Of a stretch of 42,149 nucleotides of DNA, positions 1 through 42,149 are shown one piece after another. The position numbers and the translations under genes are program-made. Positions within the stretch are counted from its first letter, which is position 1; every line of letters starts with the position of its first letter. This stretch comes from Candidatus Woesearchaeota archaeon (GTDB lineage: Archaea > Nanobdellota > Nanobdellia > Woesearchaeales > WJKR01), in assembly GCA_014729015.1 (NCBI GenBank), contig WJKR01000009.1:1-42149 (forward strand). Direction: 5' to 3'. The notes beneath the pieces were generated by a model. That model saw nothing but the letters and a program-made list of their open reading frames with translations, did no database searches and was not told where the DNA came from.

Positions 1-67
1 ACTTTGATTTGCGGGTGTACGGCCGCTCGAGACGCCGCCAAGCCACCGCCCGGATGAGTTTGGCCAT
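1..67 (-). CDS. rpl10e: ribosomal protein uL16 (L10e), first 22 codons only; gene runs off the left edge
   Basis: Reverse-strand ATG at 67 reads MAKLIRAVAWRRLERPYTRKSK..., resembling the archaeal L10e N-terminus (YRR..P.YTRK). A TTTAAAAA box at 90-97 lies 22 nt upstream of the ATG, like other promoters here. Absent from the ORF track because it is open-ended. Confidence 0.5.
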   Translation of the reverse strand, partial: MAKLIRAVAWRRLERPYTRKSK

Positions 68-92
68 ACCGCCGAGAAACAAGCGGCCCTTT

Positions 93-920
93 TTAAACCT
101 TTTCCTGGGCCAAGAACGCGGCCCCCAACGACCCGGACCCGTCCCCGAGCTTGTTCCTGACCACCCTGCACGAGCCCCGCAACTCCGCGTTCAGCGCCTG
201 CAAAATAGGCGCGTTGGACACCCCGCCGCCGACCACGATGATCTCAGGGTCATACGCTCTGACGATGATGTCCAGCAACCAGGCCAAGGCGTCGACCGTC
301 TCCCGCACCGTCTTCGCAGCGACCAACGTCTTCTTGTCAAAGACACGTTCTACCTGCGACTGATCGCCGCCATGACGATAATATCGCCGGAGGATGCCCG
401 GACCGGCAGCGTAGTCCTCGACCTCCACGCCCTGGTACCGGACGTGCCCGATGTCACCGGCCCCGCCGCGTCCCTTGTACACCTTCCCGTCGATGACGAC
501 GCCCATACCGATGCCGGTGCCGATGATGAGCCCGATGACGTGCTCGCACCCCTCGCCGGCGCCTGCCCGCTGCTCCGCCAACGCGAAGCAGTTCGCATCG
601 TTCTCCACGACACAGGGATGCTTGACGTGCTTGCGCAACAACTCCTCCAACGGCTCCCCCTCAAAACCGGGCAGGTGCGGGCAGCTCCGCAACAACCCCG
701 CATCGTCGAGGTAGCCAGGGAAGCTGATGCCCACCTTCAACGCCCGCCTCCTGGTCAGCTTCGTGATGAGCGCCTCGATGCGCCCCAGCACGGCCTCGAC
801 GCCGTCAGAAGCAGCGGTAGGGATACGCCTGCGCTTATGCACCACGCCTTCCGCATCGATGAGCACGCCCTCTATCTTCGTACCACCGACATCGATGCCA
901 ACGCAGTACTCACCCCCCAT
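93..920 (-). CDS. ROK-family sugar kinase (probable glucokinase)
   Basis: 275 aa. N-terminal ATP-binding GIDVGGTK, ENDANCFALAE, IIGTGIGMG and VVGGGVS are typical ROK/actin-fold kinase motifs. TATA box at 943-950 lies 22 nt upstream of the ATG. Confidence 0.85.
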   Translation of the reverse strand: MGGEYCVGIDVGGTKIEGVLIDAEGVVHKRRRIPTAASDGVEAVLGRIEALITKLTRRRALKVGISFPGYLDDAGLLRSCPHLPGFEGEPLEELLRKHVKHPCVVENDANCFALAEQRAGAGEGCEHVIGLIIGTGIGMGVVIDGKVYKGRGGAGDIGHVRYQGVEVEDYAAGPGILRRYYRHGGDQSQVERVFDKKTLVAAKTVRETVDALAWLLDIIVRAYDPEIIVVGGGVSNAPILQALNAELRGSCRVVRNKLGDGSGSLGAAFLAQEKV

Positions 921-958
921 ACCAGCAGAAGAGAACCCCTCCTATATAAACTTGGCGT

Positions 959-2023
959 TCAGATCAGGAACGGCCCCATGTCCCGCTTGAACCGCTCGAT
1001 CAGCTTCACCGGCGTCGGGTCAGTCTCGTACCGCAACGCCAAGAAGTAGCTGGTCATGTCCCCGAGATGGATGGTCGTGAACATCTGCTTCAGCATGGTG
1101 CCTTTGACCGCTATTTCGGTCACAGCGACACCCTTGTGCTGCAACAACTCCTTAGTCAGCCCGATCCGCTTGATCACCCGGCGGTGCTCGCGATCAGTGG
1201 AAAGCATGACCGCATAGTACGACCCGATCCTGTTGGTGTACGCCAACATCTCATTATGGTTGAACTCCGGCAACGCGTGGCAGAACGCCGGCGCCTTCGC
1301 GTTCTCGTTCACCTGGGTCTTCCAACGATACGCCACGGGGTAGAACGAGTTGTCCGCGAGTATCAACGGAATCTTCTCATAGCACTTCGCCGAGAGCTCG
1401 ATAGCCTTCTCCCGGATGTCCTGCTGCTTGAGCGTGTCGACGAGCCCATTGACCTCCTGCTCATAGCTGCGGACGACGCCGGAGTTCTCCATCACGCGCA
1501 GAATGGGAAAGAACAAGTACGCGATGGCCATGCGCGGCTGCAACCCCTTCGGGAGCTTAATGATGGCGTGCTTGTTGAGCTTCGCCAACTCCTCCATCTT
1601 CCCCCCGCTAGACACGAGCAACGCCTGGCACCCCTTCCTGATACCAGTCTTGTACATGGACAACGTCTCCTCCGTGTTGCCGGAATAGGAGATGGCGATG
1701 AGCAGCGTGTTATCATCAATCCCGGTCGGCGTCTGGTAATTCTTGACCGTGTCCACCGCCACGGGACAGGTAGGCTCGGCCTCGAACAGCTCTTTCAACA
1801 AGTCCCCGGCGATGCCCGAGCCGCCCATGCCCGCAACCAAGACGCGTTGGAACGGCCGATCAGGCTTGATGCCGAGCCCGAGCTTGTACGCCTCCCTGAT
1901 ATGCTCGTGCATAGAACTGATAATCTTGTACGCGTCTTCCTTGTCATACCTGAAGTAATCATCAGGAAAGACCTTCCTCTTCTTCTTGGCGTCCTTCGTT
2001 TCTCTTCCCGATTTGTCACCCAC
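959..2023 (-). CDS. bifunctional phosphoglucose/phosphomannose isomerase (SIS-domain PGI/PMI family)
   Basis: 354 aa. VAGMGGSGIAGD, ISYSGNTEETL and QVNENAKAPA...PEFNHNE match archaeal PGI/PMI signatures. GTG start preceded by GAGGTG 7 nt upstream. Confidence 0.8.
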   Translation of the reverse strand: MGDKSGRETKDAKKKRKVFPDDYFRYDKEDAYKIISSMHEHIREAYKLGLGIKPDRPFQRVLVAGMGGSGIAGDLLKELFEAEPTCPVAVDTVKNYQTPTGIDDNTLLIAISYSGNTEETLSMYKTGIRKGCQALLVSSGGKMEELAKLNKHAIIKLPKGLQPRMAIAYLFFPILRVMENSGVVRSYEQEVNGLVDTLKQQDIREKAIELSAKCYEKIPLILADNSFYPVAYRWKTQVNENAKAPAFCHALPEFNHNEMLAYTNRIGSYYAVMLSTDREHRRVIKRIGLTKELLQHKGVAVTEIAVKGTMLKQMFTTIHLGDMTSYFLALRYETDPTPVKLIERFKRDMGPFLI

Positions 2024-2120
2024 GACGAGCCACCTCGTTGAGGAAAGAAGACTGGTTGCTTAAATAATTTATTCTTTCACCGCACATATTTAAAGGAACG
2101 CTTGTTCGCTCCCCCTGACC

Positions 2121-3374
2121 ATGGCGAACGTGTCCCTCCAAACCTATGGCTGCTCCCTGAACCAATCAGACTCAGAAGTCATGGCCGGCATCCTGGTAGC
2201 GCGCGGCCACGAACTCGTTCATGAAGAACGCGCGGACATCCTCGTCATCAACTCATGCACGGTCAAGAGCAACCCGGAACAACGGCTCTTCCACCAGCTA
2301 CGGACAAGGACCAAGCCGGTCGTCGTCGCCGGCTGCGCGCCCCAAGCAGACCCGCACAACGAGCACTTTGCCAACGTCAGCGTCATCTGCCCGAAAGCGC
2401 TGTCACGGATAGCCGACGCGGTCGAGCAAACGCTCCAAGGAAGAAAAGTCACCATCCTCGACGACGTGGACGGGGATAGGAACGCCTTGCCGTGCATTCC
2501 CTCCAGGAAACACGTCGCCATCATCCCGACCAACGCCGGCTGCCTGAACCATTGCAGCTATTGCAAGACCAAACACGCGCGCGGCCACCTGCAGAGCTAC
2601 CCGCCAGGAAGCATCGAGAAACAGTTCCGCGCAGCGGTGAACAACGGTGCGAAAGAAGTCTGGCTCACCAGCCAAGACACCGCGGCCTACGGCCTGGACA
2701 TCAACACCGACATCACCGCCTTGCTCGAGCGGCTGTTGCGCAAACCAGGCGACTACAGGATACGCCTCGGCATGGCCAACCCGCAACACCTCGCGCCCCG
2801 CATCGACAGGCTCATCAGCGTCCTGCGACACCCGAACATGTTCAAGTTCCTCCACCTACCCGTCCAATCAGGGTCAGACGACGTCCTCAAAAACATGCGG
2901 CGAGGGTACACCACCACGGCGTTCAAGGAGCTCGTCAGGCGCATCACCAGAGCGATCCCCAACATCACCATCGCCACGGACATCATTGTCGGCTTCCCCA
3001 CCGAGACGGAAGCGGACTTCCACGCCACGGAAGGACTCATCCACGAGCTCAAGATACCCATCATCAACCTCTCTAAGTTCTCCCCGCGGCCGGGCACTGC
3101 CGCAGCGAACATGAAACCCTTATCAACAAAGGTGGTCAAGCAGCGATCTACCCGCCTCAAAGCCCTATGCGTCCGCGTCGCCGCCCAGCACCGCCAACAA
3201 TATGTCGGCCGAGAGCTCTCCGTCCTCATCGACGAACACGGCAAGCACGACACCCTGATAGGCAAGGCGGACAACTACCTCCAAGTCATCCTTCCCCGCA
3301 CTGCAGGAACCATGGGCGACCGCGTCATCGTCACCCCCTCACGAGCAGGAATCTTCGACGTACGAGCAGTATAG
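2121..3374 (+). CDS. MiaB-like radical-SAM tRNA methylthiotransferase (archaeal/eukaryal MtaB/CDKAL1 type)
   Basis: 417 aa. UPF0004 N-domain (QTYGCSLNQSDSE), radical-SAM CxxxCxxC (CLNHCSYC) and a C-terminal TRAM-like segment. TATTTAAA at 2087-2094. Confidence 0.85.
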   Translation: MANVSLQTYGCSLNQSDSEVMAGILVARGHELVHEERADILVINSCTVKSNPEQRLFHQLRTRTKPVVVAGCAPQADPHNEHFANVSVICPKALSRIADAVEQTLQGRKVTILDDVDGDRNALPCIPSRKHVAIIPTNAGCLNHCSYCKTKHARGHLQSYPPGSIEKQFRAAVNNGAKEVWLTSQDTAAYGLDINTDITALLERLLRKPGDYRIRLGMANPQHLAPRIDRLISVLRHPNMFKFLHLPVQSGSDDVLKNMRRGYTTTAFKELVRRITRAIPNITIATDIIVGFPTETEADFHATEGLIHELKIPIINLSKFSPRPGTAAANMKPLSTKVVKQRSTRLKALCVRVAAQHRQQYVGRELSVLIDEHGKHDTLIGKADNYLQVILPRTAGTMGDRVIVTPSRAGIFDVRAV

Positions 3375-3523
3375 CCTCCTTGCCACGCAAACCAAACCTT
3401 TTTAAACACTTCTTGCTTCCCCCGACCGCAACAGAGACGAAAAGAGCGTGCGATCGGCGCAACACCATTTTCTCCCGAGAAGCATGTGTTGTGCGCGACG
3501 CGCAAAGAACGAGCAACAAGAAA

Positions 3524-3862
3524 ATGGCACGGCAAACCACGAAACCATTGCTGCCGACCCTCAAGGAAAAGAAGCGATACCTCACGTACCAGCTCCACGG
3601 CGAAGGACTCCCCGCCAACGCGGGAAGCCTCCTCATCCCCGAGCTCCGAAGCATTCTCGGCGTGTTCGACGCGGCGGCAGCAGGACTGCTCAACATCACG
3701 TACGACCAGCAGACAGGCAGAGGGGTCATCCGGACCACGCTCGCAAAGGCACGCCAAGCACGCGCCGCCATGCTGCTCACCACGAGCCTCAGCAAGCACC
3801 GCGTCATGATACACCCGATCACCACGTCAGGCATACTCAACAAGGCGAAACAAGCAATGTGA
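3524..3862 (+). CDS. rnp2: RNase P protein component 2 (Pop5/Rnp2)
   Basis: 112 aa from the internal ATG of ORF 3167..3862. The N-terminus LLPTLKEKKRYLTYQL matches the Pop5 signature (LPptlReK.RYi). It holds the first position of the exosome superoperon. Confidence 0.75.
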   Translation: MARQTTKPLLPTLKEKKRYLTYQLHGEGLPANAGSLLIPELRSILGVFDAAAAGLLNITYDQQTGRGVIRTTLAKARQARAAMLLTTSLSKHRVMIHPITTSGILNKAKQAM

Positions 3863-3875
3863 GGGGAATAACCAA

Positions 3876-4592
3876 ATGCAACCACTACAACACCAAATGA
3901 TGGGGTACGACCGCGCCATCACTATGTTCAGCCCGGACGGACGGCTCCTCCAAGTGGAATACGCGAAGAAGACCGTCAGGCTAGGCAACACCGCGATAGG
4001 CATGGTCTGCGCCGACGGCGTCTTGCTCGTGACCGACAAGCGCATCATCGACAAGCTCGTCGTGCCGGAAGCCATCGAAAAAGTCTTCCAGGTCGACGAC
4101 CACGTCATGGCCACCGCGGCGGGCATCATCTCAGATGCGCGCGTGCTCATCGAACGAAGCCAGGTCAAAGCGCAGCAGCACAAGGTCACGTACAACGCGC
4201 CCATCGACGTGCTGAGCGTCGTCAAGGACGTGTGCAACCTCAAGCAGCTGACCACGCAGAGCGGCGGCTTCCGACCGTTCGGCGTCTCACTCCTCATCGC
4301 TGGCAAGGACGAGGAAGGTCTCAAGCTCTTCGAGACCGATCCGACCGGCATCTTCTACCAGTACAAGGCGACAGCGATTGGCGAGGGAGAGCAGGACGTG
4401 GAAGAAGTCCTGCACAAGGAATACAAGGACGCCATGACCATCGACGACGGCCTCAAGCTCGCCGTCAAAGCATTGAAGAAGGTCCTGAACGACGGCTTCA
4501 ACGCGGAAAGGATAGAGGCGGCGGTCATCCGTGACAAGGACGGCAAGATGGAGAAGCTCGGGAAAGCGAGGATTGCCAAGTACCTCAAATAA
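3876..4592 (+). CDS. psmA: proteasome alpha subunit
   Basis: 238 aa. MGYDRAITMFSPDGRLLQVEYA is the canonical alpha-subunit N-terminus. Confidence 0.95.
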   Translation: MQPLQHQMMGYDRAITMFSPDGRLLQVEYAKKTVRLGNTAIGMVCADGVLLVTDKRIIDKLVVPEAIEKVFQVDDHVMATAAGIISDARVLIERSQVKAQQHKVTYNAPIDVLSVVKDVCNLKQLTTQSGGFRPFGVSLLIAGKDEEGLKLFETDPTGIFYQYKATAIGEGEQDVEEVLHKEYKDAMTIDDGLKLAVKALKKVLNDGFNAERIEAAVIRDKDGKMEKLGKARIAKYLK

Positions 4593-4594
4593 CG

Positions 4595-5311
4595 ATGAGA
4601 CCGACCAAGACCTTTGACCAGGAACGAGCACAGTTCAACCTCGCCCGGTTGAGAAGAGCGGGCGGCAACTACGAGGTCGTCATCGACCCGGACAAGGCCA
4701 TCGCGTACCGCGAAGGGCGGTCGGTCGACCTCGACGAGGTGCTGCAAGCCCAGCAAGTGTTCTTCGACGCGAAGAAAGGGGAGCACGCTTCCGAGGACCG
4801 GATGCAAGAGGTGTTCGGCACCGTTGAGCCGCTCGTCGTGGCAAAGACCATCCTCGAGAAGGGAGAGATACAGCTGACCGCGGAGCACCGAGCGAAAGTG
4901 CGCGAGGAGAAGCTGAAACGGGTCGTCCAACTCATCGCGAAGAACGCGTGCGACCCGAAGAGCAAGCTACCGCACCCCCCGACACGCATCAGGAACGCGA
5001 TGGACGAAGCCAAGGTGCGCATCGACGAGTTCAAGAAACCAGAGGACCAGGTTAACGATATCATCAAGGCGTTGCGGCCGATACTCCCGATTAGCGTGGA
5101 GTCACGACGGGTCGCCGTGCACGTCCCCGCGACGCACGCAGGAAGGATGTACGGCGCGCTGCAATCATTCGGCACCATCACGCAAGAAGCGTGGCAGAAC
5201 GACGGTTCCTGGAAAGGGACCTTGGAGCTGCCAGCAGGCATGGTGCAGGAACTCATCGATAAGGTCAACAGCATGACCCACGGCGCCGCAACGATTGACA
5301 TGGTCAAGTAA
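4595..5311 (+). CDS. SBDS-family ribosome maturation protein (SDO1)
   Basis: 238 aa. ARLRRAGGNYEVVIDPDKAIAYREG is typical of the SBDS/COG1500 N-domain. It sits between psmA and rrp4, as in the archaeal exosome superoperon. Confidence 0.9.
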   Translation: MRPTKTFDQERAQFNLARLRRAGGNYEVVIDPDKAIAYREGRSVDLDEVLQAQQVFFDAKKGEHASEDRMQEVFGTVEPLVVAKTILEKGEIQLTAEHRAKVREEKLKRVVQLIAKNACDPKSKLPHPPTRIRNAMDEAKVRIDEFKKPEDQVNDIIKALRPILPISVESRRVAVHVPATHAGRMYGALQSFGTITQEAWQNDGSWKGTLELPAGMVQELIDKVNSMTHGAATIDMVK

Positions 5312-5333
5312 ACAACTACAGGTGAAAACAACT

Positions 5334-6167
5334 ATGGATTTACGAGTACAAGACAAAGAAGTCGTCGTCCCGGGACAGGTCGTCGCGACCGGCATGGAAT
5401 ACCTGCCGGCGGACGGCGCCTACCGATTGGATGACGAGATAAGGGCCAACAGACTAGGCCTGATCAAAATCGAAGGAAAAGTCATCAAGAGCATTCCTTT
5501 GACCGGCGTGTACCTGCCGCAAAAGAACGACGTAGTCGTCGGCCGCGTCATCGACATACTGATGAGCGGCTGGCGGCTGGACATCAACAGCCCGTACAGC
5601 GCCGTGCTCCCGATCAAGGACGCGACGTTCGACTTCATCGCGAAAGGCGCAGACCTGACCAAGTACTTCGACCTCGACGATTACGTTGTGGCGAAGATCA
5701 TACAGGTCACCAGCCAGAACCTGGTGGACGTGACGTGCAAAGGGCAAGGGCTCCACAAGCTCGACGGCGGACGCATCCTCAAGGTCGGGCCGCACAAGGT
5801 CCCGAGGATCATCGGCACCAAGGGCAGCATGATCACCATGGTCAAGAAGGCCACGAACTGCAGGGTTATCGTCGGCCAGAACGGCCGTATATGGCTCTCT
5901 GGCGAGCCCGACAAGGAGCACGTCGCGGTCAAGGCGATCAAGATGATCGAGGACCTGGCGCACACCGTCGGACTGACCGAGCAGGTGAAGTCATTCCTCG
6001 CAGAGCAGACCGGCTTGTCGGCCGACGCGCTGACGGTCAAGGAAGAGGACCTCGTCGCTGAGAGGCCGAAGGACGAGCAACGACATCGACGACCGCCCCG
6101 CAGGAGCGGCGGCACCCGTGACGGCCCCCGAAGGAGGCCGTACGGTGAGAGACGACAACGAAGGTGA
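5334..6167 (+). CDS. rrp4: exosome complex RNA-binding protein Rrp4 (S1 + KH), with an Arg-rich C-terminal tail
   Basis: 277 aa from the ATG at 5334, with GGTGA 8 nt upstream. S1-like GDVVVGRVIDILMSGWRLDI and KH GKVPRIIGTKGSMITMV. The last ~35 aa are RRPPRRSGGTRDGPRRRPYGERRQRR-like. Confidence 0.9.
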   Translation: MDLRVQDKEVVVPGQVVATGMEYLPADGAYRLDDEIRANRLGLIKIEGKVIKSIPLTGVYLPQKNDVVVGRVIDILMSGWRLDINSPYSAVLPIKDATFDFIAKGADLTKYFDLDDYVVAKIIQVTSQNLVDVTCKGQGLHKLDGGRILKVGPHKVPRIIGTKGSMITMVKKATNCRVIVGQNGRIWLSGEPDKEHVAVKAIKMIEDLAHTVGLTEQVKSFLAEQTGLSADALTVKEEDLVAERPKDEQRHRRPPRRSGGTRDGPRRRPYGERRQRR

Positions 6168-6174
6168 GATGAGT

Positions 6175-6897
6175 ATGGCATATGAGAAAAGAATCAGTGG
6201 ACGAGCATTAGACGAGCCGCGCAAGATCACCGCGAATGCGGGCGTGATCAAGAAAGCCGACGGCTCGGGCTATTTCAAGATCGGCGAGACCGCTGCGTAC
6301 GCGGCGGTGTACGGCCCTCGTGAGTGCCACCCCGCGTTCATGAGGAATCCGAAGATGGGCATCTTGCGATGCAATTACAGCATGATGCCGTTCTCCGGCG
6401 ACGGCGAACGCGTCAGGCCGGGGCCCTCCCGCAGGAGCAAGGAGATCAGTATGGTCACGAAGAACGCGTTGTTGCCGGTAGTCGACCTCAAGGAGTACCC
6501 GAACACGGTGGTCGACGTGTTCATCGAGTTGCCGGAGACCGACGCGGGGAGCAGGTGCGCAGGCATCTGCGCGGCGGCCATTGCCTTGGCGGATGCTGGC
6601 ATCACGATGCGGGACGTCGTGCCCGCGGTGAGCGTCGGTCAGGTCGACGGGACGATCGTCGTGGACCTCGACGGCGCGGAGGAGCACCTCGATGAGAACG
6701 CGGCTGCTGACATTCCCTTGGCCATGGTGCCGAGCACCGAGGAGATAACCTTGTTGCAGATGGACGGCATCGTCGAGCAGGACACGTTGTTCCGGGCGCT
6801 CGAGACGGTCAAGCCCGCGTTGCACAATATCGCGGAGGCGCAGCGCCGTGCGGTCAAGGAGTGCTACCAGCAACAGGCAGGGGGTGATGCGCAATGA
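6175..6897 (+). CDS. rrp41: exosome RNase PH subunit Rrp41
   Basis: RNase PH motifs PSRRSKEIS and TDAGSRCAGICAAAIALADAGI. An alternative ATG lies at 6169. GGTGA at 6163-6167 favours 6175. Confidence 0.9.
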   Translation: MAYEKRISGRALDEPRKITANAGVIKKADGSGYFKIGETAAYAAVYGPRECHPAFMRNPKMGILRCNYSMMPFSGDGERVRPGPSRRSKEISMVTKNALLPVVDLKEYPNTVVDVFIELPETDAGSRCAGICAAAIALADAGITMRDVVPAVSVGQVDGTIVVDLDGAEEHLDENAAADIPLAMVPSTEEITLLQMDGIVEQDTLFRALETVKPALHNIAEAQRRAVKECYQQQAGGDAQ

Positions 6898-7682
6898 ATC
6901 AGGAGCGAAAGAAGCACATCGTCCGTGCGTTGGCAGCGGGTGTCCGGCTGGACGGCCGGAAGCTTGACGAGTTCAGGCCCGTCGAGCTGAAGGTTGGCGT
7001 GTCCAGCACCGCTGAAGGTTCAGCCATGGTCAAGGCCGGTGACACAGAGGCCATCGCCGGCGTCAAGATGGGCTTGGGAACGCCGTACCCTGACACGCCG
7101 GACAGCGGCGTGTTGATGGTGAACGCGGAGTTGTTGCCGATATCGAACCCTGAGTTCGAGTCTGGTCCTCCCAGCATCGAGTCCATCGAGGTCGCCCGCG
7201 TCATCGATCGCGGCATCCGCGAGAGCCACTCGTTCGACACCAAGTCGTTGTGCGTGGAGAAGGGCGAGAAGGTCTGGATGGTGCAGTGCGACATCTTACC
7301 GCTCAATTTTGACGGTAACCTCATCGACCTCGGCGGCTTGGCAGTGCTCGCAGCGTTGCGCGACGCCCGCTTCCCAAAGGTTGACGAGGAGGGCGCTGTC
7401 GACTACCATGAGAAGACCGATAAGGGGTTGGCGTTGCAGCAGTTGCCTGTGCCGATCACGGTCGGCAAGATCGGCGAGCACCTCATCGTCGACCCGGCCC
7501 AAGAGGAGGAGCAGGCGTTGGACGCCCGTCTGACCATGACCATGCTCGCTGACGGCACGGTGTGCGCGTTGCAGAAAGGCGGACAGGCGCCGTTGACCAT
7601 CAGCGAGATTAAGGAGATGGTCAAGCTCGCCGATGCGAAGAGCAAGGAGCTCCGCAAGCAGCTGCTGGAGGTGGCCACATGA
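6894..7682 (+). CDS. rrp42: exosome RNase PH-like subunit Rrp42
   Basis: 262 aa. RNase PH fold ([18 protein letters not shown]). ATGA overlap with the rrp41 stop. Confidence 0.85.
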
Positions 7683-7918
7683 GCGCGGCGAAAGCATCGC
7701 CTCAGGAAGACGAGTACACCAAGTATGAGCGTGCTCGTATCATCGGCAGCCGGGCGTTGCAGATCAGCATGGGTGCTCCGTTCTTGGTCAAGCTCTCGAA
7801 GAAGAAGCTCGAGGCGTTAGCGTACAACCCGGTCGAGATCGCGAAGCTCGAGTTCGAGAAGGGCGTCATCCCGATCACAGTCAAGCGGGTGCTGCCGCAC
7901 GAGCGGGAGAGCCATTAA
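7679..7918 (+). CDS. rpoK: DNA-directed RNA polymerase subunit K (Rpo6)
   Basis: 79 aa. [21 protein letters not shown]...[17 protein letters not shown] matches the Rpo6/RpoK family. ATGA overlap with the rrp42 stop. Confidence 0.85.
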
Positions 7919-7921
7919 CCA

Positions 7922-7937
7922 TTTTTTTTTATCTTTT
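7922..7937 (+). terminator. oligo-T terminator of the exosome operon
   Basis: A run of nine T at 7922-7930 followed by TCTTTT, starting 4 nt after the rpoK stop. Archaeal termination typically occurs at oligo-T tracts. Confidence 0.45.
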
Positions 7938-8453
7938 CCATTTGATGCTGCAGCCCAGCGGAGCAACCTTCTCTTTCTCCGGCTTTGCTCCTTTCAATGC
8001 CGCGTCGACCGCTTCGCGGACGTGCTCTTCGACGACGAGCTCTTCCTCTTTCCAGTTGTCGTCGATGGCGCCTTCGTACACGAGTTCTCGTTCCTTGTCG
8101 AACACGAATGTGTGCGGCGTGCACTCGGCGTTGTAGGCCTTGGCGACCTCTTGGGTGTGGTCGTGCAAGTAAGGAAACGCGAACTCCTTCGCTTCATGAG
8201 CTTTCTGCATGGCTTCGAAGCTGTCCTCTGGGTAGTGCTTGCTGTCGTTGCTGTTGATCATGACCACTTGCACTTTCCCTTTGTAGTCCGCTGCCAGCGC
8301 TTTGAGGCGGTCATCGTAGGCCTGCGCGTACGGGCAGTGGTTGCACGTGAACACGACGACCAGTACCGGGGCGTCGAAGAAGTCTTGCAGCTCGTACGTG
8401 TTGCCGTCGATGTTGGTCAGCGAGAAGTGGGGTGCTTTCGTTCCGATATCCAT
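7929..8453 (-). CDS. thioredoxin-fold redoxin (TlpA/AhpC-TSA-like) with a CNHC active site
   Basis: 174 aa. APHFSLTNIDG...VLVVVFTCNHCPYA, FPYLHD and ECTPHTFVFD are typical of this redoxin family. It starts 2 nt after the stop of the upstream gene. Confidence 0.8.
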   Translation of the reverse strand: MDIGTKAPHFSLTNIDGNTYELQDFFDAPVLVVVFTCNHCPYAQAYDDRLKALAADYKGKVQVVMINSNDSKHYPEDSFEAMQKAHEAKEFAFPYLHDHTQEVAKAYNAECTPHTFVFDKERELVYEGAIDDNWKEEELVVEEHVREAVDAALKGAKPEKEKVAPLGCSIKWKR

Positions 8454-8455
8454 GG

Positions 8456-9094
8456 CTAGCTCACCTTGTTGTACGTGATGATGTTGCCCCGCCCCTTTTT
8501 TATCTTTTTGATTTTGTTGCTCGCTTCGAGGCTGCTGAGGGCCAGGCTGATGGTCGCTTCTGCGTACGGGAATGCTTTCCTGATGTCCTTTTGCGTGGTC
8601 CGCTTGTGCTGTCTGATGAATCGTAGCAGCTTGGCTTCGAGGTCTCCCTCGTCGGCCGGCTGCTTCTTCCTGAGTTTGAGCGCGCCGAGGATAATGATGG
8701 TGATGCCGACGATGATGAGGATGACGTAGCGGGCGGTGTTGTCCTGTTCTGGTTCCAGCAGGTTGTCGAGTTCCGGCGCTTCGAACTCTTCTAATTGCTG
8801 GAACAGTATGAGGTCGTACGTGAATTCCCCTGTCTCGGGCACGGTGATGCTCGCTTGCGCCTGCTCCTCCAATCCTTGCGCTGACGTCTTGCTGACGCTA
8901 AGCAGGTACGAGCCGGCAGGTACTCGCAACGTGTACGTGCCGTCGGTGGCGACGACAGTCTGCGGCGGGAGGGTGTCGATCTGGACGACCGCTCCTGGCA
9001 CTGGTTGTAAGCTGTAATCGTAGACGGTGCCTGTGAGCGTGGCGGCGCTGCTGAGAGGGATGAGCAGCAAGACGAGGAGCGGCCAGTGTCTCAT
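8456..9094 (-). CDS. membrane-anchored winged-HTH protein with an extracytoplasmic CarboxypepD_reg-like beta-sandwich
   Basis: 212 aa. Signal peptide MRHWPLLVLLLIPLSSAA. GTVYD...PVPGAVVQID...TDGTYTLRVPAGSYLLSV fits the carboxypeptidase-regulatory-like pattern. One TM helix (ARYVILIIVGITIIILGAL), then LRFIRQHKRTTQKDIRKAFPYAEATISLALSSLEASNKIKK (wHTH-like). TATA at 9116-9124 lies 21 nt upstream of the ATG. Confidence 0.6.
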   Translation of the reverse strand: MRHWPLLVLLLIPLSSAATLTGTVYDYSLQPVPGAVVQIDTLPPQTVVATDGTYTLRVPAGSYLLSVSKTSAQGLEEQAQASITVPETGEFTYDLILFQQLEEFEAPELDNLLEPEQDNTARYVILIIVGITIIILGALKLRKKQPADEGDLEAKLLRFIRQHKRTTQKDIRKAFPYAEATISLALSSLEASNKIKKIKKGRGNIITYNKVS

Positions 9095-9284
9095 GGGATT
9101 GCTAGCGGGCGGCGGTTTAAAAAATTATGGTTCTGGGCAGGAAAGCTTCGTAAAGTTTCAGCAGCTATAATTCGGGTGTTTCAGCAGTTCTTGACGGCTG
9201 TTCTTTCGTTCTGCCTCAAGCATGCTTATAAGGAAACAGTGATACTTTGTTCTTCATGACAATCCTGAAAGGGAGGTATGAACA

Positions 9285-11135
9285 ATGAAAAAAACGTATG
9301 CATTACTGGTGATGGCGCTCATGGCCATGAGTTTGGTACCGGGAGCCACCGCGGTGAACACCGATAACGCGCTTGTCTCGACGAACGCTGCCGACGCGTC
9401 GAACACTACCGTGACTTCAGGGGACGACGACACCCCTGCTCCTGTGCTGACGAACAATGGGGACAGCACGTTCTATGATGCCTGCGTGTCCCGCGTGCAC
9501 CAGGAGTTTCCTGCCGCCGATGACGACCGGGCGGTGAGGTTCTGCCGTAAGGTCGCAGGCACCGCGGCGGTCGCGAGGTGCAAGCAGTACGTCCGTGAAG
9601 AGTTCCCCCACGCAGCTGCGGGCAAGCCGCTGGCATTCTGCAACGCCGTGATGGGATTGGTGGTCGCCGCTGATGACACTGCAGAAGCGGTCACTGCGGT
9701 GAGTAGCACGAAGACCCATTATGAGCGCTGCAAGGAGGTCTTGCTGGATGAGTTCCCAGGCGCTGACGAGCAACGCGTCCACCGATTCTGCGGTTTGAAG
9801 ACCATGACGAGGAACACGTGTGTCCGGCACTTGCGCAGCGAGTTCCCGGACAAGGAAGACGCTAACATCGTCCGCACCTGCAACCAGATAACCACTGCGG
9901 TCGCTGCAGCAGCGATTGAGAGCAACGTTCCTTCGTTGACTGCTGAGCAACGAGCACGACTCGAAAAACTTGAGATTGCCGAGGTGCGCAAAATAGTTGC
10001 TAATCATCCGAAGATTGCGAGGAAGATTGCTGCGTTCACCAATGCAGAAGTCGAGAAGCTAGGGAAACTTGACCGTGCTCGCCTCAAAGTATACGCTGGG
10101 AAGACCCCTGAAGAGATCAAGGAGGCACTGAAAAAGGTGCATGTCACCAGGGTCAAGAAGGAGGAGGCTTTCCGCAAACGGGTCGTCTCTGAGGAGCGGC
10201 TGCGAGCAGCCGAGAAGAAGTACCATAATGCGGTGCGGCATTACAACGCTGCGAAGGACGATTTCGTAGAGCAGAAGCGAGCATGGGAAGAGGCGGTGGA
10301 AGCAGGCGATGAGGCGGCCGCGATCGAGCACGCAAAAGCGTACTTGGGCCACGCCGTGGACATGGTCATCGAGTCTTTGGAGAAAGTGAGGGCGAAGATC
10401 GAAGCAAACGATGACATGGCTGAAGAGGACGTCGCTGAAGCGCTCGCTGATATCGACGAGAAGATCAGCACGATGGCATCATTACAGGAAGAGCTCGAAG
10501 CCGCTGAGACCAAGGAAGCGGTCAAGGCGGTGGGGAAGAAGATTCTTGCTGCTTGGGAGCGCACCAAGCACCGGCTCCACGTGCACGCGGAGAAGGTGGT
10601 GCGATCGCAGGTCGGTGAGATCATGTCCCGCAGCGAAGTGCTAGAGCAGCACTTGGACCGCTTGTTGGCGAAGATGGAAGAAGGTGGCATAGACGTCAGT
10701 GACTACGATGGAAAACTCGAGCTTTTCAGTGAGAAGATAGCTGATGCCCGGGAGAAGTTCAAGGCGTCAGAGGACTTGTTTGAGCAGGCGAAAGACGAAT
10801 ATGACCGGGACGCCTTCCAACGATCGAAGGAGCTCGCCCGAGAAGCCCATGACTTGCTGAAAGAGGCTCACCAGATATTGGTGGAGCTCGTGAGGGACGT
10901 GAAACAAGCCGGCTTCGACGTCGATGACGACGAGGAATACGTGGAAGTCATCGAAGAGGATGAGGACGACGAAGCGGTCGTTTGCTGTATGGCGATGACT
11001 GCTGAGTGCTTGGCATGCGTTGCCGGAGAGGACGTCGAAGACTACTGTGCCGACCACCCTGAAACTGCTGGTTGCGACGAGTACGTCGAAGGCGAGGAAG
11101 AAGGTAACGATACCGGCGGGAACGAGACCGCGTAA
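9285..11135 (+). CDS. secreted repeat / coiled-coil protein with a Cys-rich acidic C-terminus (function unknown)
   Basis: 616 aa. Signal peptide MKKTYALLVMALMAMSLVPGATA. Four C..EFP..C repeats, a long charged helical region, and a C-terminal CCMAMTAECLAC...C...C cluster. GGGAGG lies 8 nt upstream of the ATG. Confidence 0.7.
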   Translation: MKKTYALLVMALMAMSLVPGATAVNTDNALVSTNAADASNTTVTSGDDDTPAPVLTNNGDSTFYDACVSRVHQEFPAADDDRAVRFCRKVAGTAAVARCKQYVREEFPHAAAGKPLAFCNAVMGLVVAADDTAEAVTAVSSTKTHYERCKEVLLDEFPGADEQRVHRFCGLKTMTRNTCVRHLRSEFPDKEDANIVRTCNQITTAVAAAAIESNVPSLTAEQRARLEKLEIAEVRKIVANHPKIARKIAAFTNAEVEKLGKLDRARLKVYAGKTPEEIKEALKKVHVTRVKKEEAFRKRVVSEERLRAAEKKYHNAVRHYNAAKDDFVEQKRAWEEAVEAGDEAAAIEHAKAYLGHAVDMVIESLEKVRAKIEANDDMAEEDVAEALADIDEKISTMASLQEELEAAETKEAVKAVGKKILAAWERTKHRLHVHAEKVVRSQVGEIMSRSEVLEQHLDRLLAKMEEGGIDVSDYDGKLELFSEKIADAREKFKASEDLFEQAKDEYDRDAFQRSKELAREAHDLLKEAHQILVELVRDVKQAGFDVDDDEEYVEVIEEDEDDEAVVCCMAMTAECLACVAGEDVEDYCADHPETAGCDEYVEGEEEGNDTGGNETA

Positions 11136-11190
11136 AGCGCAAAGCATTTATATGAAGATGATTTTGTGCGAAACCGTGAGGTGATTGTTC

Positions 11191-11397
11191 ATGCGCTACG
11201 CATTCCTGATGATTGTTGCCCTCTCATTGTTGTTGGCCGGCTGCGGCACCCTCGAGGAGATGCAGACGCCCAGCGACGCCTCGTCCTCTCCTGATGGGGT
11301 GGCGGGTGACGCCGTGGTCAACACATCTGTCGAGGATGACCTGGTCGGGGACGACCTTGACGACGCGTTGAGCGGCATCGACCTCGATGACTGGTGA
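11191..11397 (+). CDS. small acidic putative lipoprotein
   Basis: 68 aa from the ATG at 11191, with GAGGTGA 6 nt upstream. Lipobox LLLAGC after a hydrophobic N-terminus. The rest is D/S-rich and ends in DLDDW. Confidence 0.55.
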   Translation: MRYAFLMIVALSLLLAGCGTLEEMQTPSDASSSPDGVAGDAVVNTSVEDDLVGDDLDDALSGIDLDDW

Positions 11398-11399
11398 CC

Positions 11400-11420
11400 T
11401 TTTTTTTTCTTCTTTTCCTT
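11400..11420 (+). terminator. oligo-T terminator
   Basis: Nine T at 11400-11408 followed by CTTCTTTTCCTT, immediately after the stop at 11395-11397. Confidence 0.45.
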
Positions 11421-11462
11421 CTTTAAATAACTATTATATACGATGAGCGTTTCCTCGGTGCC

Positions 11463-12530
11463 ATGGAGCCGGTAATCATTGACGGCAGCGAGGGCGAAGG
11501 GGGCGGTGCCATGCTCCGGCAGGCGCTGGGGCTCAGCATGCTCCTGGGCAAGCCGTTCGTTATGGAGAACATTCGCGTCGGCAGGAAGAACCCAGGGCTG
11601 TCCTGGCAGCACCTCACCGCCTTGAATGCGGCGCACCAGGCCTGCGACGCGCGGGTGGAAGGCAACCAGATAGGCTCGATGACGGTCTCTTTTGCCCCTG
11701 GCAAGTTGGAGAAGACGCGGTTGTCCTTGGATATCGGCACCGCCGGTTCTGTCACGTTGCTGCTCCAGGCGTTCTTGCTCCCGGCGTTGTTCTCCGGCCA
11801 AGAGTTCCGCCTCGCCGTCAAGGGCGGGACCGACGTGGCGTGGAGCATCCCCGCAGATTATTTCAGCAACGTGCTGTTGCCGCAGCTGAAGAAGTACGCG
11901 GACGCCTCGTTGCTTGTACGGAAGCGGGGGTTCTACCCGAAAGGCGGCGGCGAGGTCTTGTTCACGAGCAAAGGGAGGTATGCGTTCGGTGAAGGATTGC
12001 CCCGTATTGCTTTGCTGGAGCAAGGCGACGTGTTCAAGGTCGGCGGGCTGAGCTGTGCGTCATCATTCCTGCAGCCTTCCCGCGTCGCTGAGCGGCAGGC
12101 GAGCAGCGCTCGTCTTTCCTTGGCACGATTAGGCGTGCCCGTCGATGTCATGATGAACTATCTGCAGACCCTGAGTCCCGGAAGCTACCTCGTGCTGTGG
12201 GTGGTCTGCGGCGGCGAGGAAGGCTTGGACATGGAGAACCCGGTCTTGCTGGGCGCTTCTGCGCTCGGCGAGCGCTCGTTACGCGCCGAATCAGTGGGCG
12301 AAGCTGCGGCGAAGGACCTGCGGGAAACGCTGATGAGCGGCGCTGCGTGCGACGAGCACCTCGCCGACCAGCTGATACCGATCATGGCCTTGACCGGCGG
12401 AAAGCTGCGCACGAGCAAGATTTCTCGGCACGCCCGCAGCAACGTCTACGTGGCGGAACAATTCCTGGACGTGTTGTTCGTGGTGGATGAAGAACGGAAT
12501 ATCATCAGCTGCGAGCCCGCTTCCGCTTAG
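11463..12530 (+). CDS. rtcA: RNA 3'-terminal phosphate cyclase
   Basis: 355 aa. IDGSEGEGGGAMLRQALGLSMLLGKPF...IRVGRKNPGL and GTAGSVTLLLQ are RtcA signatures. TTATATA at 11434-11440 lies 22 nt upstream of the ATG. Confidence 0.9.
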   Translation: MEPVIIDGSEGEGGGAMLRQALGLSMLLGKPFVMENIRVGRKNPGLSWQHLTALNAAHQACDARVEGNQIGSMTVSFAPGKLEKTRLSLDIGTAGSVTLLLQAFLLPALFSGQEFRLAVKGGTDVAWSIPADYFSNVLLPQLKKYADASLLVRKRGFYPKGGGEVLFTSKGRYAFGEGLPRIALLEQGDVFKVGGLSCASSFLQPSRVAERQASSARLSLARLGVPVDVMMNYLQTLSPGSYLVLWVVCGGEEGLDMENPVLLGASALGERSLRAESVGEAAAKDLRETLMSGAACDEHLADQLIPIMALTGGKLRTSKISRHARSNVYVAEQFLDVLFVVDEERNIISCEPASA

Positions 12531-14323
12531 CGTTCGAGCATGGCGAGGTGGAGGTCGGCGTAGAGCTCCCTGACAGCATCGTAGACCATGTCTTTTTCTT
12601 GGCCGGTGAGCTTTCCCTGCTCGTGCAGCCGCCGGAGCTCGTCGTAGAGCTGTTTCGCCTTGTCGAAATCCTTCTCCGCGATGGCTTTGGTGCAGTCGTC
12701 GATCTTCGTGACGATGTAGTGGTGCTCTTGCTCGAGCGCGGGTTTCGGGATGTCCTTGAACGAGATGTGGTCGGTCTTGATCTCCTTGAGCGCGTGCTGG
12801 AGGTATTTCTGGAAGCCCTCGTTGTCAATCTCGCGCTTCATCTTCTCGACCTCCGCCCGTTGGCTGCTGATGTCGTTGTCGACGGCGATGATCTTGTCCA
12901 CGGTGCCTTGGACGAGTTGCTCCCGTCGCTGCATGCGCTCCTCGTACGCCTTTTTCTCTGACTCGTACGCCTCCCGCTGTGCTTGCAGCGTGGCCATGCC
13001 GATGCGCAACTGCTCCTGCTCCTGCTCGAACTTCGCCCGCCCGTCCATGAGCGCTTGTTCGTCCGTCTTCTTCTTCTCGGCGAGGCCTGCTTCTCGCTGC
13101 TTGAGCTCTGCTTGTCGCTTGTCATAGGCCTCCTGCGCTTCTCGCTCCCGCCGGTCGAGGTCTCCCTCTCGTTGCGTGAGCTGTTGGACGACTCCTTCCT
13201 GCTCCTGGAGGAATGATTCCGCCGCTGCCTGTTGCTGCGCCAGCCGCTCTTCCTGCTCCTTGATATCCGCTGCCCAACTCTCCTGCTGTTCTCGGAGCCG
13301 AGCTTCTTGGTCTTTGAGCTCTTGCCGCACGCGCTTGAGCGCCTCTTCCCGCTCGGCGACCTGTTCCTCCTGGTGGTGGAGTTGGCGTACCTCCGCTGCG
13401 AGTGTCTCTCTGAGCTGGTGGTAGCGCTCGTCGAACGATTGCTGGTATGCCTGGAGCCCTTTGATGAGCTTTGCTTGGAGCTGCGGTGGGTTGAGCCTCG
13501 CCGACTGGCTTGCCCGCTGCGCGAGGTCGGCGATGCGCTGGACGAGCTCCTCCTTGTGCTCGGTGACGAGGTGCTGGTACGTCTCTTCGTCCATGAGCTC
13601 GAGCGCCTGCCGAAGGTCGTGGATGTTGCGGATGAGCGTCTCGTCCTTCTTGACGAGGAGCTTCTCGAGCGCTGCTGCGGTGGCGCCTTTGAGTGATGGC
13701 TGGCTGACCGCTGCATGGAGCTGGTCGAGTCTCGCCGACTGCTGCTGTTTGAGGTCTTCGAACTGCTGCTCCACTGGCGCTTCCTGCACATTCGCCACCG
13801 ACACGTCGTGGTCGAGCACCGCTCTGGTGCGCAGCGCTTGGTCAATCGTCTTGATGGCTGATTCCTTGTCCGCCGCTTCGCCGAGCTTGACGGCGAGGTC
13901 GGCGTCTGACAACTCGTGGTTCGTCCACGCCGTGAGGTCCTTCATTTGTTGGCGCTTCTTGAACTCCTCGGGCGTCATCGCGCCGACGGCTCGCTTAAGG
14001 TCGGCGAGCGTGAGCGCCTGCTTGCCGTCCGGCGTCTTGATGGCGACGGCCCGCTGCTTTTTGGTGAGCGATTGTTTCATGTCACCGAGTTGCCGCTCGA
14101 GGTCTGCCGAGCGCTTCCGCGCTCGGGGGCTGGCTTGCGCTTCGGTCTGCGCCTCGGCCGCTTCTTCGGGCAGCGGCTTCGGCATCTCCTTCTTGAGCTC
14201 TTCCTTGAGAAGCGAGACGTCTCGCCCTGAAGGTTTCTTCTTGCCGAAGAGCTTGCTGAACACCCCTGTCTTCTCGTCGCTTCCTCGTGGGAGAAGTGGC
14301 GGCCGTACTTCCTCATCGCTCAC
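12527..14323 (-). CDS. long coiled-coil protein, function unknown
   Basis: 598 aa. E/Q/K/R/A-rich heptad-like sequence across roughly residues 200-480, a disordered basic N-terminus and a helical C-terminal domain. GTG start with GGGTGA 6 nt upstream. Its stop overlaps the rtcA stop (TTAG). Confidence 0.7.
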   Translation of the reverse strand: MSDEEVRPPLLPRGSDEKTGVFSKLFGKKKPSGRDVSLLKEELKKEMPKPLPEEAAEAQTEAQASPRARKRSADLERQLGDMKQSLTKKQRAVAIKTPDGKQALTLADLKRAVGAMTPEEFKKRQQMKDLTAWTNHELSDADLAVKLGEAADKESAIKTIDQALRTRAVLDHDVSVANVQEAPVEQQFEDLKQQQSARLDQLHAAVSQPSLKGATAAALEKLLVKKDETLIRNIHDLRQALELMDEETYQHLVTEHKEELVQRIADLAQRASQSARLNPPQLQAKLIKGLQAYQQSFDERYHQLRETLAAEVRQLHHQEEQVAEREEALKRVRQELKDQEARLREQQESWAADIKEQEERLAQQQAAAESFLQEQEGVVQQLTQREGDLDRREREAQEAYDKRQAELKQREAGLAEKKKTDEQALMDGRAKFEQEQEQLRIGMATLQAQREAYESEKKAYEERMQRREQLVQGTVDKIIAVDNDISSQRAEVEKMKREIDNEGFQKYLQHALKEIKTDHISFKDIPKPALEQEHHYIVTKIDDCTKAIAEKDFDKAKQLYDELRRLHEQGKLTGQEKDMVYDAVRELYADLHLAMLER

Positions 14324-14437
14324 GCATACTCACCCTCTTTTTTACCCTTTGCCTCTGCGGTGATGCGAGGGGCCGCCATATAAAAATGTTTTGTTCCTGT
14401 CACAAGCTTTTTATACTTCGTCCCTCTGGGTGGGGGT

Positions 14438-14815
14438 ATGGATGCGCAGCAGCAGGTGATGTATAAGCAGCTCGCCGCACAGGTCGCGCAGAGCGTGGAC
14501 CGCCTGGAACGGTTGGTGGATAACGTGGATGAGGCAGAGGTCGTCGTCCGGCGGACCAAGGCCCGGCAGCAAGAGTTCCAGAAGTCGTTCGCCGCGCAGG
14601 TCGCCGTCGAGGCAGTGCAGGTGGAGGGTGTCGACGCGTTGCTGCGTGAGGCGTTGCGGGAGACGGGCGAGGTCATGCTGCGTTTCCGGGAATTGGTGAA
14701 GTTGGACGCGTTGGACGTGTTGCGGGAGAAGGTCGATCGGTTCCCTTTCGAGTTCTTCGTGACCAAGGACGAGTTTTCCGCTATGCTTGCCGAGGCGTTG
14801 CGATTGCGGCTTTGA
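14438..14815 (+). CDS. hypothetical helical protein
   Basis: 125 aa. TTTTTATA at 14408-14415 lies exactly 22 nt upstream of the ATG. Composition is protein-like. No recognisable domain. Confidence 0.5.
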   Translation: MDAQQQVMYKQLAAQVAQSVDRLERLVDNVDEAEVVVRRTKARQQEFQKSFAAQVAVEAVQVEGVDALLREALRETGEVMLRFRELVKLDALDVLREKVDRFPFEFFVTKDEFSAMLAEALRLRL

Positions 14816-15662
14816 GGCTCTTGATGGCGACGGCTGCTTGCGCCGCGTCGGGTTCCTTAGTAGTGAGCCGTTGGAGGAGGAGTCCGGGCACGAGCAATGG
14901 TCTCATGAGCGCCTTCTCATGATGCTTGCCACTCAGCTTGATGAGCTCGTAGCTGATGCCCGCGATGAGCGGCAGGAATGCCACTCGTAGGGCGAGTTTT
15001 GCCCAGAACCCTGTGTTGAGCGGGATGGCGAGGTAGACGATGATGCTGATGAGGAACACGAAGAGGATGAACGTCGTGCCGCAGCGGGGGTGGAACCTGC
15101 TGCTGGCCAGGACGTTCTTGACCGTGACTTTTTTCCCTGCTTCGTAGCAGTTGATACTCTTGTGCTCTGAGCCGTGGTATTGGAGCAGCCGGTAGACGTC
15201 CTTGAGGTGGCTGATCATCCAGATGTAACCGATGAGCAGCCCTATCTTGACGAACCCGTCGACGAGGTTGAACAGGACGTTGCCGCTCTGTGTCCGTTCT
15301 TGGAAGATGGTGGCGATGAACAGGGGCAGCAGTTTGAAGATCGCGATGCTGAGCACGATGGCGAAGAGGATAGTCAGGACGAGCTCCCACACGCTGAAGT
15401 CGCCCTCCTCTTCCAACGCTTGGTTGCTGCTCCAAATCGTGGCTTTCATGCCGATGATGATGATCTCGAACAGGTTGATGACACCCCTGATGAAGGGCCA
15501 TCCCAGGATGCGTAATCGTTCCGTCCAACTCGTGTACTGGTCCTTCTTGAGCTTGATCCTGTCGGTTGGCGTCCTGACCGCGATGGTGATGCGGTCATTG
15601 TTGCGCATCATTACACCTTCCATGACTGCTTGGCCCCCGACGGCGAGCGATTCTTCTGGCAT
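14781..15662 (-). CDS. DUF1385-family membrane protein (YqhQ-like)
   Basis: 293 aa. GGQAVMEGVMMR, a multi-TM core and HGSEHKSINCYE are characteristic of DUF1385. TATA at 15686-15693 lies 23 nt upstream of the ATG. Confidence 0.8.
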   Translation of the reverse strand: MPEESLAVGGQAVMEGVMMRNNDRITIAVRTPTDRIKLKKDQYTSWTERLRILGWPFIRGVINLFEIIIIGMKATIWSSNQALEEEGDFSVWELVLTILFAIVLSIAIFKLLPLFIATIFQERTQSGNVLFNLVDGFVKIGLLIGYIWMISHLKDVYRLLQYHGSEHKSINCYEAGKKVTVKNVLASSRFHPRCGTTFILFVFLISIIVYLAIPLNTGFWAKLALRVAFLPLIAGISYELIKLSGKHHEKALMRPLLVPGLLLQRLTTKEPDAAQAAVAIKSLKAAIATPRQA

Positions 15663-15872
15663 GGGAACCGTGAGGAAGCGGCGTGTTTTAATAGGTTGCG
15701 CTTTTCTGGCGATGACCAGTAACTATTTAAATGGTGGAGGTTTCTACTCTGCATACTCGGCTGGAACAGAAGTGTCACCGGACTCGTTCTGTTTCCTCAA
15801 CGGTCATCGTTGGGTTTTTGACGTCACGAAGCGTCATCAAGCACAGTAAGGACAAAAGTGAAGTGATGAAAT

Positions 15873-17060
15873 ATGGTTACATTCGCAGATTTCGGTTTGA
15901 AGCAGGAGCTCCTGCGCGCGTTGGACGACCTCGGTTTCTCGGAGCCGACCGCAATCCAGGAACAGGCCGTCCCGCTCGTCCTCGCAGGAGAGGACGTCAT
16001 CGGCATGTCTTATACGGGCAGCGGCAAAACCGCTGCTTTTGGCGTGCCGTTGCTGCACAACGTCGAGGACGGCTACGGCTTGCAGGTTCTCATCCTCTCG
16101 CCGACGAGGGAATTGGCGGTGCAGATCGCCGGCGAGCTGGAGAAGTTTGGCAAGTACATCGTCTGCAACGTCGCGACCGTGTATGGCGGCGTGGCGTACG
16201 AGCCGCAGCTCCGCGCGATGAAGGAGGCGCACGTCTTGGTCGCCACGCCCGGCCGACTCTTAGACCATCTGCGCCAGGGCAACGTCGACTTGTCCGGTAT
16301 CTTCTCCACAGTATTAGACGAGGCTGACAAGATGGTCGAGATGGGCTTCATCGAGGACGTCGAGGACATCTTGTCGTACACGCCTGAGGACCGCCAGCTC
16401 TTGTTGTTCGGCGCCACCCTTGCCGGTGAGATCGAACGCATCAAGGAGCAGTACATGTTCGAGCCCAAGGTCGCGAAGGCGACGCTCCACGTCGATGACG
16501 ACTTGCTGCGGCAGTATTATTACAATGTGAGGCCGCACGAGAAGTTCTCGTTGTTGCTGCACTTGTTGCGCAAGGAGCGGACCGACCAGGTCATGGTGTT
16601 CTGCTCGACGCGGTCGACGGTGGAGCTGGTCTCGGACAATTTGTCCTTGCAGGGCGTTGAGAACGTGATTATCCATGGTAAGATGGCGCAGAACTCCCGC
16701 CTGCGCGCCATTAGCAGGTTTAACCGCGGCGAGGTCAAGGTCTTGGTCGCCTCGGCGGTGGCTGCTCGCGGCTTGGATATCAAGGACGTGTCGCACGTCT
16801 TCAACTACGATGTCTCTCAGGACCCTCAGGAGTACGTGCACCGGATCGGCCGGACAGCGCGTGCCGGCGAGTCGGGCAAGGCGATCACGTTGTTGGCGCC
16901 GCAGGACCATGACGCGTTCAGCCTGGTGTTCCGGAACTATGGCATCTCGCCCGAGGAGTTGCCGTGTGAGCGTTTCCGGCGCGTGCCGTTCCGGACGGGC
17001 GCTGCTCGGAAGAATGGATCGGCCCGTCGTCCTCGTCGGAGGCCTACTCCTCGTAGGTAA
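15873..17060 (+). CDS. DEAD-box ATP-dependent RNA helicase
   Basis: 395 aa. Q-motif FSEPTAIQ, motif I TGSGKT, PTRELA, DEAD variant LDEADKM, SAT-equivalent, ARGLD and HRIGRTARAG. Arg-rich C-terminal tail. Confidence 0.9.
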   Translation: MVTFADFGLKQELLRALDDLGFSEPTAIQEQAVPLVLAGEDVIGMSYTGSGKTAAFGVPLLHNVEDGYGLQVLILSPTRELAVQIAGELEKFGKYIVCNVATVYGGVAYEPQLRAMKEAHVLVATPGRLLDHLRQGNVDLSGIFSTVLDEADKMVEMGFIEDVEDILSYTPEDRQLLLFGATLAGEIERIKEQYMFEPKVAKATLHVDDDLLRQYYYNVRPHEKFSLLLHLLRKERTDQVMVFCSTRSTVELVSDNLSLQGVENVIIHGKMAQNSRLRAISRFNRGEVKVLVASAVAARGLDIKDVSHVFNYDVSQDPQEYVHRIGRTARAGESGKAITLLAPQDHDAFSLVFRNYGISPEELPCERFRRVPFRTGAARKNGSARRPRRRPTPRR

Positions 17061-17709
17061 TGTTGCTGTTGTGGTAGACGCCTTTGTGCAGGGTGACCGG
17101 CCGCCAGTCGTCCTTGACCAGCGTTGCGTCAAGCCATTGCGCGAGCTCTTCGGGGTTGCCGATGGTGGCTGAGAGCGCGATGAGCTGTAGGTGCGGCAGG
17201 AGTTTTCTGAGGATGGCGATGACGACTTCTAGGGTTGGTCCACGGTTCGGGTCGTTGAGGAGGTGCACTTCGTCGAAGACGACGGTCTTCACCGTTTTGA
17301 GCCAGGGCGCGTGGTGGCGGAGCAGGGAGTCGAGTTTTTCGCTCGTAAGCACGATGAGGTCGTAGCGTTCGAGGTGTGTATCAGCGCTGTCGATGTCACC
17401 GCTGCTCATCCCGATATTGATGCCTGGGTAGGCCTTGGTGAACTGCTTGTGCTTCTCGTTCGCCAATGCTCTGAGCGGGACGACGTACAACGCCTTGCCG
17501 TGGTCGTGGATGATGCCGTTCAGCGCTGCGAGTTCCGCCACTAAGGTCTTTCCTGAGGCGGTCGGCGTGCAGACGAGGAGGTTCTCGTCGTCGAAGAGCC
17601 CTGCGTCGATGCTCTTGACTTGGCTTGGCCTTAGGGTGTTGAACCCTTTTTTTTCGAGCAATGCGAAGACTTTCGGCGGTATTTTTTGCTTGAGCTTACT
17701 CACTTGCAT
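17044..17709 (-). CDS. Hel308/Ski2-like helicase, RecA1 domain only (truncated or split gene)
   Basis: 221 aa. LRPSQV, CTPTASGKT, VVPLRALANEK, FDEVHLL and LSATIGNPEELAQWL...DWRPV align with the first ~220 aa of Hel308. The ORF stops at ITYEE. The downstream reverse-strand sequence is antisense to the DEAD-box gene and shows no RecA2 motifs. Confidence 0.75.
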   Translation of the reverse strand: MQVSKLKQKIPPKVFALLEKKGFNTLRPSQVKSIDAGLFDDENLLVCTPTASGKTLVAELAALNGIIHDHGKALYVVPLRALANEKHKQFTKAYPGINIGMSSGDIDSADTHLERYDLIVLTSEKLDSLLRHHAPWLKTVKTVVFDEVHLLNDPNRGPTLEVVIAILRKLLPHLQLIALSATIGNPEELAQWLDATLVKDDWRPVTLHKGVYHNSNITYEE

Positions 17710-17811
17710 GGTGATGAGTGGTTTGCCGCAGCTTATATATCTTGTTTCTCGTTTTCTTTCCGGAAGAGTTGCAACGATACTTTTTTATAATTGGATGTGC
17801 TTGGGGTGGTC

Positions 17812-18261
17812 ATGGTCGGGGAGACGCCGGGGATGAAGGACGCTGTTGACGATTTCAGGGCGAGCCGTGAGAACGCGAGCCAGGTGTTTTCCTCGAAGCT
17901 CGTGGTCGACGCCGCCGAGATTCGTCGGTTGGACGACCACGTCACGCATTTCTTGAAGCAGCTGCGCCAGGATGCTGCCAACCATGAGGTCGAGGTGTTG
18001 CGGAAGCACGCGAAGGAGTTCGAGGACGAGCTGCATGACGAGTTGGGCTTCTTGTTCAAGGCGACGAAGCAGGACCTGGAGTTGTACCAGAAGATTCTGC
18101 GGTCGTTGGCTGCGTACCGGAAGGAGTTGCGCTCCTTGCTCGGCGACCGCGAATTGGGGACTTTGGCCCATTCAGAGCTGAACTACGCCGACCTCTTGCT
18201 GAAGACGGCGCATGAGAAGCTGGACACGTTGATGCTCTTGTTCAAGAAGCTGCAGGTGTGA
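17812..18261 (+). CDS. hypothetical helical protein
   Basis: 149 aa from the ATG at 17812. TTTTTTATAA at 17781-17790 lies 21 nt upstream. The sequence is K/E/L-rich and helical. The competing reverse-strand ORFs are low-complexity. Confidence 0.5.
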   Translation: MVGETPGMKDAVDDFRASRENASQVFSSKLVVDAAEIRRLDDHVTHFLKQLRQDAANHEVEVLRKHAKEFEDELHDELGFLFKATKQDLELYQKILRSLAAYRKELRSLLGDRELGTLAHSELNYADLLLKTAHEKLDTLMLLFKKLQV

Positions 18262-18303
18262 ATCCCCGATAGTCTTATAAACACTTCTTGTTCCTGGTTG
18301 CGT

Positions 18304-20229
18304 ATGCGTTTCAGGGAGTTCGTGTTGGACCCGTTCCAGGAGGAGGCAGTCCGCGCGGTTGATCGTCACGAATCAGTGGTGGTGTCAGCAGCGACGGGTA
18401 CGGGCAAGACGCTCATCGCTGACTTCACCATTGACAAGTTCTTGCTGCGCGGCGGCCGTATCATCTATACCGCCCCTATCAAGGCGCTCTCCAACCAGAA
18501 GTTCAAGGACTTCAAGCGCGAGTACGGCGAGACGAACGTGGGTATCATGACCGGCGATGTGGTCATCAATCCTGATGCGGCGGTGCTGGTCATGACGACC
18601 GAGATCTACCGCAACATGCTCTTGGCCCGTGACCAGTTGGTCATGGATGTCTCGTACGTGGTGTTTGATGAGATACATTACATGAATGATCCTGAGCGAG
18701 GCACGGTGTGGGAGGAGAGTGTCATCTTCAGCCCTCCGCACATCCGCTTCTTGTGCTTGTCAGCCACGATTCCGAACGCCAAGGAGTTCGCTGGTTGGGT
18801 GCAGCACGTCAAGGAGCACAAGGTCTCCGTGGTACGGCATGACAAGCGAGCAGTGCCCTTGGAGCATTACGTGTACGATGTCGAGGCAGGCGTGACAACG
18901 GCAGAGAAGCTGCGCGGCCTGTTACGGATTCCTTCGTATGGTCGTGCCCGCGGCCGTCGTGGTCGCAAGTGGAGGCGGGACAAGCACGAGGCGCCCAAGC
19001 CCGAAGCGGTCATTCTCGAGATGCATGACAAGCTGCCGGCGATCGTGTTCTCCTTTTCCCGCAAGGGGTGCGAGGAGGAGGCGTGGCGCCTCGTGCAACG
19101 GCATGACTTCGTGAAAGGCGGTGATGAGCAGCGGAGGATTACCGAGGTGTACCGTCGTCATTTCACGCCCGAGGTGAACAAGATGCGCACCACGGCGAGG
19201 CTGCGGCAGTGCTTGTCCAAAGGCGTCGGCTTCCATCACGCGGGCTTGTTGCCGCAGCACAAGGAGGCGGTGGAGGAGTTGTTCGGCGCCGGGTTGTTGC
19301 AAGTGCTTTTTGCCACGGAGACCTTCAGCGTCGGTATCAACATGCCGGCGAAGACCGTCGTTTTCAATGGCTTGCGCAAGTTCGACGGCCAGAACTTCCG
19401 GATGGTCAATTCCAAGGAGTACTTCCAGCTTGCGGGGCGTGCCGGTCGTCGGGGGATTGATTCCATCGGTTATGTCGTGGCGATGGTCAATCGGCGGGAG
19501 AACAATGTCGATGAGCTGATCAAGGTGTCTGCTGCTGACACCGAGCCTATCAGGAGCCAGTTCTCGCTCTCGTTCAATACGGTGTTGAACCTGGTCGCGA
19601 TGTATGATGACCGGGAGATTGAGAAGGTATTGAAGAGCAATTTCGATTATTATCTCAAGCGTAAGCAGAGCAATCGCCAGGTGCGCGTCATGGCCTCGTT
19701 CAACAACAAGAGGCGCGTGTTGACGAAGATGCGGTACTTGACGAAGAATGGTGAGTTGACGGACAAGGGGTTGTTCGCGCGGTTCATCTACTTTGAGGAG
19801 TTGCTGGTGTCGGAGATATTCACGACGACGTTGTATGAGAAATTGACGGACACGGAGTTGTTGCAATTAATCGCCGCCATTATTTATGAGCAGCGCCAGA
19901 ATGACCATTTCTCGTTCAAGGGCATCCAGAAGCAGTACGAGCGTTTGTTGCGGAAGATTATCAGGACGAACCCGTTCGTGGAGAAGAAGCTGAACAAGTT
20001 GTCGTTGAAGCGGATGATGGCGCTCGTCGGCGCCTGGTCGGAAGGGACTGCTTTCAGTGACTTGTTGCCGTTGACGTCGCTGGCGGAAGGGGATATTATC
20101 AGGTTGTTCAGGCGTATCATCGACATGATCGGACAAATCCTTAGGGCGACGACCGATGACGAGTTGCGGGAACGATTGCACCAGTGCCAGGAGCGCATCG
20201 ATCGTGACCTGGTCACGGTGGAGTTCTAG
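18304..20229 (+). CDS. Mtr4/Ski2-type (HelY-like) RNA helicase without the arch insertion, with a DSHCT-like C-terminus
   Basis: 641 aa. AATGTGKT, IYTAPIKALSNQKF, GIMTGDVVINPDA..VMTTEIYRNML, FDEIHYMNDPERGTVWEE, LSATIPNAKEFAGW, FHHAGLLPQHKE, LFATETFSVGINMPAKTVVF and QLAGRAGRRGID. C-terminus WSEGTAFSDLL..LAEGDIIRLFRRIIDMIGQI. CTTATAAA at 18274-18281 lies 22 nt upstream of the ATG. Confidence 0.9.
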   Translation: MRFREFVLDPFQEEAVRAVDRHESVVVSAATGTGKTLIADFTIDKFLLRGGRIIYTAPIKALSNQKFKDFKREYGETNVGIMTGDVVINPDAAVLVMTTEIYRNMLLARDQLVMDVSYVVFDEIHYMNDPERGTVWEESVIFSPPHIRFLCLSATIPNAKEFAGWVQHVKEHKVSVVRHDKRAVPLEHYVYDVEAGVTTAEKLRGLLRIPSYGRARGRRGRKWRRDKHEAPKPEAVILEMHDKLPAIVFSFSRKGCEEEAWRLVQRHDFVKGGDEQRRITEVYRRHFTPEVNKMRTTARLRQCLSKGVGFHHAGLLPQHKEAVEELFGAGLLQVLFATETFSVGINMPAKTVVFNGLRKFDGQNFRMVNSKEYFQLAGRAGRRGIDSIGYVVAMVNRRENNVDELIKVSAADTEPIRSQFSLSFNTVLNLVAMYDDREIEKVLKSNFDYYLKRKQSNRQVRVMASFNNKRRVLTKMRYLTKNGELTDKGLFARFIYFEELLVSEIFTTTLYEKLTDTELLQLIAAIIYEQRQNDHFSFKGIQKQYERLLRKIIRTNPFVEKKLNKLSLKRMMALVGAWSEGTAFSDLLPLTSLAEGDIIRLFRRIIDMIGQILRATTDDELRERLHQCQERIDRDLVTVEF

Positions 20230-20618
20230 AACTGCAGATTTATCCTCACCAGTGAGTGGTTGATGAGAGCTGCGAGGACGCGTTGCTCTCCTTGGTTGAA
20301 GCTCTTGCTCAGCTCTTTCACCTTGATGAAGAACGCGTTTTCTTCCGGCTTGGTATTCACCCATATCTGCGTGGTCTGCTTGTCCTTGCCTTCGCCGAAG
20401 GAATGGTAGAAGCTCGCTTCTGCTTTTTTTTGTTCCAGCACCAAGAGTATCTCTCCGAGCTCGGCGTCGTTCATCTTGACCTTCTTCCACTGCCACTTGT
20501 CGCTGCTTTCGGTGCCGAAGTGGAACATGACCGTGCCGTCGTCGTACAACAAGTATTTGAAGCAGTTGCCTTTGCCGAAGAAGCTCCTCTTGATGAGCTG
20601 TTTTGGCGGTTGTTTCAT
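20226..20618 (-). CDS. hypothetical 130-aa protein (beta-rich halves each followed by a helix)
   Basis: The ATG at 20618 is the first start downstream of the shared TATA box (22-nt gap). MKQPPKQLIKRSFFGKGNCFKYLLYDDGTVMFHFG... The upstream part of track ORF 20226..21191 is antisense to the RNase D-like gene. Confidence 0.6.
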   Translation of the reverse strand: MKQPPKQLIKRSFFGKGNCFKYLLYDDGTVMFHFGTESSDKWQWKKVKMNDAELGEILLVLEQKKAEASFYHSFGEGKDKQTTQIWVNTKPEENAFFIKVKELSKSFNQGEQRVLAALINHSLVRINLQF

Positions 20619-20635
20619 GGATGATGGTAGGCGGA

Positions 20636-20653
20636 AAGGGTATTTATACCCTT
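20636..20653. promoter_or_regulatory. near-palindromic bidirectional TATA element
   Basis: AAGGGTATTTATACCCTT. The start codons of the divergent genes lie 22 nt (ATG 20618, minus strand) and 21 nt (GTG 20670, plus strand) from the TATTTATA core. Confidence 0.55.
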
Positions 20654-20669
20654 GGGCCGTGGCTGACCA

Positions 20670-21767
20670 GTGGGAAGCAAAACCTTTATGAAGGTGCGCC
20701 GGTCTATGATAGGCATGGTTTCCTTCACGCTCGTCGAGCGGGACGCGCAGCTGCGCGGCTTGGTGCAGCAGTGGCGTCGGGCTCGGGAATTGGCGATCGA
20801 CCTGGAGATGGAGGCGCACCTCCACCACTACGGCGTGCACCTCTCCTTGGTCCAGGTGTCTGACGGCAAGTGCGTGTGGGTGGTGGACATGCTGGCGATC
20901 ACTGACCCTTCTTCCTTGGTGGCGTTGTTCGAGGACGCACGCGTCGTGAAGGTCTTCCATGACGTCTCGTTCGATTTCCGCGTGTTGGAAGAATTGTTGG
21001 GGTGCAACCCGAAGAACATCTTTGACACCAAGGTGGCGGCGTTGCTGGCCGGCCGTGAGACGATCAGCCTCGGCGGCCTGCTGGAAGAGGAGTTCGGCGT
21101 GGTGAAGCAGGAGAAGTTCCAGCGCGTGGACTGGTTGGAGCGGCCGTTGTCGCGGGAGCGGTTGGCGTACGCCGCTGGTGACGTCGAGCACTTGTTGCGC
21201 TTGAAGGCAGTCTTGGTCAAGGAGTTGCGTTCTTTAGGCAGGCTGTCGTGGTGCGAGGAGGAATGCCGTTACTTGGAGCGCTCGTCGCACAAGGCGGAGG
21301 AGCGCACCTTTGATGATGTGAAGGGCGCGAAGGCGTTGTCTGAGCAGCGGCGCGGCGTGTTGCGGGAGTTGTACAAGGAGCGCGAGAAGCTGGCGAGGCG
21401 GTTGGACAAGCCCGTGTTTTTCGTGATCTCTGACAAGTTGTTGGTCGCTTTGGCGAAGCAGTCACCTCGTTCTGCGCGTCGATGGCAGTCGTTGAAGGGC
21501 GTGCATCCCGCTGTGCGCCGGGCTGCGAACAGGTTCGCCAGTGCGGTGTGTCGGGCGAAGCCGGCGCCGCGGATGGCGGTGAGGCGGCGGCGGTTGTCTC
21601 GCCGCCAGCGGTCCTCCTTGGACGCGTTGTTGGATCGCCGCGATGCCATCGCCCGTCGCCTCGGGTTGGAGCCGCACCTTGTCCTTTCCAAGGAGCAGGC
21701 GATCGCGGTGGTGACGAACGGCGGCGGTCCCCGTGCGTGGCAGCGCTCGTTGCTGTCCTTGACGTGA
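20670..21767 (+). CDS. RNase D / Rrp6-like DEDDy 3'-5' exoribonuclease with HRDC domain
   Basis: 365 aa. ExoI IDLEME, ExoII KVFHDVSFDFRVL, ExoIII AYAAGDVEHLLRL (the Y variant), then HRDC-like LRELYKEREKLARRLDKPVFFVISDKLLVALA and a basic tail. The start is uncertain: GTG 20670 fits the TATA spacing, and in-frame ATGs lie at 20688, 20706 and 20715. Confidence 0.85.
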   Translation: MGSKTFMKVRRSMIGMVSFTLVERDAQLRGLVQQWRRARELAIDLEMEAHLHHYGVHLSLVQVSDGKCVWVVDMLAITDPSSLVALFEDARVVKVFHDVSFDFRVLEELLGCNPKNIFDTKVAALLAGRETISLGGLLEEEFGVVKQEKFQRVDWLERPLSRERLAYAAGDVEHLLRLKAVLVKELRSLGRLSWCEEECRYLERSSHKAEERTFDDVKGAKALSEQRRGVLRELYKEREKLARRLDKPVFFVISDKLLVALAKQSPRSARRWQSLKGVHPAVRRAANRFASAVCRAKPAPRMAVRRRRLSRRQRSSLDALLDRRDAIARRLGLEPHLVLSKEQAIAVVTNGGGPRAWQRSLLSLT

Positions 21768-21806
21768 AGCGCAAAGGTTATATAGCTGCTTTTCTTTGTA
21801 GGGGGT

Positions 21807-21944
21807 ATGGCTGGGAAATCCACGCACGTCGGCAAGGAGACTGAGGTTGATAATGATGACGGCTTGTCGGCGACCGAGCGCGATCGCAAGGAGGATAGGG
21901 AGCGGTTGTATCGGTGGTTGCGCGAGTCCAAGCGTCGCGTCTAG
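21807..21944 (+). CDS. small hypothetical protein (45 aa)
   Basis: MAGKSTHVGKETEVDNDDGLSATERDRKEDRERLYRWLRESKRRV. TTATATA at 21778-21784 lies exactly 22 nt upstream of the ATG. Below the ORF-track size cut-off. Confidence 0.35.
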   Translation: MAGKSTHVGKETEVDNDDGLSATERDRKEDRERLYRWLRESKRRV

Positions 21945-22117
21945 GGCTTTGTTCTGAAATACAGGTACGCCCTTTGCGCTCCTAAGAGGACGACGCCGAC
22001 TATCATCGCTTCGATGATGTGTTGCGTGAAGAACAGGACTATGAGGATGACGATTATGATGATGGTGATTGTTTGTAACAGTTTTTGTTCTTTTGCTGGG
22101 AGTTTTGCTACTTTCAT
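21941..22117 (-). CDS. small two-TM membrane protein (58 aa)
   Basis: MKVAKLPAKEQKLLQTITIIIIVILIVLFFTQHIIEAMIVGVVLLGAQRAYLYFRTKP. TATA at 22142-22149 lies 24 nt upstream of the ATG. Below the ORF-track size cut-off. Confidence 0.45.
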   Translation of the reverse strand: MKVAKLPAKEQKLLQTITIIIIVILIVLFFTQHIIEAMIVGVVLLGAQRAYLYFRTKP

Positions 22118-22278
22118 TATTGTTTATGGGTTGGGGCCTTCTTAAATAATCTGTGTTTTATTGAGTTTTTTTTCTCATAGGTGTTATGGTGATTTTCAAG
22201 TATATAAATAGTTCTATTTTTCACCACTTTTCAGTGATAACCAAGTTATGTTCTCATAAATAATTTATAAACACTTCC

Positions 22279-22294
22279 AGAAAAAAAGCAAAAA
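22279..22294 (-). terminator. oligo-T terminator of the ferritin-like gene
   Basis: The reverse strand reads TTTTTGCTTTTTTT immediately after the TAA at 22295-22297. Confidence 0.45.
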
Positions 22295-22786
22295 TTACTT
22301 TATTCCCTTCATATCTTCCAACAAGTCTTGCAAGTCTTCCTCGTGCTCGACCTCGTCTTCCATGATCTTCCTGACCATGTTGAACGTGATGGGGTCATTG
22401 CCCAGTTTGACCTTTTCAAGGATATTATGGTAGGTCATGATAGCGCACTGCTCACCCTTGATGTTCTGCTTCAGGAGCGCTTTGACCGACGGGTTCTTCG
22501 GCAGCTCATACCCGCAAGTCGATTGCCTTTTCCACTCGCTCGGGTCGATGATGGGCTCCCCTCCCAATTGCACGATGCGATCCGCGAGCATGTTCGCGTG
22601 TTTTAGTTCGTCCTGCGAGTGCTCCTCGAGCTCTGCCTCGACGTTCGGCCGCATCGGGCCTTTCACGATCTTGGCGCCGACCCAGTACTGGTAGACGGCG
22701 AGCCATTCGTCCGCTAATGCTTTGTTCAAGAGCTTGATGAGTTCTTTGACATCCATGCCCACAATTTTTGTTCCTACTGTTCCCAT
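22295..22786 (-). CDS. ferritin-like di-iron protein (Dps-like / DPSL or bacterioferritin-related)
   Basis: 163 aa. Two ExxH motifs (EEHSQDELKHA and EDEVEHEEDL) in a four-helix pattern. GGTGG lies 7 nt upstream of the ATG. Confidence 0.8.
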   Translation of the reverse strand: MGTVGTKIVGMDVKELIKLLNKALADEWLAVYQYWVGAKIVKGPMRPNVEAELEEHSQDELKHANMLADRIVQLGGEPIIDPSEWKRQSTCGYELPKNPSVKALLKQNIKGEQCAIMTYHNILEKVKLGNDPITFNMVRKIMEDEVEHEEDLQDLLEDMKGIK

Positions 22787-22850
22787 GGTTTGACCACCTC
22801 TACCTAGGAAAACGCTTGGTTTTTATAAATGTATCTTCTGGTAGGAAGCG

Positions 22851-23057
22851 TCAATCATTATTTTTTTGCTGTTGTGATCGGTAGAGGTCAAGGTCTCGTA
22901 TCGCGTATTTCGTCTCTTCCTCGTATAACGGGAAGAAGCATCTGTCTGGCTGGAACCCCTCAATGCCTTCCTCGAGGCATTGCAGGACGAACTCCTTCTC
23001 ACGCGTTAGCATCTCCTCGGCAGCGGCGACTTTGTTGTTGAGGGAGAGGTCATGCAT
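22851..23057 (-). CDS. small hypothetical protein (68 aa)
   Basis: GC-rich third codon positions like neighbouring genes. It begins 52 nt downstream of the tRNA-Gln 3' end with no TATA box of its own, so it may be co-transcribed with the tRNA. Confidence 0.45.
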   Translation of the reverse strand: MHDLSLNNKVAAAEEMLTREKEFVLQCLEEGIEGFQPDRCFFPLYEEETKYAIRDLDLYRSQQQKNND

Positions 23058-23108
23058 GAGTTATGATAAGCGGTGAAGGTTTACGTATGTTGGTAGTAGA
23101 AGAAGGGA

Positions 23109-23225
23109 TAGCCCCGCCCGGATTCGAACCGAGGTCCCAAGGTCCAGGGCCTTGGATGATTGACCGCGACGCTTACGTCCGGTCATCCGAACGCAAGTGA
23201 GGTTTGGCCACTACACTACGGGGCT
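23109..23225 (-). tRNA. tRNA-Gln (anticodon CUG) interrupted by a ~44-nt intron in the D-arm
   Basis: The reverse strand reads AGCCCCG-TA-GTGT-AGTGGCCAA..[intron]..CAT-C-CAAGG-CCCTGGA-CCTTG-GGAC-CTCGG-TTCGAAT-CCGGG-CGGGGCT-A. A1:U72 acceptor pair, T-loop TTCGAAT, 117 nt versus ~73 expected. CCA is not encoded. TTTAAAAA box 26 nt upstream. Confidence 0.8.
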
Positions 23226-23251
23226 GTCGTTTGCTGGCAAGCGCGTGGTTG

Positions 23252-23259
23252 TTTTTAAA
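23252..23259 (-). promoter_or_regulatory. TATA box of tRNA-Gln
   Basis: The reverse strand reads TTTAAAAA, ending 26 nt upstream of tRNA position 1. Confidence 0.5.
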
Positions 23260-23331
23260 TCTTCTTCTCAACCATAAGAACAACATTTATATACTCTTGT
23301 TGTTAGCTCTTGCAGGAGAGGTGGTTATACT

Positions 23332-23628
23332 ATGGTGTTAGTGTTCGGTTTGGATGTTCCTTTGTTTGAGTTCATGCTCGTCTTCATGGTCTTGCTCACT
23401 GCGGGCATCATCTTCATCTTGATTGAGCTGAAGCGACTGAACGAGTATCTCATCATCGAGCGAGCCGATCTCAAACGGTTGGAACGAGACCTCGGCGTGT
23501 TGGAGCACGAGGAGCGCGTCTTGGATGAGGAGGAGGCGAGGCTGGGCTTCCCGCGCGCGGCTGCGAAGCGCAGGTCTGCAAGGAAGAAGCGCGCCAAGAA
23601 GAAAGCGACGAAGAAGCGTAAGGGGTGA
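23332..23628 (+). CDS. small membrane protein with a coiled-coil segment and a Lys/Arg-rich tail
   Basis: 98 aa. TM helix FMLVFMVLLTAGIIFILI, a charged helix, and the tail KRRSARKKRAKKKATKKRKG. TTTATATA ~40 nt upstream and GGAGAGGTGG as RBS. Confidence 0.55.
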   Translation: MVLVFGLDVPLFEFMLVFMVLLTAGIIFILIELKRLNEYLIIERADLKRLERDLGVLEHEERVLDEEEARLGFPRAAAKRRSARKKRAKKKATKKRKG

Positions 23629-23632
23629 GCGT

Positions 23633-24094
23633 TTGCGCTCCCTTGTTCTTATTTTTTGTGTGTTGTTATCGGTCGGATTAGTCGCTGGTTTCGCTGGCTT
23701 GCCGGATATCGGTGAGGATCCTGGCGAGCCCGGTTTCCCAGTGCCGGAGCCGCCGCCGGGTCTTTCTGGTGAAGATGGTGGTGAAGGCGGTGCTGGTGGC
23801 GGCGCTTTCGGCGGCGGCTCGAACGCTTCAGTCGTTGACGATCAAGGAGAGCCTGTTGATGATGACCGAAAAGGCATTGCCGGGTTGTTCGGTGGCCGTG
23901 ACGACGCTGACGAGGACGAGTCCCAAGAAGGAGTTGATGGGGGTGGCGTTGCGGATGATGTCGCTGTCGGCGTGGTGCCTGACGTGCCTGTGCTGACCTG
24001 GTTGGTCGGTGGGTTGTTGGCGGTTGTCGTCATCGTCGTTGTCGGGTTGTTGTTGTGGCGGCGGAAGAGGCAGGAGTTGCCGGACAAGATATAG
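23633..24094 (+). CDS. secreted acidic Gly-rich protein with a C-terminal TM anchor
   Basis: Proposed TTG start at 23633, with GGTGA 4 nt upstream and overlapping the previous stop. This gives M-RSLVLIFCVLLSVGLVAGFA (signal-like), a D/E/G-rich middle, and VLTWLVGGLLAVVVIVVVGLLLWRRKRQ at the end. Confidence 0.5.
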   Translation: MRSLVLIFCVLLSVGLVAGFAGLPDIGEDPGEPGFPVPEPPPGLSGEDGGEGGAGGGAFGGGSNASVVDDQGEPVDDDRKGIAGLFGGRDDADEDESQEGVDGGGVADDVAVGVVPDVPVLTWLVGGLLAVVVIVVVGLLLWRRKRQELPDKI

Positions 24095-24104
24095 GGTGAT
24101 GGTG

Positions 24105-24812
24105 ATGCGTGCGTTGTACATGGATGACGCGTATCTCAAGGAATTCGATGCGGTGGTCAAGAGCGTCAAGGATGACAAGTACGTGGTGTTGGACAACACG
24201 GCGTTCTATCCGAACGGCGGCGGGCAGCCTTTTGATACGGGGAAATTGGTGAAGGACGGTGTCGCGTACCCGGTCGATTATGTGGGGAAGTTCGACGGCG
24301 ATATCAGCCATGAAGTTAGCGAACCTGGCTTGCAGGTCGGTGACGAGGTGCGTGGCGCCATCGATTGGGATCGCCGTTACAGGTTGATGCGTGCGCACAC
24401 CGCTGCCCATGTCGTCTCGGCGGTGTTCTATCATGATTTCAACTGCAGGATTACTGGTAACCAGTTGTCCGAGGAGAAGATAAGGATTGATTTCGACCTG
24501 GATGGTTTTGATAGGGGCGCGTTGCAGTCTTCTATTGATAAGGTGAACAACATTCTTGCGCAAAACTTGCCGGTGACCGTCACGTATTTGTCTCGCGAGC
24601 AGGCGTTGCAGGACTCGTCGTTGGTGAAGCTTGCGGGGGTGTTGCCGCCGGCGGTGCAGGAACTGCGTATTGTTGCTGTGGGTGGTGTGGATCGGCAAGC
24701 TGATGGCGGCACGCACGTCCGCAACACGTCCGAGGTCGGTCCTTTGGAGTTGTTGAAGGTGGAGAATAAGGGTAAGCGTAATCGTCGGGTGTATGTGCGC
24801 TTGTCGGAGTAG
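24105..24812 (+). CDS. alaX: alanyl-tRNA editing protein AlaX (AlaX-M type)
   Basis: 235 aa. YMDDAYLKEFDAVV, NTAFYPNGGGQPFD, MRAHTAAHVV (HxxxH) and GGTHVRNTSEVG. An alternative ATG lies at 24099. Confidence 0.85.
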   Translation: MRALYMDDAYLKEFDAVVKSVKDDKYVVLDNTAFYPNGGGQPFDTGKLVKDGVAYPVDYVGKFDGDISHEVSEPGLQVGDEVRGAIDWDRRYRLMRAHTAAHVVSAVFYHDFNCRITGNQLSEEKIRIDFDLDGFDRGALQSSIDKVNNILAQNLPVTVTYLSREQALQDSSLVKLAGVLPPAVQELRIVAVGGVDRQADGGTHVRNTSEVGPLELLKVENKGKRNRRVYVRLSE

Positions 24813-24865
24813 TTGTTGTTGGTGGGTGTTGTTTCCGTCTTTTAGTTGCGGTGTGTGGTTGCGGG

Positions 24866-24872
24866 TTTTTTT
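24866..24872 (+). terminator. oligo-T tract downstream of alaX
   Basis: GCGGG-TTTTTTT lies 54 nt after the alaX stop. It is preceded by a direct GTTGCGG repeat. Confidence 0.35.
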
Positions 24873-24963
24873 GTGGTTCGGGAAAACAAAAAAACAGTTT
24901 ACTCTTCACTATTCTAGTATATATAATCGTATCTTATTATACGGTTTACAGAAAAATATTTAA

Positions 24964-25491
24964 ATGAGTTCGTCACATAAAGGGATTGCGGAAGAAAAAA
25001 CAGGTGAAACCAGCATGACCTACGTCGCACAGATGCAGTCTATGGGCGTCATCCAACCACAAAAAGTGCAGGAACGCTACGGCATCAGTGCGGAATCCTT
25101 CAACGACATCCAGCAACACATCAACCAGCACAAGCAACAAGCAAAAGACGTCGCTCAAGGACAAGTCACCCTGGAACAATCAGAGATCCTCACCAAGCTC
25201 AAAGAAGCGCTCAAGCACCAAGCCACGCAGTTCGAGCGCTACCGCCAAATCACCGAACAGAAATTCACCACCCTCTCCAAAGAGCTCCTCGACGTCACCA
25301 TGCAATGCAAGCAGCTGCAGCACGCCGTCACCCAGATAAAAGACAAGGAAGACATCACCGCGGCCAGGGAAGCATTGCACCGCTACCAGCAAGGCGACAA
25401 GCCACCCGGAGGAGAACCCATCGACCGCAACGGCATCGCACCGAAAGACGTCCAGCTCGAGAGCATCTTCAACTTCTCAGCACGCAAATAA
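24964..25491 (+). CDS. hypothetical Gln-rich coiled-coil protein
   Basis: 175 aa. Helical Q/K/E-rich core and a conserved-looking C-terminus PIDRNGIAPKDVQLESIFNFS. No domain recognised. Confidence 0.55.
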   Translation: MSSSHKGIAEEKTGETSMTYVAQMQSMGVIQPQKVQERYGISAESFNDIQQHINQHKQQAKDVAQGQVTLEQSEILTKLKEALKHQATQFERYRQITEQKFTTLSKELLDVTMQCKQLQHAVTQIKDKEDITAAREALHRYQQGDKPPGGEPIDRNGIAPKDVQLESIFNFSARK

Positions 25492-25563
25492 GGTTTGAAC
25501 GCATGCTCCCACTGGACAACCATGGCCCGAGCATTCTTAAACCGTGCATCGTTCCCCCATAGC

Positions 25564-26307
25564 ATGCTACGGAACACGTTCATCCACCTGCCCGGCATCG
25601 GCGCGCAGCAAGAGCGCTCATTACAGGCAGCAGGCATCACCGACTGGCACGCCTTCCTCCAACGAAAGCGCATCAAAGGCTTCAGCAAGGAGCGACTGGC
25701 GTTCTGCAAGCAATTGTTGCGGGCATCCCACGACGCGCTGGTGGCTGAAGACGCCGTCTTCTTCGCCTCCTTGCTCCCATCGGCCGAGCACTGGCGATCA
25801 TTCGAAGCGTTCAAGGACCACGCCGCGTACCTGGACATCGAGATCAGCCGATACCAGGAAGTCACCGTCGTTACCATCACCGACGGCGTGCAGACCAAGA
25901 CGCTCGTGAGAGGCGTGAACCTGCGCAAAGAGGAATTGGAACGCGCATTGCGCGGCGTGAAGCTCATCGTGACGTACAACGGCGCCGCATTCGACATCCC
26001 ACGGTTGCAGCGAGCCTTCGGTTGGCGGTGGAAAGGACTGCACGTCGACCTGAAAACCATCGCCCGCCGGCTCGGCTACGCCGGCGGCCTGAAGGAGATA
26101 GAGAAGCAGTTCGGGCTGACACGCGACTACGAGGAGAAGCTACACATACAGCTGAAGGGTGGCGACCCATCCTTGCTCTACAGGATGTGGCGCGGTTCCG
26201 GTGACGAGCACTACCTGCAATTGTTGTTGGCATACAACGAGGCCGACGCGTACCACTTGTTCCTGCTCAGCCAGAAGTTGCTTCGCGCCAAGGCGCTGGT
26301 CTCCTGA
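25564..26307 (+). CDS. RNase-H-fold 3'-5' exonuclease (YprB/COG3359-like) with an N-terminal HhH
   Basis: 247 aa from the ATG at 25564, with TTCTTAAA ending 22 nt upstream. HLPGIGAQQERSLQAAGI (HhH), YLDIEIS (DxE), YNGAAFDIPRL and YNEADAYHL. Confidence 0.7.
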   Translation: MLRNTFIHLPGIGAQQERSLQAAGITDWHAFLQRKRIKGFSKERLAFCKQLLRASHDALVAEDAVFFASLLPSAEHWRSFEAFKDHAAYLDIEISRYQEVTVVTITDGVQTKTLVRGVNLRKEELERALRGVKLIVTYNGAAFDIPRLQRAFGWRWKGLHVDLKTIARRLGYAGGLKEIEKQFGLTRDYEEKLHIQLKGGDPSLLYRMWRGSGDEHYLQLLLAYNEADAYHLFLLSQKLLRAKALVS

Positions 26308-26387
26308 AACCTGCGACGACGCGGATATACCCGGCCGGGTTGCGGAAACAGTTAACTATAATAATCACCGCTTCCAGTGATGTCCGT

Positions 26388-26678
26388 ATGAGGTTCGGCG
26401 AGCTCGCTGAGAAGCATTTGTCCGTCCTCATCTTGCCGGCTGTCATCATCCTCTACAGCCTGGTCAGGGTGTGGACCGCTACGGAGGACTTCGTCGCCAT
26501 GGCGTTCAGCGCATGGGTATGGGTGTCCCTGCTCGCGCTGGGACTGGCAGGAATCTTCTTGGTACTGAACTGGTACTGGTTTAGGATGAGGATGAAGTGG
26601 TGGGGGAACTTCCTCGTCTCGGTAGGGCTGATACTGCTGTCATTGGGAATATTATTGGCAGCCGCAAGGATTCAGTAA
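26388..26678 (+). CDS. small three-TM membrane protein
   Basis: 96 aa from the ATG at 26388, with TATAATAA ending 23 nt upstream. Three hydrophobic helices. Confidence 0.5.
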   Translation: MRFGELAEKHLSVLILPAVIILYSLVRVWTATEDFVAMAFSAWVWVSLLALGLAGIFLVLNWYWFRMRMKWWGNFLVSVGLILLSLGILLAAARIQ

Positions 26679-27238
26679 TCAATCCCTTTCCTGCCGAGAA
26701 TGCCTTTGTTGTAGGGGTGTTCGTGCGCTTTCATCTCCGTCACGTAATCACCGATACTCATGATCTCTTTCGGCGCATACCTGCCTGTCAATACGAGTTC
26801 CATGTTCGCAGGCTTGCTCTTGACCAATTCAATGACCTCGGCGACGGAAACATGACGCAGCTGCAACGCGACGTTCACCTCATCCAGAATCATAACATCG
26901 GTCTGTCCTTCTGCCATCAGCGCTTTCGCCCTTTCCAGTCCGCGCAACGCCCGTTCACAGTCCGCCTCGTCAGGACTGAAATCCTCGTACGAAGGCTCGT
27001 CCTTCGACCCCTTCCCGAACTGCTCGATAGAGAACTTTCCACTAAAACGATCTGGCGCCAACAACTCGCCGATGTACAATCCTCCCTTCAGGAACTGTAC
27101 CATGGACACGTTCAAGCCATGCTCAAGAGCGCGCATCGCGAGCCCTAACGCCGCCGTAGTCTTACCCTTGCCGTTGCCCGTGTAGACATGCACGAGCCCG
27201 AGCTTCTCCCGGAGCGCATCCAGGTTGTCCGCAGTCAT
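26672..27238 (-). CDS. cobO: cob(I)alamin (corrinoid) adenosyltransferase, CobA/CobO/BtuR family
   Basis: VYTGNGKGKTTAALGLAMRALEHG (P-loop), ILDEVN, LVLTGR and MKAHEHPY. The ATG at 27238 follows the RNR stop by 2 nt. An alternative in-frame ATG lies at 27253. Confidence 0.9.
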   Translation of the reverse strand: MTADNLDALREKLGLVHVYTGNGKGKTTAALGLAMRALEHGLNVSMVQFLKGGLYIGELLAPDRFSGKFSIEQFGKGSKDEPSYEDFSPDEADCERALRGLERAKALMAEGQTDVMILDEVNVALQLRHVSVAEVIELVKSKPANMELVLTGRYAPKEIMSIGDYVTEMKAHEHPYNKGILGRKGIDY

Positions 27239-27240
27239 GT

Positions 27241-29268
27241 TCAAAGCATGCATTTGTCCGAGTCGCAATACTTGTCCGTCACTTCGTGTTCTGCTTCCGT
27301 GAACGCCTCGATAGGTTTGACGTTGCCGCTTAACTCTTCATATACTTCCTTGCTGATCGGGATGTACGGCGCCTGCTCATAGCCGTGATCCTTCCGCGGC
27401 AGGAAGCTGACGCCCTTCAGCCTACTCTCATAGAGTTCCAGCGCTTCCTTGATATTCTTCCCTTCTTCTTCCGAGAATGTGACGGTGACGGAGACCTGGT
27501 TGTCCGCCCAGTGCTCCTGTATCTGCGCGGCGTTCTCCAATTGCTCCCACATCGGCACCTTGTCCACGCTGCGGTCGAAGTACTCTTCCTTGACTGGGAA
27601 GCTGACGACCCACGTGTTCAATGAGTACTTGTCCTTCTCGCACTTGTATCCTGCTGCGCGCAACTGGTCGAGGAGCTTGCTGCCTTCCTGGAAGCGGATG
27701 TTCCTGATATAGTACTGCGCGACCGGGTAGTGGATGCCCGGCGTCACCCCGGCCAGCAAGGACACGGTGCCGCTCGGCTTGATACTCGTCGTTTTGATGG
27801 ATCGGGGCACGCACAGCCATTCCGAGTACACCTTGTCGTAGTGCTGTATTTTCTCGTACCCCTTGTTACACGCGTCCAGCACTTGCCGCCTGCCGAACTT
27901 GGTGAACGCTTGTGTGATACCGGACATGCTGCACCCGATACGCCGGTTGCGGAGCATGACCGCGTTGGTCAGCTTGTTGTGCGTCGGTACGAGCGTGACG
28001 GTCTTCGCGTACAGGTACGCGTACTTCAGCGTCTCCACCCATTCTTCCGTTGTGTCATGATTGGAGGGATACGTCTCCACCAAGCAGCACAGCTCGTACG
28101 GTTCGAGGGTCTGTTCCAGGCATGGATTGCCGCCCATGGCACGGATGTCCTTGTAGTCGGGCTTGCGGCCCATGCGCGAGAATTTCTGCGCGTTGTCCAG
28201 CCACATGTAGCCTGGCTCGCCGTTCTTCGCTGTCCGCTCCGCGACGTCGGTGTAGTCCATGCCGACGTGTGCGAAGACGCTGTTGTTGCTGGCCCACCGG
28301 TGGTGCATGAGCGCCTCTCGGTGCTGCTCAGGGTCCTTGAGCGACATGAATTCCTTGTCGTCGTGCTCGCCGAACATGATCTCTGCCGTCCTGCGCACGC
28401 CTCCTGAGACGACGCATCGGCCGACGAGGTTAAAGACGTCCACGATGTCGCCTGACGTGATCTTCTGCCCTATCCGCTGGTCGAGGATGTCTTTGATGCT
28501 GTCGACCATCTCGATGAGCGGTCCTGGTCCTGAGGCGACGCCGCCGAAGCTCTTGATGGGTGCGCCCATCGGCCTGACCTGGTCGTAACTGATTTTGGCA
28601 GGCATCTTGCCTTCGCTGGAATACGCGTTGAGTACGGTCCGCAGCAGCTCGATCCATCCTTCCCTGCTGTCTTCCACGACGAAGAGCTTGTCCTCTATCT
28701 CTGGTTTCTGGATGGTGATCTTCCCGGTCCCTTTGGTGTCGCCGCCGACGCCGACGCCGAGCATGCTCATGTCCATGAGGAAGCAGAATGGCTCTGCGAA
28801 GTTGATGTGGATGTGCTCTGTCGAGCAGAACGCGCAGTTGTTCAGCGCTGCGCCGCCTCTCCTGTACATGTAGTCGGTGCCCATCATCCACAACCCCCTG
28901 CCCGGGGGGGTGAACTTGAATTCCCACATGAGCTCGAACATCCTCTGCGCGCTTTTTTGCGCTTTTTCCTCGAACCAGGGGAGTTGGTTGACCATGCAAT
29001 GGTTTTTCTGGATGGTGAAGACTCCTTCGACGACTCGCTTCACGGTCTGCCAGTATTCTTCCATGTCGCCGTCCGCAATCGATCGCGCGTAGCTTCGTTT
29101 GTACGTGACGTAGCCGATGGGCCCCCACTTCGGTTGTTTGCTCTTGTACTGGTTCGTAAAGCTTTCGTGGAGCGTGAAGAACACGCTTTGCGGCGCTGTC
29201 TTGTCTTGGTACTTGCTGGCGTTGACGCCGTAGTCGATCATGGTTCGCTGTTCCCGTACGTCTGTCAT
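27241..29268 (-). CDS. nrdJ: adenosylcobalamin-dependent ribonucleotide reductase, monomeric RTPR-like class II
   Basis: Active-site GGNPCLEQTLEPYELCCL (N-x-C-x-E), KPSGTVS, and a C-terminal CDSDKC redox pair as in Lactobacillus-type RTPR. The ATG at 29268 has GGTGA 8 nt upstream. The longer track start at 29307 would overlap nrdR by 17 nt. Confidence 0.85.
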   Translation of the reverse strand: MTDVREQRTMIDYGVNASKYQDKTAPQSVFFTLHESFTNQYKSKQPKWGPIGYVTYKRSYARSIADGDMEEYWQTVKRVVEGVFTIQKNHCMVNQLPWFEEKAQKSAQRMFELMWEFKFTPPGRGLWMMGTDYMYRRGGAALNNCAFCSTEHIHINFAEPFCFLMDMSMLGVGVGGDTKGTGKITIQKPEIEDKLFVVEDSREGWIELLRTVLNAYSSEGKMPAKISYDQVRPMGAPIKSFGGVASGPGPLIEMVDSIKDILDQRIGQKITSGDIVDVFNLVGRCVVSGGVRRTAEIMFGEHDDKEFMSLKDPEQHREALMHHRWASNNSVFAHVGMDYTDVAERTAKNGEPGYMWLDNAQKFSRMGRKPDYKDIRAMGGNPCLEQTLEPYELCCLVETYPSNHDTTEEWVETLKYAYLYAKTVTLVPTHNKLTNAVMLRNRRIGCSMSGITQAFTKFGRRQVLDACNKGYEKIQHYDKVYSEWLCVPRSIKTTSIKPSGTVSLLAGVTPGIHYPVAQYYIRNIRFQEGSKLLDQLRAAGYKCEKDKYSLNTWVVSFPVKEEYFDRSVDKVPMWEQLENAAQIQEHWADNQVSVTVTFSEEEGKNIKEALELYESRLKGVSFLPRKDHGYEQAPYIPISKEVYEELSGNVKPIEAFTEAEHEVTDKYCDSDKCML

Positions 29269-29290
29269 GTCGTTGTTCACCTTTGCTTGT

Positions 29291-29761
29291 TCATTCTGTG
29301 AGAGCATTTTCTTTGTTCTCGTTCACGAGCTGTTTGAGCTCGTCATGGAACGAGCTGAGGTCTTCGAAGTCACGGTACACTGACGCGAACCTGAGGTATG
29401 CGATGTTGTCGATCTTCTTGAGTCGTCGCATGACCATCTCGCCGATGTGCGTGCTTTTGACCTCGTTCTTCTTGTGGTTGAGGAGTTTGGTCTCTATCTC
29501 TTCCGTGGTTTTTTTGAGTTGTTCGAGCGTGACCGGCCGCTTCTCGCATGCGCGCATCATGCCGTCCAGTATTTTTTCTTTGTCGAATGCTTCCTTGCTG
29601 CCGTTCTTCTTGATGACGAAGATGTTGGTGAGCTCTATTTCCTCGTACGTGGTGTACCGCTTGCCGCATTTGAGGCATTCTCTTCTGCGGCGCGTGGTGT
29701 TCTCTGTCTCGCGTGTCTCTAACACTTTTGATTCCGTGTATTTGCAGTAGGGGCAGCGCAT
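29291..29761 (-). CDS. nrdR: transcriptional repressor NrdR (Zn-ribbon + ATP-cone)
   Basis: 156 aa. MRCPYCKYTESKVLETRE...RRRECLKCGKRYTTYE is the NrdR zinc ribbon. It is followed by ATP-cone VIKKNGSKEAFDKEKI...IAYLRFASVYRDF. Confidence 0.9.
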   Translation of the reverse strand: MRCPYCKYTESKVLETRETENTTRRRRECLKCGKRYTTYEEIELTNIFVIKKNGSKEAFDKEKILDGMMRACEKRPVTLEQLKKTTEEIETKLLNHKKNEVKSTHIGEMVMRRLKKIDNIAYLRFASVYRDFEDLSSFHDELKQLVNENKENALTE

Positions 29762-29792
29762 GTTTTTGCACCGTTTTTGTCGTTGGTCAGTG

Positions 29793-29808
29793 ATACTATG
29801 AGTAGTGT
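29793..29808. promoter_or_regulatory. NrdR box (proximal)
   Basis: ATACTATGAGTAGTGT, a 16-bp imperfect palindrome close to the bacterial NrdR-box pattern ACACwAtATaTwGTGT. Confidence 0.65.
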
Positions 29809-29824
29809 TGTTGTTTCATCTCAA

Positions 29825-29840
29825 ACACTATATCTAGTGT
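29825..29840. promoter_or_regulatory. NrdR box (distal, overlapping the predicted transcription start)
   Basis: ACACTATATCTAGTGT with perfect ACACTA/TAGTGT arms, offset 32 bp from the proximal box. The TTTATAAATA box at 29860-29869 places the reverse-strand start site at about 29835. Confidence 0.7.
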
Positions 29841-30062
29841 TTCTTAACATGGGTGCTCCTTTATAAATATTGTTGGATTTGAGTGGGGAGTTCAGAACAT
29901 ATACGATTTTTTTATGCGTATTTTGATAGTTATGCTGCACAATTATTTTCTCTAGATAACAATGGTGTTTCTTCGTCTGGCCCGCGTTTCTTTGCCAAAA
30001 ACTTCTGCGTATGCGCAAAAAGCAATTCTTATAAATGCTGCTCATGTATCGTTTTTATCACC

Positions 30063-30860
30063 ATGGGTGGACAACAGGAACGGGCCAGGGCGCTCTTGCA
30101 AGGCTTGACCAAGAAGCGACACATCATCTTCGTAGAGAAAGGGAACGCGGCGATCAAGCAAGCGTTGCGCCTCGCCAAAGAGCGAGGAAGGACGGCGTTG
30201 TTGATCCCTGACCAAGGGGGATGGCTGACGTATCCGCGGTTCGGGAAGCAGCTAGGGTTCACAGTGAAGGAAATCCTGACCGATCGTAGTTATATTACAC
30301 CAGAAATGATACAAGGCGATGCTACGACTGTATTATTATTGAACTCCATGCCTGCTTATGCGTTCACTATTCCTGTTGCTGACATCGCAAAAAAATGCGA
30401 AGAGAAAAACGTTCTCTTCATCAATGATGTTTCCGCGACGATCGGCGCGCCAGAAGCAACCTATGGTGACATCATCATCGGCAGCTGCAATCGATGGAAG
30501 CCGTTGCCGTTGGGAAAAGGAGGATTCATCGCGACCGATTATTTTTTAGAACAAGAGGAACCGTCATTAGATTATGCAAAACTTGTTCAGTTATTGGAAA
30601 CGTTGCCTGAACGATGCACGAAAGCATTCCATGCAGCCAACAAGCTCAAATTATTTTTAGAAAAGTATGATATTATTCGTTCCGACCATAAGGGTTACAA
30701 TGTCATCGTCGCTTGCAAGGAGGAAGAGAAGGAAAGATTAATAAACTTGGTCAAAGACTTCGATGCATCAATAGAGCATACTGATTGCCCACGGTATATC
30801 CGTGTTTTGGAACCAGGAATCAGTTTCGAGATTAAGAGAAGATTCAACGATGGTGTGTAA
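30063..30860 (+). CDS. short PLP-dependent-transferase-fold protein (DegT / class V aminotransferase-like), function unresolved
   Basis: 265 aa from the ATG at 30063, with CTTATAAA ending 27 nt upstream. FINDVSATIGAPEATYGDIIIGSCNRWKPLPLGKGGFIATD resembles the PLP-lysine region of fold-type I enzymes. Confidence 0.5.
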   Translation: MGGQQERARALLQGLTKKRHIIFVEKGNAAIKQALRLAKERGRTALLIPDQGGWLTYPRFGKQLGFTVKEILTDRSYITPEMIQGDATTVLLLNSMPAYAFTIPVADIAKKCEEKNVLFINDVSATIGAPEATYGDIIIGSCNRWKPLPLGKGGFIATDYFLEQEEPSLDYAKLVQLLETLPERCTKAFHAANKLKLFLEKYDIIRSDHKGYNVIVACKEEEKERLINLVKDFDASIEHTDCPRYIRVLEPGISFEIKRRFNDGV

Positions 30861-30862
30861 CG

Positions 30863-31279
30863 ATGGACTGCAAAGAACCAGAATCAATGGATGAACTCAT
30901 CTACTTTTCCCGAAGAACGTTAGAGCCTAAAGGCAAAGCTATGGCGTGGGCGTACAAGCAGGAGTGTCCGAAGTGTAAAAAGGCGTTGATGGGCAAGCCG
31001 GTGGAGAAAGGCAAGATCAAGATACGGGCAACCGAGTATGTCTGTCCTGCGTGCGGCTATGCCAAGCCAAAACTTGAGCACGAGAAGGAACTCGTGATGT
31101 GTATCAAATATATGTGTCCGAAATGTGATCATGAAGGTGTGGGTACTACTGGCTATCCGATGAAGACGTATCAGGGCGTCAAGGCTCGTGTTGTGCAGTG
31201 CGAGGCGTGCGGCGAGAAGATTGCCATCACGAAGAAGATGAAGGATCCGAAGAAGAAAGGCGCCGTGGATGACGATTAA
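30863..31279 (+). CDS. double zinc-ribbon protein
   Basis: 138 aa. Two CxxC...CxxC pairs (CPKC..CPAC and CPKC..CEAC) and a basic C-terminus. It starts 2 nt after the previous stop. Confidence 0.6.
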   Translation: MDCKEPESMDELIYFSRRTLEPKGKAMAWAYKQECPKCKKALMGKPVEKGKIKIRATEYVCPACGYAKPKLEHEKELVMCIKYMCPKCDHEGVGTTGYPMKTYQGVKARVVQCEACGEKIAITKKMKDPKKKGAVDDD

Positions 31280-31481
31280 TATTTTTTGAGATAGTTCTTT
31301 GGTTTGAACTCTCTAACCTTGCCTTTTTTTGCCTGCCTAAGCGAGCGAAGCATACTTTTGAGAAACTCGTTTTGTTCTTTGATGTCTTCTTTCATTGTTT
31401 TTCCTCTAGCGTAAAGTCTGTCATTTCCTTTGCGATTGCTTTACAGAGCTTTTCTCTTTCCTTAACCAGTTCTTCTTTCAT
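31276..31481 (-). other. two overlapping mini-ORFs (29 and 39 aa) downstream of the toxin remnant, possibly a decayed antitoxin
   Basis: MKEELVKEREKLCKAIAKEMTDFTLEEKQ (31392-31481) and MKEDIKEQNEFLKSMLRSLRQAKKGKVREFKPKNYLKKY (31276-31395) are joined by an ATGA overlap. The region is AT-rich. Confidence 0.25.
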
Positions 31482-31757
31482 CGTTATGTTGTGGTGTTTT
31501 GTCGCTTATATTATTTGTCCTTTCGTTTAAAAATAATATGATGTTATCGATTTCTTTCCTAATGTATGTGATGGTCTTCTCTTGGTCTTTCCTTGTTTTA
31601 GTTCTCTAAACCATGTTCTACCAAGTGGTTTTCCTTTGTTGAATGGGTTTTGTCGTACTTCTTCGAGTTGTTTTATGAATCTTTTTCGGATATGAACAGG
31701 GAGTTTGTTGAATTGCTTGGTGAATTCAGGTGTTTCGATAATGGTATATTTTTGCAT
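31462..31757 (-). pseudogene. RelE/ParE-superfamily toxin remnant with a frameshift
   Basis: Frame 1 reads MQKYTIIETPEFTKQFNKLPVHIRKRFIKQLEEVRQNPFNKGKPLGRTWFRELKQGK (a typical RelE-like N-half) and then degenerates. The expected C-half (KTITYIRKEIDNIILFLNERTNN, compare YRIIYEI.KE.NIIyLL) is in another frame after an A-rich stretch. Confidence 0.5.
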
Positions 31758-31875
31758 TATCTGTTGTTGTTTATTTAAGGGGCTTTTTGGTTGTTTTTCA
31801 AATACTGTTCGTTTTTGTCAGAAATCATTTTACGACGACTAAACCTTTTTAAACAACGGTGACTTCTTGGCTCGT

Positions 31876-32253
31876 ATGGTTGAGTATTTCCCGAACCCTG
31901 AGGATGACGAATCACAGCAGGAAAAGAACAGGGAGTTCGAGGAGATCCATGCATCTGACAAGGACGTGACCTGGACACAGGACCCGAAGAGTTACATCAC
32001 CATCATGCCGTATCCCCGCAAGCAGAAGATCATGGCGAGGATCTATTCTGTCAAGAACGAGAAGCTGTACCTCATCGACGGCGACACGCCAAAGCAAGTG
32101 TATTACAAGATCATCGCCATGGGTCTCGTCACCAGGATGGAGCACGCAGCGTATCTGGGGAAGGAGCTGCAGAAAGCGTACGTCGCATTAAAGCATGGCT
32201 TGTATTTCAACCAGGATGACGAGCTGGACTTCAACAAGAAGATCAAGGATTAG
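31876..32253 (+). CDS. DUF4346-like domain protein
   Basis: 125 aa from the ATG at 31876, with TTTTTAAA ending 22 nt upstream. DPKSYITI...IIAMGLVTRMEHAAYLGKELQKAYVALKHGLYFNQDDEL resembles the DUF4346 pattern (HAaYLGrEL.kAe.al..g..Y.QD) as I recall it. Confidence 0.45.
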   Translation: MVEYFPNPEDDESQQEKNREFEEIHASDKDVTWTQDPKSYITIMPYPRKQKIMARIYSVKNEKLYLIDGDTPKQVYYKIIAMGLVTRMEHAAYLGKELQKAYVALKHGLYFNQDDELDFNKKIKD

Positions 32254-33116
32254 TCTGCGAAGTGCTGGTGCGTGAACCTGACGGTGCGCATGTTGTGGTC
32301 GATGTCTTTCTTCAGGCTGTTGATGCTGTGGAAGTGGTTGTCGACGTGCTCGTTGTCCGAGAAGATGCTCTCGCTCTCTTCGCGCTTGCCGAACACGGTC
32401 TGCTCGAGCATGACCGGGATTTGCTTGAGGTATTCCCAGTCTTTCTTTGTCATCTTCTTGTGGGGCATCTCATTGATGACGTCGACGATGTTCTCCAGCT
32501 TCTTGCAGATGTCCCGATAGCACAATATCTCCTCGTCGTACGTGATGTTGTTCTCCCTCCGCACCTTGTGGTTGCGCAACGAGGCGAAGATGATCCTTTT
32601 CGAAAGGATGTAGAGCTTGTCCACGGACATCTCGATGTCGTCGACCGTCTCTTGCTTGCCTTGCTCCGCCGCTTCGATCATGAGTTTGGACAGGTAGATT
32701 ATGCGACGCATGATTTTTTGCAAGGTGATGTTGAACTCGTTGAACAAGAATGCTACTTCTAGGTGGCCGTCTCCTTCTTGGACGACGTCGTAGCCTTCGA
32801 GGTAGGGGAGTGTTTTTTTGAGTTCCATTACTTTTTCGTAATCGTATTCTTCCCAGAAGAAGCGGATGTTGTTCACGTTCTTCTCATAGCAGTACATGAT
32901 GAAGTCCGTGATGTTCTTGATGCCTTCCAGCTTGAACGAGACGCTCTCTTGTTCTTGCTGCGGCTGGTTGCCTGCGGTGATGATGAGTGTGTTATCGGGT
33001 GCTTCGTTGATGCAGATGGTGTCTTGTGCTTTGAGCTTGTTGCGCACCACCCATTCTTTTGGGAGTGATGTTGCGAAGCTCCTGTTCCCCACCACCTGAA
33101 TCTTCCTCACTTCCAT
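32250..33116 (-). CDS. AbrB/SpoVT-domain + PhoU-domain regulator (archaeal phosphate-uptake-regulator type)
   Basis: 288 aa. MEVRKIQVVGNRSFATSLPKEWVVRNKLKAQD is an AbrB-like swapped-hairpin N-terminus. It is followed by PhoU-like helical repeats. Confidence 0.75.
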   Translation of the reverse strand: MEVRKIQVVGNRSFATSLPKEWVVRNKLKAQDTICINEAPDNTLIITAGNQPQQEQESVSFKLEGIKNITDFIMYCYEKNVNNIRFFWEEYDYEKVMELKKTLPYLEGYDVVQEGDGHLEVAFLFNEFNITLQKIMRRIIYLSKLMIEAAEQGKQETVDDIEMSVDKLYILSKRIIFASLRNHKVRRENNITYDEEILCYRDICKKLENIVDVINEMPHKKMTKKDWEYLKQIPVMLEQTVFGKREESESIFSDNEHVDNHFHSINSLKKDIDHNMRTVRFTHQHFAD

Positions 33117-33539
33117 GGTATAGAACCTTTTTGTTGAAGTATATAAATTTTTTTATAAAAAAATAGTTTTTTGTTAATTGTTGTTTGCTAGTTTCTTATG
33201 TAATATATAAAAAAATATAAATGGCTGCTATATAATTTCTTTACTTTTTTTTAGTTCCAACCATCCCAGAGATCATCAGTATCAATAACACGTACGTCTA
33301 ATATTTGAATAGTATACGCGTCGAGAAAGTTAATATCCTCATCCATAAGTAGCTGGCCTTCTTTCGTCCTGTATAAAAGCATTCTTTACCACCCTATAAA
33401 AGTCTGTATTTACCACCCTTTGCCCAATGCATAAAATAATAAGCTGAGGAACTATGTTACACAAAAAAAAGTAGTCACTTGCTCTATACCTTTATTGAAT
33501 ACGAATCTTTAAATACGATGTTCTGTCCTCACATCACGG

Positions 33540-35693
33540 GTGATTCCTTTCAAAAAAATTCTTGTGACCTCGGCATTGCCGTACGTGAACAACGTGCCGC
33601 ACCTCGGCAACCTCATCGGAGCAGTCCTGTCGGCAGACGTGTATGCGCGTTTCGCCAAGTCCTATTATGGTGAAGAGAACGTGCTGTATATTTGCGGTGC
33701 TGATGAGCACGGCACGACGACCGAGATGAAGGCGAAGGAAGAAGGATTGTCGCCGCAACAGCTCTGCGACAAGTATTACAAGATCCACAAGGACATCTAT
33801 GACTGGTTCAGTATCGATTTTGACATCTTTGGCAGGACCGCGCATCCGACCCAGGTCAAGAATGCTCAGGCCATTTTTACCAAGCTGTACGACAACGGCT
33901 ACGTCGTCGAGGACGAATTGGAGCAGACCTATGATGAGCAGGCAAAACAATTCCTCGCTGACCGCTATGTTGAGGGGACGTGTCCGCACTGCAAGTTCGA
34001 AGGCGCGCGCGGCGACCAATGCGATGGCTGCGGCAAGATGCTGAATCCGAAAGAGTTGCTTAACCCTGTTTCAAAAATTACTGGTACGACGCCGGTGATC
34101 AAGAAGGTCAAGCATTTATTCTTGGACTTGGAGAAACTGCAGCCTTTGCTAGAAGCATGGGTGAATGAGCAATCAGTGGCGGGCGCGTGGGCCACGAACG
34201 CGAAGAACGTCACCCAGGGCTGGCTCAAGGAAGGATTGAAGAAAAGATGTATTACTCGCGATCTCAAATGGGGCATTCCTGTTCCTTTGCAAGGGTGGGA
34301 AAACAAGATTATTTACGTTTGGTTTGAGGCTCCCATAGGGTATATCTCCATCACTGAACAATTGCTCGGGGAAAAGTATGATGAGTGGTGGCAAAATCCT
34401 GAGCATGTCAGGCTCGTCCAGTTCATGGGCAAAGACAACATTCCGTTCCACACCATCTTGTTCCCAGCGACATTACTTGGTACAAAAGACCAATGGACCT
34501 TGGTGCATCATCTCTCAAGTACTGATTACTTGAACTATGAGGACGGCAAGTTCTCGAAATCAAACAAGCTTGGCGTGTTCGGTGATGACGCGCAAAAGAC
34601 TGGTCTGCCAGCAGACACGTTCAGGTATTACCTCTTGTCTGTCCGGCCAGAGACCTCTGACACCCAGTTCAGCTGGCATGACTTCGGCGAGCACGTGAAC
34701 AACGAGCTCGTCGCGACATTAGGCAATCTCATCAACCGGACGTTGGTGTTCATCAGGAATTATGCTGACAGTAAAATTGCTGAACAAGTTCCACCTGATC
34801 CTTTCTGGGACTCTGTCAAGAAGAAAGAGACTACCGTGACACGATTATTGGAACAAGTGAAGCTTCGTGATGGTTTGCAGGCGGTCATGGATGTCGCGCG
34901 AGAAGGCAATCAATACTTTCAAGCAGCGCAGCCATGGAAGACCATCAAGGAAAAACCGGAACAAGCGCACCGATCATTGTATTACTTGGCGCACCTGTGC
35001 AAAGACCTCGCCATCTTGTTGCAACCATTCTTGCCAAGCACGAGCAAGAGCATCTTCTCGCAACTAGGCATCGAGGAAAGAGCATGGGACGACCTTGGCG
35101 TGTTGGACCTCGGCGGCCAAATCATTAAGGAACCACGACACCTCTTCAAGACCATAAAAGAGGAAAGGATCGAGGAGTTGCGCGAGCGGTTCAGCGGCAA
35201 GCAAGGAACAACGCCTGAGGACGCGTTCAAGACGTTTGACTTGCGCGTCGCGAAGATAACGCGGGTGGAGCAGCACCCGGACGCCGAGAAGTTGTACGTC
35301 GAGACGCTCGATGTCGGCTCTTTAGGGGAAAAGAAGATCGTGTCAGGCCTGAAAGGCCATTATGCGCCTGAGGACTTGGTAGGCAAGCACATCATCTTGG
35401 TCGCGAACCTCAAACCAGCGAAGCTGCGCGGCGTGGTGAGCCAAGGCATGCTCTTGGCGGCAGAGGACGACAACGACAACGTCGGGCTGGTGCTAGCACC
35501 CCATGCGAAGCCAGGGGACGCCGTCACCCTGCCCGGCATGACGCCCAACCCGAAGGGGCAGGTAGACATCAAGGCGTTCTTCAGCGTGACCATCGACGCC
35601 GCCAAGGACGGCGCGTCAGTGGGTGGCAAGCCGTTGCTCGCCGCAGACGAGCCAGTGGTCATCGACAAGGGCGTCGTCGGGCAAGTCCGCTGA
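33540..35693 (+). CDS. metG: methionyl-tRNA synthetase with a C-terminal Trbp111/EMAP-like tRNA-binding domain
   Basis: 717 aa. ALPYVNNVPHLGNL (HIGH variant), CPHC...CDGC zinc knuckles, KFSKSN (KMSKS) and C-terminal DLRVAKITRVEQHPDAEKLYVETLDVG. GTG start 24 nt after TTTAAATA. Confidence 0.95.
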   Translation: MIPFKKILVTSALPYVNNVPHLGNLIGAVLSADVYARFAKSYYGEENVLYICGADEHGTTTEMKAKEEGLSPQQLCDKYYKIHKDIYDWFSIDFDIFGRTAHPTQVKNAQAIFTKLYDNGYVVEDELEQTYDEQAKQFLADRYVEGTCPHCKFEGARGDQCDGCGKMLNPKELLNPVSKITGTTPVIKKVKHLFLDLEKLQPLLEAWVNEQSVAGAWATNAKNVTQGWLKEGLKKRCITRDLKWGIPVPLQGWENKIIYVWFEAPIGYISITEQLLGEKYDEWWQNPEHVRLVQFMGKDNIPFHTILFPATLLGTKDQWTLVHHLSSTDYLNYEDGKFSKSNKLGVFGDDAQKTGLPADTFRYYLLSVRPETSDTQFSWHDFGEHVNNELVATLGNLINRTLVFIRNYADSKIAEQVPPDPFWDSVKKKETTVTRLLEQVKLRDGLQAVMDVAREGNQYFQAAQPWKTIKEKPEQAHRSLYYLAHLCKDLAILLQPFLPSTSKSIFSQLGIEERAWDDLGVLDLGGQIIKEPRHLFKTIKEERIEELRERFSGKQGTTPEDAFKTFDLRVAKITRVEQHPDAEKLYVETLDVGSLGEKKIVSGLKGHYAPEDLVGKHIILVANLKPAKLRGVVSQGMLLAAEDDNDNVGLVLAPHAKPGDAVTLPGMTPNPKGQVDIKAFFSVTIDAAKDGASVGGKPLLAADEPVVIDKGVVGQVR

Positions 35694-35777
35694 TGCCCGT
35701 CGTACACCATAGAAAACTATATAAATGCCGGGTTCGGGGGTAATCCTTGTATTTTCATACGAGAAAGAGGTGGCTCT

Positions 35778-38700
35778 GTGAGGAAAGCAGCGGCGTTACG
35801 ACCACTCATCATTTGCTGTTGTATATTCCTCTTGCTCCTCTCCTTTGCCGCAGGTGACCCCTCACTATCATCCGCGGACTTCGTCTGGGCCAGTCCGAGC
35901 GGCGGCTTCGAGAACATCGTGTACCTCAACCCCGACGTGCCCTCATCGGCCATGATACTCTTCACCTTCGCGGACGAGGACAACATCAGCACGATCCTCG
36001 TCGACTACGCGATGGCGAATCCCACCGCTGATCCGAGCACGATGCGAGAAGAAATCCAGACCGATGATCAATGCCTCACGGGCAGCAGCGGATTGACGTG
36101 CAAGACCCACGTGTTCGTCATCAACACCGACCAATCATCAGTGCCAATCAACTTCACCGTCACCCTAGACAACGGGACGACGCTGCCCTACAGGAAGGAC
36201 TACACGTTCATCGTCGACGGCACGTCGCCGGAAGTCACCTTCCTCGGCACGGACGCCTGTGCGGGCGGCGTCTGCTACATCGGCACGCACGACACGAAGG
36301 TGCGGGCGGACATGCAGGACGACAAGGCGAGCTTCCACAAGATGCACATCGCATTCGCCGTCGGCAACGACCACGAGCCGGCCTTCTCCTGCGACGGCCT
36401 GTCCTGCTGGGCGTTTGTCAGAACCGATTGTCAGGACGGCGACCAGGTACGAGCGGCAATCGATCCTTTTGACACGGGCCCGAGCAGGGACGACGCGGGG
36501 AACGCGTTGACCGGGCTGCTGACCGCTGACCTGACCTGTGACGCTCTTGAGCCGACGCTTGTCGGCACACCGGTCATCACGGTCGCTCGTGACATGCCGA
36601 CCGAGAACCCGGAGGCTCCGAGCGCGCTCCCTTTCGTTTCCATCGGCGACATCGTGACCGTGACGTTCGTTGTCCGTGAGGAGACGAGCCCGTCCGTGTC
36701 GGCCACGATCGACCTCTCCTCGCTCGGCGGCGAAGAGGTGGCTGCTGCTTGCCAGCAGGACGCTACGGATACGGCGTTGTGGGAGTGCACGGCGTCGTTC
36801 ACCGTGAACTTGCAAGAGCCGGTGCGTGACGTGTCCTTGCCGATCATCGTCGCTGACGTCGTGAACAACACGGACATCTTCGAGGACGCCGTCGCGTTCG
36901 GCGTTGTCGGCGTGATAGGGGAGGCGCCGGATGATTGGCGTTCCATCACCGATTCGAGGACGATGGCCGCGAACAAGGGCTACTTGCACTACACCCCGAA
37001 GGATTTCTTCCTGCCGTTGACCTTGTCGCCGAAGACGCCCGGGGCGACGCTCTTGGATGTCAAGGCCGTGCAGTCGCCGTGCAAGCCGGTCGAGGATGAT
37101 GATGGCTTCTTGTTGGGGTCGGCCAGCGATATGCGCGTGGAAGTGGTCTCTTTCAGTCGTCGGGGCGTGTTGCTCAGGGGCATGCTCAACACCGGCAGCC
37201 ATTACGATAATGAGAACTTGACCGAGTTGCAGTACGTCTGCCAGCTGGACATCCAGACGTTGCGCGGCGAGTACGTGCCGTTGCAACGGGAGCAGGAGAA
37301 CTTCACTGTGACGATCGAATTGCACGATTCCAACACCATGGGCGAGCAGGTGCAACGGGAGATCGAGGATGTACTGGCTGCGTCGGAGGCGAAGATGGAG
37401 TCGATACGGACGTTGCAGAACATATTCAACGTACTTAAATCGACATGCACTATTTTCAGCTTGCCGAAGAGCATCGGCGGCGCATTATCTGCTGCGAGCG
37501 CGCCTTTGAAGATGGTGACGGTGACGAGGCCTGCGGGGTTAGCGATGGATACCGCGAGCGCTACCATACAAGGGACGGTTGAGGGTTTGGAGATCGTTCA
37601 GCAGGTGTGTAATTTCTTGTCGTGCGACGGCTCGCTGTACTCCAAGGCGTTGGGCAACACCGGTGTCGCTGACGTGTTGGACACCGTTGCGAAGGCGGCT
37701 GGCCAGCCGAACTTCCAAGCGACCATGAACCCTTATGACAGCTGGGTCAATGCCGCGTTGATGGGGTGCATGCCTGCCATTACGTACCATGTGGAGCGCT
37801 ACCAGGCGATTGAGTGCAACTACATCGCTTGTCTTTCCAAGGGTGTGATTGAGGGTACGGAGACGATCAAGAGCTGCCAGGACGCGCGTGGGTTTGCGAA
37901 GTGCACGTTCGTCATGGGCGGCGTCCTGAACGGCATCCCCTTCGCTAGCCTGCTCAAGGACGTCATGAACCAGCTAGTCGAGGTCGCCTCCGACCCGGTA
38001 AGCCTGTTCTCCGTCGCCGGGCTGTCCATCCCGTGCCTCGCGGAGGACGCGGTTGACGCTACCGGAGTGGTGGGTGCGTTGTGCCGCGCGTCTGCCGGCG
38101 TGTCCGGGTTCATCGAGGCGGTGAACACCATCAACCAGATTGGCAACCAGGTCTCCCGGGCGTTCACGTTCAGCAGCGGCTTGGACGCGTGCAGCACGGT
38201 GCGGCAGAACATCGACTCGACGACGAAGTACTGGAATTATTACAACGATCCGACCGGTCGTGCAGGACCTGACATGTTCCGGCAGTATGACCCTTTTGAC
38301 GAGGATCAGAACCAGGTGGGCGCGTCGCAGTGCTCGCCGTACACTGGCTGCACGACCACCATACAGGACGAGGACGGTCGTCAGCACACCATGACCATGC
38401 TTCCTGACGGGAATGATGGCTTCAGCGTGTACGTGGATGCTCGTGGCGTCTCGCCCTACGCGGCGAAGGGGTCCAAGTATGATCCTCTTGGGAGCGACCC
38501 CGAGAGCTATGCGGGGATACGCGGGAAAATTGTTCCTATAAGTGATGATGGAAAAACTGATAATGGTATAGTATTCCGAACAGTTGATAATCAGAATTAT
38601 TATTTTAATACTGAAGGGTTAGGGCAGTACTTCATGGATGAGAATGACAACTTGATTTTTGATCCGGAGAGTATGGGCTACGCCATAAAGCAAGGCGTGG

Positions 38701-40049
38701 ACTCGGCGAAGCAATATGATGACGACATGCAGCGACACCTCGACGATCCGAAGTATGCTGGTTTCCTCCGCTCCTACGAGCAGTACATGGAGGGCCTGCG
38801 GCATTACGCCGACGCCATTTCCGAGGCCGTTGTCAAGGAGCAAGAGGCGGACGCCGCGTACCAAAGCCTGCAAGCATATGATCGGAACGTGCGGAGGCGC
38901 GACCGGCAGAACACAAAGCTGGCAAAGTTCAAAGAGGACTTGCTCGAGCAGTACGATGATGCTGATACGGATGAAGCGACGAAAGCGGCCATCGAAAAGA
39001 TGATTAATCCTAGTAATGGAAAGCTTCGTGAGGATGGCATTAGGCACCCAGACTTCGAGAGCATGGGCTTACAGGCGATCAAGGATCTCAGCAAGGAGTT
39101 CAGGAAGGGGGCTGGCTTGCTCGATAGGAGGGATGCGTATCAGGCGAGCATTGATCAAGCAGATGAGTATATAGAAGAGTATATAGTAAAAAGCGTTGAG
39201 GAGGATCAGGGAAGCCGCATCTTTGGTCGCGAAACGGAGGACGGCCAGCTTGTTGCGGTCTTTATCGAGAGTGATGGAGAGGTGGAACGCGTCGAAGTCA
39301 GTTATGATACTTATAAAGGACCTGCTAAGGCTGCTGCCCGTGAGGAGCGCAAGAAACAGCAAATAATAAAGAAGGAGAACAAGAAGCGGATGAACAAGGC
39401 GCAGGCGGCGCTGGAGACGCAGAAGCACGTCCTGGACAACTGGCGCGGCGCGGCGAACATCGCCGCTTCATACCATCGGTTGACGAGGAACGTGAACACG
39501 TTCACGAACTTCTTGGAAGAGGACCTCGGCGTGTGCATGTTCTGCCACTTCAACTACTTGCCAGAAGAGATGATAGACCGCTTCCAGGACTTCCTGGACG
39601 GCGGGTTGACCGAGAGGATCTGCAAGCCGAAGCTGGGCAAGGGCTCAGGCGCGTTGATGGTGAACAGGATTGCTTCAGGCTACGTCAGCGCCGCGCACCT
39701 CGAAGGCATTGGTATCAGCCACTCGCTCGACGACAACAACTTCACGTACCGGTTGCACGTGTACGTTGCGCACGCGGCAGCGACGGAGGAGAACTTGTCG
39801 TTCAGCATTGTGCTCAAGGACACCGACACAGGAACGCACGAGCGTGTCGAGCTTGACGGCGAGGACGTGTTCGTCGTCGAGCAAGGAGAAGAGTTCAAGC
39901 GCACCAAGGGACGATTCGTGAGCTATAACACCGATGAGTTCTATGACCGGGTGTGCCTGCGCTTCCATAACGAGAATCTGCAGCGATGGTTCGACGTCGT
40001 GCGCAAGAAGAACCGCAACGAGTTCTGCAGGGAGTTGGAAGAAGGATGA
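35778..40049 (+). CDS. giant secreted protein (1423 aa), function unknown
   Basis: GTG start with GAGGTGG upstream. Signal peptide MRKAAALRPLIICCCIFLLLLSFAAG. A beta-rich N-half, a Cys-rich helical middle (about residues 540-810), a coiled-coil/acidic segment and a Cys-containing C-terminal domain. Confidence 0.8.
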   Translation: MRKAAALRPLIICCCIFLLLLSFAAGDPSLSSADFVWASPSGGFENIVYLNPDVPSSAMILFTFADEDNISTILVDYAMANPTADPSTMREEIQTDDQCLTGSSGLTCKTHVFVINTDQSSVPINFTVTLDNGTTLPYRKDYTFIVDGTSPEVTFLGTDACAGGVCYIGTHDTKVRADMQDDKASFHKMHIAFAVGNDHEPAFSCDGLSCWAFVRTDCQDGDQVRAAIDPFDTGPSRDDAGNALTGLLTADLTCDALEPTLVGTPVITVARDMPTENPEAPSALPFVSIGDIVTVTFVVREETSPSVSATIDLSSLGGEEVAAACQQDATDTALWECTASFTVNLQEPVRDVSLPIIVADVVNNTDIFEDAVAFGVVGVIGEAPDDWRSITDSRTMAANKGYLHYTPKDFFLPLTLSPKTPGATLLDVKAVQSPCKPVEDDDGFLLGSASDMRVEVVSFSRRGVLLRGMLNTGSHYDNENLTELQYVCQLDIQTLRGEYVPLQREQENFTVTIELHDSNTMGEQVQREIEDVLAASEAKMESIRTLQNIFNVLKSTCTIFSLPKSIGGALSAASAPLKMVTVTRPAGLAMDTASATIQGTVEGLEIVQQVCNFLSCDGSLYSKALGNTGVADVLDTVAKAAGQPNFQATMNPYDSWVNAALMGCMPAITYHVERYQAIECNYIACLSKGVIEGTETIKSCQDARGFAKCTFVMGGVLNGIPFASLLKDVMNQLVEVASDPVSLFSVAGLSIPCLAEDAVDATGVVGALCRASAGVSGFIEAVNTINQIGNQVSRAFTFSSGLDACSTVRQNIDSTTKYWNYYNDPTGRAGPDMFRQYDPFDEDQNQVGASQCSPYTGCTTTIQDEDGRQHTMTMLPDGNDGFSVYVDARGVSPYAAKGSKYDPLGSDPESYAGIRGKIVPISDDGKTDNGIVFRTVDNQNYYFNTEGLGQYFMDENDNLIFDPESMGYAIKQGVDSAKQYDDDMQRHLDDPKYAGFLRSYEQYMEGLRHYADAISEAVVKEQEADAAYQSLQAYDRNVRRRDRQNTKLAKFKEDLLEQYDDADTDEATKAAIEKMINPSNGKLREDGIRHPDFESMGLQAIKDLSKEFRKGAGLLDRRDAYQASIDQADEYIEEYIVKSVEEDQGSRIFGRETEDGQLVAVFIESDGEVERVEVSYDTYKGPAKAAAREERKKQQIIKKENKKRMNKAQAALETQKHVLDNWRGAANIAASYHRLTRNVNTFTNFLEEDLGVCMFCHFNYLPEEMIDRFQDFLDGGLTERICKPKLGKGSGALMVNRIASGYVSAAHLEGIGISHSLDDNNFTYRLHVYVAHAAATEENLSFSIVLKDTDTGTHERVELDGEDVFVVEQGEEFKRTKGRFVSYNTDEFYDRVCLRFHNENLQRWFDVVRKKNRNEFCRELEEG

Positions 40050-42149
40050 ACCAGAAAAAGGCGCAGGTCACATTGTTCGTCATCATCGGGCTCGTCCTCT
40101 TGCTCGTCGTGGCGCTGTTCTTCACCATCAGGGAGACGGGCGTCGAAGACGTCTCCACAGATACAGAGACTGTCCACGACTTCTCAGCGGCCGTTGCTAC
40201 GTACGAAGCCGCGGCTGCGCAGTGCATGGCATCGGAAGGCGAACGTCTCATCAAGCGGATCATGGCGAACGGCGGCTACCTCGACCCGGCTGCCGAAGGG
40301 CTCGTCGCCGTGGAAGCCTTCCCGACAAGGGGATCGGCGTTGTCCCTCGGCGGAGACCTCATCGTCCCGTACTGGGTGGAGCACCGTGGCAGCCTCACCT
40401 GCCGGCAGGACTGCACGTTCTTCATCCGGGTACCGCCGTTGACCTCGCACGAGGACGAGCCCGGGATGAGCGTCGAGGAGCGATTGGGATCGGTGTTACC
40501 TGACGAGATCAAGGCTTGCCTGGACAGCATCGAGGTCGACCCCGACTATGACCTAGTGCGGGCAGGGGAATACGATGTCAGCGTCGCCATCGGGGAAGAG
40601 CGCGTCACGTACGACCTGCAAGAACCGGTGACGTTCACCTATAAACCGACAGGTGCGACGATGACACTGCACTCAGTGCAAGGAGAGAGCGATGTCGAGC
40701 TCAGGAAGCTGTACGACACGGCCACCTCGCTCGTCGAGCATATGGAATTCGACAACGCCACGTCCTCGTTCGGCGATGCCGTCACGCACATCATCCAAGC
40801 GTACAGCATGACCAACGACGCGGAGCTGCCGCCCATGAGCGGCGGCGCAGATTTTGGGACCGACGCTCCCAGGACGTGGCTGTTGCCGGACGTGAAGGAA
40901 GCGCTGCAGCTACGCCTCGCTGACAACCTGCCACTGATACAGGTCCGCGGCTCAGCGACGCAGTTCCTCTTCCTCGACCCGAACCAGTTCTCGCAGGTCA
41001 TGTACAACTCAGGCCCGTTCAGCCCGGACATCTACTTCCAGTACCCCGAGTACGTGCCTCAGGTATCGTTCGGGTTCTTCTACGACCCGGCATGGGACAT
41101 CGAGTTGCAGGTCTCGCCAAGCAACGGCTACTTGATATCGCCCGAAGGGGGGTCGTTCAACCTGATTCCGGGGTTAGGGTTCGGGATGCATGATTACAGC
41201 TTCGTGTATGACGTGCGCTTGCCCTTGCTCATCGTCCTCACCGATGTCGCCGCGTTCGACGGCGACGGCTTATCGCTCATCTTCGCGATAGAGACGGGAC
41301 TCGCGGGCAACGAGCCCATCCTGTACACGCAAGCGCCCGAGCTGACGGTGAACGACACGTACGATTATTTCAGCGACGAGGATTACTTCCTCGACAGCGT
41401 CGCTTTCATCACTGCGCAGGACGCGTTCACCGGCACGCCTCTGGAGAACGTCTCGGTCACCTATATGTGCGGCGAGGACGCCGTCCACGTCGGCACGACT
41501 GACGAGCAGGGAATGGTCGTGGATTTCATGCCGTTCTGCATCGGCGGCCTCCTCACCGGTTCTCGGGAAGGGTACTACGCGGGCAGCGTGCCGGTAAGCG
41601 TCGTGGATGACGAGGACGTCGCGGTCACGTTGAACTTCACGCCGTTGCAGACGTTCGACTTGCAGGTACGATCATTGCTGCTGTCCAGATATGATGCTGA
41701 GAGCGGCCTCTGGAATGTGAGTAGTGATGAACGGTTCATCGCCGTGGATGACCGGTTGATGCTGACACTGTCGAGGAAGGTGTTGCCGGGCGAGAACGAG
41801 CACGTCGAGGTCAAGGTTATCAATTATTCCAACGAAGCAGAACAGACGGTCATGCTGGCTGCGGGGACGTACGATGTCGAGGCGTACTTGTTCACTGACG
41901 TCTCACAAGATCCTTTCATCATCCCTGAGGACGAGGTGTGCGCCGGTGGTATCTTCAACAGGGAGTGCCACACGCTCGAACCGATAGTCTTCAACGACAC
42001 ATTGTTCCGCGGCGGTTATCACTCGCTCGTCGACGAAGGCGGCGGGTTCGAAGTCACCGCTGATGATTACCAGAACGACACGCTCATCGTGAAGTATTTG
42101 GAGATTGACCCGAGTGACGTCCGGAAGCACGAAGACCTTGAGATACTGG
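40046..42149 (+). CDS. large surface protein with a class III (type IV pilin-like) signal; 3' end outside the window
   Basis: ATG at 40046 overlaps the upstream stop (ATGA). The frame stays open to the window end (at least 701 codons), so it is absent from the ORF track. N-terminus MNQKKAQVTLFVIIGLVLLLVVALFF. A later CarboxypepD_reg-like segment reads VGTTDEQGMVVDF...GSREGYYAGSVPVSV. Confidence 0.7.
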   Translation, partial: MNQKKAQVTLFVIIGLVLLLVVALFFTIRETGVEDVSTDTETVHDFSAAVATYEAAAAQCMASEGERLIKRIMANGGYLDPAAEGLVAVEAFPTRGSALSLGGDLIVPYWVEHRGSLTCRQDCTFFIRVPPLTSHEDEPGMSVEERLGSVLPDEIKACLDSIEVDPDYDLVRAGEYDVSVAIGEERVTYDLQEPVTFTYKPTGATMTLHSVQGESDVELRKLYDTATSLVEHMEFDNATSSFGDAVTHIIQAYSMTNDAELPPMSGGADFGTDAPRTWLLPDVKEALQLRLADNLPLIQVRGSATQFLFLDPNQFSQVMYNSGPFSPDIYFQYPEYVPQVSFGFFYDPAWDIELQVSPSNGYLISPEGGSFNLIPGLGFGMHDYSFVYDVRLPLLIVLTDVAAFDGDGLSLIFAIETGLAGNEPILYTQAPELTVNDTYDYFSDEDYFLDSVAFITAQDAFTGTPLENVSVTYMCGEDAVHVGTTDEQGMVVDFMPFCIGGLLTGSREGYYAGSVPVSVVDDEDVAVTLNFTPLQTFDLQVRSLLLSRYDAESGLWNVSSDERFIAVDDRLMLTLSRKVLPGENEHVEVKVINYSNEAEQTVMLAAGTYDVEAYLFTDVSQDPFIIPEDEVCAGGIFNRECHTLEPIVFNDTLFRGGYHSLVDEGGGFEVTADDYQNDTLIVKYLEIDPSDVRKHEDLEIL

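Follow-up and report, generated by a model that had tools for sequence, protein, structure and literature searches.

Archless Mtr4/Ski2/HelY-type helicase and RNase D-type nuclease genes as neighbours in a Woesearchaeota-type archaeal sublineage

The window, by which we mean the whole stretch of 42,149 nt analysed here, probably derives from a Woesearchaeota-type DPANN archaeon. It contains two plus-strand genes that the original prediction had combined into a candidate exosome accessory module akin to Mtr4-Rrp6. Both were located where they had been placed: a gene for a 641-aa archless DExH RNA helicase of the Mtr4/Ski2/HelY family at positions 18304 to 20229, and a gene for an RNase D-type 3′-5′ exoribonuclease at 20670 to 21767. 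For the latter, the ATG at position 20715 (20715 to 21767, 350 aa) is more likely the start codon than the GTG at 20670, because homologues begin there and a 4-nt indel in one related locus (L026) breaks the intervening frame.

Between the two genes, a 130-aa protein without Pfam or NCBIfam match is encoded on the minus strand (20226 to 20618). This small gene had been described as divergent; it is real, conserved and divergent from the nuclease gene, but it is also convergent with the helicase gene (the stop regions overlap by 4 nt), and it and the nuclease gene have separate TATA-like boxes. These boxes delimit a putative divergent promoter region (20641 to 20692), with TATTTATAC (20641-20649) located 27 nt from the ATG of the 130-aa gene on the minus strand and CTTTATGAA (20684-20692) located 27 nt ahead of the RNase D ATG. 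Both are kept in L026 while their flanks vary. A further TATA-like box read from the sequence, TTATAAA (18274 to 18280, plus strand), has its centre 27 nt ahead of the helicase ATG and suggests an own promoter yielding a leaderless or short-leader transcript.

Immediately upstream of the helicase lies a conserved 156-aa ORF without family match (17791 to 18261, plus strand), which in tblastn searches was syntenic in the sublineage of the window, with 52-70% identity at the equivalent position in loci L001, L026 and L049. In the same three loci the 130-aa gene is found at its equivalent place (64-77% identity), while more distant homologues of this protein (50-55%) in metagenome loci L037-L041 adjoin neither helicase nor RNase D. 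The archaeal exosome core is encoded on the plus strand at 5295 to 7682, with Rrp4 (5295-6167), Rrp41 (6118-6897) and Rrp42 (6894-7682) sitting within a Pop5, proteasome-alpha, SBDS superoperon; Pfam recognised RRP4_S1/KH/ECR1_N and, twice, RNase_PH with RNase_PH_C. It is placed 10.6 kb upstream of the helicase, in agreement with the predicted distance of about 11 kb. The claim of two helicase genes in between was correct for a 395-aa DEAD-box RNA helicase (15873 to 17060, plus strand; DEAD 6.3e-45, Helicase_C 2.1e-33), but the other gene (17044 to 17709, minus strand, 221 aa) is only a stand-alone RecA1 half of a Hel308/Hjm helicase. It matches residues 7-217 of PDB entry 2zj2 (E 3.7e-60), and its best 120 database matches are all 216-274 aa long. 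The GC content of the helicase/RNase D region (0.56-0.59) equals that of its surroundings.

The helicase consists of RecA1, RecA2, a winged helix and a helical bundle with the DSHCT domain. Pfam recognised DEAD (E 1.9e-25), Helicase_C (8.8e-10) and DSHCT (residues 483-637, 1.2e-24), and all six motifs that had been quoted as matching Mtr4/Ski2 are present in the translation. Motifs I GTGKT (32-36), II DEIH (122-125), III SAT (153-155) and VI QxxGRAGRRG (375-384) are invariant among 33 homologues. The predicted combination of a DSHCT-like end with a missing arch was borne out as well: there is no arch/KOW insertion at the arch site (query positions 420 to 480), which comprises 60 residues versus 267-559 in long eukaryote-type forms. 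In a sequence search against the PDB, residues 5-637 aligned end to end with arch-deleted human MTR4 (6c90_A, E 1.6e-120), whereas Hel308 scored far below (about 1e-43 to 1e-47). The AF2 model (pLDDT 87) likewise had 6c90_A as its top Foldseek match (TMq 0.84), compared with a TM of about 0.72 for Hel308 structures. Residue 146 of full-length yeast Mtr4 pairs with query residue 4; the Mtr4 N-terminal extension, which binds Rrp6-Rrp47, is absent by this alignment. The protein is a minimal, archless form of the COG4581-type Mtr4/Ski2/HelY family and is neither of the Hel308 nor of the ASH-Ski2 type. Hundreds of homologues of 630-650 aa carry the names Woesearchaeota or Nanoarchaeota.

The assignment of the neighbouring protein to the DEDDy plus HRDC nucleases of the RNase D/Rrp6 family was confirmed by Pfam (DNA_pol_A_exo1 2.4e-30 and HRDC 1.3e-13 in the 20670-21767 frame) and by the DEDDy residues D29, E31, D87, Y152 and D156 (350-aa numbering), which are invariant in 36 homologues. 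A second HRDC-like domain follows HRDC1 and was not recognised by Pfam. The NCBIfam model TIGR01388 'rnd' is collinear over 22-349 with 183.6 bits, under its trusted cutoff of 299, and the AF2 model (pLDDT 92.7) had Escherichia coli RNase D (1yt3) as its top fold match over 365 columns (TMq 0.80). The archaeal RNase D family profile, however, gave 163/162 bits for Rrp6/EXOSC10 (yeast, human) versus 137 bits for E. coli RNase D. The alignment (365-aa numbering) begins at residue 216 of Rrp6, and both PMC2NT and the C-terminal exosome-binding region of Rrp6 are absent. RNase D homologues of ~350 aa bearing the names Woesearchaeota or Nanoarchaeota form about 100 clusters.

Helicase phylogenies were calculated by neighbour joining on corrected p-distances from 160 taxa and 530-579 columns; the RNase D trees were computed in the same way, and for both the top 150 cluster representatives were sampled. 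The archaeal helicases were monophyletic in 71-80% and the eukaryotes in 100% of the replicates, and the eukaryotes joined bacterial HelY-like groups (Actinomycetota P0304, Chloroflexota P0351) in 76-88%. A split uniting archaea and eukaryotes occurred in 0 of 800 helicase and in 0 of 200 RNase D replicates, so the helicase did not group with eukaryotic Mtr4/Ski2, nor the nuclease with Rrp6. Rooting gave no confident placement. The window helicase was 44.5% identical to that of Paradesulfitobacterium, 43-44% identical to those of Wallbacteria and Muiribacteriota, and 38.5% identical to human MTR4. In the best RNase D tree, the archaeal clade stood, unsupported, beside the Rrp6 pair within a bacterial assemblage; the closest group consisted of bacterial RNase D proteins of ~380 aa from sigma-70 and MMPL contexts. 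In the survey of Batista et al. 2024 (PMC10946056), which covered 294 archaeal and 10 eukaryotic genomes, the COG4581 group was exclusively eukaryal, with no member in 75 Asgard genomes. This agrees with the expectation that the helicase differs from the usual archaeal Ski2-like types. The new point is that an archaeal helicase corresponds to a group that this survey of 294 archaeal genomes had found only in eukaryotes. The protein is a modest new member of the family and not part of an archaeal Mtr4-Rrp6 module.

Linkage was surveyed in the window, some 25 further distinct archaeal helicase loci and 8 Bacillota loci. Homologue contexts were archaeal, with genes for thermosome, S-layer, archaeal CCA enzyme, RNA polymerase Rpb5/Rpb2, aCPSF1, a TFIIS ribbon and fibrillarin. 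Helicase and RNase D genes separated by at most about 1.5 kb were found in the window and in three of the other archaeal loci (L001, L026, L049), all belonging to a single sublineage with a helicase identity of 69% or more; a fourth contig of it (L036) is partial and ends before the RNase D position. The pairing is confined to this sublineage and not kept in the archaeal carriers at large. It is absent from the sister loci L002-L004 and L028/L029 (helicases 68-69% identical), of which L028 keeps the wider gene order of the window (CarboxypepD_reg ... AlaX ... RNR) without RNase D. It is also absent from 15 or more distant archaeal loci apart from L009, where 5 kb separate the two genes, which lie on opposite strands, from all 8 Bacillota loci, and from all three distant RNase D loci examined. 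Within the sublineage the genes stayed 0.5-1.5 kb apart while the nuclease diverged to 51% identity (L049), a persistence that exceeds that of a very recent accident.

We consider it probable that these are two independent housekeeping genes for RNA metabolism of a DPANN archaeon of the Woesearchaeota/Nanoarchaeota type, which are neighbours by chance in one sublineage. Going by its homology to Mtr4/Ski2 and Mycobacterium smegmatis HelY, the helicase would load on a single-stranded 3′ tail, translocate in the 3′-to-5′ direction driven by ATP and unwind structured RNA or RNA:DNA hybrids. The nuclease, an RNase D orthologue by its architecture (DEDDy, HRDC1, HRDC2), would, likewise by homology, trim 3′ extensions of stable RNA precursors, e.g. 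of tRNA and small RNAs. The simplest history would be an old, separate acquisition of both families from, or sharing with, bacteria and subsequent vertical descent, because both clades are broad in the archaeal lineage and most closely related to bacterial, not eukaryotic, proteins. A local rearrangement inside one sublineage may have produced the adjacency; from separate promoters, the helicase would be transcribed alone and RNase D divergently from the small conserved gene. Either enzyme may pass substrates on to its neighbour or the exosome, like any 3′-5′ helicase; sequence, context and phylogeny held no specific sign of such a hand-over between helicase, RNase D and exosome.

Persistence of the pairing bears on the alternative of a functional pair, in which the helicase unwinds structured 3′ ends for RNase D and perhaps the exosome, as a lineage-specific Mtr4-Rrp6 analogue made of bacterial-type parts and kept linked by selection for co-regulation. 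The two families occur widely in one and the same DPANN lineage, the genes remain close in four loci despite the divergence of the nuclease and lie 5 kb apart in L009, genes for the Rrp4/41/42 core are present in the genome too, and 3′-5′ helicases acting with 3′ exonucleases are a recurring theme, e.g. Mtr4-Rrp6 and Ski2-exosome (PMC3838930). We nevertheless regard it as unlikely: the genes form no operon, being separated by a convergent gene and separate promoters, the eukaryotic interface elements are absent, and linkage is missing in about 20 of the 25 archaeal helicase loci as well as in the distant RNase D loci. A role mainly as a DNA or R-loop enzyme of repair or replication, compensating for the split of Hel308 to a stand-alone RecA1 and unrelated to RNA decay, appears improbable. 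The RecA1-only gene is situated two genes upstream and stays near the helicase in several loci, and M. smegmatis HelY unwinds RNA:DNA hybrids (Uson et al. 2015, as cited in PMC8931766); yet according to the same source HelY does not unwind from a DNA loading strand, DSHCT and membership in the Mtr4/Ski2/HelY family point to loading on an RNA strand, and no repair genes occurred in the context of the loci examined.

An ancestral archaeal Mtr4-Rrp6-type module, homologous to the nuclear exosome cofactors of eukaryotes and their forerunner, is largely refuted and must be considered highly improbable. It could draw on MTR4 as the top solved-structure match, the preference of the nuclease profile for Rrp6/EXOSC10, the exosome core within the window and one homologue, P0066 from a contig of 2.9 kb, that is labelled Heimdallarchaeota. 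Against it stand the missing archaeal-eukaryotic split in both trees, with eukaryotic Mtr4/Ski2 joining bacterial HelY-like proteins, and the carriers, which are DPANN-type and not the Asgard relatives of eukaryotes, consistent with the Asgard survey cited above. Moreover, the arch and the other cofactor domains (Mtr4 N-terminal extension, PMC2NT, Rrp6 C-terminal region) are all lacking, the nuclease carries the second HRDC of RNase D instead, and the linkage is limited to one sublineage. The proposed alternative, an imported bacterial pair of HelY and RNase D, came closer to the evidence: outside the archaea, both proteins have their nearest relatives in bacteria. Yet the genes were not imported as a pair, because they are unlinked in the 8 bacterial and most archaeal loci, and the import was not recent, because both families form broad, largely monophyletic clades across Woesearchaeota/Nanoarchaeota-type MAGs (hundreds of archaeal homologues, 66-80% support). 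With a GC content equal to the flanks, TATA-like upstream boxes of the archaeal type and synteny of the region with relatives, a recent horizontal import of such a pair into this genome is hardly conceivable.

Compared with known systems, the window helicase is collinear with Mtr4/Ski2, especially 6c90, over its whole length and shares all helicase motifs and DSHCT, but it lacks the arch/KOW and the N-terminal extension, never falls inside the eukaryotic clade, and gave no sign of TRAMP, NEXT or Ski partners. Hel308 and ASH-Ski2 have the Ski2-like ring of RecA1, RecA2, winged helix and ratchet in common with it; Hel308, however, ends in a C-terminal HhH domain 5 in place of DSHCT, and ASH-Ski2 possesses an N-terminal zinc finger that is missing here. 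Bacterial HelY and HelY-like proteins belong to the same family, with the DExH core, winged helix and helical bundle with DSHCT encoded by stand-alone genes, and those of uncultured Bacillota, Wallbacteria, Muiribacteriota, Planctomycetota, Omnitrophota and Actinomycetota are 40-45% identical to the window helicase over ~565 trimmed columns, more than human MTR4. Archless versions of 650-700 aa resembling it exist in Planctomycetota, Omnitrophota and Actinomycetota, whereas in the sampled Bacillota, Wallbacteria and Muiribacteriota relatives the arch site is occupied by an insertion of roughly 110-120 aa, which contains Cys in those Bacillota sequences that were read, and a Chloroflexota representative (970 aa) has a long one. 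The window helicase is set apart from all of these by its archaeal host and its separate archaeal clade. The nuclease shares the DEDDy plus HRDC catalytic core with Rrp6/EXOSC10, from which it differs by a second HRDC-like domain in place of PMC2NT and the C-terminal exosome-associating region. With E. coli RNase D it shares size and the three-domain layout of DEDDy, HRDC1 and HRDC2 at only 26% identity, the archaeal family being nearer to the other bacterial RNase D group of ~380 aa.

The helicase and the nuclease, which were read in the original prediction as a candidate archaeal exosome accessory module, and the small gene between them are all real genes; corrections apply to the start of the nuclease and to a neighbouring "helicase" that is half of a Hel308. 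The window is archaeal and carries the classic archaeal superoperon with Pop5/Rpp14, proteasome alpha, SBDS and the exosome genes Rrp4 (5295-6167, + strand), Rrp41 (6118-6897, +) and Rrp42 (6894-7682, +); RtcA, an AlaX-like protein, a class II ribonucleotide reductase and MetRS are encoded elsewhere in it. For three different window genes, the closest database homologues carry the submitter names Woesearchaeota or Nanoarchaeota. Names such as Methanosarcinales, Thermoplasmatota and Heimdallarchaeota, given by submitters to a few other close homologues, were treated with caution; these proteins fall inside the Woesearchaeota-named clade, and some of their contigs are very short. The GC content near the helicase and RNase D genes is 0.56-0.59, the same as in the flanks.

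Several other genes of the window were characterized along the way. The domain content of the stand-alone AlaX-like protein of 267 aa (24009-24812, + strand) is limited to the C-terminal end of the AlaRS catalytic-domain model and the editing-associated domain tRNA_SAD; the protein has a syntenic copy in the related contig L028. Two ORFs of 616 aa (9285-11135, +) and 598 aa (12527-14323, -) gave no Pfam or NCBIfam match and have syntenic counterparts in the related contigs L026 and L028. A Pfam search with the 1423 aa ORF at 35778-40049 (+) was likewise without match.

The helicase gene (18304..20229, + strand) encodes a protein of 641 aa with DEAD, Helicase_C and DSHCT domains (Pfam), and every motif on which its resemblance to Mtr4/Ski2 had been based is present in the translation. 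The SF2 DExH core has motifs I, II (DExH), III and VI intact, and across 33 homologues there is no variation in GTGKT (32-36), DEIH (122-125), SAT (153-155) and QxxGRAGRRG (375-384). The DSHCT domain (PF08148) spans residues 483-637 with an E value of 1.2e-24 and 87.5 bits against a cutoff of 22.7. Of all solved structures, 6c90_A, human MTR4 with a deleted arch, matches the sequence best (E 1.6e-120); helicase residues 5-637 are collinear with its residues 70-727. In the PDB sequence search Mtr4 scored 392-407 and Ski2 352-363 bits, and far lower scores were obtained for Slh1 (170 bits), Hel308 (137-164 bits, E only 1e-43 to 1e-47) and Brr2 (~140 bits or less). By these scores the helicase is nearer to Mtr4/Ski2 than to Hel308, Brr2 or Slh1 and is assigned to the Mtr4/Ski2/HelY family of the COG4581 type. 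An AlphaFold2 model built with 33 homologues in the alignment (pLDDT 87.3) had its best fold match over the full length again in 6c90_A (TM 0.84), compared with ~0.72 for Hel308 structures.

That the protein is too short to hold an arch was confirmed: only 60 residues lie between helicase positions 420-480, compared with 267-559 in eukaryote-type long forms. Alignments to full-length Mtr4 and Ski2 break exactly at the arch insertion of these proteins, the alignment to yeast Mtr4 skipping from residue 521 to 772 at helicase position ~433. The helicase begins four residues before the RecA1 core, its residue 4 pairing with residue 146 of yeast Mtr4 (6fsz_MM), and the N-terminal extension of the eukaryotic Mtr4/Ski2 proteins is absent from it in the alignment to full-length Mtr4. 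This extension binds Rrp6-Rrp47 in Mtr4 and Ski3/Ski8 in Ski2.

A scan of 1.84 billion cluster representatives yielded 22,847 matches, of which the top 150 fell into three classes with regard to the arch site: proteins of ~625-700 aa without insertion, proteins of ~735-810 aa with an insertion of ~110-120 aa, and proteins of 850-1380 aa with a long arch. The mini-insertion is found in Bacillota (Desulfitobacteriaceae including the cultured Paradesulfitobacterium ferrireducens), Wallbacteria and Muiribacteriota, and Chloroflexota have a long-arch bacterial form. Archless forms, some of them annotated as HelY, occur in Omnitrophota, Planctomycetota and Actinomycetota; with representatives in several bacterial phyla, loss or absence of the arch is therefore common in bacteria. 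The Bacillota relatives at eight loci (L017-L024, ~748 aa; e.g. L024 10001-12220) carry an insertion of ~115 aa with four conserved cysteines (C-x8-CP ... CP-x6-C) at the equivalent of helicase residues ~447-463, the exact arch site of eukaryotic Mtr4/Ski2, and many representatives of 735-810 aa carry one of similar size. The ~115 aa insertion of the Bacillota may be a small zinc-binding "mini-arch". Another representative, P0320, with 706 aa and without arch, is nested in the otherwise long-arch eukaryote-type Mtr4 clade.

Helicase trees were calculated by neighbour-joining (NJ), unrooted, from 160 sequences over 530-579 trimmed columns with four distance corrections and 800 bootstrap replicates; they are distance trees only, and named sequences are a minority of the representatives. 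The archaeal helicases were monophyletic in 71-80% of the replicates and the eukaryotes (Mtr4 plus Ski2, including human MTR4) in 100%. The eukaryotes grouped with bacterial HelY-like groups, Actinomycetota and Chloroflexota being named among these, in 76-88% of the NJ replicates, and a split joining the archaeal clade with the eukaryotes occurred in 0/200 and 0/600 replicates. As this split is missing from the unrooted trees, no rooting makes the two exclusive sisters. A position of the archaeal helicases inside the eukaryotic clade, or as its sister, was thus not recovered by NJ (0/800). The identity values of the window helicase were 44.5% to Paradesulfitobacterium, 43-44% to Wallbacteria/Muiribacteriota and 38.5% to human MTR4. 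In these trees Mtr4/Ski2 side with bacterial HelY-like proteins and with no archaeal sequence, which speaks against a simple descent of these exosome cofactors from archaea. Rooting by three Hel308 RecA1 sequences (two from PDB alignments, one from the window) was uninformative on the direction of transfer: the root fell in 200/200 replicates on groups of five taxa or fewer without members of the archaeal clade or the eukaryotes, on the single representative P0298 in the point tree, and in 0/200 replicates on the archaeal or eukaryotic stem. One deep member of the archaeal clade, P0249, adjoins fibrillarin, but also a sigma-70-like gene.

The nuclease, RNase D (20715..21767, + strand, 350 aa), contains the predicted DEDDy and HRDC exonuclease architecture, with DNA_pol_A_exo1 and HRDC domains found by Pfam. 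No variation was seen in 36 homologues at its DEDDy residues D29, E31, D87, Y152 and D156, which align with those of E. coli RNase D. A start at GTG 20670, which would be a shared leaderless start, was rejected, and ATG 20715 is preferred, because it is also the start of the homologues and because the frame upstream of it is broken by a 4-nt indel in the related locus L026. The first HRDC domain was detected by Pfam with an E value of 1.3e-13, and no second one in the last 85 residues at E values up to 10. In the AlphaFold2 model (pLDDT 92.7), by contrast, a putative second HRDC-like bundle appears at the C-terminus. The match of this model to E. coli RNase D (1yt3) spanned 365 columns, the whole length, at a TM of 0.80, while Rrp6 structures covered only its EXO-HRDC1 part (~297 columns, TM 0.65-0.70). 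The NCBIfam model TIGR01388, the other trace of the second HRDC, is collinear up to RNase D position 349 with 183.6 bits, which is below the equivalog cutoff of 298.95. The protein is a divergent member in sequence and an RNase D in its predicted architecture, not a curated equivalog.

In a single-sequence search, E. coli RNase D was the best match (8e-29 versus 6e-22 for Rrp6); with the family profile, Rrp6/EXOSC10 scored higher (163/162 bits) than E. coli RNase D (137 bits). The closest sequences to the archaeal RNase D family come from a bacterial group of ~380 aa proteins in sigma-70 and MMPL gene contexts. Their mean distance is 1.42; Rrp6 lies at 1.72 and E. coli RNase D at 1.97. An archaeal plus eukaryote split of the nucleases was found in 0/200 replicates. 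The idea raised by the profile scores, that the protein is Rrp6-like rather than RNase D-like, was rejected in view of this nearest bacterial RNase D group, the RNase D domain layout and the 0/200 split. The protein begins ~20 residues before the exonuclease domain, and PMC2NT, the Rrp47-binding domain, gave no Pfam match in it. The alignment to yeast Rrp6 starts at residue 215-216 and ends at residue 518 of 733. By this alignment, RNase D has no counterpart of the C-terminal exosome-associating region that follows the single HRDC of Rrp6; its last 60 residues, past the aligned part, are modelled as the second HRDC-like bundle as in RNase D.

Between the two genes, and convergent with the helicase gene, lies the conserved small gene (20226..20618, - strand, 130 aa), and a 156-aa ORF (17791-18261, + strand) is located 43 nt upstream of the helicase; neither has a credible family in Pfam or NCBIfam. 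The small gene is 64-77% conserved, compared with 51-58% for the adjoining RNase D, and forms its own family; its homologues at 50-55% in metagenomes (L037-L041) adjoin neither helicase nor RNase D. The 156-aa ORF is 52-70% conserved at the same position in L001, L026 and L049. TATA-like boxes, one per gene, are located ~27 nt before the start codons of helicase, small gene and RNase D, and both boxes of the spacer between the small gene and RNase D are kept in L026. We infer from these elements a separate promoter for each of the three genes.

Two further helicase genes had been placed between the exosome genes and the pair. One, a DEAD-box gene on the + strand (15873-17060), is indeed a helicase; the other (17044-17709, - strand, 221 aa) encodes only the RecA1 half of a Hel308/Hjm and shares 17 nt with the DEAD-box gene, at the 3' end of the latter. 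Its match to P. furiosus Hjm covers residues 7-217 (E 3.7e-60), and the half gene is also present at L026 7923-8588, L030 13619-14278 and L049 5807-6487. Its best 120 database matches are all of 216-274 aa, 64-78% identical and named Woesearchaeota/Nanoarchaeota; as all of these are half-length, the RecA1-only half-helicase is a conserved stand-alone gene in this lineage. It is possibly part of a split Hel308, the RecA2-WH-ratchet half of which was not found in the window.

The linkage was surveyed in 25 distinct archaeal helicase loci from species-representative genomes, contigs with database homologues and a metagenome scan (handles L001-L049 denote the loci compared; percentages are helicase identities to the window). 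The window, L001 (75%), L026 (77%) and L049 (69%) are the only loci in which RNase D adjoins the helicase or lies no more than 1.5 kb from it; L049 has one extra minus-strand gene and thus two between the pair. In L036 (70%) the helicase and the small gene are followed by the contig end. These five belong to one sublineage, with a longer common syntenic block of DUF1385, Hel308 half, 150-aa ORF and helicase. The sister lineages L002-L004 and L028/L029 (68-69%) lack RNase D over distances of up to 10 kb from the helicase, although L028 retains the wider gene order of the window (CarboxypepD_reg/DUF7343 ... helicase ... AlaX ... RNR). The helicase is unlinked in L002-L008, L010-L016, L025, L028, L030, L032, L034 and L048, and in L009 the two genes are 5 kb apart on opposite strands. 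Distant helicase loci adjoin response regulators, the pentose-phosphate pathway, GAPDH and SRP54, and no exosome genes were found near the helicase there. Conversely, no helicase was found near RNase D in three distant RNase D loci (L045-L047). Because of the intervening opposite-strand gene and the separate TATA-like boxes, the pair is not an operon, and its linkage is lineage-restricted.

An FmrO-family rRNA methyltransferase gene is located on the same strand upstream of RNase D, directly in L046 (7070-7945) and one gene away in L047 (6270-7058); in L048 the FmrO gene (9424-10182) adjoins fibrillarin, two genes from the helicase. These neighbourhoods give a faint hint of helicase and RNase D in rRNA or tRNA maturation.

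We consider it likely that helicase and RNase D are independent genes with a lineage-specific adjacency. Both would probably be general RNA-processing enzymes of a reduced archaeal lineage, probably inherited vertically after an old exchange with bacteria. By homology to Mtr4/Ski2 and to M. smegmatis HelY, for which such activity has been reported (cited in PMC8931766), the helicase would use ATP to move along or unwind RNA in the 3'-to-5' direction and would need a single-stranded 3' tail. RNase D, likewise by homology, would trim structured precursors of stable RNAs distributively from the 3' end. A real functional pairing specific to the lineage would account for the adjacency in the window, L001, L026 and L049; with the pairing confined to one sublineage and not kept across the carriers of both genes, we regard it as rather unlikely. 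The recent import of helicase and RNase D as a bacterial pair could draw on the bacterial affinities of both proteins, yet no RNase D was found near the related helicase in eight Bacillota loci, and such an import appears very improbable. Hardly more credible is a homologous proto-Mtr4/Rrp6 module: the motifs and the top structural match of the helicase speak for kinship with Mtr4, but the exosome accessory module of the original prediction is not supported in this homologous form, as the docking elements are missing, the linkage is limited to one sublineage and the trees never unite archaeal and eukaryotic proteins.

A different connection with the exosome would be the recruitment of two proteins with bacterial affinities, an archless HelY/Mtr4 helicase and an RNase D, to the Rrp4/Rrp41/Rrp42 exosome in Woesearchaeota-type DPANN archaea, the helicase threading structured RNA into the cap and RNase D acting as a second, distributive 3' trimmer. 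The missing docking elements are compatible with some other contact with the archaeal cap proteins. We give the recruitment a slim chance. If true, it would constitute an independent, convergent Mtr4-Rrp6-exosome logic outside eukaryotes, with the sublineage linkage as its genomic trace.

Descriptions of 3'-5' RNA decay in archaea usually include no helicase dedicated to it. In the latest survey of Ski2-like helicases in archaea, Batista et al. 2024 (PMC10946056) used COG1202, COG1204 and COG4581 to search the genomes of 294 archaea and 10 eukaryotes and found the COG4581 (Mtr4/Ski2) group to be "exclusively composed of eukaryal sequences". Our literature search found neither DSHCT helicases nor RNase D mentioned for DPANN archaea, and both archaeal clades are apparently undescribed in the literature searched. 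Database entries already routinely name their members "DEAD/DEAH box helicase", "superfamily II RNA helicase" or "ribonuclease D"; both clades belong to known families, and bacterial archless forms are known. What is added is a large coherent clade of archless DSHCT helicases in DPANN archaea together with a matching RNase D clade, which bear on stable-RNA processing in reduced archaea and on the origin of Mtr4/Ski2. The value lies in a corrected phyletic picture and a compact, arch-free helicase for biochemistry, not in an archaeal Mtr4-Rrp6 module.

In eukaryotes, Mtr4 docks on the exosome via its N-terminal extension bound to the PMC2NT-Rrp47 module of Rrp6, and Rrp6 itself is tethered by its C-terminal region. 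Compared with this system, all three docking elements, the Mtr4 N-terminal extension, PMC2NT and the Rrp6 C-terminal region, are missing here. Whereas eukaryotic Mtr4 and Ski2 carry the arch, a stalk plus KOW/beta-barrel, in the winged-helix region, the window helicase is built without it; and in place of the exosome-binding tail of Rrp6, the window RNase D ends with a predicted HRDC2-like domain.
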